Below, piece after piece: positions 1 to 64,000 of a DNA stretch of 64,000 nucleotides. Each line of letters starts with the position of its first letter. Positions within the stretch are counted from its first letter, which is position 1. The position numbers and the translations under genes are program-made. This DNA comes from a virus (Duplodnaviria > Caudoviricetes). A model generated the notes under the pieces. The model was not told the origin of the DNA, did no database searches, and saw only the letters and a list, made by a program, of their open reading frames with translations. Location of the stretch: the IMG/VR virus record IMGVR_UViG_3300028888_001547, positions 32,001-96,000 of that record. One strand, written 5' to 3'.

Positions 1-3000
1 TGGGGTAAATTAAATATATTTTCTGTCGGCTCTCCTTTTCTTGAAACAAGCTCCAACACGTAATACGTCTTTTTGTCGGCCATTGTAGGAAGAACAATCA
101 TGTTATTATTTGAAAGGAGCATTTTTGAAATAACATCTTCCATTGCGTTAATTCCGAAATAATCAACACCTTTCTTTAATTTTTCGTCCTCCATGCCAAC
201 ATATACGTTTAATTTAAATTCTAAATTACCTTGTTTTCCGTTTGCGATGATTATTCTAGCTACATCTAGTATTTTAGAATTATGTGCATACGTTGTTTTT
301 GTAAGATTGTTTACAAAGTCACCGTAATTTTTATTTATCCAGCGAGTTACATCAGAAATAAAATTATTTTCACCAACAGGATAAACAATTTTTCCGCCTG
401 GGCCTGTCACCGATAACTCTCTTGACGAAGGGTGAATGTTATTATAGGCTATTGCCATTTTTTCCATCTCTCCGCCAAAACCTTCATATATTTCATCAAG
501 CGGTTTAGGCTTACTCAGTTTATATATATTTAATCCAGCAACAGTTCTTCTTCCTACTTTAATTTGTGGAGTATGCGTAGAATTAAATACCGTATTTACA
601 AAGAATGCGATATTTGCAGATTTATCTTTTGTAGCTTTTGCATCTTGCATTATTTCATCTACCGCAGCAAATAATTGATTTATACCAATTCCATCACCGT
701 TCTATTTAGTATTTTTATTTTTACCTTTTGGTGTCGGAACATGCATCATTATATACTCCATCAACACATCTTCATCAAACGGTATAGACATATCGTTTAA
801 TAAAGTGACAATCATTGGAAGTACCTCATCCAAGGCTGCTTCTTTTGCTTTAGAGTCACCATATTTTGCATTAGATATAATCTATCGAATTTGATCAAAA
901 TTCTTCTTTATTACATTTTTTATATAATTCTTATCTATATGATAGAACTAATCATACTTTACTGCAGCAGAAGCGAAGAAATCAGTGGACCAATCTCTTG
1001 GCAACATTCTCTTTGCTTTAATACGATTATCGTTTATTATTTCTAACGCGCGTTCTTGGTCGTACTTCTGAGTTATTTTTTGCGATATAGTTGTTTCGAG
1101 ACCTGCAATTGCATCCAAATATTGTTTAGATTTTCCAATTTTTTTCCGGTCACTCTTCATCTAAATTTGAAGTACCTTTGTAAGGTGTTTGTTTACGGTA
1201 GAATAAATCTGAGTCTACAACTATATATCATTTCCTACAGAAGCTATATTTTTATATAATTCTGCAAAGAAAGCTTTTGTTTTTGCAAGCCTTTGTACTT
1301 CAGACATAAGCTCTTCAAAACTGTCAACCTCGTGTAATTCTTTAGTTATTCTCTGCCAAGCATCATCAAAAGATACATACATAGGAAGGCCAGTCTCTGC
1401 ATCTGTTTTTTGCTATAATTCCTTTTGACCTGTCTATTCATTATATACAAACTCAACATCTTTTATTTGAGTTAAAAATAGTTTTGCTCTATACGCAACA
1501 TTGTCCTTTTGGCTTATTATATAGTTGTCATACAACTAAGATAATTGAGAAATAGAATCGTCCGGTCTATTTTGTTGATTCATCTAATCTTCGCCATCCG
1601 TCACTTTCTTAACGTTTTGCTTTCTATTAGATCCAACAACACCGTATTGTTTTAATAACGCGTTTACCGTATTTATAAAAGCGGCAGGGTTTTCAACAAC
1701 ATCCTATATAAACGGGTTTTTCTTTCTTATATTTGCAATACGAATTCTAGTCAAATATTTTTCAAATGAGTCTTTATTTATCCTAGAAATATTTTCTGCT
1801 TTCTTTATATTCATAAAGTCAATAAACCCGTGTGCAATATTTTCAGCTACAGCATAGAATTGTTGATATGTAGAAATAGTCTTAAAATTGTCTATTTGTT
1901 CTTCTGTTGCCCCCTCTGCTTCAAATTTTTTATAAGCCTCACCGTTGTAAGCTCTTTGGAAATCTTCGAGAGACTCTTGATCTATGAGTTGGTTCTTATA
2001 ATTACCTTTAGCAATACCATCAAACAGAAGTTTTATCTAGTCTTTCTTTCCAAACTGTTTAATAAACTCTATAAATCTATTATATAATTTAATAGCCCAT
2101 CTAGAGAATATATTTTTGTTTGCAAGAGATTCTTCATATACTTCTAATGCTTTACAATATTCAGCAAAATCGTCAGCCAGCAATTCTTCTATTCTTCTTT
2201 TAGAAAAATCTTTATATTCTGGATGACGTTTTACATACTCCTCATATATCTATTGTCTCTTTCGTCTGGAATGTAACAGTAGGTTTACATAGTGAAATGC
2301 TTCATGATAATGTATAGCGGAACCTCCGTATTTAGGTAAGAAAAATGTACCTTCAATAACATCTGTAAGTACATTGTTCATTACTGTCATTACACCATAT
2401 ATAGTCTTATTTGATACTGACTTTAAAACTGCGTTGGTAACAATAACCTGAGCGTCGTTTAAACCAAGCGTATCTTTTATCCATTTTCTAGCTTTATTTG
2501 CATCAAGAACACCTTCTCCAGGCTCTTCTGAGAATACACCTTGGACAGTATACCCCTGTTCCTAAACAAGATTTATAATATCATCTACAGGCTCTGTCAT
2601 TACTATAGCTTTGCCATCTGGAAGAAGACTTGCAGTAAATAATGCCTACCCGGACGAAACAGAATCGTAATCAGAAGTAGAAGGAAGTTCAATATCTTCT
2701 TCTTTTAATTCTATTCCGTGCTTATCTTTTACATATTGTATGAAACGTTTTACAGAATCTTTCAGCCTTGATGTAATTTCTTCTTCTGAAGCTGGCTTTT
2801 CTATAGTACCCGCATCTATATCAAACAATGCATAAGCGTTTACTTCTCCAGATTCCTATGTTTCTGTAATATGTACAGTGTTTCCTATACGTTCAGAATC
2901 AAATTTACTAAGTCTAGATTGAATAGAAGATAATGTTGGAGTTTTATCGTTTTCAGGAGCTGACTATTTTTTAGATAACTTCTTCTTATTTTTAGCTTTC

Positions 3001-6000
3001 TATTCTGCTGTTTTAGCGGCGTTTTTAGCAGGAGTTTCTTGTTTTACACCATCACAATACACAAAAGGAGCATAGAATATAGAATCTCCAACACTTGTCA
3101 TCAATTTTTTAGTTCCAATCATCCAAGCAATCAAAGATACATTCTTATTGCTCATATCAGAATTGAATAAATCTGATTTTTTAAACGTAAGATCGTCTAT
3201 ACCTGCTATTTTATATTCCGTAGCTTTTGGATTTTTGATAAAATAATCACGCAACGATTCAAGAATACCCATATCAAGTTGTTCTGTCATAAGCTCCCAC
3301 GGTGTATTCCAGTGAAGATTATTGGCTATTGCAGCAATTACAATTCTTCTTTGAGTTTCATCCAAGAATATGCTATTTTCGCCATTTGATATATCGAATT
3401 CAGTACTTCTTGGTACTCCATTTATATCTTCAAGAGCTATAACAAGAGTGCCTTTTTCTTCGTTTATAAAGAACTGTTTCTTTGCAAAATGTTTAAATTT
3501 CTTTTCTTCTTTTCTTGTAACCCACGTACTCTTACCGTGATTTACAATAAGGCCGTTGCCTTCGTTCTCTTCGTTTCCTATAAGAGCTTCCTTTAATGCA
3601 GAAATATATTTTACAGAAATTCCAGCAAATACACTATCGTCTATTCTATCTGTTATCAAATAAAGAATAAATTCTGCTAACGACGGGACTGTATTTTCTT
3701 TTAACGTACCATCTGTATTAAATGTAAATTCAACGGAACTAGCATCTACATCTTCTGGAGTATCCTTGAATTTGCGTTCAGTTAACTGTATAGCTCTATC
3801 GTTACCGTTTACAGTTTCTGCAATAAAATATATTTTACCGGCTTTACCTCTACCTGCATGAGAATAATCTCCTTGAGAAAATAAATTTAACTTATCAATC
3901 TTCGGTTTAGTAGGCCTTCCGTTTGCGTCAAACGACGAGAAGGCTCGTTCACCGCGACCAACACCAAGACGAACTTCTTCTTTATTTATTTGTTCAGTAA
4001 GTTCTTCTAAATCAGAACTCATACCAAACCCACCGTCCAACAGACTTCTAAATACAGGATCGACACCGTCGTATTTATCGTTTATCTTTCCGTCAGATAT
4101 ACGTGGATTTAATGGACTACCTTGTTTATATTGGGTTGGATCTGCTTTTAATACATAGTTGCCATCTGCATCTTTGTCCAAAAGTGCATCTATAATTTGA
4201 TTTCTGGTATTACGAAGATTTGCAATCTGCGCTTCTATATTTTCATTAGAATGTACACTTCTACCACCAGATAAGAACGATCTTGTTATAAGATCTACTC
4301 TATTTTTAGTTTCTATATCGAGATCCTGATACCATTTATTTACAATAGTCTTTCCTTCATCGTCATATTTCAACGTAGCAGGATCTACACCTATATGATA
4401 TTGCAAATACGCATTTCTTCTAGATATAAAAGTTCCAAAGCTTACGTTTTCTGCATGTATGCCGGTTTCATCTTTTACCACATACTTTTTGCCAGAATAT
4501 TCAAATGAAGACCAGAACATCTAATCCATTTTGTTTCTGATGTCTCTTTCTCCATTCATATCATACCCTTTATACGTAGCGAGACCTGTTAAGAATGTAG
4601 CATATACATCTTCACCGTCTTGTAGTATTAAGGCTACAACAAGGTTATCTGGGTTTTTTACATCTACAACTTTTGTTTTATCTGCAGTTATTACAAAATA
4701 CTTATCTGCTTTATCAAACCACCCTGGAATAATTAATTTCTATGCTAACTCTGCAGGGGATTTTAATTTACCATTATTTTTAAAGATAATTGGAGTTACA
4801 GTATTATCTTCGTTTCTTATTCCAGCAATCCAATCTGGAGTTTTGTCTATTCTTGGATCGTATTTAAATGTTTGTCCAAGAAAATCCGTATATATTTGAT
4901 TTGGAGTAGAAACAAAACGTTCGTTATTTTCAAATACGTTTCCATCTGGGACAGCATCTGTGTTTTGATTTGCCAAATCAATAACAGCATCGGTATTTTC
5001 TCCAGCACTTGATTGTGCTTGATCAGAATCGTCCGTATTCTCTAAGTCTTCGTCATCTACTTCGTCAGTATTTTCTCTTTCTGATGAATCTTGCACACCA
5101 TCTGTATTTTCTTCAAGCATCCCTAATTTTTCTCTTAGTGCACGCTCGTCGTCACTCATTATAGTACGCTTCTTTTCCTTTTTACCATCTACAGCATCAG
5201 TGTTTTCACCTGCAAAATCTTGTATTGCATCTGTATTTTCAGCAGCGTAATCTATTATTTCATCAGTATTTTCTTTATTTGTAGGTTGCTGTTGGGCAGC
5301 GTTTGTGTTTTCTCCTTCAAACTACTGTATTACAGTATCGAAATCTTGATTTTGAACGTTTATGGCATCTGTATTGTTACCATCAGCCTATTCTCTTACT
5401 TCAGAAGGAGATGCTGTTTGCCTAAGATACTCTCTGTGATTTACACGTTTGAGTTCATCATCAAACTGCATTTCATAATCAAACAACAAATCTGCAGCTT
5501 CTTTCTGCATGGATTCAGCATCTACATCCACATTAGACACAGTATCGTCCTAATCCGTATGTTCGTGTAGGTGTTTTGTGTATTGTTCAGATAAATCTCT
5601 TAATTTCTTAAGTTTATCTGCCTGCTATTTATTATATTCAAAAACAATACCTTTATTTGTCAATGGTTTTTTACCATCCTTTTCGCGCTATTCGTTTGTT
5701 TGTTTTAAGAATAAATCTTGCTCTTCTTTTGGAAGTTGTTTCCAACTAAGTTGCGTAACAGATTCTAATGCAACACGAGGATCTATTTTTCCTTTTAATA
5801 TAGCATTCGCTACAGGTTCTATTGAATTGTATACAGATCTATTTAATATCATTCTTCGCTGAATTCTATTAAATTCGTCCTATGCCGGAAGCCTACCGTA
5901 TTGTTTTTCCAGTCGTTTTGCAACGTTCTAAACAAATGGGATTTTTTTCTAACCAGGTTTAGCCTTCTTATTTAATTCAGCAATAGCGTCGTTCATAACT

Positions 6001-9000
6001 TTTGACATGTCATCGTCAAACAGTTTTAACATTTCGCTTTCTGTTTTTTCTATAGATTTTATCATAGAACCGAGTCTTGACGTAGATACATCTATACCCA
6101 ATTCTTTTGATATTTCTTCAAGAAGCGTTTTTCTATCCTTTAATCTCTATAAAAGATCTTCACTGTTCAATACAAACCTACTGCTATACAGATGGTTTAA
6201 ATATTGCTCTACATATTCAAGATATGTATGTTCGTGTTCGGCATCATAATTATCAAGATCTTCTTTCGCTTTACTCAGCTACCAATCCTGCGCATTTTCA
6301 TTCTTTTGCAGACTGTCGTAAATATTCTACAATTTCTTTCTACCTGCAGATCTTCTATTTTTATAATCTTGATAAGAATTCCACATCATTTCCATTAAAG
6401 CGTCATATTCTGGATCCATTGCTTCACCAACTGGATTGTCTAAACGACGCATTATTTCACGATAGGTAGAATTTTTTATTTGATCTAATTCATGATTATC
6501 GTTTTCTATATATCTAGAGGCGTCTCTAAGTTGAGTAAGTTTTCTTGCACTCTATATAATAGCTTGCTTATGTTCTTTAGATCCTACAGATATTTCTTTT
6601 TCTTGTAAATACTTTTTGAATAACGGATGTTCTTGTATATAATACAGATTATTTAAAAGCTCTATGTCACGATCTATGTATTCGTCTGTAACCTAATTTC
6701 CTTTAAACGCTTTTAAATCTTCTACAGATTTTCTTAATCTATCTATAGATATACCGTGTTTTTGCAAAGCATCATAAAATATACCAAGATGCTTATCGTC
6801 CTAAGCTTGCCCATAATGTTCACCGATAAGAATGTCCATTACCTTGTCGTTTTTTATTTGAGCAAATAGGTTTCTAAGATTGTCTTTTCCGTTAGATGGA
6901 AATATATTTGATACTGCTTGAAAAGCGCCACCTCCCATCAACATACCTGTTATGCCACCAATCTGCATAGCTCGTCTAAGCTAATGCGATCCGTTGTCGG
7001 GATCTCCAGGCAACATTCCCATATATGCAGCCACAGCATCTGTTGCCAAATTAGTATCTTCGAGAATAGACGCCATTGGCAATAATGATTGTTCTTGGCT
7101 ATATTGATCATACAATCCTCTAGAATATCTACTTTGAAGTAATTCCTGTTGACCTTCTTCTATAGCCTCCAACGAACCTATATATCCAAGCTTTTTTCCA
7201 ACTCTTGTTAAATATTCTAAACTATGTTTTGCAGCAAGCTTATTTCCTATATTATTTAATCCGGAAGAACCAAGTTTACTTATCGTTCTATCAAACAAAG
7301 TTCTTGCTTGCTGTTGGTATGTCTGATCAGCAAGTTTGTTAACTGTACCTTTTCCAAAAGAACGTAAAAAAGATCCAGAATATCCTAAGAATGGCATTGC
7401 CTCTATATAATCCTTTACAGCAAGTGCCATGTTATCATTGTACACCTTCTTTAGTCCCTGTCTACCAGCTTCTTTTTCTTTTTCAAATACAGAATCTTCT
7501 GTATTTATATCATATGCAAGGGCATGCTAAACAAGATCAATATCTGTCATATTTGTAGGATCGATACCCATATCCTATAGATATTCTTTTGTCTTTTCAA
7601 GAACCTTCGGCATATCAGCGCCGCCTTGCATTGATTTTGTAAGTACTCTGGAAGACCACGCATCAATCACTTCAGAATTAGTTTCATGTTCTCTCATTCT
7701 ATTTATAAAGAACATGTTAGAAGCTGTTGTACCTAGTTTTAAACCTAAATCTGTTGTAGCAATTGCATTATTAGTAGATGATATTATTTTTTGAGCACGT
7801 TCTGCCGCTTTTGCTAATTTAGCGGCTTCTTCAATTTTTCCAGCAGCATTAAGCTTACGTAAATCATTAATAGTAGCGACGGCATTTACATATGGATTTC
7901 TTTTTATAGCAAACGTAGCAAGCCTACGAGCAAGTAATCCTGCTGCGGCATCAGAAGTCATCATTGCTCCCATGTTAACAAAATCACTGTATGACGAACC
8001 TGTTTCTGCAATGGAATATAATAATTGATCTGGTAACAATCCTCCAATTATACCAGCATCATTATTCTCAGAATAATATCTAAACTTCGGATTTATTTTT
8101 TGCGGATCAAAATACCAAGATCCGTTTTTATATTTGTTTGCTGTTTCTTTTTCTGCCTATACGCGCTCATCGTACTCTCTGTTCCAATAATTGCGCATAC
8201 TCTTAACCTTTGTCCTAAGCTCTTGAGTATTTCCTCCGTTTCCATTCAGGTTATCCCTATCGTAATCTTTAAACATTGGATCAGTCCAACGGTCATTCTC
8301 TAAACTATGCCGGATTGCTCGGCGCATATAATTTCCATCGGTACCACTATTAATAAGTCTGTTTATACCTTGCTAAACAGAACCAGCTATGTTTCCTATA
8401 GTGGACGAAAATTCTTCTAATCCTGTAATTGGATTATACCAAGCCCCCAGGTTGTGATCCGGACCAAAGTTTTCTGAAAACGCTTTAAAATACTCTTTAG
8501 ATTTAGCAGAATCTGTATCAAAGAAAAGTTGTGCATTTATGTCATTCTTTTTTCCAGTTGTCTTTATCTTCTCCTGGAAATCTGCAATGTTTTTTTCATT
8601 TTGCAAATATGCATCCTTAGCCTTCATGGCATTCTCTGTATCACCAGACTATATTGCTTTTTGATATTGATCAAGCAAACCAGATCTATTATCGAGCATT
8701 TGAGCGTACTTCTCAGCCTCATCCAAAATATTTAAGCTTTCTTTAGCTTCGTTTATTTGGTTGAGTCTGTTCGTCATTTCTGCTTGTAATCTCTTTTCCT
8801 ACCAAAGTCTATATGCATCTTTCACGCTTGCTGCATCCCAACGTTCTTTGGCGTTTTCATAATTACCAAATAAGAAATGCATAGGACCGGAGAATATAGA
8901 TTCTCCTCCTAACTCTTCTGCAGGAATTATTTTTCCTTCTTCTCCTACAGTAGGATAATATTCGTTTGCAATACCTGTATTAGAAAACGTAGAAACGTTT

Positions 9001-9134
9001 TGTGTTGTATAAGGTAATGCTTCGGAATAAGATGTACTTAAACCATAAGATCTGCGCAAGTTTTCCTCACGCAGATTTCTTCTTATGGCATCTCCCTATT
9101 GATATCTAGGGTTTATTCTGAACCTTTTGTCCAT
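1..9134 (-). CDS. Giant internal virion (cargo) protein, >3040 aa, runs off the window; probably the N-terminal part of the crAss virion RNA polymerase-associated protein; contains a zincin HEAFH motif
   Basis: ATG at 9134 (MDKRFRINPRYQ-TAG-GDAIRR). Eight track ORFs (8799, 8373, 7575, 6981, 4740, 3000, 2646, 948) share one frame and each ends at TAG. A spot check of 5161-5760 found no in-frame TAA/TGA. Motifs EAIEEGQQ and HYHEAFH...EELLAD (2292-2306). Position follows cargo and muzzle genes as in Crassvirales. No RNAP catalytic motif was identified in the window. Confidence 0.75.
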
Positions 9135-9139
9135 AATCG

Positions 9140-11365
9140 TTATTGTAACATTTGAATAGCTAATTCTTCCAGGGTCATATCATCAATATAACTCTGATTT
9201 TCAGAGTTTATTATGTTTTTATCTGCGACACCCGCATTGAATTCAATAATATCAGAGAGAGCATTTATATCTCTAAAGTTCTAACCACCAAGATTTTCTA
9301 TAGTTCTTATAACAGGTACTTCGTAGTATGTATCAGAGCTATGTAGTTCATTATTTTTATCTCTATATGTAATCTTTTGGTCAACAGGTAATAGTCCTAA
9401 TTCTTTACACAAACTGTCAATATCTTTATATTTCTGTTTATCTGTATAACTTAAAGAATTGTAGAACTGTTGTATTTGGCTTCTAGTCATTAGTGGATGA
9501 GACAATATGTCGAGTTGTTTACCAACTCTAGTTGTACTTGGTATACCTGCAGCTTTTACGTCATTTTCATCTATAGAAATAGCCGTACGTCCTTGTAAGA
9601 ATCTATCAAACTTACTATGTATATCATTATGCTTAAATCTAGCATTACCAGATATACCAAGCTATCTTACTGGAGCATAATGATACCCACTACCAAATCG
9701 TACGTTGTAATATCCATTAGAAAGATCTGGATCTTTTATAGTATTATCAGCACCTACAAATTGTTGATGTAATACTTTATTTTGTATAGAACCAAGACCT
9801 TCTGCAGAAAATCCATCCCAGAAATCAGAAGCACGCTTCTTTGCATCTTTAACACTCATTTGGCCTCGTTTACCACCAGATGTACTCCATTCTGGAGAAC
9901 TAGACTTTGCCTTCATTATCATTTTCTGCATATCTTCCTGTTGGTAATTCTGCAAGAATGCTATTTCTTCTGGTGTCGCTTTGTCTCCTTTTTTGATTAT
10001 ATCTCGTATAACATGCACAACATATTTGCCATCTTCCGTTTTTCTAGTATCATATCTGCTTGGATAATAATTTCCGTGGTAGAAATTAGACCACCTACTC
10101 TTTTCGTATTGATATACATTATACGAAGAGTTCTGAGATTGATCATAAACGTTTTCCTTACCTTTTTCTGTTGTATGTACAGTCTTTGCGATACCTACAG
10201 AAGGACTTACACCGTACGGAGAAGGGGTTACGATTCCCTTTGCAACTTGTTTTTCAACATCTTTTTGTCCAACAACCTTTCCACGGTTCTCTACACTCTT
10301 TGCCATTTTATCCCAATAATCAATAATTGTGGCAAATGTATTACCAACAGATTCTCTACCAATTTGTTTTTGTTCAAAGTTTGCATTCATGTTCCTGTTT
10401 AATCTATCCATGAATGTAGTAGGAGCTTCAGTAGGATTATTCGGGTTTGTTTGTGCACTTCTACGTAGAGCAGCTATTTGCCTTGCTTGTTGATTTTTAA
10501 GTTCTTGTAAGTACAATTGATTTACAGATCTAGTAGGATTAATAAGATACTCCAAATTTGCTACAGCAACGTCTTTCTATAACTACTTTTCTATCTAATC
10601 TGCAGTAGGATTATCTATACCAGCCGCACTCAATTTATTCTTTGCCAACTATCTATAATAATCTGCATATATACTACCATTCCAGCCGGGAGTTTGTCCA
10701 GAAGCAATGTCAAGAAGATCTTTTGTAGTAAATCCTAAATAGTCGTATCTTGGATCATACTGCATTCCAAACGATTCAACTCCAGCTTTATCCAACATGT
10801 GAGCTGTTCTGTTATTATACCAAGATTCTGTAAGCTCTTTAAGCGTTTTTACTTCTGCTGGAGATGTTCTATCCCATATTCCATTTCCTAGAGTACTCCA
10901 ATTATCCAATGATCTCCCTTGATTAGCAAAATTCTCAAAATTAGGATCCCACTTACCAGTTGCTTCAAGAATGCCTCTGTTTTTTATATATTCTTTAGCG
11001 TTCTCAGCGCTTGTTCTGAGTTTAGCAACTTTACCAACATCAATACTATTGATCATCTGTGCAATAGCAGCACGGCCTTCAGCAGATCTAGTTAAATCGA
11101 TACCTTTAGAATACGCGTCATTAATGAAATTCCTAATTCTACCTGTAACATTGTTGTTATACCACTCTTGATCAGCAAGAATAGGAGTAATAAAATCACC
11201 GTACTCCTTCTTGAATTCCTTCATATCTTGAAGTCCTTGCTGATAATCCGCATAAACAGCATTAAAGTATTTGTCCTAAGCATCTAGGACCATTTTAGCC
11301 ATTGTTGGATCGAATATTTGCTGTCCTGTATATTCGATCGGCCTTTCATATCCTAAAAATGCCAT
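9140..11365 (-). CDS. Internal virion cargo protein (~741 aa, TAG read-through)
   Basis: ATG 11365 (MAFLGYERP). ORFs 10649, 9662 and 9281 are in frame; TAA at 9140. Synteny with crAss cargo genes. Confidence 0.7.
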
Positions 11366-11367
11366 AA

Positions 11368-13464
11368 TTATTTAAAATTTGAATTAAATGTATACGGTTG
11401 ATATGTATCATACCAAGGTATATAACTTGGAGTACTATAACGCATCAATGACGACGGAATATTATATTGCAAAGATGGTTGGTACAAAGAATTAGAAAAC
11501 ATCCGTGGAAGCGACGTATTTAATCTTGGAGCAATATATGGAGATGTTCCAATAGATGCTGTCGCTTTTGTAGATGGTGTTACAGCAGTTGGTGTATTGT
11601 TTCCGTTAAGCCAATTATTTAACCACTACTATTCAATATTTGTTTTTTTATCAATTAATTCCAACTCTTTTTCTTTAAACTTCTACGCCTACTTAAATTG
11701 ACTATAATCCATTTGATCTTTTACAAGATATGGTAAAGGTGCAAATCTATTCTTCCAATTATATGTATCTTTTAAATCCTTTGCACCAACAGCTCTTGCA
11801 TATCTATTAAGCTGATCAGTAGCAGTTTGTATACGCATATCTTCCGCATGAGCGTCAGTATTAGCTAATAGTTTTCTAGCAGTTTCTCTTCTTACTCTAT
11901 TGTGTTCGTCTATATTGAGTAGCTGCTTCATTTTTTCATTCAATCCGGTACGATCTGCAGAATCCATCAAAACAGCTCTTCCGCCCATACCGATACCAGG
12001 CATACGGCTAATTGCATATTTGTTTCTAGCAACTTCGTCGTCTATCATATTCATGTAAGGTCTAGAAGGAATCATGTCGCCTAATATAGCGTATGCCTAA
12101 TTTCTTGCAGAAGAATAATCCGGTGTTACGAGTGGTGCTTCTGCTGGACGATTTATATCCTTATTGTACTGTTGTGTGGCAGCTAGCATCTATGCTATGT
12201 TTGGCATAGCCATGAATGCTCTATCCCACCAGCCATCTTTAAGTCTAGGAAGTTTTCCGCATTTATATCCTTTTCCGTTTTTATATTTCATTTGCATATC
12301 ATTCATTGCTTCAAGCGCCACGGATTCATTTCCGCCATTTTTAATATAATCTGAAATTCCGCCTTTGTTTGTCCATACAATAGATCGCGGATCACTTATC
12401 ATTTCTCCAAGTAGCGTTCCTTTTCTTGCTACGTATTCGTCCTTATTATTCTTTTTACCTGGTACTTCTACCTTAAGTCCTCCTAGCTGTACAACTTCTC
12501 CTCCAGATAATCTAGCAACGCCTTTACCGCGCGAATATCCAGGGAGTTTTCCATTAGCCGCACCAAGACTACCAGATTTAGTTCTACCATAAAAACCCTA
12601 TTGTGCGTCTTTACTTTTAGCAATGGATTCTGACATACGTCCCTCCATTGTTGTAGCATCGGTAACATCTTGAGCAGCTTGCCTTGTTTCTTCTTCTGTA
12701 TCTCCGAATCCAGCAAGATATGCCAATCCTCCAAGAAGTGCTCCTGCTCCTGCTCCAATGGCTGTTCCTACTACTGGAAAAGAACTTCCGGCTGCCATTC
12801 CTGCCAATGCTCCAGCAGACATACCCGTTCCAATAGAAGACGCTGTAAAATTAAGGTTTCGGCTTGCACGCTAAGCTCTCGCATATTTGAGCTCATTTCC
12901 TAGATTTACACCACCATATTTAGTATACTGATTACCTAAGTCTGTTGTGTATATATTTTTAGTCAATGTATCGCGCATCTAACCAGCACTTCTATGGTCT
13001 TTGTTTGCAGCAAATTGCATACCCATATCAGCAAGACCATATGCTGTGCCTATACCAGCAGTAATACCTCCTAAAGAATTTAATCCAACTTTACTTGCTG
13101 CCTGTCCAACCCCTTTTTGTCCAATTGAATTTATATTTCTTATTACGTTAGAAACATCTCTTACTCCACTTGATGCCAAAGACGCTCCAAATCCAGAAGC
13201 CGCAGTATTCACAGCAGCATTTGCAGCTGGTACAAAACTCTTTAAATTTTTTAAAGTTTCTAAAGCAAACGATGAATTTATTTGAAGCTTATTTAGTGCA
13301 CTAGGAATAGTATTCTATCTAGTTGTCTATATCTCAGGATACAGATTCTATCCAGGTGTACTGCTCATCTATTGTCCTCCAATCCCGTAGTTGGGTTGGT
13401 AGCCTAAACTAGTAGGCATTCTTGTTCCCAGCCAATATCTGGGCAATTTATTTTTTCTTTTCAT
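11368..13464 (-). CDS. Internal virion cargo protein (C1-like) with Gly/Ala-rich hydrophobic segments (~698 aa)
   Basis: ATG 13464 (MKRKNKLPRYWLG). ORFs 12979, 12598, 12190 and 11689 are in frame; TAA at 11368. Contains GTAIGAGAGALLGGLAYL (membrane-insertion-like) and SGGEVV. Directly follows the muzzle gene. Confidence 0.7.
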
Positions 13465-13465
13465 A

Positions 13466-16400
13466 TCAACTATAAGATTGTCTGAATTTAGTTATTATGT
13501 GTGATATAGTAAGGAATTCTGTTGGATTTGTACTCTTTATATTTACTCTTAGCCATTTACCGCGTATTCTGTTTCCATAACCATCTCCTGTGATATATCT
13601 AGGTATATTATATATCACATTACCTTCCCTATCAGTATACGGTTCCATATTGCCGCTGAACTCTTTATTTATAATATCGCTTTCAAACGACATTACCGCT
13701 CCTTCTAAGAATGCACTATGATCTACTTGTGTGAAAGCATCTCGTTTAATTGGAATAAACTGCTGAGAATCAAATACTTTTGTTACAGATGCCATTGGGT
13801 TTACAATAAAACTAACAGCCAATGGATATAAATACGAAGTAGCTTGTTCTAGATAGTTATGCTTTTTTATATCAAGTTTTTGATGTTCGTTGTCTACAGT
13901 CAAACCATACAGGTGATTCTTTATATATAACATAAAATCATAACGTCTTGTATATATAGAAGTACCGATATTATACTTTATGTTTAGCACCATCTAGTCC
14001 TAACCTAAACATTTACACAACACTTCGTCGTTTTGTAAATCGTAATCTACATGCGGAACATCTGCCGTTATGTATCGATTTACTAAGTTTTGAATATTTA
14101 GTTGTTCTCCTACATTTATTGCCCTACTTTCTGCAAGTGCCGCAATAGCTTTATTATTTATATCTACCCAGAACACTCCTCCTTCAGTTGTTCTAGCGCA
14201 GAAATCATAAAGACGCATTCCATATCTCGTACTTATATAATCATAACGTGACAATATGCCTGCCTGTCCCAACATTATAGTGTTGCTGTTCTGATCATTC
14301 ACAAGAGAACGTTCATTAACGCTGAACCGTCCGCATGCGTGATCTTGCCAGTAATACAACATGTTCTTATCTGTGAGTAGGTTTGTTATTTGTCCGTATT
14401 TACTATCTACATCAATAAAAGATGCTGCTTTGAATATAAGGAAGTTATCTATAAACTCACCATTTGTCTTCAAATCAGAGTAATAAGTACGCTACTTAAA
14501 ACTATTTGTTTCGTTTTTGTCTGTGCTTATTAATGTAAACACATCATTAGAAGCGTCGTTATCAGAATATATCATGTTATACTGATGAACAGGGCGGTCT
14601 TGTGTAGTAACGCCATCTATTTGCCCAGGTTCATATAACAGATTTTCGCTTTGTGTGTTCATAAGATTCATTCCATAATCAAAATAAGTATTTACTTTTG
14701 ATTCAAGAGGAATGTAATTTACAACCTACGTGGACTGGAGTGTATCCATAGAGTTAAAATCATATGCTTTATACATAGTTCCCAACTCATGCGGAGTAAT
14801 ATAAACATCTCCATCAAATACAGTTAGTGTTGTATTATCTTTTGGCGTACCATTTGCATTATACGATACATTGAAATAGTTTCCAAACCCGTAATATTGA
14901 GTAAATTCATCAGATTGAACATCACTTGTCTTTGCTTCGTGAGTTATATTGCATATAGAAGTATAGAAGGCACTAGAATTCAATGGGAATAAACCGGTTT
15001 CGTTCTCAGTAGTAAGTAAGAAACAAGATGGTCCCGCACCTATATATCCTATTTTTACAGCCTGATTATCTTGTGTCATTGGATATACAGCAGCTTGCAA
15101 CCAGTTTCTATATCTTTTTGTTCTACCGTGCATCTCTGCTGAATTTGGACCATCCCCGTCACTTGTAGTATAGTCCATATTAGCCTGACTTTCTTCTCCA
15201 GGCCTTAAATCATATTTTGCGAATGAGACCCAATTGTTGTACACATAGGAGTCAATATTTGTAGTAAAACTCTTATATTTCTTTATGGCTGTATATATAT
15301 CTTCATCTTCGTTTCGTTGTACTTCACTAAATGCTGAACTCCATTCAGGTATCTTTACATCTTTTATTTGATTTACGTCCTATGTACCAAAACCAGAGAA
15401 CGATCCACCATTTGTTTTATAGAAGTTAAATATCCAATGTCTTGCCTATTTTTTGTCAGACGAAAGCTTTTCTACATAAAGTCTATTTATTCCTATTGTA
15501 CCTTCTTGCGAATCATAATCAACAGGAGGTATTCTAGTGTTTACTGTTAATACTGTAGGCTAATATTGAAGATCTACTTTAATTACTATAGATCTATTTA
15601 ACGTTGCCGCTTCGTTTATAAAATCGGTTACATTAGAATGTGATATTATGTTGTCAGAAATGCTCATGACAGGACCAGCTACTAAACTATCTGGCTCAAG
15701 TCTCATAAATTGCACGTCTGTTACGTTTGGATCGTCTACACTAAGTAGTATACTTTGAGCAGATGTACTCAATGGGCCAACTGCGAACATGTTTCCTTTA
15801 CCCTAAACAACTCCAACATTATATGTTCTTGTCGTTTCTTCTGGAGTATAATACGAAGAATTTGCACTTGCTGTCATTGAGTTTGGAAGTGCTCCGTCAT
15901 ATATAGTATCTTTTGTGCTGTTTGTATATTTAGCAAAAACAGAAGATACGTACAGCATTTCTTCTATATTTGTATCAGACGTATTTACTCTGGACAGAAC
16001 ATCATTTCTTCTAAAGTCTATTTCAGATGAAAAAATCTAATATAATTTGTGGTTTCGAGTTCTCGCTCTAAGATCTGCATAATATCCAAGGTCCTGGCCA
16101 TTTGGTGCAGATACCGTTTTACTATAATAATACGACGGAAAAATATACAACCCGTTAACAGACATAAATCCGCTAGGATAGAAAGGAGATTTTTTTGTTA
16201 CACTATCCTATGCATCAGATATTTCTTGTATATTTGTATCAAGTATTGCTTGTGATATTGGTCTAGCTAAAGCAACCTATAGTAATGTTTTTTGATATAC
16301 TTCTGAAGAAGATCTACGAATAACCTAGCAACCTACAATACTACTTATAGCATCTGGATCACCAGTAAGCGTCGGAAGTTGTATTTTTACTCCAATAGGA

Positions 16401-17836
16401 TGGGCCAATAATTTTCCATTTACACATTCAAAAGGACGTGATGTGTTATAATCAGAAATCGCTTTTTCATCTAGACTTATTACATCTGTTCGTCTTCCTT
16501 TATTGTCATAAAATACTAATGCGTATTTATACTTCTCTCCGCGTCGTAAAGATCTTAAGAGACTAGAAGTAATCATATCATTGTAGGAAGCTTTTACAAT
16601 CTAAGGATTTACTCCACGTTCTGTTAAATAACTCAATACGGAAGAACCATCGGAGAAAGTACTATATTCATCTTTATAATAGTGTTTCCCGGGATCAGGT
16701 ATATCTCCATCTATTTTATCTGATAATACAACAGTTGCTGTTATTTCACTTATTGACCCAGCTGTACCAAGGCTTACGTTTTTCAGTATTGTATCGTCTG
16801 TAACATTTCCACAAAACATATATTCCTAGTTCTGTTCTATTGTTTGTGGAATAAGTATAAGACCGGACATTGCGGCAAACTCCTCCATTGAAAGTTTTTG
16901 CAGAGGGTCTATACCAATATCGTTTAATACAAAAGAATTGTTTTGGCTTTTTATATCTCCATCGTATATCAAAGATACTTCTGCATCATGTCCGGGTGTT
17001 ATATAAGATAGTCTATATACTTGTATTTTTTTATATCTGCTAGAATACCCGGTCATATCTATCGACAACGATAATCCAACGGACGTTTCTGTGTTTTCAG
17101 CATTACCTGTCTCTTTTGATCTAGACGAATCAATAACCTATATCTTATTAGTTAGAGGAGCTAATTGAGTGGTATTACCATATTTATTGTAATATCTATA
17201 TGTGTACTATACCTACTATGTTGTAAGTCTTCCAGATATAATATCTGTTATAACCACCCTCTTGTCTGGTATCTCTCTATTATTTATAAGACTATCAATA
17301 GGTACAGGAGTTCCGTTCGTTATATAAGGATGATCCTGTTCATCGTCAACTCTTAAACTTATAATAGGGTCTTTACCAGTAGCTATGTATAGTTTTATTA
17401 CGTTTTCAAGCTCTTTATATAATACAGCTGATATCTTCCCTGGAGCATTTCCTTCCCATACACCGTTTGCAAACCAAACCTACTTAAATTCACTGCATTC
17501 ATTGTTAACTTCGTCAACAGTAAATTTCCATACGTGTAAGTCGCTATCATTTGTAGTAACAACAATAGCTAACTGATCTACAGAACATACTGCAATTATT
17601 CGTTGATTGTTTGATATAGTACCGAGAGAATCTATACTGACGCCACTGGGTACAGGAGTAACAATTCCTTCGTGCACAGAAGAATAGTCACCAGAACTAC
17701 CAAGGAGCTGATTCTTAGTAATTCTAATGTTCTGACCATATATGTATTGCGCGTTGTCTATTTGGTCAAATGCGGTGTCAGAATTCATTCCCTTCGTAAA
17801 CGAGTTTATATAGGAATTGTTCTCATTAGTAACCAT
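13466..17836 (-). CDS. Tail muzzle / stabilisation protein (~1456 aa)
   Basis: N-terminus NSFTKGMNSD and C-terminal RIRGKWL are typical of the crAss muzzle family. Eight track ORFs lie in one frame; TGA at 13466. Confidence 0.8.
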
Positions 17837-18782
17837 AATAGTAGTCGTTATAAGTTAATTGTTCTTTTCCAATATTCTTAAAGAATGTATCATCTCCATC
17901 CCAATCAGGGATAAGCTTATTCCAATCATTCTTTATATTCTGCATATCATCAGGCGTTGGCATCATACATTCAGCATATGCCTGATTTCTATAAAAGTTC
18001 CACTGTTGCTGTGTATAATAGTATGTCTGCTGTGCATACTTCTATGCATATTTAGAACTACTAGTAGTAAGCTTACCACTCATAAACTTAGGGAACGTAA
18101 GCTTCATTACAACATACCAGTAAACTGCTTCCTAGAATGAAGGGAGGTCTGGAATAAGAGGATAACCTCTCTCATCTACTGCTATAGCTTTATATGAAAG
18201 CCGTATGAATCCGTGTCTCTTATTTGTTACAATCCAACCAGGTTTAATGAAATACTCAGGTTTATCTAAGTGATTTGGCAACCATTTGTTTGCATACCTC
18301 ATTCCATTATACATGTATAGTTGATGCTATGAAGTAGGTAACTTGTACATCATAGGCTGGTGTGGAGGTGGTGGCATTGGCATAGGATCTGGTACAATAG
18401 CAGGTTCCTGTATTGCCAAGTTAGCCGGATCGTGCATAACAGTAGCTGTGGGATGCGGGTGTGGATGAGGATGTTGCTTAGACTTAAATATCCTTGTCAT
18501 TGTACTCATCGGCTACCAGTGCACTCCATCTTTACTATATGCTACACCATCCAGAGACACTAAATCTTCTGGGATAGGAACCTAATAGTCTTGTATCTTT
18601 AGAATAGGTAAATCATCTGTCCCAGATTCTCTTGTGATATACTACATAGGAGCACCAATCTTTTCCACGGCTTCAAAAATCCACTCTCGTATATCTGTAG
18701 TACGCTGTTTCGCTTCTGTGGAATCCAAATCAGCCATGATTTTTGCTATGACTGATTCACACTTTGTATATTTGTATATCAT
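17826..18782 (-). CDS. Tail ring (tubular) protein with His/Pro-rich insertion (~318 aa)
   Basis: ATG 18782 (MIYKYTKCESVIAKIMADLD). Motif YKAIAVDERGYPLIPD. TAA at 17826 overlaps the muzzle start. Confidence 0.75.
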
Positions 18783-19200
18783 TTATATCTATATAATCGT
18801 GTTTATTAAATATTAGTTGAGCTAATCTGCGTTTATTCTATCTTACTAAACATAACTGATATTTGTATCTATCAGGGAATGTTCTAGGTATCTTAGACCA
18901 GTATAGTCTATATTTATACCCATTAGAATGTTCATTCAAATGATAGATACGTTTATCATATTCTTTACTCGCTTTATAGTCCACAGATAACGAATCTGGA
19001 GTAAGCGTCTTGGGTCTATATTTACCCACCTAAATAAAACCTAGCCCATAAGGCATTTTAAAGCCGTCTGAGCGCTCTAACACGTATTCTAGAATAACTT
19101 TACACATCTCGTCTAAAATGCGCTTGTAGAGGCTGTAATCAACCTCTACGGGCATTGTACGATACATGTCTCTAAACGTTAGCGATTGTTTACTTCTCAT
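18757..19200 (-). CDS. Conserved crAss IHF/HU-like protein of the tail module (~147 aa)
   Basis: ATG 19200; two TAG read-throughs; FKMPYGLGFIQVGK...HLNEHSNGYKYRLYW; TGA at 18757. Confidence 0.6.
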
Positions 19201-19933
19201 CTTCCTTTGGTCCGTCAGGCTTTATACCGTCCAGCGTAGAGTTGTTATCATCATCGCTAGGTCTATTGAGCATAAATGCAAGCTCATTGTTCATTATAAG
19301 CTTTTTGATATCGGGAACCATCCATGTAGGAATCTGTATATCATCCTCGTCTGGATCTTCCACGCTATCTTCGTCTGCGTCATCTTCCGGCTTCTCATAT
19401 ACAGCTAGAACGTAGATATAATCAAGGAGTCCTTGATCCTGTAAACCTTGTACATATACATGCTTATCGTCCATATAATAGGCGGTCAGTTCCCCAAACG
19501 TATACTTGCGGAAGTACTGATAGTGTCTACGAATATGATTCATATACTAAATATTCTCGCCGGCCTCATCGTGCACAGCAAGAATACTAGTCCATTTGTT
19601 TCCGTATATGTTTTCTAGAGTATCTTCGGTTTTTTTGGTAAACAAGTTTCTACCTTTATCCTCAGATTCTACAGGTATAAGCTTATGCTTAGTCTCCTTC
19701 AAAAATAAGAATTCACCGTCTATTAGATCGGTAATATCCATTCCAGCCTACTCCTTAGCTTCAACCTCATCCAGGTGTTTCTTCCACAGCATCCTGCGAT
19801 AATGATCAATCCAGGCTGCTATGTGTGCTCTTGAGAAGTCCTCGCTTTCGCTTATATTACTATTTCTAGCTATGAGAAGTATATCATCAATAATCTCTCT
19901 AAGAGATGTTTTCTATGGTGAAATCTTGCTCAT
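19190..19933 (-). CDS. Tail ring protein (~247 aa)
   Basis: ATG 19933; SLREIIDDILLIARNSNISESEDFSR. ORFs 19547 and 19190 are in frame. Confidence 0.65.
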
Positions 19934-19934
19934 T

Positions 19935-20600
19935 TTATTTTGTTGTTGATTCAACTATTCTTATGTTATTGCTCTTAAGTAGCTCATTAGTATTATAGTT
20001 AACATACTTACGTTTTTCTACTTTCTTCCAATCCCATGTGAATAGTCTCTTTATGAAGTTCTTTTTGTTCTTATACTCTTTAGTAGTATAGATATATAAA
20101 TACTGCTCATTCTGTATATCTAAGCCTATATTTACAGTATCTCTACCAATAGTATAGTAGACGGTAGTAAGATCATTATACTTTAAAGAATCAGTATAAG
20201 TAGTATCTTTTAGTATAGTTACTAAGTCACCCCCTACCCCCTTACTATCATTAACGTTTAAAACCTGAGATTGCGTTGCAGCAGTTAAAATAGATTTTGA
20301 TTTAAGTTTTAACTTATTTCTTATACTATCTAACTTATGTAACGTAATATCGTTTTGTCTCTCTAATTCTTTTATGTCTAGCCTTAAAACATTATTAGCC
20401 TACTAGGAGCTATCTAATAACCCCTAATAGGCTTCAATGTTGTTCTGAGCCATTTCTAGCTCCTGTGACAGCTTTATATTGCTTCTGTGGGTATTTATAC
20501 CCCACAACAGTAAAAACGCAACAGAAGCCACGCAAATGCCCTTAACGGCCATCTTCCAGTGGTTCTTCAGCCACAGGAGTGTCGTTAGTATGTTCATCAT
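19935..20600 (-). CDS. Putative Rz/i-spanin-like membrane protein (~221 aa), absent from the ORF track
   Basis: Manual translation gives an N-terminal TM segment (GICVASVAFLLLWGI), then a coiled coil (ELEMAQNNIEAY). Three TAGs, including TAG-TAG. Directly downstream of the holin. Confidence 0.6.
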
Positions 20601-21084
20601 CAAAATTTAGTTCTATTCCTGTGTAGTCCTCACCTTTCTTCCTGAGAAATTTACCGAGTAAACGCCAAGGACCCTTTGGATCAAGTGTATTTAAATTTTC
20701 TATAATGGACCAAATTTCAGTCAATGTTATAATTACGGCCGCACCTCCGGTAAGTAAAAATACTCCAGATTCATCAAATACAGCCCATTCGAGGCCATGC
20801 AATAAAGCTAATATTATTGCTTCATCTTTGATCTTTCTAAGCGTACCATCCCAGTTCTTACCGCTTTCAATTTTCTTTTTAAGTTTCCTAGCTACTTTCA
20901 TTCCGTAGACCATATCTACGGTTGTAGTAACGAAACATATCGCCAACAGATACCATATAGGAGCAAAGTACGATACTACAGCAGAACCTATGCCAAGTAA
21001 AAACTTGCCTGTAGCACTACCGTTAACCATTGTATTTAATGTGTTAGCAATAGCCTATAGTGTATGTGATATGTGTTGTATCAT
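20542..21084 (-). CDS. Holin (phage holin 4-1-like); alternative start at 21030
   Basis: Multiple TM segments, D..YG and EIWSIIENL motifs, acidic tail. Upstream in-frame ATG at 21084 with TAG at codon 10. Confidence 0.75.
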
Positions 21085-21087
21085 AAA

Positions 21088-22200
21088 TTAAGTAAATCTT
21101 CTCTTTGTTCCATCAGCGGCTTCGCCCATATCAGATATATAGAACCATATATTGATAGTCTTAGCAACAACTATCTGTCCGTTATACGATCCGTATATAG
21201 TAAAATCTAAAGAATCTTTCCAATATGCTTCGCTTCCTGACTGTACTGATATTCTCCAGTTTCCACCATCCACAGTTTCTCCTGGTGAAAGTTCATACGG
21301 TTTAACAATAATTGTGTGATCCCACTAATTGTATCCTCCGCCCGGTTTGTGCCAATACCAGCATCCCATTTCACTTTGACCAACATCAAATGTCCATGTA
21401 AGATCGTTGTGGCTTACACTTACTCCATTTACAGTAGCAATAGGATCATTATATGATAATTCTGTGCCGTTACTTGTATACATTGGTTCAAACCAAACAT
21501 TCAATGGAATTCTAGGACCTGCAGGTCTCATCAAATAATCAGTACTTGTTTCATAGCCATTACTAGGATCTCCATGAGGAATACCTTGGCCAGCATCTGC
21601 AGTCTTCCATCCTACATCAGCAAGCATTACTACAGGTTGAACTGGAGGAGCATCTTCTGTAAACTGAGCAGTAAACGTAGTATCTCCATTTATTTGCGTA
21701 GAAGATACACTTGGACTCCATCCGGTAAACGTATGTCCAGATTTCGTCGGTGCACTCGGTTCTGTTGCATAACCACCATGCTCGACGCTTTGCGTGTCCC
21801 AAGTAGATCCTTCGGAAATAAATGTTACTGTGTGATACACTGTATCTGGAGTATATACAGGACTATATGTAACATCTCCAGTTGCATATCCTGTGTATCC
21901 GTTATTCCATGCACCAGTGTATCCAGCCTTAGAAGGTACACCAGGATCGTCCAGAGCTGCACCTGGTTCATAATAACCAGAAGATATTACGGTGCCGCCT
22001 TCATTTACAAATACAACATAATATTTTTTAGCTACTGCACTTACTGGAACCAATCTATTGCTTGCAAAGCTTGCCAACGGCCCTTCTTGAGCATGCCAAG
22101 TAATTGCAATACTTTTGCATATGCACCTATTATTAGGTGTCAGAGAGCAACCAAGTATCTGGTTTGCCTCTGAATAAGTCATCATTTTTTTCATAATCAC
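21088..22200 (-). CDS. Tail/receptor-binding protein with InlB B-repeat (Flg_new)-like domains (~370 aa)
   Basis: Two repeats of the type VTF...PTKSGHTFTGW. ORFs 21325 and 21088 are joined by TAG. Confidence 0.65.
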
Positions 22201-23114
22201 ATTGTCGAATCATAGAATCCAGCACCAGTAACAGTACTGCCAAACGTAGATGCTCCGTTAACTACAATTCCGCGGCTTGCGTTGGTAGGAGTAAGTTGTC
22301 CATTTGAAAGTTTCCACAAACCTTCTAACGCAGTTACACGAGCTTCAAGAGCATTTAAGTTTGCATTCGTGGCATAGTTATTTTTAATGTTTGTTATCTG
22401 TCCACCAAAATCTGCATCTTCTAAGGCTTTGATCCTTGCTGTATTACTAGCAATAGATGCGCCATAGTTTGCATCTTCTAGTGCTTTAATTCTAGTAGTA
22501 TTGCTGTTGATTGTACTATTCATTTGCGCAGCATCTGAGCTGTGCTGAATAATCCAATCCGCAATCTCCTTTAGAGTGTCAAACGATGCATCTGCACCAG
22601 CAACCAATTCTGCAATATATGTAGCAACAATATTTCTAACACTGTTGGTAACGCTAGCACTTCCGTTAAGCGTATCAATCGCGTTCTTAATATTGAGACC
22701 ATTTACTGTAAGATCACCTCCAACAGACAGATCTCTCTCTGCAGAAACATTACTTTTAAGTGTTGTTATACCATCTACACGAAGCGTTCCTTTTACCCAC
22801 AGGTCATTTGATACATTCTCCAGTGCACCAACTCGTGACAAGAGGTTTGATAATTTACTATAAATATCAGTAACTGTTGGTCCTGTAGTATCACCAGAAA
22901 TATAAAGGTCTCCTCCAATAGAAGTTGTTCCATCAGTATGAGATATCGCAACGACTCTCTTATTAATAACGTCTTGGAAGTTATTAACAAGTATAGAATC
23001 GCCAAAGTTACCGTCATACAATTGGAATGCATTCAAAAGAATATCGTTGTGGCTATCGTCCGAACTCGCAAGGTTTGTGTATATTTTAATATTCTTACCT
23101 TGTTTCATAATCAC
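22197..23114 (-). CDS. Trimeric tail fibre/spike-like protein
   Basis: Coiled-coil RIKALE repeats, GADASFDTLKEIADWI motif, C-terminal GFYDS. Confidence 0.65.
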   Translation of the reverse strand: MIMKQGKNIKIYTNLASSDDSHNDILLNAFQLYDGNFGDSILVNNFQDVINKRVVAISHTDGTTSIGGDLYISGDTTGPTVTDIYSKLSNLLSRVGALENVSNDLWVKGTLRVDGITTLKSNVSAERDLSVGGDLTVNGLNIKNAIDTLNGSASVTNSVRNIVATYIAELVAGADASFDTLKEIADWIIQHSSDAAQMNSTINSNTTRIKALEDANYGASIASNTARIKALEDADFGGQITNIKNNYATNANLNALEARVTALEGLWKLSNGQLTPTNASRGIVVNGASTFGSTVTGAGFYDSTM

Positions 23115-24205
23115 GAAATAGTTGAGTCATAAAATTCTGCACCAGTGACAGATCCTCCGAACGTAGACGCATTAGATACAGATATACCACGATTAGCCTT
23201 AGCAACAAGATTTGTGCCGTTATCTGACCACAATCCCTCCAATGCTTGAATTCTAGCTGTCAATGCTGCGATAAGGTCTGAATGTTCGTTAACAATGTTT
23301 GTGATCGTATTTATATTTGCAAGTCCGGCAGGCAGAGCGCATGTTGTTGTGTGTCCATCGCCAAACGTAAGAACAAGGTGATCACCATCCAAAGCTACAC
23401 CAATAACAGCCCTAGCTCTTGTTTCATACGTAGATGCTGCATCTGCAGATTTCAAGAACGTATTATCGGTCTATCTAGCTGTATAATAATCATCTGGATC
23501 AAATATTTGATCTCCGTCTATTGTAGTAGGCTATTTTCCAGCTGCAGTATTCCAAGTTATAATAAGTTTACGGTTTTCCCATACAACGTTGTCAATCATT
23601 CCATCGATAACAAAGTCGTCAGCATCAACCGTAGAAATAGTAACGCCATTCTTATTCTTGAAATATATCGTACGATCTGACTTATTATAAACAGCATCGG
23701 CAATAAGATCATTGTTCATATCATCTGCAAGCTGATCTACCTTGTCATCAACGCCATCTATTTTATTATCCAGATTATCAATATCGCCTCCAAGCTCGTT
23801 GCCAAGATTGTTGATCATGTCTTCGAGCTCATCTTCACGATCAGTGGCACGCTGTGTTTCGTTATCAATCTTGCGGTTGAGTGTTTCTATATCAACCTCT
23901 TCTTTTTCCGCAAGATCTCCTATCTGTTGTGTTAAATTTGAATTGTAGTTTACAATATCCTTTTCAAGCTTAACGATACGGCCAGACATGTCCGTGTTCT
24001 TCTTAGTTTCCTTTTGAAGCTTTTTGATTTCCTTTGTACATTTACAATTATCCCAACATGGGGTACAAGGTACAACAGGAAGAGTATCGCCACTCAAAAT
24101 ATCAACTTCGCCTCCGACAACAAAAGGATTATCGCAAACCTAATCAAACGGATTGCATTCGCAGCAACAGTTCTGCATTTCATTAAAACAATTTTCCATT
24201 TCCAT
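23111..24205 (-). CDS. Tail fibre-like protein with Cys-rich N-terminus (~364 aa)
   Basis: ATG 24205 (MEMENCFNEMQNCCCECN). ORFs 23531 and 23111 are in frame. DFVIDGMIDNV motif; C-terminal EFYDS. Confidence 0.65.
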
Positions 24206-24207
24206 AA

Positions 24208-24720
24208 TCACGAAGCCATTTCTGAATCATAAAATCCGTGTGCAACAGCAGCACGACCGTTCTTAGCCTGTACTCTGCCTTCACCGTTAATCTCCCAAAG
24301 CATACCAGCTTCAAGTGCATTCAATCTGTTTATTATATCAGATAGATCTACTGGTTTGTATACGTCACCGTCTTTATAATACAAATCACCATCGATATAA
24401 AGATTACCTTTGATGTTTGTATTACCATCTACAACAAGCACGTACGGATTACCTTTAGATCCGTCTCTATTGCCGATTGTAGTAACTCCACCATTTGTAT
24501 CTGCATATGAAATAGCGGACAGACGCTTGTTGATCATGTCCTGGTAGTTTTCTATAGTATCCTAGTTCGGAAAAAACCTCCCATCGTACAGTTGATACGC
24601 ATATGCAAGCGCATCATTATGAAAATCATTATCAACGCCTTTTGTTCCGTTTGACTTATTGGCGTCTAGTGTATGATTTAAAAGAGTTCCGTATACTCTA
24701 ATTTCTTTATTTGCTTTCAT
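24208..24720 (-). CDS. Tail fibre-like paralog (~170 aa)
   Basis: ATG 24720; HNDALAYAYQLYDG...INKR matches the N-terminus of 22197-23114; C-terminal GFYDS; one TAG. Confidence 0.65.
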
Positions 24721-26264
24721 TATGCGAATTTAATTTTAAATTTAATATCTCCAGATAAGATGGGAGCGGCGCTACGATAGCAGAAATAACCATCTTTGAT
24801 CATATCATCAGTCATGTTTGTCATTGGAATTCTAAATCCAGATGACAGTTCTGCTACAATTTCATCGTCATCTTCTGTACCTTTGATATAATGAATCTTT
24901 CTTTGAGAAAATACCCACATATAATTGCCGCTCTTATTATTTGGAACAGAATATGTACCAGTAATTATCTTATATGTGCCTAAGAAATCATCATCAGATG
25001 TAATGTTCTCAGGTTCAGACTCCGAACTAAATCCTATCTTAATAGTATCCATATATCTAACCGTGACCGTATACTATGCAGGCGCAACTTTTCCATCAAT
25101 GTCAGTTACTGTTATAGTAGCAGTAGCTTCAGCTCCGTCTATATCCTGTGCATACAAAGTACCATCTTTACCAACTTTTACAACGCTTTCGTCTGATGAT
25201 TCAAACTTCAATTCTGTGAAATGCCAATCCACTGGATTATAAAGAACGGTAGTACCATCTTTAAGTACTACAAAAATATTATAATCAGCTCCGAGAGAAT
25301 CGTATTCTCCAACGTGCATCACAGTATTACTAGCCATTGTATAATTTGAAGTGCCTGTATAGATGAGCGAGAACAAATCTTCTCTATCTCCAGTCGTATC
25401 TGGATATATTGTAATAGCTCCGGACTCTCCGGTTTCATCATCTACAAGCTCAAATACATCTCCTTTATCAATAGTGTATGTGCGAAGATTGTGACGTCCC
25501 CAACCCTATTCAAATACAGTAAGAATAACTACAAGTTTATATGTACCACACAGTTTCTATTGAACTGCAGGGAAGAAACAAGTAAGCGTATTCTTCTCAT
25601 TTAATACTTGAGAGTCTGCAAGATAGTACGGAAGATACGGATCTGGATGCCTATGATCTTCGATAGTTCTTCCAAATATATCATACGGCTCTGGCTCCGG
25701 ATGATGTGGTTCAGCACATGGCGGAAGTGGTGGATGATTTAAGCAATGCGGATCATGAATATGATCGTGCATAAAATGGTCATGATAAGGCCAATGTCCA
25801 AAATGGTCATGATGAAAATGATGATCGAAAGGCCACCACGGTTCAAATCCACAACATGACGGCTTTGGTCTAGGACCATGCTATATATGGCAACAATGAT
25901 CGTGAAAATGTTCTGGATGTAATCCAAATCCTCTATAACCAGGCCACCAGTGGAAATCGTGGAAATCTGGAGAGAATCTATCATAGTTACACATATTTGC
26001 AGGAAGCATGTGATAGCTTGGGAATCCCGCATTGTTGATATTGTGATGCGTCGGATGATAGAACTCCGGGAAACCTACTCTTAAGAATGGTTTGGGATGG
26101 ATTTCATCTTTTTTTGGTCTAAACCAAGATGTATTGATCAGATAACATCTAAGTTGTTTGACATTAGACTAATCAAATTCGTCGATCTTATCAAACCCTG
26201 CTTCTGTGTTGGGTTCGATTTTAAGTTTAAGTCTAATATCATTACCTATTCTAATCTTTCTCAT
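24720..26264 (-). CDS. Virion protein with IRIGNDI N-terminus, His/Cys/Pro-rich insert and Ig-like (Big_2) domain (~514 aa)
   Basis: ATG 26264; ORFs 25557, 25074 and 24720 are in frame via TAG. SSDESVVKVGKDGTLYA is Big_2-like. Confidence 0.6.
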
Positions 26265-26280
26265 ATTGCAATATGTTAAT

Positions 26281-26319
26281 AAAAAAAGGCCACAGATGGG
26301 CGTTGCCCACCCGTAGCCA
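26281..26319 (-). terminator. Rho-independent terminator after the auxiliary capsid gene
   Basis: Minus strand GGCTACGGGTGGGC-AAC-GCCCATCTGTGGCC followed by a T run. Confidence 0.75.
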
Positions 26320-26340
26320 GTTTTATGTGTTTTGTTTTAA

Positions 26341-27390
26341 TTAAGCAACAAAAGCGTCGAGAATATCCTTCAGGTCACCGAGCTGACCGGTGATTCCGTA
26401 TACCTCGAGAGTCTGCTTTGTCTTACGCTGGATGTCATCAGCAGCGCGGTACATGTTCTCAAACTCGAGAGTAAGAGCATCGTACTGTGCACTGAGATCG
26501 GTCTCCATAGCGGGCTTGATGATGGGCCAAGTGCCCTCGCCACGGTTCAGGATACCCAGGTAACCCATAGCCCAAGACTCGCGGTCACGAACCAGTTTAG
26601 CTGAAGCAGGATACTGCTTGCCGGGAACCTTATTGATAGTTACGCCTTTTGGGAAATGCTTGTTCAGTGACTCCCATCCGTCTGCAGCAGGATCGGTGTA
26701 ATAAACATTAGCATTGAAACGAACTTTGTTAGCAGGGCTGATTGAATCTACGCTGTCGTCATCGTCATAAGGCATAGCGGTCAGAATAACCTTGTTTGCA
26801 ACAGAAGTATCGGCAGATACACGAGCGCGCTTCCACTCTTTGTTAATAATGCTACCAATATTAGCAGCAATAGTAGCAGGAGTATCGCCAACTTCAGTTA
26901 CATACTCGTAAGATTCTGTCCACTTGCGATAACGGTGAGGCATGTCCTTAAACGTCAGACGAACGACGATGCGCTTTCCACCATCAGCAAGCTTGTTCAG
27001 GAGCAGTACATCGAGATTAGTGAAGTCAATAGTAACCTCATCTTCAGTGTCTGCAGCATAAGTCAGAGCGTTAAAGCTCTTAATATCAGCAGCCTTAATC
27101 TCGTTAGACCACTTAATAATCGGCTGGAAAACAGTGCTGCCGTCAGGACGATGGAGAGCCATGTTCTTCTTGGTTACGATACCAACCTTAATGGTGTTGA
27201 TATTGCCTGCGTTAGCAGCAGTAACCTCGTACAGCTTGTTCTGAGCAACGTCAGGATCGCAGTTCATAATAATAAACTTGCCAGCGTCGGCAGAAGCAGT
27301 GTTCAAAGCGGCTGCGAATGCAGGAGCGGCATCAAGTACGGCACCAGTAGTAAGATTGCTAACAAGTACAGTGTTTACGTAATTTACCAT
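26341..27390 (-). CDS. Abundant structural protein, probably auxiliary capsid protein
   Basis: Intact 349-aa ORF, MCP-like biased codon usage, no TAG, typical position after the ring genes. Confidence 0.6.
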   Translation of the reverse strand: MVNYVNTVLVSNLTTGAVLDAAPAFAAALNTASADAGKFIIMNCDPDVAQNKLYEVTAANAGNINTIKVGIVTKKNMALHRPDGSTVFQPIIKWSNEIKAADIKSFNALTYAADTEDEVTIDFTNLDVLLLNKLADGGKRIVVRLTFKDMPHRYRKWTESYEYVTEVGDTPATIAANIGSIINKEWKRARVSADTSVANKVILTAMPYDDDDSVDSISPANKVRFNANVYYTDPAADGWESLNKHFPKGVTINKVPGKQYPASAKLVRDRESWAMGYLGILNRGEGTWPIIKPAMETDLSAQYDALTLEFENMYRAADDIQRKTKQTLEVYGITGQLGDLKDILDAFVA

Positions 27391-27465
27391 AATTTAAATT
27401 AATTTTTTCTACTCCCCCTATATTTCAATGTCTAGACCTAACTAGCTGGGGTTTCCACGTTAAAA

Positions 27466-28158
27466 TTATTCTTGAGTATTTACTTCATTTACAATAGTAC
27501 GGTATCTTGGGTCTGCTTGATTTTCTATATACATCTAAGCAGCCATTTTGATAATCTCGTACATCGTATGATCATCGAAATCCGTGTACTCATTTCGCGG
27601 ATTATCGAGTGTTAATTCAGTAGGCTTCTTTAAGTAGCCTAAAGTATAGGATGAAATTGTATAATTCCCATCAGTAAGTAGATCACATCCACCTTCTTTT
27701 CTAATCCTAATAGGTCTTGCTTTATGATATTTGTAGTGAAAATCAGTAAGACTGTTATTTATTCTATACATGAAGCTATCCCTGGTACACTCGAATACAC
27801 AAGTGTTCATAGGGTGTCCTCCTTCTATAGAATCAATCACCACATCCTCATTAAGAGCATAAAGAAAATCGCTAGGATAAGAAACAGAAAATCTAACGAA
27901 GCTTGGATTTTCACCCTGTTCTTGTTGTAGGTCGTTCCAAGTTTGTTCTTTGAAAAGTTTGATAAGATCTTCCCTACGTTTTTCAGTTTGTTCATAGCCT
28001 GTCTTATGTATGAAGTCGCCATTGGTTCTAAGCTTAATAAACTTAGCAATGGACTAGTTTAACCAAAACAAAGAATCTTCAGTAGCAGGCTTATTTGCAG
28101 CATCATCAAGCTTATTTATTTCACGCTCAAAGTTCGCGATTACTTCAATATTTGTCAT
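27466..28158 (-). CDS. Tail ring protein paralog (~230 aa)
   Basis: ATG 28158; FWLNQ(TAG)...YEQTEKRREDL...YLKKP; TAA at 27466. Confidence 0.7.
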
Positions 28159-28850
28159 TCTTCAGCCTCCTATTTCTTTGGTTGTTGTTTTGGTTGTGTA
28201 GCGGTAAGGTGCCTTATATACAAATCAGTTGCACCTGCGACAAGATCATTAAAACATTCCATTGGTAATTCACACGCAGTATCAGTAAGTATACTAAATT
28301 CCGCTGGTAGTTTTATATATGTAATATCTACATTATTTATTGTAGTATATTCATCATGGATTATTTTTATTTTACCTTGCTCAAGTACTGCAACAGGATT
28401 TCTAAGTATCCTATGCTGATCGTACGCTTGATTAATTATGGAGTTTGCCTCAGGTTGCTTAACCAATACGTTTGACACTTTAGCGCTCAATACTGGGTTT
28501 TTATAATTACCAGTAATACTAGAGACAGAACGTACATATGCATAGTAGTTATTAGGTAGTGTAAATACTGTGTTCCTAACATCTGCTGAGCCGTCTGACG
28601 CGCCATTTAGAAGCGTCTCGTGTGTTGTTAAGGTGCGTAAAAGATCTTCGATTAGAACGGCTGTACGTGAGCCAGAAGCCACGTTGTCATTCTATCTATA
28701 TAATTCATCTATATACTGTTTCTGAAATTGATTAAGAAACGCATATATATCTTCAGTATCAATCTTATTTTCAAGTTTAAACGTAGGCAGAATGGTTTGA
28801 AGCCTGCGCTCAACTTCTATACCAAGTTGTCTTGTTTCTTGTAATGTCAT
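28155..28850 (-). CDS. Tail ring protein paralog (~231 aa)
   Basis: ATG 28850; DIYAFLNQ...LPNNYYAYVRS...YIKLP; TGA at 28155. Confidence 0.7.
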
Positions 28851-29506
28851 GCTTCAAGTCCTCTTGTTTGTACCTTAGCAGTAAGTCTAGTAGACTCTAC
28901 ATTTTCGAGAGCAAATATTACTGCAAGGGAGATTAATTCTTCTGCCATTGTATCATTCAACTCAAACGTACCATTAAACTCGTCTGTAAACTTAGATGGC
29001 TCTTTTACATAAGTAATCTGTAATTCCCCAGGAGTCGCATCATAATAATTATCATATAGTACAATAAGCGTATTGTTTTCTATATAACCAACAGCATCCT
29101 TTATCCAAGGACGGTTGACACGTGTTTGTTTAAACTTCTTCGCGATTTCATGGTTGACAAGATCTACTATAGCGTCTTTACCAGACAACTTTACAACACT
29201 TGTTACATAATACAAGAAATCTGAAGGTAAGCTATATTGCATCGAATTATCAGCGAATCCTGATTGCGGGTTTGTATTCTAAGTAGATGTGACAACAAGG
29301 GGTTGTATGTCCGATATAGCTTTTGTATCTGCTTCAAACGGAGCTCTCCTCTAGTTGTTGCCAGTAACCTTCTGTGCTATCAAGGCAAGATAGGCTTTAT
29401 TAAGAATTGTAGCAATTTCGTAATTTGTAAGCGACGGATATGACGAAGTAACGTTGGCTTTGTCATATTCAATCATGAATTTTATTTTAATATCGTTGTG
29501 CGCCAT
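28847..29506 (-). CDS. Tail ring protein paralog (~219 aa)
   Basis: ATG 29506; YDK...EIATILNKA...LPSDFLYYV...YVKEP. Confidence 0.7.
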
Positions 29507-29529
29507 ATCTCGTTGTATTGATCGTTAGA

Positions 29530-30282
29530 TCACTTATTTTCTACTTCGTTGATAATAGAAAGCCTCAAATCTTGGTTCTTCTTGTTGTCAAGATATGCGA
29601 TAGCGTCAACAAGCGAATCAGCAAACATATCTGTACCATAGAAGTAATGTGTCTTATCTTTACGAATAACACCCTTTGCAATAGCATTCTCAAGAAGGAA
29701 CTCTGTCTCTTTAGATTTGTTATTTACCCACTTATCAAAGAACTTCTTAGGATTCTTATCAACTTGATTAAACAGAGTAGACTCAACAAGTTCATTAGAC
29801 ATACGATCTGCACTCATACCAAACAGTCTGAGACACTGACGCATCTGCTCAAGCGACAACTTATCGAATTCCTTAATAGCATCACGACGCATCTTATTCT
29901 GCTTATTCTGCTCAATTGCCTCAGCCTCACGGTTGATCAACAGATAGTCTTTACCAGCATCAAGCTTATCAAGCGACGTAGCGACACGTTTGTGACCGCT
30001 AAGGAACTTAATAATCATAGCCTGACGAGGAATAGAATCGTCGAGAATAAGTGTACGTGTACCAATCTTTACTGAGAATGTAGTCCAAAAGTCAGACGTC
30101 TTAGAGAGATGTCCATCTTCATAACCAAGAGCTTTCTCAAAATACTTCTCATCTTCTGGGGTGAGACCCGTATATATCGACCCGGAACGTGTATAATATG
30201 GGGCAATGTAATCAAAACAATTCTTATACTTTACCAGCCCAATCCAGGGATTCTTCTTTTTAATCTTAAGTTCAACTACCAT
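29530..30282 (-). CDS. Conserved crAss structural-module protein downstream of MCP
   Basis: Intact 250-aa ORF with a YTGLTPEDE motif; conserved position. Confidence 0.7.
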   Translation of the reverse strand: MVVELKIKKKNPWIGLVKYKNCFDYIAPYYTRSGSIYTGLTPEDEKYFEKALGYEDGHLSKTSDFWTTFSVKIGTRTLILDDSIPRQAMIIKFLSGHKRVATSLDKLDAGKDYLLINREAEAIEQNKQNKMRRDAIKEFDKLSLEQMRQCLRLFGMSADRMSNELVESTLFNQVDKNPKKFFDKWVNNKSKETEFLLENAIAKGVIRKDKTHYFYGTDMFADSLVDAIAYLDNKKNQDLRLSIINEVENK

Positions 30283-30305
30283 AATTTACATTAGTATGTT
30301 GAGTA

Positions 30306-30335
30306 TCGAACAGGGGGTCTTTCGACCCCCGTCGA
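30306..30335 (-). terminator. Strong hairpin after MCP (terminator or stabiliser)
   Basis: GGGGGTC-GAAA-GACCCCC stem with flanking TCGA; no long U-tract. Confidence 0.55.
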
Positions 30336-30359
30336 ATACTTATATTTTTGATATGTGCA

Positions 30360-31874
30360 TTAAATACCGCTATTAGCGATCTCAGTATCCTCTGCATCGC
30401 AGTACAGAATACCACAAGACAGCGGGTTACGTACGATGATACCAACCTCACCAAGGAAGTGAACCTGATAACCATCACGGCTATTAGAACGGAGTGTGTT
30501 AATGCTATTTGCGTAGCCATTAGGAGCTACAGAACCGCCAGTATACCACTGAACGAATTCACGACCCTTACGACAAACCTTAACGATGTTAGACTGACCG
30601 TCGAAGTTGCTAATGTTAACAAACAGGAACGTGTAAGACATCAGAGGCTTACCAGTCAGCGGGTGAAGCTGACGGAACATTTCCATATTGTCGAACATAG
30701 GACAACGCTTCAGAGACAGCGTAATACCATTAGTCATGTTGTAAGTAGTGAACTGACCACCGAGAGTCAGATTCTGACCACTACCAGTAACGAATACATT
30801 ATCGCACAGGTTGAAGCTAGCAACCTTCTCCTTCAGGATACGATCGAACTCACGAATACCCATCTCACCGGTCAGAGCAACGAACTTACGCTCGTTAGTA
30901 CCGAGGATGTTGTAGCAGAGGTCGAACAGATAATCCTCAAACAGCTCAGCTGTCAGCTTGGTGTAGTAACGAATGTTAGCCGGGCTAATCTGCTCGAACA
31001 GACCAGACATCGTGGGAACGGGACGACCGTTGGTACCCTTATTGATGTAAGTACCATCACTCAGACGGTTGCTCTTAGAGAAGAGCAGAGCGGTTTCCTC
31101 ACGCTTCTTCCACTCACGCAGAGCCTTCCAGTACTGATAGTCAGACCACAGATAAGACTTCTTACCAGTCTCAGGATCAGTCAGAGCGATAGCAAGTACG
31201 GTGCTGTAAGCATCACCAGTGATATCGTAGGTCAGACGGAGATTCTGCAGATGGTTGCGCATCTTAAACGGAGTCTGATAGTTGATGATATCAGCCTCGT
31301 CGCTGTACTCCTCGTAAGCAGAACCGATACGGCTTACCTGACGACCAGGAAGCAGGAGCTCACCAGGAATATAAGCGGCCTGTGAACCGTCAATTACATA
31401 ACACTCGTATACCCAGGTGCTACCATCCTGATAAGGAAGACCAGTAGTACGAACCTGGAAGTGGAAATCGTCGAAGCTAAGAACGGCACCAGGACCGAAC
31501 CAACGCTCCTCCAAACCGAGGTAGATAGGAGTGTTGCCAAGACCAGGAGTCATGGTGTTCTGGTTATAGTTAGCCAGAGATACCTCCTGACCATTCCACT
31601 TAGCAAAACGAATATTAACAGCGTGATCGCTGTCAATCTGTACGGCCCACTCTACTTCGCGATTCTCAACAATCATGGTCTTACCCAGACCACCTGTGAG
31701 CAGATCGATAGTCGTAGAAATACCGTCATCTTTGGTACCAAATACCAGTGAAAGCAGACCAGAGATCTCATGAGGCTTGGTCAGCAATGCGTTTGAAATC
31801 ATGTTCTCATCAACCAAATCGCTGAAACGCTTTCCGCGATAAAGCTGAAGATTGTTAAGTAAAGTATTATTCAT
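30360..31874 (-). CDS. Major capsid protein
   Basis: 504 aa; crAss-type MCP motifs (EEYS, GLFEQI, TGEMG...FD, HPLTGKPLMSY); strong codon bias. Confidence 0.9.
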   Translation of the reverse strand: MNNTLLNNLQLYRGKRFSDLVDENMISNALLTKPHEISGLLSLVFGTKDDGISTTIDLLTGGLGKTMIVENREVEWAVQIDSDHAVNIRFAKWNGQEVSLANYNQNTMTPGLGNTPIYLGLEERWFGPGAVLSFDDFHFQVRTTGLPYQDGSTWVYECYVIDGSQAAYIPGELLLPGRQVSRIGSAYEEYSDEADIINYQTPFKMRNHLQNLRLTYDITGDAYSTVLAIALTDPETGKKSYLWSDYQYWKALREWKKREETALLFSKSNRLSDGTYINKGTNGRPVPTMSGLFEQISPANIRYYTKLTAELFEDYLFDLCYNILGTNERKFVALTGEMGIREFDRILKEKVASFNLCDNVFVTGSGQNLTLGGQFTTYNMTNGITLSLKRCPMFDNMEMFRQLHPLTGKPLMSYTFLFVNISNFDGQSNIVKVCRKGREFVQWYTGGSVAPNGYANSINTLRSNSRDGYQVHFLGEVGIIVRNPLSCGILYCDAEDTEIANSGI

Positions 31875-31895
31875 ATATATTTATAATTGTGTGCA

Positions 31896-33065
31896 TCAGA
31901 ACATACCACCTATAAGGTCTGTTACTGATTTTGTTTTATCATCGGCATTATAAGTGCTATGATTCTTTGCACTATGCCTTAACATTTTCCTAAGTTTATC
32001 AGCAGCGGATGTCTCTCCGGTATTCTTTGCACTAGAAATTAAAGAATCAGCTTTCATTGTGAAGTATGCAGATTCGATCAGATTCTTTGAAGGATTTTTA
32101 TTGAAGTCTTTTGTATATTGTGACTGTCCATTCTGATCTACCTTGAAGATATAATCTAACAAAGTTTTGCGGTCTTCTTTAGGAATTGCAATACCGCGAA
32201 TATTAGTAAGTTCATTAATACTCTTAGTTACTTCATTAAAGAACTGTCTTGATTGTTCTTCTTGCTGTTTTGCAAGCTCCTCTTGCTGACGCTAAGCTTC
32301 TTCTACTTCTTTTTTGCGAAGTTCTTTAAGTCTATCCAAAGCATCCTCAGATTCCTCATACAACATATCACTATCCTCGTAACGTGTTATCTTCTTGTTT
32401 ATTTGTTCGTCAGTATAGCCATTGCGTTGCATGAGTTCACGTACAACTGCCTTTTGATTATTCTCATCTTCGAGATCAATGTTATCAAGAGTAATAGCCT
32501 CTTGCTGTCTACGATAGAAATCCTCAAACTTTCCTCCATTCTTTACGTACTCGTCGAGCGCCTGTATACGATCGTCCGCGTACTCAGGCTTGGAGTTCTC
32601 AGTAACAACAGCTTTCATATAATCTGTCAACTGATCTACTGTAAGAGGTCTATCTTTCTCATCGATCTCATCCATATTCCACCCAAGTGACTGTCCGAGA
32701 GCATCGAAGAAGAGGCCAACTTGTTCGGCCTCGATTACATCAGCTTCTGTAGGATCTTCATTATCTTCAGGATCCTCTACAGGAGGCTCTGCAGGAGGTG
32801 TGGGTGGTTCTTGGTTGTTGTTCACGGGAGGGACCGGAGTATCGTCCACGTGTGCATTTGGATCCTTTTCGTTTGGATCCGGTTCATTGCCGTCCTCAGG
32901 ATTTTTCACTGGCGGCTCATCAAGTATCTTATCATCATCGACATCATCTGTAAACGGGTTAATATCGTCGAGGTTTGTTACGCCTCCGCCTTCTTCGGCG
33001 TTTGTATAGATATTACCAAGTAAGTTATCAAATTCTGTCGGAATTGTATTCTTTTTCTTTGCCAT
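31896..33065 (-). CDS. Acidic scaffold-like protein upstream of MCP (~389 aa)
   Basis: ORFs 32292 and 31896 are joined by a single TAG; acidic/Pro-rich N-terminus; conserved position. Confidence 0.7.
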
Positions 33066-33108
33066 ATTATAATATGTAAGTTAATTTTTTACAGTTTATT
33101 CTGTTATG

Positions 33109-34044
33109 TTAGTGTTTCCATTTACGAGCATTCAAAGCAAAGATTGCTCTCTTTCTCGTCAATGGGTTTTTGCTATGTGCTAATTCTTCTGTGGTTTTAC
33201 CAGTACGCTTCTTAGTAGCGTTAAACTTACCGCGGTTAGCAGGATTTATATGAATAGAAGATTTGCCGTCTTTATATTGTGGCATTGTTATCTACGGAAT
33301 TTGATATTCTGGCTCCCACTAAGAATCTTCTACCATCTATATTAAATCCGGAAAATTAATCCTGGGTTGTAACTTCAATATAGGTTTACCAGAGATATAT
33401 GGGCTTACTGTAGTATCATAAGCAGGAATAGTGTGTTCAGCTGGAATAACCTGACGTACTGCTGTAGATACAGGTTGGTTTACTATTGGAGTAGGTTGTA
33501 TAGTCTATACAGGTCTTAAGAACGGATCTGCTTTAAGGAGAGCTTGTTCTTCAAGTCTGCGCTTTCTTAAACCAGGATTTTTCTTATCGTGCATACCAGC
33601 ATCAACTTGTCTGATAGCTTCTTCATAATTACCAGCATTCCAAGCTTTCATAAACTTAGTAGTAGGTTTAAAACCTGATGGATAATTATAGTAGTATGAA
33701 CGTAATGCCGTTTTAGAACCTTCGCTAAGACTATCCCAGTTCTTCATTTTACTCAAGAACTTCTCCCTAGAAGCTACTTCTTGCTTAAGTCTACGGTCAG
33801 CTTCAGCTCTACTTATAGTACCTTTATCAACAAGAGAAGAATCAGTAAAACCATAGCCAATAGTAGGTATGCCATTACCATCCAAGTAAGTAGTATCCTT
33901 AAATCCTTCGTGCTTCTTTAAAAACTCCACGGTACTATCATACGAAGGTGTACCTTCAGCATATTTTGGAAGACCATTCTCATATGGCATCTTCCCTTCT
34001 TTGTAAAGTTTAAATCTTTGTCTAAATTCAGTTGGGTCTTGCAT
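33109..34044 (-). CDS. GH24 (T4-like) lysozyme with C-terminal basic domain (~311 aa), probably virion-associated
   Basis: HEGFKDTTYLDGNGIPTIGYG fits the E-x8-D-x5-T pattern. Four TAGs follow the catalytic domain. Ends IHINPANRGKF...RKRAIFALNARKWKH; TAA at 33109. Confidence 0.8.
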
Positions 34045-34204
34045 ACGTCAGTCCTCCGTCTATTCTATTGCTAAGTAGATTAGCAACGACGTTGGTCATG
34101 AAATCATCACCTCCGTCGTGCTAAACTAATCTTAGTATAAGTTTTAATAATTGATTGTTCTCTCTAGTAAGCTATAGAAGCTCTTGTTCTTCAGCATACG
34201 TCAT
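34028..34204 (-). CDS. Small hypothetical protein (58 aa)
   Basis: MTYAEEQELL(TAG)LTRENNQLL...DFMTNVVANL; fills the gap between its neighbours exactly. Confidence 0.55.
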
Positions 34205-34205
34205 G

Positions 34206-35051
34206 TCACATACCTTTTTTTGGTCCGATTTTTATGGGTTTAAAATAAGTATCGAGATTGTTGTACATTGTATATATATCACGGAAAGCGTCCTCATAAT
34301 TATATGAACGCTGTATATTTTTTGGCAATTCTTGATTTGCATCATAATTATCCGTAACATATTTCCAAAAAGCAGGTTCGATTATTTTATGCGCAGTATG
34401 TTCTAACGAGCCTGGTGTATCGTATCCGTCTTTATTGTTGATCACCATATCACCATTTGGACGGGAAAGAAACTATTTCATCCACTTCCAATTTCTTGGA
34501 GTATCTGTACCATAAACCTAATATGCATGCGATAATTCTGCGATAATATCTTCAGCAGCATACTCTGGATCTACATACATTGTATTAGTAATAGGTTTAT
34601 AATGCGCTCTGTTGTCACTATATTTTAATAAACCCGTTTTCTCTAACAAACGCAATGGTAACTAAGACATACGACTTATTGGCTTTATTGTCGGTTTGCC
34701 AGATTTATTATACAAATCCCACAACCTATTGACGTATGTACGCTAATCTAAAAGATAATCTTCAATAACATCAACATCCCCGGAATTTATACTTTCATAA
34801 AACGCGTTACGTAATTCTTTATTGGGAATCATGTATTTTGCTTTATATACAGCATTGTCTTTTGGAGGTCTTATTACTACTTCCGGAAGAACGCCTGCAT
34901 AATAATACGAGTCATTTAAGTCACTCGCAGGACCAGATTCTGCCCACCGCATATCGTCTTCAGTAAAATTTTTTTCAGATCCCCTTAACTTTAAAAGCCT
35001 GTTATATCTATCTCCGTCATCGATGCGTTTTAATCTCTCTATCCTATTCAT
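34206..35051 (-). CDS. Hypothetical protein with degenerate zincin-like motif (~281 aa)
   Basis: ORFs 34743 and 34206 are in frame via TAG; IIAELSHAY...PGSLEHTAH. Confidence 0.55.
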
Positions 35052-37537
35052 TTTTCTCCTGCTACTTTATTACGAATAGCAGCACGAGCTTTTACACGTT
35101 CACGTTCAAGAGCAGCATCATCTTTCTGTTTCTGCAACTCCATCTCGTGCTTCATACGCTACTTTTCGAGATCAATCTTCTTATCTTCTATCTCCTTCTT
35201 CTGACGAGCTTCATAACGCTTAGTATACTCGTCTGATGCAATCTTACGTTGCTGTGTAGCATCCTTAGCTATCTCCATAGGATCAGGTATACCATTATTA
35301 TTAGCATCCTTCTCTTCTGTACCACGATATGCACTAATCTCAGCTACTGCAATCTTAGTCTGATTATCAGCATCAATCTTGTAACGCTCAAGCTCCATCT
35401 TAGCTTCTTCAAGCATAAGCTCTTGCTCACGCTGTTCATTCTGCATCTGTTGCAGTTGTACAGCTTGCTGTTGTTCAGCTTCTTGCTGTTGCTGTACAGC
35501 TTGCTCTTGACGCTCCTGCATTTCCTTAAGCTTCTGCTTAATAATGTTGAAGTTATCGTTAGTAAGTACTTCAGCTGCTTCAAGTAAGCTAGCACCATTC
35601 TGCATAGCTGGCTGAATAAGCTGCTGTAACTTCTGGATATTCTCCATATCCTTAGAAGTATCACTTACAAATACATCCATATCCTCATAATAGAACTTCT
35701 CTGTAATATCAAGATATGCACGCTCGCCATTATCGAAGATATAGCTAAGCTTCTGTTTACCAGTCTGTCTCCATGCACCTTGTGCTGTGTTAAGCAACAT
35801 GTTTAAAGCGTGACGTTTACACTGATTGTGTGCCCAGAACAAAGGTTCTGTAATATGTGAAGACTGTACAACACTACGTTCTACATTACCTACAAGCTCA
35901 CTAGAACTAATAGCACCTTCACGTTGTTCTGTAATACCAGATATAGTACCTGCCAACTGTTCGATCTTGTCCATCAACTGAATATACTCAGCGATTACGT
36001 TCGACATAGTAAGATCGAGAGAAGTGATTTGATTAAACGTAGCAGGCTTTCCGCCTTCTCTTCCTGGTACATTCCAACCTTCTTCATAAGGATTAATAAA
36101 GTTTACACCAACACTAGACAAGTAGTGCATCCATCTGTCTGGAGTAATATTCATAGATTTAGGAATCTATGTAATATCCATATTTACTACTTTTCCTTTA
36201 TCTCTTGCTATAGCTAACTCTAGTCTGTACCAAAGCACTATATACATATACTGTAAAGGCTTAAGGATGCTAACCAAGGACCTAGGGCGACTATTGGTAT
36301 TAGAATAAACGCATCCGCAATAGGGAAGCTTCTGAGAATTTGGGTTATCGAGAGATACGTGCTGATATTCAAGAGGCTGAATGCCAAAGTATAAATCAGA
36401 ACCTGCACGATATCCTTCCCATACTTCTATAATCCAATCTGGTTCAACAGAGATTTCCATACCTGTTTTCTTGTAGGATTCGTCTGCTATTTCTACTTGT
36501 GCTTGACCAGCTTCATCAAAGTATGTGACATAATATATCTTTTTGAACGACTTCCAACAACAGTGCCATACATTGATAGTATATCTACCTTTCTGGTCAA
36601 ATATTGGATTGTCGTATATTCTCATACGGATACCACCACCAAAGTTATCAACAATATCTTTATCTCCCATATCGTTGACAGGTCTACCAGTAAGCATTTC
36701 GTTGAGCTTATTGAGATCCTTCTCTGTAAGTTTATCGTAATACCTATCATATATTTCAGCCATTGGCAAGCGCATCTTTCTGCAGCACCAAGAACCGTCT
36801 TCAATAAACTCAAGATCAGGACTGTGATCATATCCAAAGAACATTGGATTCACCCTCTCCATATAAGGCTCATCGTTCTGCACGCCCACGTAGTATATCT
36901 CGGTACCAGCGATAAGAGCATCTTTCCAACCTTTAATAAATTCATTGTCTAAGCTTAGTTTTTCTCTTAAGTATGTGAGAGTGTGATATGCAGTATTCTC
37001 TACAACGTCTTTATAATCTTTTGTCATATACTTAGCGATTGCTTCTGGTGGCATTACTTCACCATTCTAAAGCTGTTGCTAGAATTGTTCAGCTTCTTCT
37101 GGACTCATACGAGCTGTAATAGATGCCATTATATATTGCATAAGCATCTCTTTCTCCTTGTCCATAAGTTCCGATGCGGCTTCCTACGACGTTCTCACTA
37201 CCCTGAAGTTCATTGGCCTCTTTGTCTCTTCACCTATAAGGAGGTCTACCTTAGGCCTTATTATATTGAAATCTTGAGGAGTAGCGGGAAACCCGTCTTC
37301 TACTTTGAACGGGTTTGTGATTCGCTTGAAGTCTTTTTCATCAAATATAGAATTATAAAGGTTGTAGTAGGTCTATAATTCTCCGAAAGGTGTATCTGCT
37401 GTGACACCAGACGTAACATTTCCCTCGCCTATAATAAAGTCAACACAATCGTGCTGCCACTTTTCATCTTTTTTCTTTAACGGGAGTTTTTGCTAAGGAA
37501 ATGAGATGTTGTATAAATTATCTTCTACTCTAACCAT
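35048..37537 (-). CDS. Portal protein (~829 aa)
   Basis: ATG 37537; FNIIRPKVDLLIGEE and GITEQREG motifs; ORFs 36167 and 35159 in frame; TGA at 35048. Confidence 0.9.
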
Positions 37538-37539
37538 TG

Positions 37540-39600
37540 TTAAAAGCTAAATAAAGGTATATCGTCTTTCACGTCGTTATCACCAGCATCCCAATAGCGC
37601 TAACTGAATAACGGCAATTCGAAGAGTTCAACCTGTTTGTTTTGTTCCTTTGCAGCTGATACTTTAACCTAGTATAGTTCTTCTCTATATATCATAACCA
37701 TACACAAAGCTATTAGACGGTCCACGTTTCGTTCTCCGTCATTCATTATTAGCTCTTCGATTAAAGGTTCGCTGTATACTCTTTCTAGATTAGGATGACC
37801 TTCTTCGTATTCTTCGAGAAGCCATTCTAGTATTTTTCCTTCTCCGTAGGCCCTAATCTGTTTTGTCATGTGACAGCCTTTTCGGCGCTGTACTTTACTG
37901 TCTTTAAAGACTTCCGTAATGATTTTATCTGGTTGATCAGCTAGCAGATAGTCACAGTGTTTGTTCGTGAAGTATGGGTAGATACCCTTACGTTCATTCT
38001 CGAACAACAGCCTGGCATTATAGAACATGAGAAGCTTTCTTACGTTCTCATAATATTCTTCTGCTGTGTCAGGCCTTCCTGTGTACTCTGCTACTATCAC
38101 GTCGTTCCAGGCTTCTCCTGCTTTAACGCGTTTAAAAATAAACGTCGATCCTAAGGAGTTAGTGAACGACTCGTCATGATCATACGGGTCGCAACCGCCA
38201 ATGTATAATCCGAATGGGGGATCTGGGATTGGGTATTCCCATATGACTACCGATCCGCTTGGTTTGTCATCTTTCTTTAATGGGTAAGTAGTTATATCAC
38301 CAGATTTCTTTTCATGTGCTTCAACGCCACCGTTACCATTCCATGAAAGATCCACAACGTGCTTCATATTCTAAAGCTTTTTGTTTGTCCTAATGCGGGT
38401 TAATTGATCCATCAGCATCTTACGAGGAAATATATTCTTACCAAGTTCCAGTACAGCCTCCTGTGGTTTGATAGGACGTTCAGATATAAATCTATCTATA
38501 GACTACTGACTGGCGCCCCCATCTTTAATTTTATTACGCTGATGAATGAGTTCTTCTATAGCAAGTTCTTTTATACTGTTTCCATCGGGATCCATTAAAG
38601 GTTGTCCTTGCTCATTATGTCCTTCCATATTACTCCAAGAAGGAACAAAGAATCCGCAATTAGTTTGTTCAGCTTTATCATCCCATATGTTTGGGAAGCT
38701 AAGAACATTGTATGCGTCTGGTTTATAGAACAGTTCCTTTAGACCATCAAAGCTACCTCCTTCAGTACCGCCGGTACCAAAACCAATCATTAGACCGAAA
38801 GCTTTACCATCGTCAGTTTCTACAGCAGGCTGTTCAATACGCCACGCTGTAAGTAGATTTGGGAATTTACCACCCTCCTCCCATAGTACAAGTTTACCAC
38901 GAGTACCACGAATACGTTCAGGGTCGTTCTTCAAAGTAATACCAGCTATACGTGACATATAACCTTGTTCGGTTTCTTTACCAAACTCATCTTTTACTTT
39001 GAAACCAGATACACGCTCCATACGAGTATTAACAAGACGTTGCTTAGACCATCCTGTGTGTTTGTCTATGAAATCCATGATCTACCATGCTTTTGTAAGC
39101 AATCCGTCGCCAGTTAAATACTTCTGCTCTGAAGCTACAGCAAAGTTTTGTGAACCTTTTATAAGTTCGTAATTACGAACAAGCATCGATGCTCCTTTGA
39201 AAGAGTATCCTCTTTGACGAGCTTTAAGTACAGCCATATGCTTTCCTTCATCTTCAGCTTGTTCTATAGCGTTGAAATAATAATAATCGTAGTCCCAGAA
39301 CCTCGGGAAGCCAAATATACGTTCACGACGTTTTCTTGTATTGCCGTATCTGTCAGTATATTCAACTTCGTCGAGCTTCATTATAGGACAGTAGTTTAAA
39401 TAAAAATAGTGGTAGCCTGTAATAGCATCCCCATCGGGAGCGACATAACCGTTTAGACAGCGATCAGTTTCGCGATCCCAATATTGTATATAATCGGTAG
39501 TTCCACGCGGCGCCAAAGTATAACATCCATTCTACTAGAAGAAGATGGCCGCATATCTAAATTTGTCAGAGTTTAAAATTTTCTTATTAAAGTCTACCAT
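37540..39600 (-). CDS. terL: Terminase large subunit (~686 aa)
   Basis: Walker A-like KARQRGYS, Walker B-like VLWEEGG, GTGG, nuclease GCDPYD and NVDR. Three ORFs joined by TAG. Confidence 0.92.
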
Positions 39601-39611
39601 AGTTTATTGTG

Positions 39612-41720
39612 TTATCCAAGAACAATAGGGAATTCTGCGGGGAACTATGATGTTTCTGGATCTCCCCACAAGAAGTATATTGTATTATCGTCAGGTTCAT
39701 TTAAAGCAAGATATTCGCTCTACTGCATGAATGCGTGATTATATCTATTAGATGATATCGGTGCCATTACGTTACCGTATATAAACGCTGTATATGTTAC
39801 AGATGTTGGAAGAGTCGTCTATATTGGAGTACACCACACGTTTCTAAGTACAAGATCTCCGAACGTAGCTTCCTCATAATACTGCATATTGTTTCCATAA
39901 ATAACGCCAGTCTCATCGTTTTCCCATGTGAATGAGATATGAGTTACTTTCTTTGCGTTGGTTTCATCCATAGAAACGTATGCCAAATATAAAGGTTCTT
40001 CTATAGAACCAGCAGCTACTACAGTCATGTTTCCGTGTATAGAAGATACTTGTCCTTGTATTTGATCTACAATATCATCTATCTCAGATTTAGTATATGA
40101 ATCGACAGTTTCAGCGTTTCCGTTTCTTACTTGGAATTGTGCTGTTCTATCATCATCCAGGGTTACAGTAAGAACGTTTATTCCTCCATTATCAGTAGAG
40201 GTAGTAGTCTGTACTACGCTCTTTATACCAATACCGTCGTCACCTTTATCGCCCTTGTCGCCCTTATCACCTTTGTCTCCAGTATCGCCTTTGTCGCCTT
40301 TAGGGCCTTGTTCACCTTTTGGGCCCTATGCACCATCTGCACCTCTGTCGCCTTTATCACCTTTAGGTCCTTGGATACCTTGGATACCTTGAATACCTTG
40401 ATCACCCTTATCACCTTTAGGTCCCTGAGCACCATCGGCACCTGTATCACCCTTATCTCCTTTATCGCCTTTATCACCTTTGATTCCTGCAGCACCGCTA
40501 AGTGTAGATATGTAATTAAAGCCACTGCTTGTCTTCATATACAATTTTCCATTATCTGTATATGAAGGATCGCTATTCGATATGATTACAAATTTATTTT
40601 CTGCAACGTTACCTGCATCGTCATTCATATCAGAAATAGACGAGTAGCTCTTATATATCGAGAATGGATCACCGGTATCTCCCTTAGGTCCTTGAGCTCC
40701 AGTAGGTCCTGCGGGACCCTATATTCCTTGTAAGCCTCGTTCACCCTAAATACCTTGTTCACCTTGAGGTCCCTACGCACCGGTAGCGCCAGTATCACCT
40801 TTTGGACCCTGAGCACCAGTTGCTCCTTGGACACCTTGTAAACCTTGTGATCCGGTATCTCCTTTAGGTCCTTTTGCAACTACACCAGTAGATGTATAAG
40901 ATGTTCCACCATTAGTAGATACTTCCCATTCAAGGGTTGTTGGGTTTATTCTAATAAGAGGTGTTGTACCATCGTTTCCACGAGCTTTAACTTGAGTATC
41001 GGTACTTCCAACAAACCAGTTGCCGTTCATTCCGATAGTTGGAGAAACGCCATCAGTACCATTATCTCCTTTAGGACCTTTTAAGGCAGCTAGTTGCTGT
41101 GGTGTAAAATCTTCATATGTAAAATCATGACCAGATTGTCCTTCAGCACCCTATGCTCTTACTCCAGTATCTGTATCGCCTATAAACCAATGTCCGGATT
41201 GGGAATCAATATGCGGAGTTACACCATCTTGACCATCTGCACCGTCTGTACCATCACGACCAGGAGCACCTTGTTCACCCTATTCACCAGTAAGACCGCG
41301 CTCTCCAGGTTCTCCTTTGGGACCTTTAAGCGCTTCTAACTATTCTTCTGTGAAATCTTCGTACGTAAAAGGATCTCCAGTCTCTCCCTGCTCACCTTTT
41401 TCGCCAGTTTCTCCTTTATCACCTTTATCTCCTTTGTCACCCTTTTCTCCCTTAAGGCCAGCTTCGCTAATTGCCTTAGCAATCATTGTTGCAATCTCTT
41501 CAGAATCTATATTAGAATCATCAGAGTTACAGCATCTTCCTTTGTTTTGAAGTACAAGGTTGAGCGTAGCATTAGCATCAAGTATATCGCCTTCTTTAAA
41601 TGCAGGGTGACTAGGCGGATAATTACCGATGAGCACATTTGGATGCATATCTCTTCTGGCAGATGTGCCAAACTATGCAAGATCCTTAAGTGCTTGTTTT
41701 TTCTTTATACCTAATATCAT
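39612..41720 (-). CDS. Collagen-like fibre protein (~702 aa)
   Basis: Gly-X-Y tracts (GDK, GAQGPK) and FTYEDFT motifs. TAG falls at positions that are Gln in neighbouring repeats. Confidence 0.8.
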
Positions 41721-41734
41721 ACAGCTTCAGTATT

Positions 41735-42205
41735 TTAAGATTCAGTTGGTGTTATGATTGCTTCAAGCGCTTCGATTCTAGCTATAAGGCTTGCAATATC
41801 CGGTGTGTTGATCAAATCGGTATATGAACCCGATGTTGCTACAGTAGCGAGATCTGCACTATTTGCTTTAGCCTGGTTCAATGCTTGTTCTGCTGCTTCA
41901 GCTCTCTCCTGTTCGGCATCTACATCATCTTTACGATCCTAAATTTCGTCATCGATCTTTTTGTTTAAAGCATCTTCGGCAGCTTTAGCTCTAGCTTCTT
42001 CTCCATGAGCATACTCGTCAAGCTCACGAATATTATCGTGTTGAGCATGCGAGTTGTTTACAATAACATCAATTGTTTTATTAGCGTCCCAAAATTCAGC
42101 AACGTGTTGTTTGCCGTTGTCTGAAATTACGGCTTTTGGCATAAATTCTGTACGAATATGAGTGCCAGTACTTACAAGGTCTTTAAGTAATACTTTTCTT
42201 TCCAT
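41735..42205 (-). CDS. Short fibre-like coiled-coil protein (~156 aa)
   Basis: EEARAKAAE and LATVATSGSYTDL motifs. N-terminus LKDLVSTGT resembles LKDLAQFGT of the collagen protein. Confidence 0.6.
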
Positions 42206-42213
42206 ATTATATA

Positions 42214-42726
42214 TTACATTTCGTAGAGGCCTATAACACCTCCACCTTTAACTTTACCTGTCTCTAACTACTCAGCCTTAGCCTATTTCATAGCCACATC
42301 TAGAGACTTAACTATGTTTCCGACATCCTTTAAAATACGTGTTACTTTAATAGCGGTGTCTATGTCCATATTACCCTACGAGTAGTCATTTAGGGCAGCT
42401 ATCAGCCCCTCCGCTGCAGTCTATGATGCCGCAAGCAATCTTGTTCCTGGAGTTTCTTGAAACTCCGTAAAGCGCTACGCTAGCTGTTTTACCTATGCAG
42501 TGGGTTCATATTTTTCATCATGAAATACATCCTTTGCTACGATAGAAGCCCGTTCCGACATAGGGTACGCTTCATATGGTGTATTCCATTTATAAAGCCA
42601 TATTACATATTCGATCTCCTTCAACGCCTAAGACTTATCCTCAGCACCATTGAAATGATCTCTAAATGGCGGTATGGCTAAGTCTTCGGTGTTGAGAGAT
42701 ATTTTATTACCTTTTATATCAAACAT
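42214..42726 (-). CDS. Conserved crAss protein, candidate terminase small subunit (~170 aa); absent from the ORF track
   Basis: Manual translation MFDIKGNK...LAIPPF...KVKGGGVIGLYEM with 7 TAGs. TerS role is inferred from size, helical character and position. Confidence 0.55.
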
Positions 42727-43114
42727 AAAAGCTCAGTATTTTTTCAAGCATCTTATACATACGTTGTACAAGATACCCAATAAGGTAGGCGGCTGTTTCA
42801 GAGTCTTCGTCTATGCTGTAATATTCACATACGTGTGACTATACATGTTTAGCTTCATGTATTGCAGTATTAACAAACTAACTAACGTTTGTAGTTTTGC
42901 CTATACACACAATGCTCATCTTATAGTCAGTATTACTAAAAGTAAATCCGGTATTCTTTCTACCGAGCGCGTTATACGCAGCAATTATATGCTTTTTTGG
43001 ACAATCTAATTGCAGTAACGAATCTTCTATTTCTGCAAAGTCTTCTCGTCCTGCGTTATAGTACACTAAAACATTCCAACCTTTATTTCCTAGTTGTATA
43101 TATTGTGCTGCCAT
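42719..43114 (-). CDS. Small zincin-like metalloprotein (~131 aa)
   Basis: After the TAG at 42878: AIHEAKHV...SETAAYLIG (HEXXH plus distal Glu). Confidence 0.65.
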
Positions 43115-43122
43115 AACGAAGA

Positions 43123-43617
43123 TTATTGTTTATTTTTTAATAAGGATTCAAGTCTATCTAATGTATCCTGTATACTATCTACTCTCTATGAAAGATCTGT
43201 TATAGCGCTATCCCGTTCTTGCTCTTTAGCATATACTGGATTTAATGTCTTAAGGATCTTTTCATAAGCTACCATATCAGATTTACGCTTATCCATACTA
43301 TCCAATATGTCTTTATTTGATTGTAGAAGCCCGTCTACTTCCGATATCATAGCCTCTTTACTTTCACTAAGAGTATAATCACCATAAGTATGTAATGACA
43401 GACTTGCTGGTACACAGAATTCTTTCTTCTCATCGTCTACGCGTGTCGTTATATCTACTACAGTCTACATATTAGTACCAAGACTAACTGAAGGATTGTA
43501 AGTAGGATACATTGGGCGTGGTGTAGATACATTTTCAACGTACCCGATCTTTACTTCGGGCGTACTCGTCCTATCTAGTATATAGATAGTGGAGCCATTT
43601 CTAAGTGTAGAAAACAT
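43123..43617 (-). CDS. Hypothetical protein (~164 aa); absent from the ORF track
   Basis: MFSTLRNGSTIYILD...LNPVYAKEQERD; two TAGs; TAA at 43123. Confidence 0.65.
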
Positions 43618-43635
43618 AATAATAATTATGCTGTA

Positions 43636-43653
43636 CAGGGGCCGAAGCCCCTG
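43636..43653 (-). terminator. cUUCGg-tetraloop hairpin (stabiliser or terminator)
   Basis: Minus strand CAGGGG-CTTCGG-CCCCTG, intergenic. Confidence 0.55.
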
Positions 43654-43668
43654 AGAGCATATTTTACA

Positions 43669-43974
43669 TCACGCGAAGCGACGACGCATACGGAGACCGC
43701 GGCTTCTATGACCCATACGTTTCATATAAGACTTAATCCCGCTCTCTTCGTCATCGTGGCGGTATTCTTTATCTGATTCAGTTACACCACGAAGGCTCAT
43801 CTCGCCTTCTTCAAGTGAACGTTCTTGTTCATCCATTGACGCATCGTAACAATCGTACATAGCGTTCTCTAACTCACACAAAGTAAGCTTAGTCTTTTTA
43901 GCATTCAGCTTAGCTTCGTCAAGTAGTTCAAACGCTGTCTCATACGCAGCGTCACGCATTTCAATAACTACCAT
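43669..43974 (-). CDS. Hypothetical protein with Arg-rich C-terminus
   Basis: Intact 101-aa ORF within the operon. Confidence 0.6.
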   Translation of the reverse strand: MVVIEMRDAAYETAFELLDEAKLNAKKTKLTLCELENAMYDCYDASMDEQERSLEEGEMSLRGVTESDKEYRHDDEESGIKSYMKRMGHRSRGLRMRRRFA

Positions 43975-44000
43975 AATTTAATAATGTTAAAATGTTAATA

Positions 44001-44333
44001 TTAAGCTGCTACAGCAGAGGTTATCTGCAGTATGCCATTAAATCGATCGTTGAAGACCGTAATAATACCTGTGCCTGTTAAATCGGCAGCGGTTACAGGG
44101 GTTCCATTGAAGAAAGTAAGCGGTCTAGCTGTACCATTCAATGTGAGGGTTATAGGTAATGTCCCTGTAGTACCCTCAGGAATAGCATCCTAGATACGAA
44201 CTGTAAAGTAACCAACAGGTTGAATACGACGGAAACCTAAAGCAAAGTCTACCGCTGTATCAGTTACAGTTACGTTAGTTGTGCTTAAGTATGGAACTCC
44301 ATTTACGTTTGTAGTTACATTAAAGCACCCCAT
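44001..44333 (-). CDS. Small beta-rich hypothetical protein (~110 aa)
   Basis: ATG 44333 (MGCFNVTTN); one TAG; AIPEGTTGTLPI; TAA at 44001. Confidence 0.6.
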
Positions 44334-44344
44334 ATCACTTACTA

Positions 44345-45235
44345 TTAAAATGAAACATTGTTGCTCCAACCATTCCAACCACCGTAGAAACCTCCCATGT
44401 ATGGAGTAGTATTAACTGCGGTCAGTTGAGGCCACTGTACAGGTACTGTATTAGGCTGTGAAGCCTTAATAGTTGCGAGCTCAGTAGCAACATTATTAAA
44501 TTTCTCGTTAATAAATGCAGTCTGGCGGTCATTGTTTATATTAGAACGCAACAGAGCATTGTCAGCTGTCAAAGAGTTGATCTTATCCTGCAGCTCTCTC
44601 TTTTCGAGATCACAGAACTTGTCGTTGATCATTACACTCTGACTCTGTATTGCATCTACGATGTTGCGAGTATTACGCTCAGCCTGTGTGCTCAGCGTGT
44701 TTGTTTGCTGACATACTGCAAGCTGATCGGCTGCTTGATTTGCGGCCATCTGAGACTGCAGTGCGTTGGTCTGGTTGGCAATAGCCAAACGATTCTCACA
44801 GCAGCACTGACAGATCTGGCTTGCTATAGATGCATTACCACTCTGGATAGCGTTCTAAATTTGCAATCCGCTCATGCCCACCTGAGTACCAACAGAAGTA
44901 ATAGCGTTGTTGAGAGTAAAGATACCATTCTGTACAGTGTTTATTTCTGTGTTCAGAAGACCAGCAAGGTCACGAATAGCGTTACCATTACCCTGGATAG
45001 CATTCATAAGCAGTTCACGACCAGAGTCGTTAGCAATCTGGTTAGAGAGGAATCCGTTATTACCGTTTCCGCCCCAGTTACCATTGCCACCCCAGCCCCA
45101 AATAAGCCAGAGGAACAGAATCCATATCCAATTGTTACCACCAAATCCACCATTATTGTTAAGAGCCATAAGCAGATTCGGATCAATACTGTTACTTCCC
45201 ATCTCAGGGAACATCATAATTTTAGAACTTTCCAT
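44345..45235 (-). CDS. Membrane-anchored Gly/Trp-rich, CCC-motif coiled-coil protein (~296 aa)
   Basis: GGNNWIWILFLWLIWGWGGNG and QICQCCCENR. ORFs 44855 and 44345 are joined by TAG. Confidence 0.7.
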
Positions 45236-45306
45236 AGTTTTATTTATCGTTGATAATTAATAGTTTGTTGTTGATAATCCGCATTGTACAGCGCGGAAAC
45301 TGTTTG

Positions 45307-45409
45307 CGCGTGGTGACGGAATCGAACCGCCAACAGGTGCCTCCTTCACTTGCCGCCACAACGCGTTTGCAAGCACTTGTCTCCCGCTTTACCATTAAGC
45401 TAACCACGC
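45307..45409 (-). ncRNA. tRNA-like RNA with canonical acceptor, D and T arms but an enlarged, non-canonical anticodon region
   Basis: GCGTGGT/ACCACGC acceptor; GCTT-AATGGTA-AAGC D arm; GGCGG-TTCGATT-CCGTC T arm; ~54-nt middle region. Confidence 0.7.
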
Positions 45410-45443
45410 AATCCCTATTTTAGACAGTTAGGGTTCTGTTATA

Positions 45444-47342
45444 TTATGAAGATAGTTCAGACATTGCTGACGCTTTACTACTCCAGTATTGAGCTGATTG
45501 ATATGCCGATAACGTACCAGCAGGAACTTTAATATATGTCATACCTCCCAAAGCATTCTAGTTAGCCAAAGTTGGAGGTGTGGTAGCCAGTACAGTTAAT
45601 TTAACACCTTTTGTTCCGTATAGGAAATTTTCACCTATTTCAGTAACGCCAGCGGGTATTGTTAACTCTAAGTTACTACTACCACAATAAGAAAACATGC
45701 CTGATGGCAATTTTGTTATATTCGGGTTTAATGTTGCTGACGACAGCGCCGTACAGGATGCAAATTGACTACCTGTCCCGTATCCTGCATTATAAAACAA
45801 AGACTGTTCTGATATATTAGACAAATCTACACTTTGCAAACTTGTACATTCTTGAAAACAATTTGCACCAAGAGCGATATCCGCATTAAATACAATAGAC
45901 TGTAACGATTTAGCCTTCTAAATACCTTTGTGGCCTATAGTACCACCACCTAAAAATTCTATAGACTATACGTTTGAATTTTCAAAACTTTGCATACCTA
46001 TAGATACTCCATCTTTAAACTAAACGCTTGTTGGAATATTAGTACCACTAAAGGCCGTCATACCAAAATTAGAAACTTTATCCAAGTTTGTAAACGTACA
46101 ATTTTTACAATTTCTAAACGCACTATTTTGTATAGTTGTAGTATTTGCAAAATCAAACGTGCTTGCTAAATTAGTACACCCTTCGAATGCGCTTGCACCA
46201 ATAGACGTTATTCCGCTAACACCTGTAAGAGTAGTAAGATTTGAACAATCTCTAAAAGCTTCTTTATTGATCTGGGTAACTCCTGTTATATCAAGTTGAC
46301 GTAAACTTGTACAAGATTTAAAACATGAGTTAGGTATTGTGTGTCCAACAATATTAGACCAATCTATATCAACTGCTGTTAGAGATGTACAGCCGTTAAA
46401 ACAATCATTACTAATTGTTGTTACATTTGATAAACCAGTAAGCGTAGTTAACGATGAACAGTTCTTAAATGCTTCACCATTCATGGTAGTAACACCAGAT
46501 AATCCGGTTATACTAGACAAATTTGTACAATTTATAAAACAGGTCGCTGGAATTTTATGCGTGTTTGAAGATACATTTATTGACGTAATAAGAGTACATC
46601 CACTGAAATCACTGCCTTCATTATTACTTGTGCCTAACAAAAACTATACATTAGTAAAATTATTACTTGTCAGTTTACTACAATTTTCAAATGATCTCTA
46701 CGCTAATGTTATCTCTCCTGAAAGTCCAGATATAGTCTCTAGATTACTACAACCTCTAAACGCAGACGCTCCTATTTTTTCAAGGCTGCTACTTGCAATA
46801 ACCGTTTTTAACGCAGTACATCCCCAAAATGTTGGATCATTCACATATGTATGTTCATGTCCAATCATCGTAAGATTACTAATATCTATCTCTTCAAGAG
46901 CCGTCCAATCTTTAAAACTATAATAACTAGTTCCTTGTCCGTTCCAACCTCCACTAGAAGATGCTGTTATATTAGTAAAATATCTAAACTCATTAAACTT
47001 AGTAACAGTTGTATTAGCAGTACTTGAATATATGCTAGTAGCGGCTGCAGCCTATGATTCAGTAACCATACCATTGCTACCTACACCTATAGAGTTCAAA
47101 TAAGTAACTATGTTAGGATCTTCAAACTCCATGGCATAATCATCTGCATTGATGTATAGACTAGGATATGTAGATGTCAACCATTGGATTTGGCTTCGTA
47201 TTCCTACAGCACTATGTAATCTACCCTACAAATTACTAGACACATCAAGTCCAGCATGAGCAATCTCATATAGTTTAGTAATCATAGAAGAACTTACTTC
47301 TTCAATTACTCCATTATTTTGTTCTATTCTTAAATGTGTCAT
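45444..47342 (-). CDS. BspA-type leucine-rich repeat (LRR_5) protein (~632 aa)
   Basis: Repeated AFxxCxxLxxI units, FNEFRYFT motif, C-terminal IKVPAGTLSAYQSA..W. Confidence 0.8.
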
Positions 47343-47344
47343 AG

Positions 47345-50300
47345 TTAATTCTCAGTTATTTTATCAAATGTACTAAACGACTTATTATTTGGAATATTTA
47401 CAAGATCCAAAGAATCAAGATTTGCGTAACTATCTACAACAACTCCAGCAGGAGTAAGTACAGTAGGATTAATCAAACTAATACTAGTAGGAGTACCAAC
47501 TTCATATTTAGTAACCTTAGTTCCAGTAGGTACTAATACATTAACTGTAGTACCACTAGCGTCTACCTAAGTCAATTCAGAACATGCAGTAAGATCAATA
47601 TTACCAGTCAGGCCTGTACAGTTCTAAATAGACAACGTCTGTAAACTTGCCATATTAGAGAAGTTTACTTGAGTCTTATCATTATCTTGTATACTATTAG
47701 AAGTATTGGTGAGACTAGCAAATCCGTCAAGAATAATACCAGTTACATTTGGTAAATACTTAAACAAATATGAACCATTTGCAGTAACCAAATTAGGTAA
47801 CGTACTTACATAGTTAGTAAAGTCTATAGTTCCATTCAACGCATACAAATCCATCTTATAAATATAGTTACGTCCAATAGAAGAACCAAACTGTGTAGTA
47901 TAAGCATCGTTTATAGGATTATACAGCACCTGGTTACTTTGTACAATAGAAAGTACATCGTCAGATACAACAAGAGTAGCAGTTGCTGTTATTTCCTTAC
48001 CAGATACAAATCTGGTAACAGCGCTTACTGTATAGAACTCCATAGCATCGTTAGCTGGCATTGCTGCGTCGCAAGAGATGCGTACACCGTGTTTGTTAGT
48101 ATAAGAAGAAGCTGTAATATAATCATCATACAGTTCAGCAAGACCGGCTCCATTACCACCATCAACATAACTTACAGTAGTATTATCCGAGTTACGTTTA
48201 ACGTAATATGTTATTTTATTTACTGTACCTGTGTATGTATCATTTGTATCTACAAAAAACCTAGCACGTTGTCCAGATTGATAGAACTCTATATAATTAC
48301 TTACAGACCTAGGAGCAGCCTATCCTTCATTCTCAATATTAATAAACTGTGATGTAGGATATGTGGCAGCTTGTATGTGGATTACTGTAGAATAATTTAC
48401 ACCTTCGACAGAGCATGTTACCTACACATCGTAATTTGCACCTTCATTAGATTCAGTAGATGTAATATATGCGATTCCATCAACACTCTAATCTTGCTAA
48501 ATTACAGTAAGACCTTTATATCTTCCATAAGACTCGGCGCTCCCTACGGGTCCAATAGCCCATGCGTATTGAGTAGTGTCATCTTCAGCAAGTGAGAATC
48601 TAGTAGCATTAAGTGATGCAGAATTACCTTCCGTAAGAGTAACACCACCTTGTTGATCGATAATAACATTACCACCGATATTAATCTGTACATAATTCCT
48701 CTTATGGTCTACAACAAGACCTGAAGAATTCTTGGTGAATACCGTATCGCCAAACCAACTCTTAATGTTGTTCAATTGTTGAGATGTAAGTTCTGCTCCT
48801 GTGTCTTTGAGTACAACGTAACCTTTTAAGTTTCTTGCATTATTAAGCTGTGCTATAAGAGCAAGTTCATCATATGTAAGAAGATTAATTGCACCAACGG
48901 TATCGTCTCTCCAGTCAATCTTATCCATCTCCAGAGTATACTGGCTAAGATCGGCGTTAGCATCAACAAGATTGTTCAACCAACTACGAACCATCTCCAC
49001 CGACTCAGGAGTTTTACCTGTTGTACCAAGAAGAGATATTTCGTGTACTGTAGTAGGAACTCCACTGCATTTAGTAAATGTAGCTGCGTTATTGCTTCCC
49101 ACTTCAGAATGCCAGAACTCAAGAGTCTGCCAAGACGAGTTGTTTACATAGAATCTATATACCGTATCAGGAATCTCAATCTTAGAGAATGTATTACCTG
49201 ATTCTGAACTATAGAAGTTAGTAAGACCTGAACCTAATGCAAGTACTTGTGAAAGCTCTGTCAAGTTGTTATTATAGATAAGAGCATTGGTATCTGTCTG
49301 ATTACGCTGTCCTCTAATGTTCAAAGACTGCAGGTTAGCAAGAGTATTGGCGTTTGCTTGGATCTGACAACCAAGTACAGCAACAGTACCTGTGAGAGTA
49401 TCACCACTTCCGCTTGTTGTTATACCTACATTTATTCGTTTGATCGGAGAACCAAGTACTTCAGAGTATGCACCGTCAAGCGTTACACCATCGAGACCAA
49501 GTGCTATTTCACTAAGGTCTATCTCTTCCATAAAGTTAGCGCCGTATACAGTAACAGGGTTCTTTGTGTTAGATCCACCAGCAAGATCTCCATATCCTGT
49601 ACCCATGTTATGGGTAAAGATATTACTTTTAGATACATTGAGTGTCGGTCCCCAAGGAGCACCTTCTTTATATATACTCATGTATGTATCCTTTGTTGGA
49701 GTAATTCTGATGGTCTGATTAGATCCCTCCGTTACGTTAGCACGAATATAGATGTAGTGGCTCTTATATTCACCACAGAACCATTTGGCATCGTAGTAGT
49801 CCATAGAGTTGCTCAACCACCAGTGACGGTGAGTCATACGAGAACCCTACAACCAACTCAACCAAGTTGGGTCTCCATTACCAGATTCGATATATTTAAA
49901 GAATCCAGACTTGTTATACATTAACTCGCACCATGCGGCAGCATAATCCTGATCAAACAGTGTTGAAATATTATCATATGTAAGACCTGCATTATACAAG
50001 GCATCTGCTACTTTAGGTACAACTGTATTTGCCCAATATGGCCAAGCCTCAAGAGCATCGAATAGCCAGTTTGATGTTACAACATTTCCGTTATTATCTG
50101 CACTTCTACCAGAGAATGCATACGTAGTAACAGATCCTGGAAGTTTTGTATTACGATCAATAGGAGGCTCGTAAGCAATACCACCATCGTTCTTATTACC
50201 GAGGGCAATATCCATATCCCAAGGCTCATAGTGGAAGTGAACGCCATCGTATGTCTTGATCTGAGCGTTACGTTCCAAAGAGTCGACGAGACCGAATCTC

Positions 50301-53300
50301 ATACAGAATATGTAGTAGGCAGCCATCTTATACAAGTCAAGATGTTGCGCAGCTTCTTGCTGGAACTTCTATTGATTGTTATATGTACTTACTACCCAAG
50401 CATGGAAGTCTACAAACGGTTTTGTTTTGATGTAGAAGTTGGAATCAGTACTAAACTTGTCCTGCGTGATCTTATTGCCCTGCTCATCTTTTACTTCAAG
50501 GATATCATCTTCATCTGGGAATATAAGTTCAAATGCTTGTTCCCATCCCCACATGCGTTCATACTCACCAGTACCATTACCTTGGCTATCAAGTTTTTCA
50601 ATATTTAATACTTGCTCAAATCTATTATCGTGCGTCATGTATGACGAATATTGTGTGTTAGAGCTAAGTACTTCAATACGAAGAACATTGCTGTTATCCC
50701 ATCTACGATTCTGTTTAGTATCCTAATTCTTATATGTATTTGTTAAACAGAAAGGATCTTTGGGGACTGCGTATATACTTCTTTCGCCGTATGTAAAGTC
50801 AGACTTCTTATCATCCATAAATACATATTGGCCAAGGAATATACGTCTTTGAGCACCTTGTTCATCAAAGTAGAATACTGCACAAGGGAATGAATCTGGA
50901 GCAATTCTAATATTGTATGGGAAACTATTTTCTGTCACGTCACTCCACTATACGTCTTGAGACTGTATAATGTTGCCATTCGTATCGTATCTGTTTCTCT
51001 TACCATAGCCTTCTGTCCAAGCGTTATCCCCAGTTTCATTAAGATTTGCATCATTGTGATGAACAAGCTGGTTAGTTGCAAACAGCTGAGGTTCAGTTCT
51101 AAGCTTATACTCGCCATCGATATTTGCACCAAACCAGGTCTTCTGTATGATACGCTGGAGGGATCCATTATGAACACCAGATGAGTCAGCATAGTTGGCT
51201 TGCAATACGAACTTATTGGCTGGAATAGATGCCTTGCCCTGATCGTCAGAAGACTTCATCACGTATCTGTTCTTATTCAACAGAAGGTCCTCTTGCTGTG
51301 TGAGTTCCCATGTAGGAACGGCACCGTTCTTAGACTTGTTCAGCCAGAACTTCATTGACGTGATCGGGTAGTTAAGAGTAGACTGACCGTGTTTTCTAAT
51401 CTGTGCACCTACGATCTTAAAGTTTTTCGTAGAATCTGACGGACAGAATCTTTCAATAGTTACATCAGTGGTAGAGTCTTTTTTATCTGTTTGTCCACTA
51501 AGAATGTTAGAAAGGTTACCTGTTATAAGAATAGTATCAATCTTATTCTTACACAGATCAAAGTCAATCTCGCCACCAGCGTTCAGAATGTCGTTTCTGC
51601 TAGCGATTACAGCCTTTTCTGGGCTATCAAATACAAAGTTATTATACGCGTCAGTATATGTAATAGAATAATCGTATATTCTTATAGTATATACTCTTAC
51701 ACCTGAATCAGATCCACCTATTACTATATTACCATGTGTAGTAAATGCCTAACCTGAAGCAATAGCAGCTCTCTCAAGTATACCGTTATTGACGATATAT
51801 GCGAGACCTGACTCTACTGTACGGTCTTGACTGTTCTCAGGAACGGCATTAATAATAAACGACAACTTGATACGTTCATTTGCTTTATAATTGGTATGTA
51901 CTACTTCAGTGTTAGAGTTTCCATAAAGAGTAGCAGTATCAGGTGTAATCTCAATACGCGCACCCTAAGGATTACCTATTACAACAAGTTTGTCATTGTC
52001 GTTTGCTACTTTCTCAGATTCGAACTCAATCTCGATAGTTTTACCTTTTACAAAGTCAAAGTTAGAGAACGGCTGTGCATTAATAGTTGCATATTCATTT
52101 TGCCCAACAGTACGGAAGCTGTTTTCATACCAACCAGAGTTAGTATTCCAAGCAATATTAGTAAACGTTGTAGAAACCTGACCAGATTCATCTGTCCAAA
52201 CATCTTTGGTAGAACTACTGTTAGTTCTTCCATAGCCAGACATTTTAGTCTCGTAGAAGCCAGTTTCATTGATCTTAATCTTGGTATTCCTTACTATATA
52301 GATAGGAATAGCATTCAAAAGAGTGTTTCTAAAATATGCAGCTACGTATGTATTTACGCCATCTTCTGTATAGATAGTAGGTACAAATGTAAGCGTAGCG
52401 GCACGTTCTTGGTTGTTTGCTGTGATATCTCCCAAATTAATTGGGTTCGCATCATCCAATCCTCGTAGCAACTTCCATGTAACAGGAATAGATGTATTTG
52501 TCTAAAGACTATCTGTATAGTAGCCCCAATCAATGATCGCAGACTCATACTGAGTAGCATACAACATCAGATTGCTTAAAGGATAATCACCTGTATTAAA
52601 TGAACTAGCAGTATTAATAAACTTATTAGTACTACCAACTACGCTAGATGCTACAGTAAATGTATAGTATAAAAGATTACTATTTACAGTTGTCTAACCG
52701 TCGTTATACTTTGTCTCTGCCCATATCTACAGTGAATGCTGTCCTTCGCTAAGCGTAGGCTGCAATCTCTGAGTCTCCACAACTCTTGTAGGCCCATCTT
52801 GTACAACATCTCTAGTTGCCTCAAGACCAGAGCCACCGTTATCAATTCTAAAGTATATTTAGCTGTACCAGAAGTATTGTTACGCTCAAATACATAAGGA
52901 ATCTAAATGGCTTGCTGTGGTGTAAACTTCTCATAGAATCTAAATGTACTTGATACGGTTACATCTAGAAGCACGATAGTAAACGTACGGTTATTACGAG
53001 CACCAGTAGTAGAACCCTTCGCCTCTATACTTACTACGTTTTCTCCTGTTTGCAAGTATTCGTATATACTAAAATTAGGATCCACATCTGATCTATTATA
53101 CCAGCGAGTAAAACTATTAGTAAGTCCAGAAGAGGTATTTGTTATTGTATATTTTACAGAAAGGCTGTCCGAAGATTCTCCTTCGTCATTATATATACTC
53201 CAATGGAAAGCTATTCTAGAACCGTTACTGTTTGTATCTCCTTGGCGGATAAACTTGTTGTTGAAGCCATCACTATCTGTAGCTGTCAAATCAAGTTTAT

Positions 53301-53577
53301 AATCGCTAGGACGTGCAAAGCTAAACAACTCTAAATCCTGATTATCAGTAGGATTTTCAAGCCACATAGCATATGCTTCTTCACTAGAGAACATCCTATA
53401 TTTATTATTAGTAGGATCTTCTTTCATGACAAATGGTTCCTTAAGCCTACTTTGAAGAAGCTCTCTAATAGCACCACCGGATACCTGCTTGCCTTCTGTT
53501 TCATTTTGTCCTGTGAATGAGTTTACACCAGTAATCCAGTCTGTAAACTCACTTATTTTACCATTATATGTCTACAT
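47345..53577 (-). CDS. Large tail-associated protein (~2080 aa) with CotH kinase-like domain; one frameshift near 52860
   Basis: ATG-TAG start at 53577. Seven in-frame ORFs from 52471 to 47624. GLVDSLERN...EPWDMDIALG is CotH-like. The N-terminal part is out of frame by 1 nt. Confidence 0.65.
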
Positions 53578-53588
53578 GTGTTATGTGT

Positions 53589-53774
53589 TTAATCTTTCCA
53601 AGGCGTATCTTCAGTCCAAGCATATTGGTCTTGCCAATAACCGCTTGCGTAACATGAAGGAATTGCTTCTATAATGCCAGGCCACACCTTGTGTTCACCT
53701 ACGTATACAGCGAATATTTCTTCACCGTTGTACCTAATGTACATTACCGGCTTTCCATTTTTATATATACCCAT
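53589..53774 (-). CDS. Small tail-associated protein
   Basis: 61 aa; AVYVGEHKVWP...CYASGYW; closely packed in the operon. Confidence 0.55.
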   Translation of the reverse strand: MGIYKNGKPVMYIRYNGEEIFAVYVGEHKVWPGIIEAIPSCYASGYWQDQYAWTEDTPWKD

Positions 53775-53790
53775 GGCATTATAATATTAA

Positions 53791-54732
53791 TTAAACGGCC
53801 CAAGGACCTTGATTATTTGCTTTAGCCCAAGCAATATACTTTACAATGTCCTCCCAAGTACAGGTAGGATCGTTTGCATCGATATTATCATAGAAGTCGT
53901 CAGCTGCCTTTACGTACTTATACGCAGTAGTTGGATCGTTTGCATCAGCTTTGTCAGATGCTTCTGTAGTACGTGTAGCAAGTCTAATAACGCCAGCCTT
54001 ATTAAAACGATAATCACCAGTGAACAGCGAAGTATGCTCTGTGTTAAATGTACCAAACTCAAGACCGTCGCCACCACCATGTTCGAACTTAATCTTATTC
54101 ATGTGGCCCTGACCATCGCTACCTTTCGGCTGAAGAGCAATACCACCGTGGTCTTCACAACGAAGGTCAATGGCCTGTGCACGAACCTTCAAATAACCCT
54201 TAGTGTTTTTACCGCTGTTTACATTAATATCAAATACATTTGCATCAGCGCCAGCCTTATCTTTGGTAGTAAGCGTCATTGATGCAGCATTAACCTGAAG
54301 TTTTACAGGATTATCTTCACCGTCAATAATTTTAATTGACACTTCGTCCTGATTTTCTGCAAGTCTGTGATGTGAGCAGAACTCAATATCATCGCCAGGC
54401 TTAAATGAAATATTACCACCTTTTGTGGTATCAACACTTTCACGAGGCTCAATGTTGATATTGTTCTCAGAAGTAAGCGTAGTATTTACACCTTTCTTCT
54501 TTTTTGTAAGCTACATTACAACAGGAGAGCCTACCGTACTAACACCTGATGCAACTGCTACATTTACTGTAGCGTCGCCACCACTCTGTGTTACATCAGT
54601 AGCTGAAACCGTATTAGAACCACCTTCGTTTATGGCATCTACAGCTTCATTTACATAACCAGTAAGCCCATTCCACTCCTGTGCACTGAGTATGTCTCCA
54701 GTCTGTTTTTGTGTAAATGTTTGTTTTGTCAT
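53791..54732 (-). CDS. Putative fibre/spike protein (~313 aa)
   Basis: KQTGDILSAQEWN N-terminus. ORFs 54511 and 53791 are joined by one TAG. Confidence 0.55.
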
Positions 54733-54892
54733 AATATATAAATAACGTTATTTGTATATACGCCAATAGGGGGCCTTGAGGGTCCCCTATCAACTGATTT
54801 ACTAAATTTTAGAAATATGAAGTTATTTAAAACTTCGTTTGTGAGGTTTTGCCATCTGATGTACGCCACCCCATGAAGCTTTTATTACGTAA

Positions 54893-55450
54893 TTATTGTG
54901 CTTCTTCAGAATCGTTTATCGATTCCACCGCTGCCTCGTTTGCGGGCTCAGAGTTTGTAGTCTCGACTTCTGTTTCCGGAAGACTCTGAGTAGCCGTAGG
55001 TGCGCTTTCGTTTATATTGTCAGTAGACCCATAACCGCCTTCTCCACGGTCAGTCTCACTGAGTGTATCACTCTCCTCAAACTGTACATCAGGTACTGGG
55101 AGTATAAGGAGTTGACAAAATCTTTCACCTTCTTTATATATAGCAGGTACAACATCTGTTGTAGCTCGCATCTTGGCCATTACTTCACCACGATAATCAG
55201 AATCAATTACACCAATACAATTAGTAAGTATAAGAGATTTCTTTGAGATAGATGAACGAGGAACAAGAGCTCCAAAATAACCTTGAGGAATCTCTACTGC
55301 AATATCAGTATGATATACAAGGACAAGCTGTCCACACTCGTTAATCTCTGTTGTGATTCGTGTACATGTCAAATCGAATCCAGCATCTGTGGCATGTGCC
55401 TTTACAGGTGCGATTGCATTTTCTGAAAGTCTTTTAAATTTAATTACCAT
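54893..55450 (-). CDS. dut: Trimeric dUTPase with acidic C-terminal extension
   Basis: AGFDL, PRSS, GVIDSDYRG and RGEGGYGST motifs. Start placed at 55450 because the longer track ORF overlaps the tRNA. Confidence 0.92.
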   Translation of the reverse strand: MVIKFKRLSENAIAPVKAHATDAGFDLTCTRITTEINECGQLVLVYHTDIAVEIPQGYFGALVPRSSISKKSLILTNCIGVIDSDYRGEVMAKMRATTDVVPAIYKEGERFCQLLILPVPDVQFEESDTLSETDRGEGGYGSTDNINESAPTATQSLPETEVETTNSEPANEAAVESINDSEEAQ

Positions 55451-55474
55451 CTTTATATATAATTTTAGTAATAA

Positions 55475-55551
55475 TGGTTGCCCAGTCCGGTTCATCTCCA
55501 GATCTTCCGGGGTTAGAGCCCGACGTGCTAGGAATCATACACCACTAAGCA
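55475..55551 (-). tRNA. Amber suppressor tRNA (anticodon CTA), probably Gln-accepting
   Basis: TGCTTAG/CTGGGCA acceptor with a T1-A72 pair; TCGGG-CT[CTA]AC-CCCGG anticodon arm; encoded CCA; atypical D and T loops. Confidence 0.85.
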
Positions 55552-55552
55552 G

Positions 55553-55598
55553 TACCTACCGGGGGTAACGCTCCCCCGCATTGGGTCTAACCGTAGGT
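55553..55598 (-). ncRNA. Mini tRNA-like element (acceptor stem plus T-arm-like hairpin)
   Basis: ACCTAC/GTAGGT stem enclosing GGGGG-AGCGTTA-CCCCC; abuts the suppressor 5' end. Confidence 0.5.
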
Positions 55599-55624
55599 TG
55601 CCAATCAACATTTTAACTATGAAT

Positions 55625-55675
55625 ATACAGGGTTCCGGATGGCCATCCGAATCTCAGCCTCCCCTGTATCGGCTG
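55625..55675 (-). ncRNA. Pseudoknotted RNA element
   Basis: CAGCC/GGCTG crossed by TACAGGG/CCCTGTA, with an inserted TTCGGAT-GGCC-ATCCGGA hairpin. Confidence 0.5.
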
Positions 55676-55682
55676 TGTTATG

Positions 55683-55743
55683 CGGCTCTGGGAAGATTCG
55701 AACTTCCTGCACGCCCGCCGGACAACCGACATATCGCAGCGCC
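55683..55743 (-). ncRNA. Shrunken tRNA-like element (61 nt)
   Basis: Perfect T arm GGAAG-TTCGAAT-CTTCC; acceptor GGCGCTG/CAGAGCC (one mismatch); only 29 nt in place of the D, anticodon and variable regions. Confidence 0.55.
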
Positions 55744-55772
55744 TTCCAGTATAACGTAACGGTTATACTCGT

Positions 55773-56114
55773 TTACTTGTTCTTCTTGAAAGGATGTTTG
55801 ATCCAACCCCAGAAGCGCTTGTACCAAGGCTTCTTCTTTTTGCCTGTAGCTTCCTTAAGAATATTCTCAAGCTTATTGAACAACTTATCATCCTGAATAC
55901 GAACAATATTCTTCTCGCACTCTTCATCAATCTCATTGAGAATATCACCTGTAATTTTAACTCCAAGCATCACAAGCCAGGTAATATCATCTTCTGTAAT
56001 TGCCACGCCTTGTGTAGCCTTTGCTCTAATAAACTCGAACTTTATGTCGTCACAATTTCCAACATTAGTAAGATCTACAATAAAAGCGGGCTTTGTTTTA
56101 ATATTCTTCTTCAT
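55773..56114 (-). CDS. Hypothetical protein with amphipathic basic C-terminus
   Basis: 113 aa; ends KKKPWYKRFWGWIKHPFKKNK. Confidence 0.65.
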   Translation of the reverse strand: MKKNIKTKPAFIVDLTNVGNCDDIKFEFIRAKATQGVAITEDDITWLVMLGVKITGDILNEIDEECEKNIVRIQDDKLFNKLENILKEATGKKKKPWYKRFWGWIKHPFKKNK

Positions 56115-56130
56115 AATTCTATATATCTGA

Positions 56131-56607
56131 TTATGCTTTCTTAACTTTCTTAACAGCTTTCTTGGCCTTAGTCAAGACCTTGGAAATCTTTTCACAAACA
56201 GTCTCCTTTGGAGGTTCTGGATCGCACACGTTTGGACACGCATCGCACGAACGTTCGCAATCGCAACATTTACACTCGTTTTCTGCTTGTTTAGCAGCCC
56301 ACTCTTCCTTTTCCTTCTGCTCAATAGCTCTACGGTTCTTAATGTTAGCAGTCCACTGCTTTGTTCTAACTGTATCGAGATGATACTTATTAAATCGATT
56401 TGAGTAGAACAGAAGAAGGATGTCGCCCTTCTTAGCGTCGATCTCTTCCTTGCACTCACCGCAATTGTATACAATGTGCATAGGCTCTTCTATGTAGTAT
56501 ATCGAACGAATATCGTAACGGTCCTCCTGTGGGAGTGTGCATACGAAATCAGTATCTGGATCTACAACAATGTTTGCTGAGCTGTCTGTTAAATATAAAG
56601 TCTTCAT
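56131..56607 (-). CDS. Hypothetical protein with Cys cluster
   Basis: 158 aa; CKCCDCERSCDACPNVC. Confidence 0.65.
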   Translation of the reverse strand: MKTLYLTDSSANIVVDPDTDFVCTLPQEDRYDIRSIYYIEEPMHIVYNCGECKEEIDAKKGDILLLFYSNRFNKYHLDTVRTKQWTANIKNRRAIEQKEKEEWAAKQAENECKCCDCERSCDACPNVCDPEPPKETVCEKISKVLTKAKKAVKKVKKA

Positions 56608-56819
56608 TTTGAACTGTATTGTTTTGTTTTGTCTTGTTTGTATCTACGTTTCAGTTTAAACTTAAATGCTTGATTGAATAGTATATCTCTAGTATCTTCA
56701 CCATCTTTCATCGTATCAACGACTGTTTGGAATGCATGTTTACAAACCGCACTGACAGTATCACGATCTACATCTAAGTTCTTAGAAACGTCTTTTATTA
56801 CTCTCTCGATATCAATCAC
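56604..56819 (-). CDS. HU/IHF-like small DNA-binding protein
   Basis: 71 aa; helix-helix pattern (VIKDVSKNL...VSAVC..F) followed by DILFNQAFKFKLK. Confidence 0.55.
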   Translation of the reverse strand: MIDIERVIKDVSKNLDVDRDTVSAVCKHAFQTVVDTMKDGEDTRDILFNQAFKFKLKRRYKQDKTKQYSSK

Positions 56820-57229
56820 TTTTCAATGCCTAAAATATCATACTGCCTCAAAAGGCGACTGTCTTTAAGTAGATCAAAGCGAAGTCCAGCAGCATCTCTG
56901 AATATAACAATATCACCGACATTTATGTTAGTATAGACGTTGTCATTCTTTTCAGAATCAATATAATACAAAGGACGTTTCAAAACAACACCTCTGCGAT
57001 AATCAGAATCAACTTCTTTAACCTCTGTCTCAACGCGATCGAAGTCTTGTGCTTCAATTCCATTTTCATCTTTTGCGGGTGTACCAGTTGGGACAGGTTT
57101 ACTAAACTCTTTCTTTACTTTGACCGGATCCAGGGGCTTTACGAGGAAGAAGTCCAGGAACTGATATTTTATCTGACTGGCTACATCTTCGGCAAGCACC
57201 GATTGATCAATTAACTTCTCGTCTTCCAT
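56816..57229 (-). CDS. GroES-like co-chaperonin
   Basis: DFFLVKP...RGVVL...INVGDIVIF...YDILG pattern with a long mobile-loop insert. Confidence 0.65.
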   Translation of the reverse strand: MEDEKLIDQSVLAEDVASQIKYQFLDFFLVKPLDPVKVKKEFSKPVPTGTPAKDENGIEAQDFDRVETEVKEVDSDYRRGVVLKRPLYYIDSEKNDNVYTNINVGDIVIFRDAAGLRFDLLKDSRLLRQYDILGIEK

Positions 57230-57233
57230 TTTA

Positions 57234-57647
57234 TCACTTTTTAAGTCCTGCAAGATGATCAAGGAGTGAGAGCATATTGTTGAGCACTGTAGTGCGCTCC
57301 ACCTTCATGCACTCAGGCATGTTTGCCATATCTTCATTAAGATTCTTGAGTTCGTCCTCGTACTTGTTTGTAAGACGACTAATCTCATCAAATACGTTCA
57401 TGAAGACCTTCTTGTTCTCTGCACCAACTACTTCAAGATATCCATCTGCGATCAGCTCTTTTGCATAATCAGCAGAGATTGCAAAATTAGATTGGTAGGT
57501 TGAGCGAACTTCAGAATCACTATCGTCCGACTTATGGAACTGTTCTGAGTGTTCGGCTACGTACATCTTGGTATTATCATCCCAAGTGAACGTATCACCA
57601 ACCTCCATAACAAAGAATGATTCAATTACACGTAATGTTTTTTCCAT
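57234..57647 (-). CDS. Conserved hypothetical protein, first gene of the leftward unit
   Basis: Intact 137-aa ORF. Confidence 0.65.
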   Translation of the reverse strand: MEKTLRVIESFFVMEVGDTFTWDDNTKMYVAEHSEQFHKSDDSDSEVRSTYQSNFAISADYAKELIADGYLEVVGAENKKVFMNVFDEISRLTNKYEDELKNLNEDMANMPECMKVERTTVLNNMLSLLDHLAGLKK

Positions 57648-57672
57648 TGTTTCAAATTTATTTTATGCCCAC

Positions 57673-57755
57673 ATAACGTAAAAAAATTATGCTTTGGTTG
57701 CAATTTAATAAAAAAATTTGCGAAAATGCAACTTTTTTGATGATTTTTACGTTAT
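57673..57755. promoter_or_regulatory. Back-to-back TGCAAC-N17/18-CGTTAT promoter-like motifs
   Basis: Minus: TGCAAC (57702-57697), 18 nt, CGTTAT. Plus: TGCAAC (57727-57732), 17 nt, CGTTAT (57750-57755). Located exactly at the strand switch. Confidence 0.65.
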
Positions 57756-57897
57756 TTGAGTGTACCTATGGGGAAGAAGGGGGACTATAGGGGGTTATTA
57801 GGGCCCTATAATGTTCTATCTTATTTTATCTAAATATAATATATATACTGGCCCTTTCTCTTTGGTTACTTTCTCTTTCCCCAGTAAAAGTAGAGAC

Positions 57898-58320
57898 ATG
57901 AAACAAAAAAGTAAAGTTCATATAGATACATACGAATCGATATATCCTACTCAATTAGTAGTTGCTAACAACGCCGCTACTACTAAACAGATAGCTAAAG
58001 ATTATTGCTGGTTCGATGGTGTAGAATTAGAAGATTCTGATTTTGCAAACTGCCTTGGATGTGTTATACGAGCAAAAAGAAAGTCTGACGGACGTAAGGT
58101 TACACTTGTAAAGATTAATTTTGATCTTTCTAAACCTAGTAAACCGGAGGCCTTTTTAGATGATATTGCATCGCTTGTACACGAAGCAGGACACGTTGTT
58201 CTTGATACGTATAGTTACGTAGAAGACAGAATCTGTACCGAAGTATGTAAGCAAGAACCTTTTTGCTATTATTTAGAATGGGTGTTCAAGTGTATCTATA
58301 AAACTATTATAAAGAAATGA
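57898..58320 (+). CDS. Small zincin-like metalloprotein (~140 aa)
   Basis: LVHEAGHVV...QEPFCYYL; likely start MKQKSK at 57898. Confidence 0.65.
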   Translation: MKQKSKVHIDTYESIYPTQLVVANNAATTKQIAKDYCWFDGVELEDSDFANCLGCVIRAKRKSDGRKVTLVKINFDLSKPSKPEAFLDDIASLVHEAGHVVLDTYSYVEDRICTEVCKQEPFCYYLEWVFKCIYKTIIKK

Positions 58321-58829
58321 CCCATTTAGAACTAAATGCCATACTGTATTATGCTGATTTTCTAAGTCTGAAAGAATAGAGCATCCCTGTTACAGACAAC
58401 TGTAAGTATTTCTTTATACACGGATACCCTATAAATAGCGCTTTTATAGTAGATTTAGAGCCTGAATATGACCCAGAGAATTAGTATATAATGCAAGCGG
58501 TTTAGGAATTCCAAGCAATCCGGGATAAGTATGACGAAGATGCGGCTATGAGTTTTATAGACGATATTTGCAGTATAAAAGCCTGTGGAAGCGTGAGTGC
58601 AGAATAGATGTTAAAGTGCATTCATAGATATAGTACAAAGCAAGAGCGAAAAACAGCTCTAAATGCGTTAAAAAATTGGCAAAAAGAACAAATTTATACT
58701 CACATAACGTTCAACGAAAATGGAGACCCCCAAGAAACAGAATGTACGAAATACGTCAAGCACGCTGAAACGCTTCTCGCTAAACGAGGCTTACTTAAAA
58801 GCCCAAGATATAATGATCAGAGCTTATAA
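58317..58829 (+). CDS. Hypothetical protein (~170 aa, 4 TAGs)
   Basis: ATGA overlap with the upstream stop; in frame with track ORF 58608. Confidence 0.65.
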
Positions 58830-58843
58830 AAACGCAATCAAAA

Positions 58844-58945
58844 ATGGACTTTATCCAAATGACGACGAATAATTTAAACGAAATCGAGCCGTACGACGAT
58901 GATGATAGAAGGCCAAATCGCGACGACGACTATAATATTGATTAA
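58844..58945 (+). CDS. Possible small acidic protein (33 aa)
   Basis: MDFIQMTTNNLNEIEPYDDDDRR...; fills the intergenic gap. Confidence 0.3.
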   Translation: MDFIQMTTNNLNEIEPYDDDDRRPNRDDDYNID

Positions 58946-58947
58946 AT

Positions 58948-59373
58948 ATGAGCAAATTTAGTAATTTATACGACATTGACGGCAATATAATCAACAAATC
59001 TCCTCAGCATACATATACACTTGAGGAGTGTGAGAAGTTAGTTGATGATTTGACCAAAAAAGTCGAAGAAAACCCTGATAATGAAGTATACAGAGTATAC
59101 TTAAATAACGCCCAAAAGTGGCTTATGCACATGTATGATGGGATGAGTAGGCAAGATTTGATGAAACGTATGTCATTCTTGACTGATAGCATCCAAAATG
59201 CTAAAGATACTGCTAATGAAGCCGAACAAAAGCAGCTTGACGAGATAAATAAAGTCATGGAAGAGTTCAAAAAGCAGTATGACAATGATACTATAATGGA
59301 TGAATATGTCGAACCAATAGAGGAAGTAAAAGAAGATGGAGACGATAAGAGCAATGTTGAATCTGCAGCGTGA
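58948..59373 (+). CDS. Hypothetical protein
   Basis: Intact 141-aa ORF. Confidence 0.65.
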   Translation: MSKFSNLYDIDGNIINKSPQHTYTLEECEKLVDDLTKKVEENPDNEVYRVYLNNAQKWLMHMYDGMSRQDLMKRMSFLTDSIQNAKDTANEAEQKQLDEINKVMEEFKKQYDNDTIMDEYVEPIEEVKEDGDDKSNVESAA

Positions 59374-59671
59374 TTGTGTAGAGCCATATGAAGGAGGATA
59401 CAAGCAACAGCGCCTTTCATATGATCTGACGAGGCAAACGCAAAGTAGTATAGCGGAAATGAATAGTGTACTTAAGTATTTTGCTGCAAGATCTAAAGGA
59501 GAATTTAAGTATTGGTTTACAGGAGACGTGACCTTTAGTTCTGATGACCCCGAATGTCAAGAACTTATAAAGGAATACGAAGAAATGTTTAAAAATGAGA
59601 CAAATAAAGAGGATATTCGTCCATTGCACAGCGGGGAACCAGAAGCAGACGAAACAGGATCTACTGAATGA
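59336..59671 (+). CDS. Hypothetical protein
   Basis: 111-aa ORF overlapping both neighbours. Confidence 0.5.
   Translation: METIRAMLNLQRDCVEPYEGGYKQQRLSYDLTRQTQSSIAEMNSVLKYFAARSKGEFKYWFTGDVTFSSDDPECQELIKEYEEMFKNETNKEDIRPLHSGEPEADETGSTE

Positions 59672-64000: not shown

Follow-up and report, generated by a model that had tools for sequence, protein, structure and literature searches.

A tRNA-shaped, non-decoding RNA flanked by two pseudoknots is a candidate processing mark in a late operon of a crAss-like phage

What occupies the one large gap in a densely packed late operon of a rumen phage, and why does it have the shape of a tRNA that cannot decode? The window analyzed here is a stretch of 64,000 nucleotides, bases 32001-96000 of a 106.6-kb virus record (IMGVR_UViG_3300028888_001547). 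Among named phages, the closest to it are crAss-like members of the Suoliviridae (~71% nucleotide identity across one gene), and the phage is present in public sheep and cattle gut metagenome runs. TAG is a sense codon here; the longest open frame grows from 506 to 1837 codons when TAG is read through. With TAG translated as Gln, the minus strand from 37.5 to 53 kb is a densely packed late gene block encoding the large terminase subunit, a tail fiber protein, an 1811-amino-acid (aa) protein, a 632-aa leucine-rich-repeat (LRR) protein, and a 296-aa protein. The 208 nt between the last two genes form the sole large gap of the operon from 37.5 to 52.8 kb. The upstream BspA-type LRR protein is probably a tail fiber or receptor binder. 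The tRNA-like element in the gap is co-oriented with both flanking genes, and a scan for sigma-70-type signals found neither a sigma-70-like promoter nor an intrinsic terminator on its strand at the gap. The features are collected in Table 1.

Table 1. Positions of the tRNA-like module, its flanking genes, and two further tRNA-shaped elements in window coordinates
Feature	Position	Strand	Remarks
Upstream gene, 632-aa BspA-type LRR protein	45444..47342	minus	8 in-frame TAG; stop TAA 45446-45444
PK-U, upstream H-type pseudoknot	45413..45439	minus	3 nt upstream of tRNA-like RNA
PK-U, S1	45439-45436 with 45427-45424	minus	
PK-U, S2	45433-45429 with 45417-45413	minus	
PK-U, loop 3	45423-45418	minus	A-rich
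5' spacer, 3 nt	45410..45412	minus	ATT; U at -1 of predicted RNase P site
tRNA-like RNA, 103 nt	45307..45409	minus	Rfam RF00005, anatomy, 13 relatives
Acceptor stem, 7 bp	45409-45403 with 45314-45308	minus	
D arm	45400-45386	minus	4-bp stem, GG-containing loop
Anticodon-stem remnant, 5 positions	45384-45380 with 45340-45336	minus	
39-nt insert	45341..45379	minus	replaces 7-nt anticodon loop; compensatory changes in both inner helices
Variable loop, 4 nt	45335-45332	minus	
T arm	45331-45315	minus	5-bp stem, TTCGATT loop
Discriminator G	45307	minus	no encoded CCA after it
3' spacer, 3 nt	45304..45306	minus	CAA; after discriminator, predicted RNase Z side
PK-D, downstream H-type pseudoknot	45278..45303	minus	3 nt past tRNA-like RNA
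PK-D, S1	45303-45300 with 45291-45288	minus	
PK-D, S2	45297-45293 with 45282-45278	minus	
A/U-rich leader of 296-aa gene, 42 nt	45236..45277	minus	apparently unstructured
Downstream gene, 296-aa protein, PHROG 16490	44345..45235	minus	Gly/Trp-rich N-terminus; ATG at 45235; one in-frame TAG at 44857-44855
Candidate amber suppressor tRNA (CUA)	55551-55478	minus	CCA at 55477-55475
Second tRNA-like element, 61 nt	55743-55683	minus	acceptor 6/7 pairs, canonical T arm, discriminator G

Rfam places the RNA read from 45409 to 45307 in the tRNA family RF00005, with 43.8 bits against a cut-off of 29 and a full match to model positions 1-71, in which 47 nt stand where the model expects 15. U8, A9, and G26 are present, and the tertiary nucleotides of the elbow and core are kept, namely, G18 G19, the T-loop TTCGA, and the Levitt pair 15-48. 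An earlier note on this DNA had described canonical acceptor, D, and T arms without an encoded CCA, and the Rfam score and the anatomy confirm this. It had also held that the anticodon and variable regions were replaced, which is right for the 7-nt anticodon loop only: the five-pair anticodon stem is retained in its canonical register, and the variable loop is of normal size (4 to 6 nt). The element thus has no 7-nt anticodon loop, no U33 (position 33 is an A), and no usable anticodon. ARAGORN in standard mode reports no tRNA in the window, and its intron-mode call, a tRNA-Val with a 9-nt intron, is forced and not credible. Folding of single sequences gives no useful signal, with z-scores of -0.64 (module) and -0.59 (gap at 55.6 kb).

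Several known classes of RNA were considered for the element. It is not a tmRNA, as pair 3-70 is G-C or C-G rather than G3.U70, and neither ARAGORN nor Rfam reports a tmRNA in the window. Nor is it a plant-virus 3' tRNA-like structure, being internal, with an ordinary 7-bp acceptor and no CCA. An intron reading fails as well: the insert falls short of group I intron length, and whichever part is excised, a U33-type loop does not result. What the element does share with t-elements and mascRNA-type RNAs is a non-decoding tRNA-like fold on the sense strand between transcript bodies.

To establish how the element varies, we assembled 53 loci carrying the 296-aa gene from pattern scans and a protein-anchored scan of IMG/VR. 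The tRNA-like family comprises 13 distinct sequences, of which six carry the long insert and seven a shorter one, here called "medium", all from ruminant crAss-like phages and all at the same gene boundary. Pairs were counted in regex-segmented sequences; MAFFT misaligned the 3' acceptor strands. All 91 acceptor-stem cells of the 13 relatives are paired, and more than one pair type occurs at six of the seven stem positions; in the T stem, 63 of 65 cells are paired and three positions covary. Position 13 of the D stem switches between U-A and C-G, and pair 27-43 occurs as G-C, G-U, or A-U. The tertiary Levitt pair is A-U, U-A, or G-C in 9 of the 13, and two positions of the anticodon stem are invariant and non-standard, A.A and A.G. 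Compensatory changes of this kind rule out a decaying tRNA gene and indicate that the L-shape is selected.

In the insert, a purine-rich asymmetric internal loop leads to a 6-bp helix, which an AAA bulge separates from a 3-bp helix capped by a hexaloop. Compensatory changes are found in both helices of the long hairpin and in the short hairpin of the medium form. Covariation supports the inner pairings that had been drawn previously, TTGC/GCAA and CGC/GCG, and runs counter to one of the outcomes that were to have refuted the earlier note, a decaying tRNA with no covariation in the insert. The outer helix proposed at the same time, ACAAGTGC/GCACCTGT, does not hold up: of the 65 cells for its outer five pairs in the 13 relatives, 16 do not pair, its changes fall on the 3' side only, it contains an A.C mismatch in all six long-insert sequences, and as drawn it would use up the variable loop. 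No variation is seen across long and medium versions in either the 5' or the 3' strand of the internal loop, or in the A.A and A.G pairs. A K-turn, Shine-Dalgarno mimicry, and a CsrA-type GGA were each considered by eye for the internal loop, and each is rejected; the medium versions do not preserve the motif.

At the same boundary in other relatives, the content of the slot differs. Some loci hold a minihelix, made of a 7-bp acceptor, a ~10-nt GG-containing linker, and a T arm, with neither D nor anticodon arm. Others have a tandem pair of elements, a tRNA whose 6-bp stem is bulged and whose loop has 9 nt, or a tRNA with an 8-nt loop. Five loci (L020, L023, L045, L055, and L057) have no tRNA-like element there. 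ARAGORN accepts none of the slot elements as an ordinary tRNA, save for two forced class-II readings. Common to all of them is only the half made of acceptor, T arm, and elbow, the part read by RNase P, RNase Z, and the CCA-adding enzyme. As acceptor sequences and discriminators vary, no aminoacylation identity is conserved. PK-D is missing in some relatives, and together with the element-free loci this shows that the module is dispensable. The loci with the bulged 6-bp anticodon stem and conserved 9-nt loop (L025, L071, L072, L209, and L219) carry, after the tRNA, a structured region of ~130 nt with a second D-arm-like segment.

Outside the clade, a search of 185,579 prokaryote genomes with a pattern for the junction of D arm and insert gave no true homologue among the matches listed, and a pattern for the T arm alone was too unspecific. 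Two unrelated viral contigs, L013 (3558-3646) and L019 (4928-5007), have tRNA bodies whose anticodon region measures 33 to 60 nt, so tRNA mimics with a replaced anticodon also occur beyond this clade. The full record of the phage (G000) contains three further tRNA-shaped elements outside the window, at 16018-16095, 16492-16568, and 105531-105611 (L008, L009, and L007), with oversized or irregular anticodon loops of 6 to 11 nt.

A conserved hairpin in place of an anticodon loop suggests that the small RNA itself may be functional, with the tRNA body acting as a natural "tRNA scaffold" through which the 39-nt insert is processed and protected from nucleases. Working in trans, the insert would then sequester a protein as a sponge, serve as an aptamer, or lure away tRNA-targeting defences or tRNA-binding enzymes as a decoy. 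Exactly the anticodon loop is replaced while the register of the stem is kept, both inner helices covary, and the internal-loop strands and non-standard pairs do not change. The architecture is that of engineered tRNA scaffolds, in which cargo is placed where the insert sits here, and phage tRNAs that counter anticodon nucleases exist. The payload, however, varies: minihelix versions have none, and medium versions have only a 3- to 4-bp hairpin. A late structural operon would also be late for counter-defence, and the variable acceptor identity means that specificity for a single synthetase or toxin is not conserved. We regard this explanation as unlikely, if one to be taken seriously, and it could operate with the RNase P and RNase Z cuts of the processing mark discussed below.

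The tRNA-like RNA is bracketed by two H-type pseudoknots of one design, with an identical four-base S1, a 5-bp S2, and an A-rich third loop. The downstream one, PK-D, had been described in the earlier note at 45303-45278; the anatomy agrees, and compensatory changes occur in relatives. PK-U, on the upstream side, was absent from that note and was found in this analysis; it begins 4 nt past the stop of the LRR gene, and 3 nt separate its end from tRNA position 1. A scan of the whole genome for the pseudoknot design gives 7 instances against 3.25 +/- 2.1 in shuffled sequence, so that a single instance alone is not significant against chance. Those that are conserved and covarying are the two that bracket the tRNA-like RNA, and within this genome the motif flanks only the element at 45.3 kb.

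For PK-U, 14 distinct sequences are paired in 93.7% of cells, and four of nine pairs, one of them in S1, change on both sides; two rows whose loop is one base shorter count against the structure through alignment only. The covariation score is reached by none of 500 shuffles, and controls with slid positions drop to 24 to 52% paired. Two further relatives, read by eye, have another complementary version of S1. In a scan of IMG/VR with the PK-U consensus, true pseudoknots came only from this locus in this phage clade. PK-D occurs in relatives in three versions of S1 and at least six of S2, all self-complementary, and always ~40 to 70 nt before the ATG. The spacing between PK-U and the tRNA-like RNA is 0 to 5 nt in relatives, with mostly U at -1, and PK-D usually lies 3 to 4 nt from the predicted RNase Z site. 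In other clade members, the slot is flanked by PK-U on one side and by PK-D or another hairpin on the other. Rfam gives no match up to E = 10 between 45000 and 45700 to preQ1-I or other small pseudoknot riboswitches, which were rejected as candidates.

The position of PK-D, at -68 to -42 relative to the AUG of the 296-aa gene and followed by an unstructured A/U leader, raises the question of whether the tRNA-like RNA matters at all. PK-D could mainly be a translational or stability operator of that gene and the tRNA-like RNA an evolutionary passenger, either tRNA-derived filler or a recombination linker where tail fiber modules are swapped. Consistent with this, PK-D persists without any tRNA-like element in L020 and L029, and the content of the slot turns over fast while flanking genes are exchanged. 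For a passenger, however, one would not expect acceptor pairing to stay complete while so many compensatory changes accumulated, or the tertiary 15-48 pair to be maintained. PK-U, moreover, is seen only beside tRNA-like elements, which ties the two together, even if three tRNA-like loci have no PK-U within 600 nt. We consider the operator-and-passenger explanation distinctly improbable.

Could the element instead serve the altered genetic code? A non-canonical decoder or release-factor antagonist that aids the reading of TAG as glutamine would suit a phage with sense TAG codons, in whose genome ARAGORN finds no CUA tRNA. This possibility is close to refuted. The element at 45.3 kb has no CUA anticodon, and its insert contains neither CTA nor a U33-type loop. 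In-frame TAG is found in the flanking genes of each of these phages, even where the slot holds a minihelix or is empty. Moreover, a candidate CUA suppressor tRNA is encoded elsewhere in the window, and this, together with the equally recoded relatives, argues that the 45.3-kb element is not the suppressor.

That candidate has an intact acceptor stem, D stem, and anticodon arm with a CUA loop, but its D loop lacks GG and its T loop is non-standard; it scores 24.6 bits in Rfam, below the cut-off of 29, and is missed by ARAGORN. Relatives have a canonical CUA tRNA with encoded CCA in the same place, directly upstream of the dUTPase gene, which ARAGORN detects at six loci. The dUTPase of the phage studied here probably starts at the ATG at 55450 rather than at 55495. 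The tRNA marks the border of TAG-free and TAG-recoded gene blocks and sits between co-oriented genes, so that tRNA release is already needed at that site if the genes are co-transcribed. The full record also encodes tRNA-Gln(UUG) at 8014-8085 and tRNA-Gln(CUG), with a mismatched 31-39 pair, at 101745-101818, both outside the window; they may bear on the reading of TAG as glutamine.

Close to the CUA tRNA lies the second, shorter tRNA-like element, in which acceptor and T arm are joined by a 29-nt linker with one hairpin. An 8-bp hairpin precedes it and long hairpins follow. It is kept in L108, L177, L340, and L347, the mismatched acceptor position being a swapped purine pair in L347, and no Rfam model matches it. 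The same layout as at 45.3 kb had been claimed for this site. A tRNA-like element can indeed be drawn there, but the "pseudoknot" said to start with ACAG is absent from L108 and L177. By sequence, the two elements have a theme in common, a tRNA-like RNA between two hairpins, and differ in layout.

We therefore return to the gap itself. Three observations lead us to a tentative preference, held at somewhat less than even confidence, for the reading that the element is a non-decoding tRNA mimic, a punctuation mark for RNase P and RNase Z that would leave pseudoknot-capped mRNA ends. The L-shape is selected, and only the half read by these enzymes is universal; the element lies within an operon, on a strand with no promoter-like or terminator-like signal at that point; and compact pseudoknots stand a few nucleotides from both of its borders. 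The earlier note had suggested a processing tag that leaves a protected 5' end on the downstream RNA. That suggestion fits the anatomy, the strand, and the position in the gap, but is incomplete, as a pseudoknot would cap the new 3' end of the upstream mRNA as well.

In the proposed mechanism, the substrate would be a late, TAG-recoded tail-gene transcript of a crAss-like phage. Host RNase P would read the L-shaped body and cut between 45410 and 45409, and RNase Z would cut after the discriminator at 45307, where no CCA is encoded. The mRNA of the LRR protein would then end in PK-U plus ~3 nt, a single-stranded tail presumably too short for 3' exonucleases. The mRNA of the 296-aa gene would start ~3 nt before PK-D, with the A/U leader behind it; PK-D would shield the 5'-monophosphate end while the start site stays open. 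The two halves of the operon could thus differ in stability and yield. With its anticodon loop capped by a hairpin, the freed 103-nt RNA would be unable to enter decoding and would be either a harmless by-product or the carrier of a second function.

Counting against this mechanism is the conservation of the insert. A pure cutting mark would need neither the insert nor the A.A and A.G pairs, yet these are conserved and the hairpin covaries; minihelix relatives do without the insert. A combined explanation would make the locus a bacteriophage counterpart of MALAT1/mascRNA, with pseudoknot caps at both mRNA ends and, in addition, a released tRNA body that displays variable cargo acting in trans; this seems to us a long shot.

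A search for the RNase Z family gives a match in all 14 control genomes, including Bacteroides thetaiotaomicron, and passes the curated cut-off in 9 of them. Metatranscriptome contigs from four sheep-gut RNA runs were compared to positions 43600-47400; such contigs give no ends, strand, or level. In one relative, a single 1.2-kb contig runs from the upstream gene through PK-U into the tRNA-like RNA, of which it covers the first two thirds, with DNA carry-over possible. The contigs also differ in depth between the two flanking genes, a contrast that may reflect conservation only.

Our full-text literature search turned up no account of either tRNA-like RNAs or pseudoknots in Crassvirales. A 2026 preprint describes some recoded crAss-like phages as seemingly lacking a detectable suppressor. 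The crAss-like phages are among the most abundant gut viruses, and post-transcriptional RNA regulation in them is almost unknown. If the punctuation reading is correct, the module would be the first candidate signal for processing and stability in crAss-like late operons. The element also reveals a whole class of selected tRNA-shaped phage RNAs that tRNA finders miss. At ~160 nt the module is small, and its flanking pseudoknots could serve as portable mRNA end-protectors.

Other structured RNAs were noted in the course of the analysis. On the plus strand of the window, a GOLLD-like RNA at 63452-63865 matches RF02032 over the full model length (85.4 bits, E = 1e-20, below the gathering score of 150), and a type III hammerhead ribozyme candidate at 62109-62167 scores 43.4 bits (E = 4e-6), just below the gathering score of 48.5. 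Outside the window, ARAGORN calls a permuted tmRNA at 105039-105420 of the full record, which Rfam does not support.

Among known systems, canonical tRNA has the acceptor, D, T, and variable regions and the elbow nucleotides in common with the element, which lacks the 7-nt loop, U33, and anticodon. The leader of phage T4 gene 32 mRNA begins with a 5' H-type pseudoknot followed by an A/U-rich operator, and its processed 5' end, made by RNase E, lies just upstream of the pseudoknot. Similarly, PK-D lies ~40 nt upstream of an AUG and is followed by an unstructured A/U-rich leader. The downstream protein here, in contrast, is not a single-strand-binding protein and is not known to regulate itself, and the predicted enzyme is RNase Z rather than RNase E.

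Two further parallels come from outside the viruses of bacteria, and if the punctuation reading is correct, the module would be their bacterial-virus equivalent. In the MALAT1 and MEN-beta transcripts, a triple helix is followed by the tRNA-like mascRNA; in MALAT1, cleavage by RNase P leaves this helix as a protected 3' end on the upstream RNA, and RNase Z frees the mimic (PMC8457004). MALAT1/mascRNA (Rfam RF01684) likewise has a compact, A-rich tertiary structure directly upstream of a tRNA mimic. However, PK-U is a 27-nt H-type pseudoknot instead of a U.A-U triple helix, there is a second pseudoknot on the 3' side, and the two have no sequence relationship. The t-elements of plant mitochondria are tRNA-shaped and non-decoding, and cuts by RNase P and RNase Z at these elements set the 3' and 5' ends of mRNAs (PMC1920247). 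In plant mitochondria and haloarchaea, as in the mitochondrial tRNA punctuation model, a non-decoding tRNA shape likewise stands between coding regions of one transcript. The phage module differs from these in its bacterial host, its phage carrier, its predicted cleavage, and the two dedicated pseudoknots that flank its tRNA-like RNA.

Follow-up and report, generated by a model that had tools for sequence, protein, structure and literature searches.

A phage tRNA(CUA) without the canonical elbow motifs is conserved in relatives of a TAG-recoded crAss-like phage and probably acts as a glutamine-inserting amber suppressor

We analyzed a tRNA(CUA) gene of 77 nt, including CCA, which is located on the minus strand of a phage genome at positions 55475-55551 and which lacks both sequence motifs of the canonical tRNA elbow. 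We consider it very probable that this gene encodes a genuine, functional amber suppressor inserting Gln. Direct reading of the sequence, the uniqueness of the locus as the sole CTA cloverleaf with 21/21 pairs in the genome and covariation in homologs underlie the assignment. The initial annotation had proposed an amber-suppressor tRNA with a non-canonical elbow, and this proposal is supported by the reading, by the conserved structure and by the TAG-recoded genome. The window, i.e. the whole stretch of 64,000 nt that was analyzed and to which all positions refer unless genome positions are indicated, covers bases 32001-96000 of a virus record that has 106,598 bp and is rated complete. The closest dUTPases to the product of the neighboring gene belong to Crassvirales, family Suoliviridae, and the public runs in which the stretch occurs come from the gut of cattle and sheep; the source is a rumen crAss-like (Suoliviridae-like) phage. 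Four ruminant-gut metatranscriptomes among the 24 public runs were checked at 55300-55900; they contained assembled contigs of relatives, none of which extends over the tRNA, and have no bearing on expression.

Read from 55551 to 55475 on the minus strand, the RNA starts with the acceptor strand UGCUUAG (55545-55551), whose partner is CUGGGCA (55479-55485) and whose first pair is U1-A72. It is followed by U8 and G9, a D stem GUGU/GCAC closing the D loop AUGAUUCCUA of 10 nt (55529-55538), a single G, an anticodon stem UCGGG/CCCGG with the loop CUCUAAC (55512-55518), the 4-nt variable loop AAGA and a T stem UCUGG/CCGGA (55498-55502 with 55486-55490), which closes the 7-nt T loop AGAUGAA (55491-55497). 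The 3' acceptor strand is followed by the discriminator A (55478) and the encoded CCA (55475-55477). All 21 pairs of the 7, 4, 5 and 5 bp stems are standard; the acceptor and T stems together contain three G.U pairs, and the anticodon stem contains one U.G. The features named in the initial annotation (cloverleaf, CTA anticodon, T1-A72, CCA, no GG and no TTC) are all present, and its coordinates are right. The 7-nt anticodon loop C-U-CUA-A-C, with the anticodon CUA at 55514-55516, has U33 and a purine at position 37. U8 and, within the D arm, A14 and A21 are present as core tertiary positions, and the Levitt pair 15-48 occurs in swapped form as U15-A48. G18G19 is missing from the D loop and U54-psi55-C56 from the T loop, where a U54/A58 pair is impossible. 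Judged from these positions, the elbow alone is changed and the rest of the core is kept. The z-scores of the fold (-0.22 for the tRNA and -0.45 for a 306-nt region) are both uninformative; since the fold energy is unremarkable, the case for tRNA(CUA) rests on context and comparison and not on thermodynamics.

The suspicion that such a tRNA would escape tRNA finders was borne out. In default mode ARAGORN reported no tRNA anywhere in the window, and the Rfam tRNA model RF00005 gave no match at the locus, even at E<=10. In its metazoan-mitochondrial mode ARAGORN makes 37 calls in the genome, most of them spurious, and one of them is this tRNA, labeled 'Pyl cta'. Applied to the tRNA(CUA) family described below, ARAGORN detected all 34 members whose T loop is canonical or of the A19-U56 type, but none of the 29 non-canonical members. 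The further consequences proposed in the initial annotation, i.e. altered modification, altered recognition by RNase P or the synthetase and evasion of host defences, would be conjecture.

The genome surrounding this gene is recoded. Under code 11 the longest ORF comprises 506 aa, compared with 3059 aa if TAG is treated as a sense codon. ORFs of at least 150 aa contain 287 in-frame TAGs, nearly all of which are located in a minus-strand block at genome positions 20034-86747; about 250 in-frame TAGs belong to the late-gene block, and the plus-strand early genes (568-19961) contain none. In tblastn alignments to relatives the residue most often found opposite TAG was Gln. A likelihood comparison at 42 positions also identified Gln as best, 23 log-likelihood units above the runner-up Glu, and in collagen-like fibre repeats GIQG alternates with GI(TAG)G. 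TAG in the late-gene block is therefore best read as Gln. The tRNA(CUA) gene shares the strand of the recoded block and is located at its upstream end. Downstream, 22 nt separate the end of the tRNA from the start codon of a dUTPase gene (54893-55453, minus strand; Pfam PF00692, E 3e-24), which has no in-frame TAG and served as syntenic anchor.

According to the initial annotation, a canonical suppressor elsewhere in the genome would mark the present locus as a pseudogene. Using Rfam, ARAGORN including the intron setting, and a relaxed cloverleaf scan, we found no second CUA tRNA in the 106.6-kb genome. The tRNAs identified in the whole genome by Rfam and by ARAGORN, with introns also allowed, were Gln(UUG), Gln(CUG), Glu(UUC), Met(CAU) and a number of odd tRNA-like elements. 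The relaxed scan accepted any NU-CUA-RN loop in the 106.6-kb genome, with five shuffled genomes as control. It returned the present locus as the sole solution with 21/21 pairs, and the shuffled genomes gave 0 perfect solutions; four other matches with 18-19 pairs correspond to the rate in the shuffled genomes (3-7 each). The unique 21/21-pair CTA cloverleaf and its conservation with covariation in relatives argue that tRNA(CUA) is not a chance structure. Among the tRNAs that Rfam detects in five relatives which are 92-100% complete and carry non-canonical versions of the tRNA, there is no further CUA tRNA, and the loci of these relatives are likewise TAG-recoded. Genes for a CCA-adding enzyme, GlnRS/GluRS or PylRS were not found in the phage genome. 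A very divergent second suppressor or a mechanism supplied by the host may be conceivable.

The corresponding loci of relatives were fetched via the dUTPase, and additionally three viral and one metagenome pattern scans were performed. In relatives a tRNA(CUA) occupies the same spot directly upstream of the dUTPase gene. About 60 distinct cloverleaf tRNA(CUA) sequences were gathered, which have the D stem and the anticodon loop in common; the loop CUCUAAC is identical in nearly all of them. The majority is canonical, with D loops of the AAUGGUUA type and UUCGAAU as T loop, and L014 reaches 49 bits in Rfam. In L045, L143 and L180:1398-1471 (RefSeq crAssphage cr272_1, NC_055903) G19-C56 is replaced by A19-U56, with the D loop AAUGAAA or AACGAUA and the T loop UUUGAAU; the depositors of NC_055903 annotated the gene at this locus as tRNA-Gln. 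This exchange is a tertiary covariation of the textbook kind and may have been a first step on the way to the non-canonical elbows. A further class whose T stem contains an additional base (L010, L011, L032, L034, L035 and others; CCGGG-UUCGAYU-CGRUGG, with a 50-64 covariation) keeps the D-loop GG and the T-loop UUCGA, so that the T stem alone is odd, whereas the type found in the window is without both motifs. The tRNA(CUA) at L052:3825-3900 (minus strand) combines a GG/UUCGAAU elbow with a 12-nt D loop starting with AUG and the swapped U15-A48; it may be intermediate between the canonical and the non-canonical groups. Neither GG nor UUC is present in 29 distinct family sequences, which comprise at least five loop types, all undetected by ARAGORN. 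The loop pair AUGAUUCCUA and AGAUGAA of the window tRNA occurs in 11 distinct sequences from 23 contigs. Both loops are invariant in these 11 sequences, which have 8 different acceptor, 7 anticodon and 3 T stems.

Covariation was analyzed in an alignment of seven members that belong to the window loop type or to one of the two types closest to it. All 147 of 147 cloverleaf cells were paired across the seven homologs, and 10 of the 21 pairs had changed on both sides, among them 6 of the 7 acceptor pairs. The first pair of the T stem covaries as U-A/A-U/C-G/G-C. None of 500 shuffles reached any of the measures, and slid partners were paired to only 35-50%. Because of the complete pairing, the changes on both sides and the failing controls, we regard the RNA as kept by selection for the cloverleaf and not as a decaying pseudogene. 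U8, A14 and A21 are invariant. The Levitt position 15-48 is A-U in the canonical members, U-A in 27 of 27 members of the group containing the window tRNA, and G-C once. As far as the sequences show, the canonical elbow contacts are impossible in this tRNA, and whatever replaces them constrains both loops completely.

In the explanation that we favor, tRNA(CUA) would be the phage's own amber suppressor, most likely charged with Gln by the glutaminyl-tRNA synthetase of the host. Situated where the TAG-recoded module begins, it would be the only tRNA reading the approximately 250 UAG codons of the structural and late genes and, as the sole reader of UAG, would allow translation of the recoded late genes only after it has been made. 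It would descend from an ordinary tRNA(CUA) of the tRNA-Gln-like kind, which related crAss-like phages carry at this locus. From this ancestor the cloverleaf, the anticodon loop and the core contacts (U8-A14-A21; 15-48 as U-A) would have been kept, and G18-psi55, G19-C56 and U54-A58 would have been replaced by another loop pair under strong purifying selection. This explanation would imply that the tRNA is expressed and processed, that it receives Gln and serves the ribosome in decoding, that its D and T loops still touch, and that the encoded CCA frees it from a CCA-adding enzyme which measures the elbow.

Glutamine identity involves a weak 1-72 pair, G10 and U35 and, in the case of the E. 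coli GlnRS, additionally G2-C71, G3-C70 and G73; the rules of the host GlnRS may differ. U1-A72, G10, U35 and G2-C71 are present in tRNA(CUA), position 3-70 is C-G, and the discriminator is A; positions 2-71 and 3-70 vary within the window loop type. Due to C3-G70 and the variability of both positions, the proposed charging with Gln rests on codon usage and descent and not on identity elements. The standard T-loop motif is contacted by the ribosome (L1 stalk and L5), by RNase P and by several modification enzymes. Since AGAUGAA cannot form this motif, function of tRNA(CUA) on the bacterial ribosome is an assumption.

The absence of the near-universal elbow motifs could also be taken to indicate that the locus is a tRNA pseudogene in decay or that it encodes a tRNA-like RNA acting outside translation, for example as a decoy for a host nuclease or as a processing or regulatory element, with UAG being decoded in another way. 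The genome indeed contains several other tRNA-like elements without a normal anticodon arm, and tRNA mimicry for other purposes therefore seems to occur in such phages. A pseudogene would, however, not retain 21/21 pairs by compensation together with CUCUAAC, CCA and loops that are invariant in 11 copies. Moreover, a UAG decoder is needed, and neither this phage nor the five 92-100% complete relatives offer another candidate, so that we judge decay or mimicry to be improbable. The CUA anticodon and the loss of both elbow motifs are also reminiscent of a pyrrolysine-type tRNA (tRNAPyl), although the 'Pyl' label of the mitochondrial ARAGORN mode derives purely from the anticodon. The architecture differs from tRNAPyl in having two nucleotides instead of one between the acceptor and D stems, an anticodon stem of 5 bp instead of 6 bp, a variable loop of 4 nt instead of 3 nt and a D loop of 10 nt instead of about 5 nt. 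In addition, TIGR02367 (PylS) is unmatched in the complete phage genome, the TAG positions align with Gln, and the window tRNA is homologous to canonical tRNA-Gln-like suppressors. Taking these points together, the probability of a tRNAPyl is close to negligible.

Within the favored explanation, i.e. a Gln-inserting suppressor of the phage, the nature of the contact between the two loops has to be considered separately. The 3' part of the D loop, rich in pyrimidines, could form a short Watson-Crick helix (a loop-loop kiss) with the purine-rich T loop, and this helix would replace G18-psi55 and G19-C56 and hold the L shape. The covariation of D and T loops among homologs, which the initial annotation had suggested as a check, was found in a sister class but not in the class of the window tRNA. 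The sister class has a 6-nt T loop NGNNAA (AGCGAA, AGCAAA, AGUGAA and CGUGAA) and a D loop ending in ...NNCUA. Here the register T1-4 : D(-2..-5) pairs in 23 of 24 cells, compared with 19 of 24 cells at most in other registers; in the predicted helix of 4 bp, one position varies between C-G, U-A and U.G and the adjacent one between G.U, A-U and G-C. Three independent non-canonical lineages have loops complementary over 4-5 bp (UACCU/AGGUG in L013, CUUA/UAAG in L016, UGCC/GGCA in L039). If only Watson-Crick pairs were counted in 6 lineages, the own D and T loops outscored mismatched partners except in 6 of 265 derangements, but the test became weak (18 of 265) when G.U was allowed. The invariance of the window-type loops in 11 diverged copies would also agree with such a contact. 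In contrast, the best helix between the window tRNA's own loops comprises 3 bp (UUC/GAA), which shuffled loops reach in 73% of the cases, and the class with the 7-nt T loop has no consistent register (at most 7 of 12 cells). The 'compensatory, inverted elbow' first proposed for this tRNA thus finds no backing in its own loops, where the complementarity is at chance level. Since only a few, related variants are available and the choice of registers was in part post hoc, a Watson-Crick loop-loop elbow is rated as possible but doubtful for the window tRNA.

Directly abutting the 5' end of tRNA(CUA), a structured leader is located at 55552-55600 (minus strand), for which RNAalifold with 8 relatives revealed compensatory changes in 8 of 13 pairs. 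It comprises a stem resembling an acceptor stem (ACCUAC/GUAGGU), a small hairpin and a hairpin resembling a T arm (GGGGG-AGCGUUA-CCCCC), after which 'AC' precedes U1; the leader ends one or two nucleotides ahead of U1, and in some relatives its loop is the canonical UUCGAUU. We considered a model of the RNase Z type, in which a cut after the discriminator of the leader makes the 5' end of the tRNA. This model fits some relatives (...UAUAGGAG-C, then the cut and U) and is speculation, because it does not fit those relatives whose leader helix ends flush with U1. Of the non-canonical members, 28 of 29 encode CCA, compared with 14 of 31 canonical members, counted as distinct sequences and ignoring kinship. 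This excess would fit a tRNA that is unable to rely on an elbow-measuring CCA-adding enzyme. A far-reaching and, in our view, rather unlikely reading is that these phages carry a second conserved elbow solution which works on the ordinary bacterial translation machinery, with the leader and CCA replacing elbow-dependent steps of maturation. A short Watson-Crick loop-loop helix or another fixed contact would then have taken the place of G18-psi55/G19-C56/U54-A58, and the tRNA-like leader and the CCA would stand in for the positioning of RNase P and for CCA addition, respectively.

Suppressor tRNAs with the anticodon CTA (Sup-CTA) are known from TAG-recoded (code 15) crAss-like and other gut phages, but a suppressor was detected in only about 40-52% of the TAG-recoded phages; the authors of these surveys suspect non-canonical tRNAs in the remainder but present no example (Borges et al., preprint 10.1101/2021.08.26.457843; Kienbeck et al. 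2024, PMC10879173; Cook et al. 2024, PMC11210395). The window tRNA is homologous to the Sup-CTA tRNAs and resembles them as a phage tRNA(CUA) with late genes in which TAG corresponds to Gln, in its locus, its D stem and its anticodon arm. The published members have canonical elbows, as they were found with tools of the tRNAscan-SE type, whereas the window tRNA does not and hence was missed. In a literature search that was not exhaustive we found no published suppressor tRNA with this anatomy. A precedent for a UAG reader without the standard elbow is tRNAPyl, a natural amber decoder without G18, G19 and T-psi-C that functions on the ribosomes of bacteria and archaea (Krahn, Fischer and Soll 2020, PMC7609411); it is not homologous to the window tRNA and differs in architecture, synthetase and amino acid. 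Type II mitochondrial tRNAs have kept the cloverleaf, but G18G19 and T-psi-C are unconserved and the canonical D-loop/T-loop interaction is lost (PMC7609411). These tRNAs have co-evolved with the mitochondrial ribosome, processing enzymes and synthetases, whereas the window tRNA would need the unmodified machinery of a bacterial host.

Judged by sequence and conservation, the window tRNA is a concrete, conserved and traceable example of the 'missing' suppressors in recoded phages and represents a new structural variant. It would be a tRNA of a bacterial system that dispenses with the G18G19/T-psi-C elbow and keeps the rest of the core. The non-canonical family with its five or more loop types could seed a dedicated covariance model. 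The intermediates with A19-U56 or irregular T stems at the same locus in sister phages provide a natural series on the role of the elbow, which could address RNase P, CCA addition, modification and transit through the ribosome. Non-canonical suppressor tRNAs are also candidate scaffolds for orthogonal suppressors. If a second elbow solution indeed existed, many of the TAG-recoded phages with 'no suppressor tRNA' (roughly half) would carry hidden tRNAs.

Several structured elements were observed further upstream of the tRNA. A tRNA-like element of 61 nt is located at 55683-55743 (minus strand) and is conserved in L014. Its acceptor stem of 7 bp contains one G.A mismatch, a hairpin of 5 bp with a loop of 4 nt takes the place of the D and anticodon arms, and the T arm GGAAG-UUCGAAU-CUUCC is canonical. 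The T arm at 55691-55707 and tRNA(CUA) were considered as halves of a split, permuted or intron-containing tRNA; this was rejected because each element is separately conserved in relatives. The spacer following the element (55616-55682) is structured and pseudoknot-capable. Theta (HDV-like) ribozymes follow phage tRNAs; a search of 54800-56600 with Rfam at E<=10 yielded only chance matches (RT-6, SmY and others) and no ribozyme family. Many tRNA(CUA) genes, canonical or not, are preceded at a distance of 2-6 nt by a hairpin (L041, L042, L093, L133, L142, L146, L190 and others) with a recurring loop motif close to GUC(G)UUAAAAGA, which is a candidate promoter, terminator or processing signal.

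The odd tRNA-like elements of the genome (window 45307-45409; genome 16018-16095, 16492-16568 and 105531-105611) were inspected for a hidden CUA anticodon, and none of them has one. The element at 45307-45409 (minus strand) is the only Rfam tRNA match of the window (43.8 bits). Its acceptor, D and T arms are normal, and 47 nt replace the 15-nt anticodon region, so that the anticodon loop is unrecognisable; the ARAGORN reading as 'Val(aac) with intron' is unconvincing. Outside the window, ARAGORN called a permuted tmRNA at genome positions 105039-105420 (plus strand; L001:794-1175) with the tag peptide GDMNIVDYTGLKEAA, without support by Rfam. Also outside the window, in the tRNA-like elements at genome positions 16018-16095 (plus strand; L007:1502-1579) and 16492-16568 (plus strand; L008), the anticodon arm has given way to a stem of 8 bp and a loop of 5 nt, or to a stem of 7 bp and a loop of 10 nt; the L007 element is conserved in the genome of a relative (L153). 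Among the recoded genes, a collagen-like (Gly-X-Y) protein of 702 aa, presumably a fibre, is encoded at 39612-41720 (minus strand); it contains 11 in-frame TAGs, several of which fall in repeats that read Q elsewhere.
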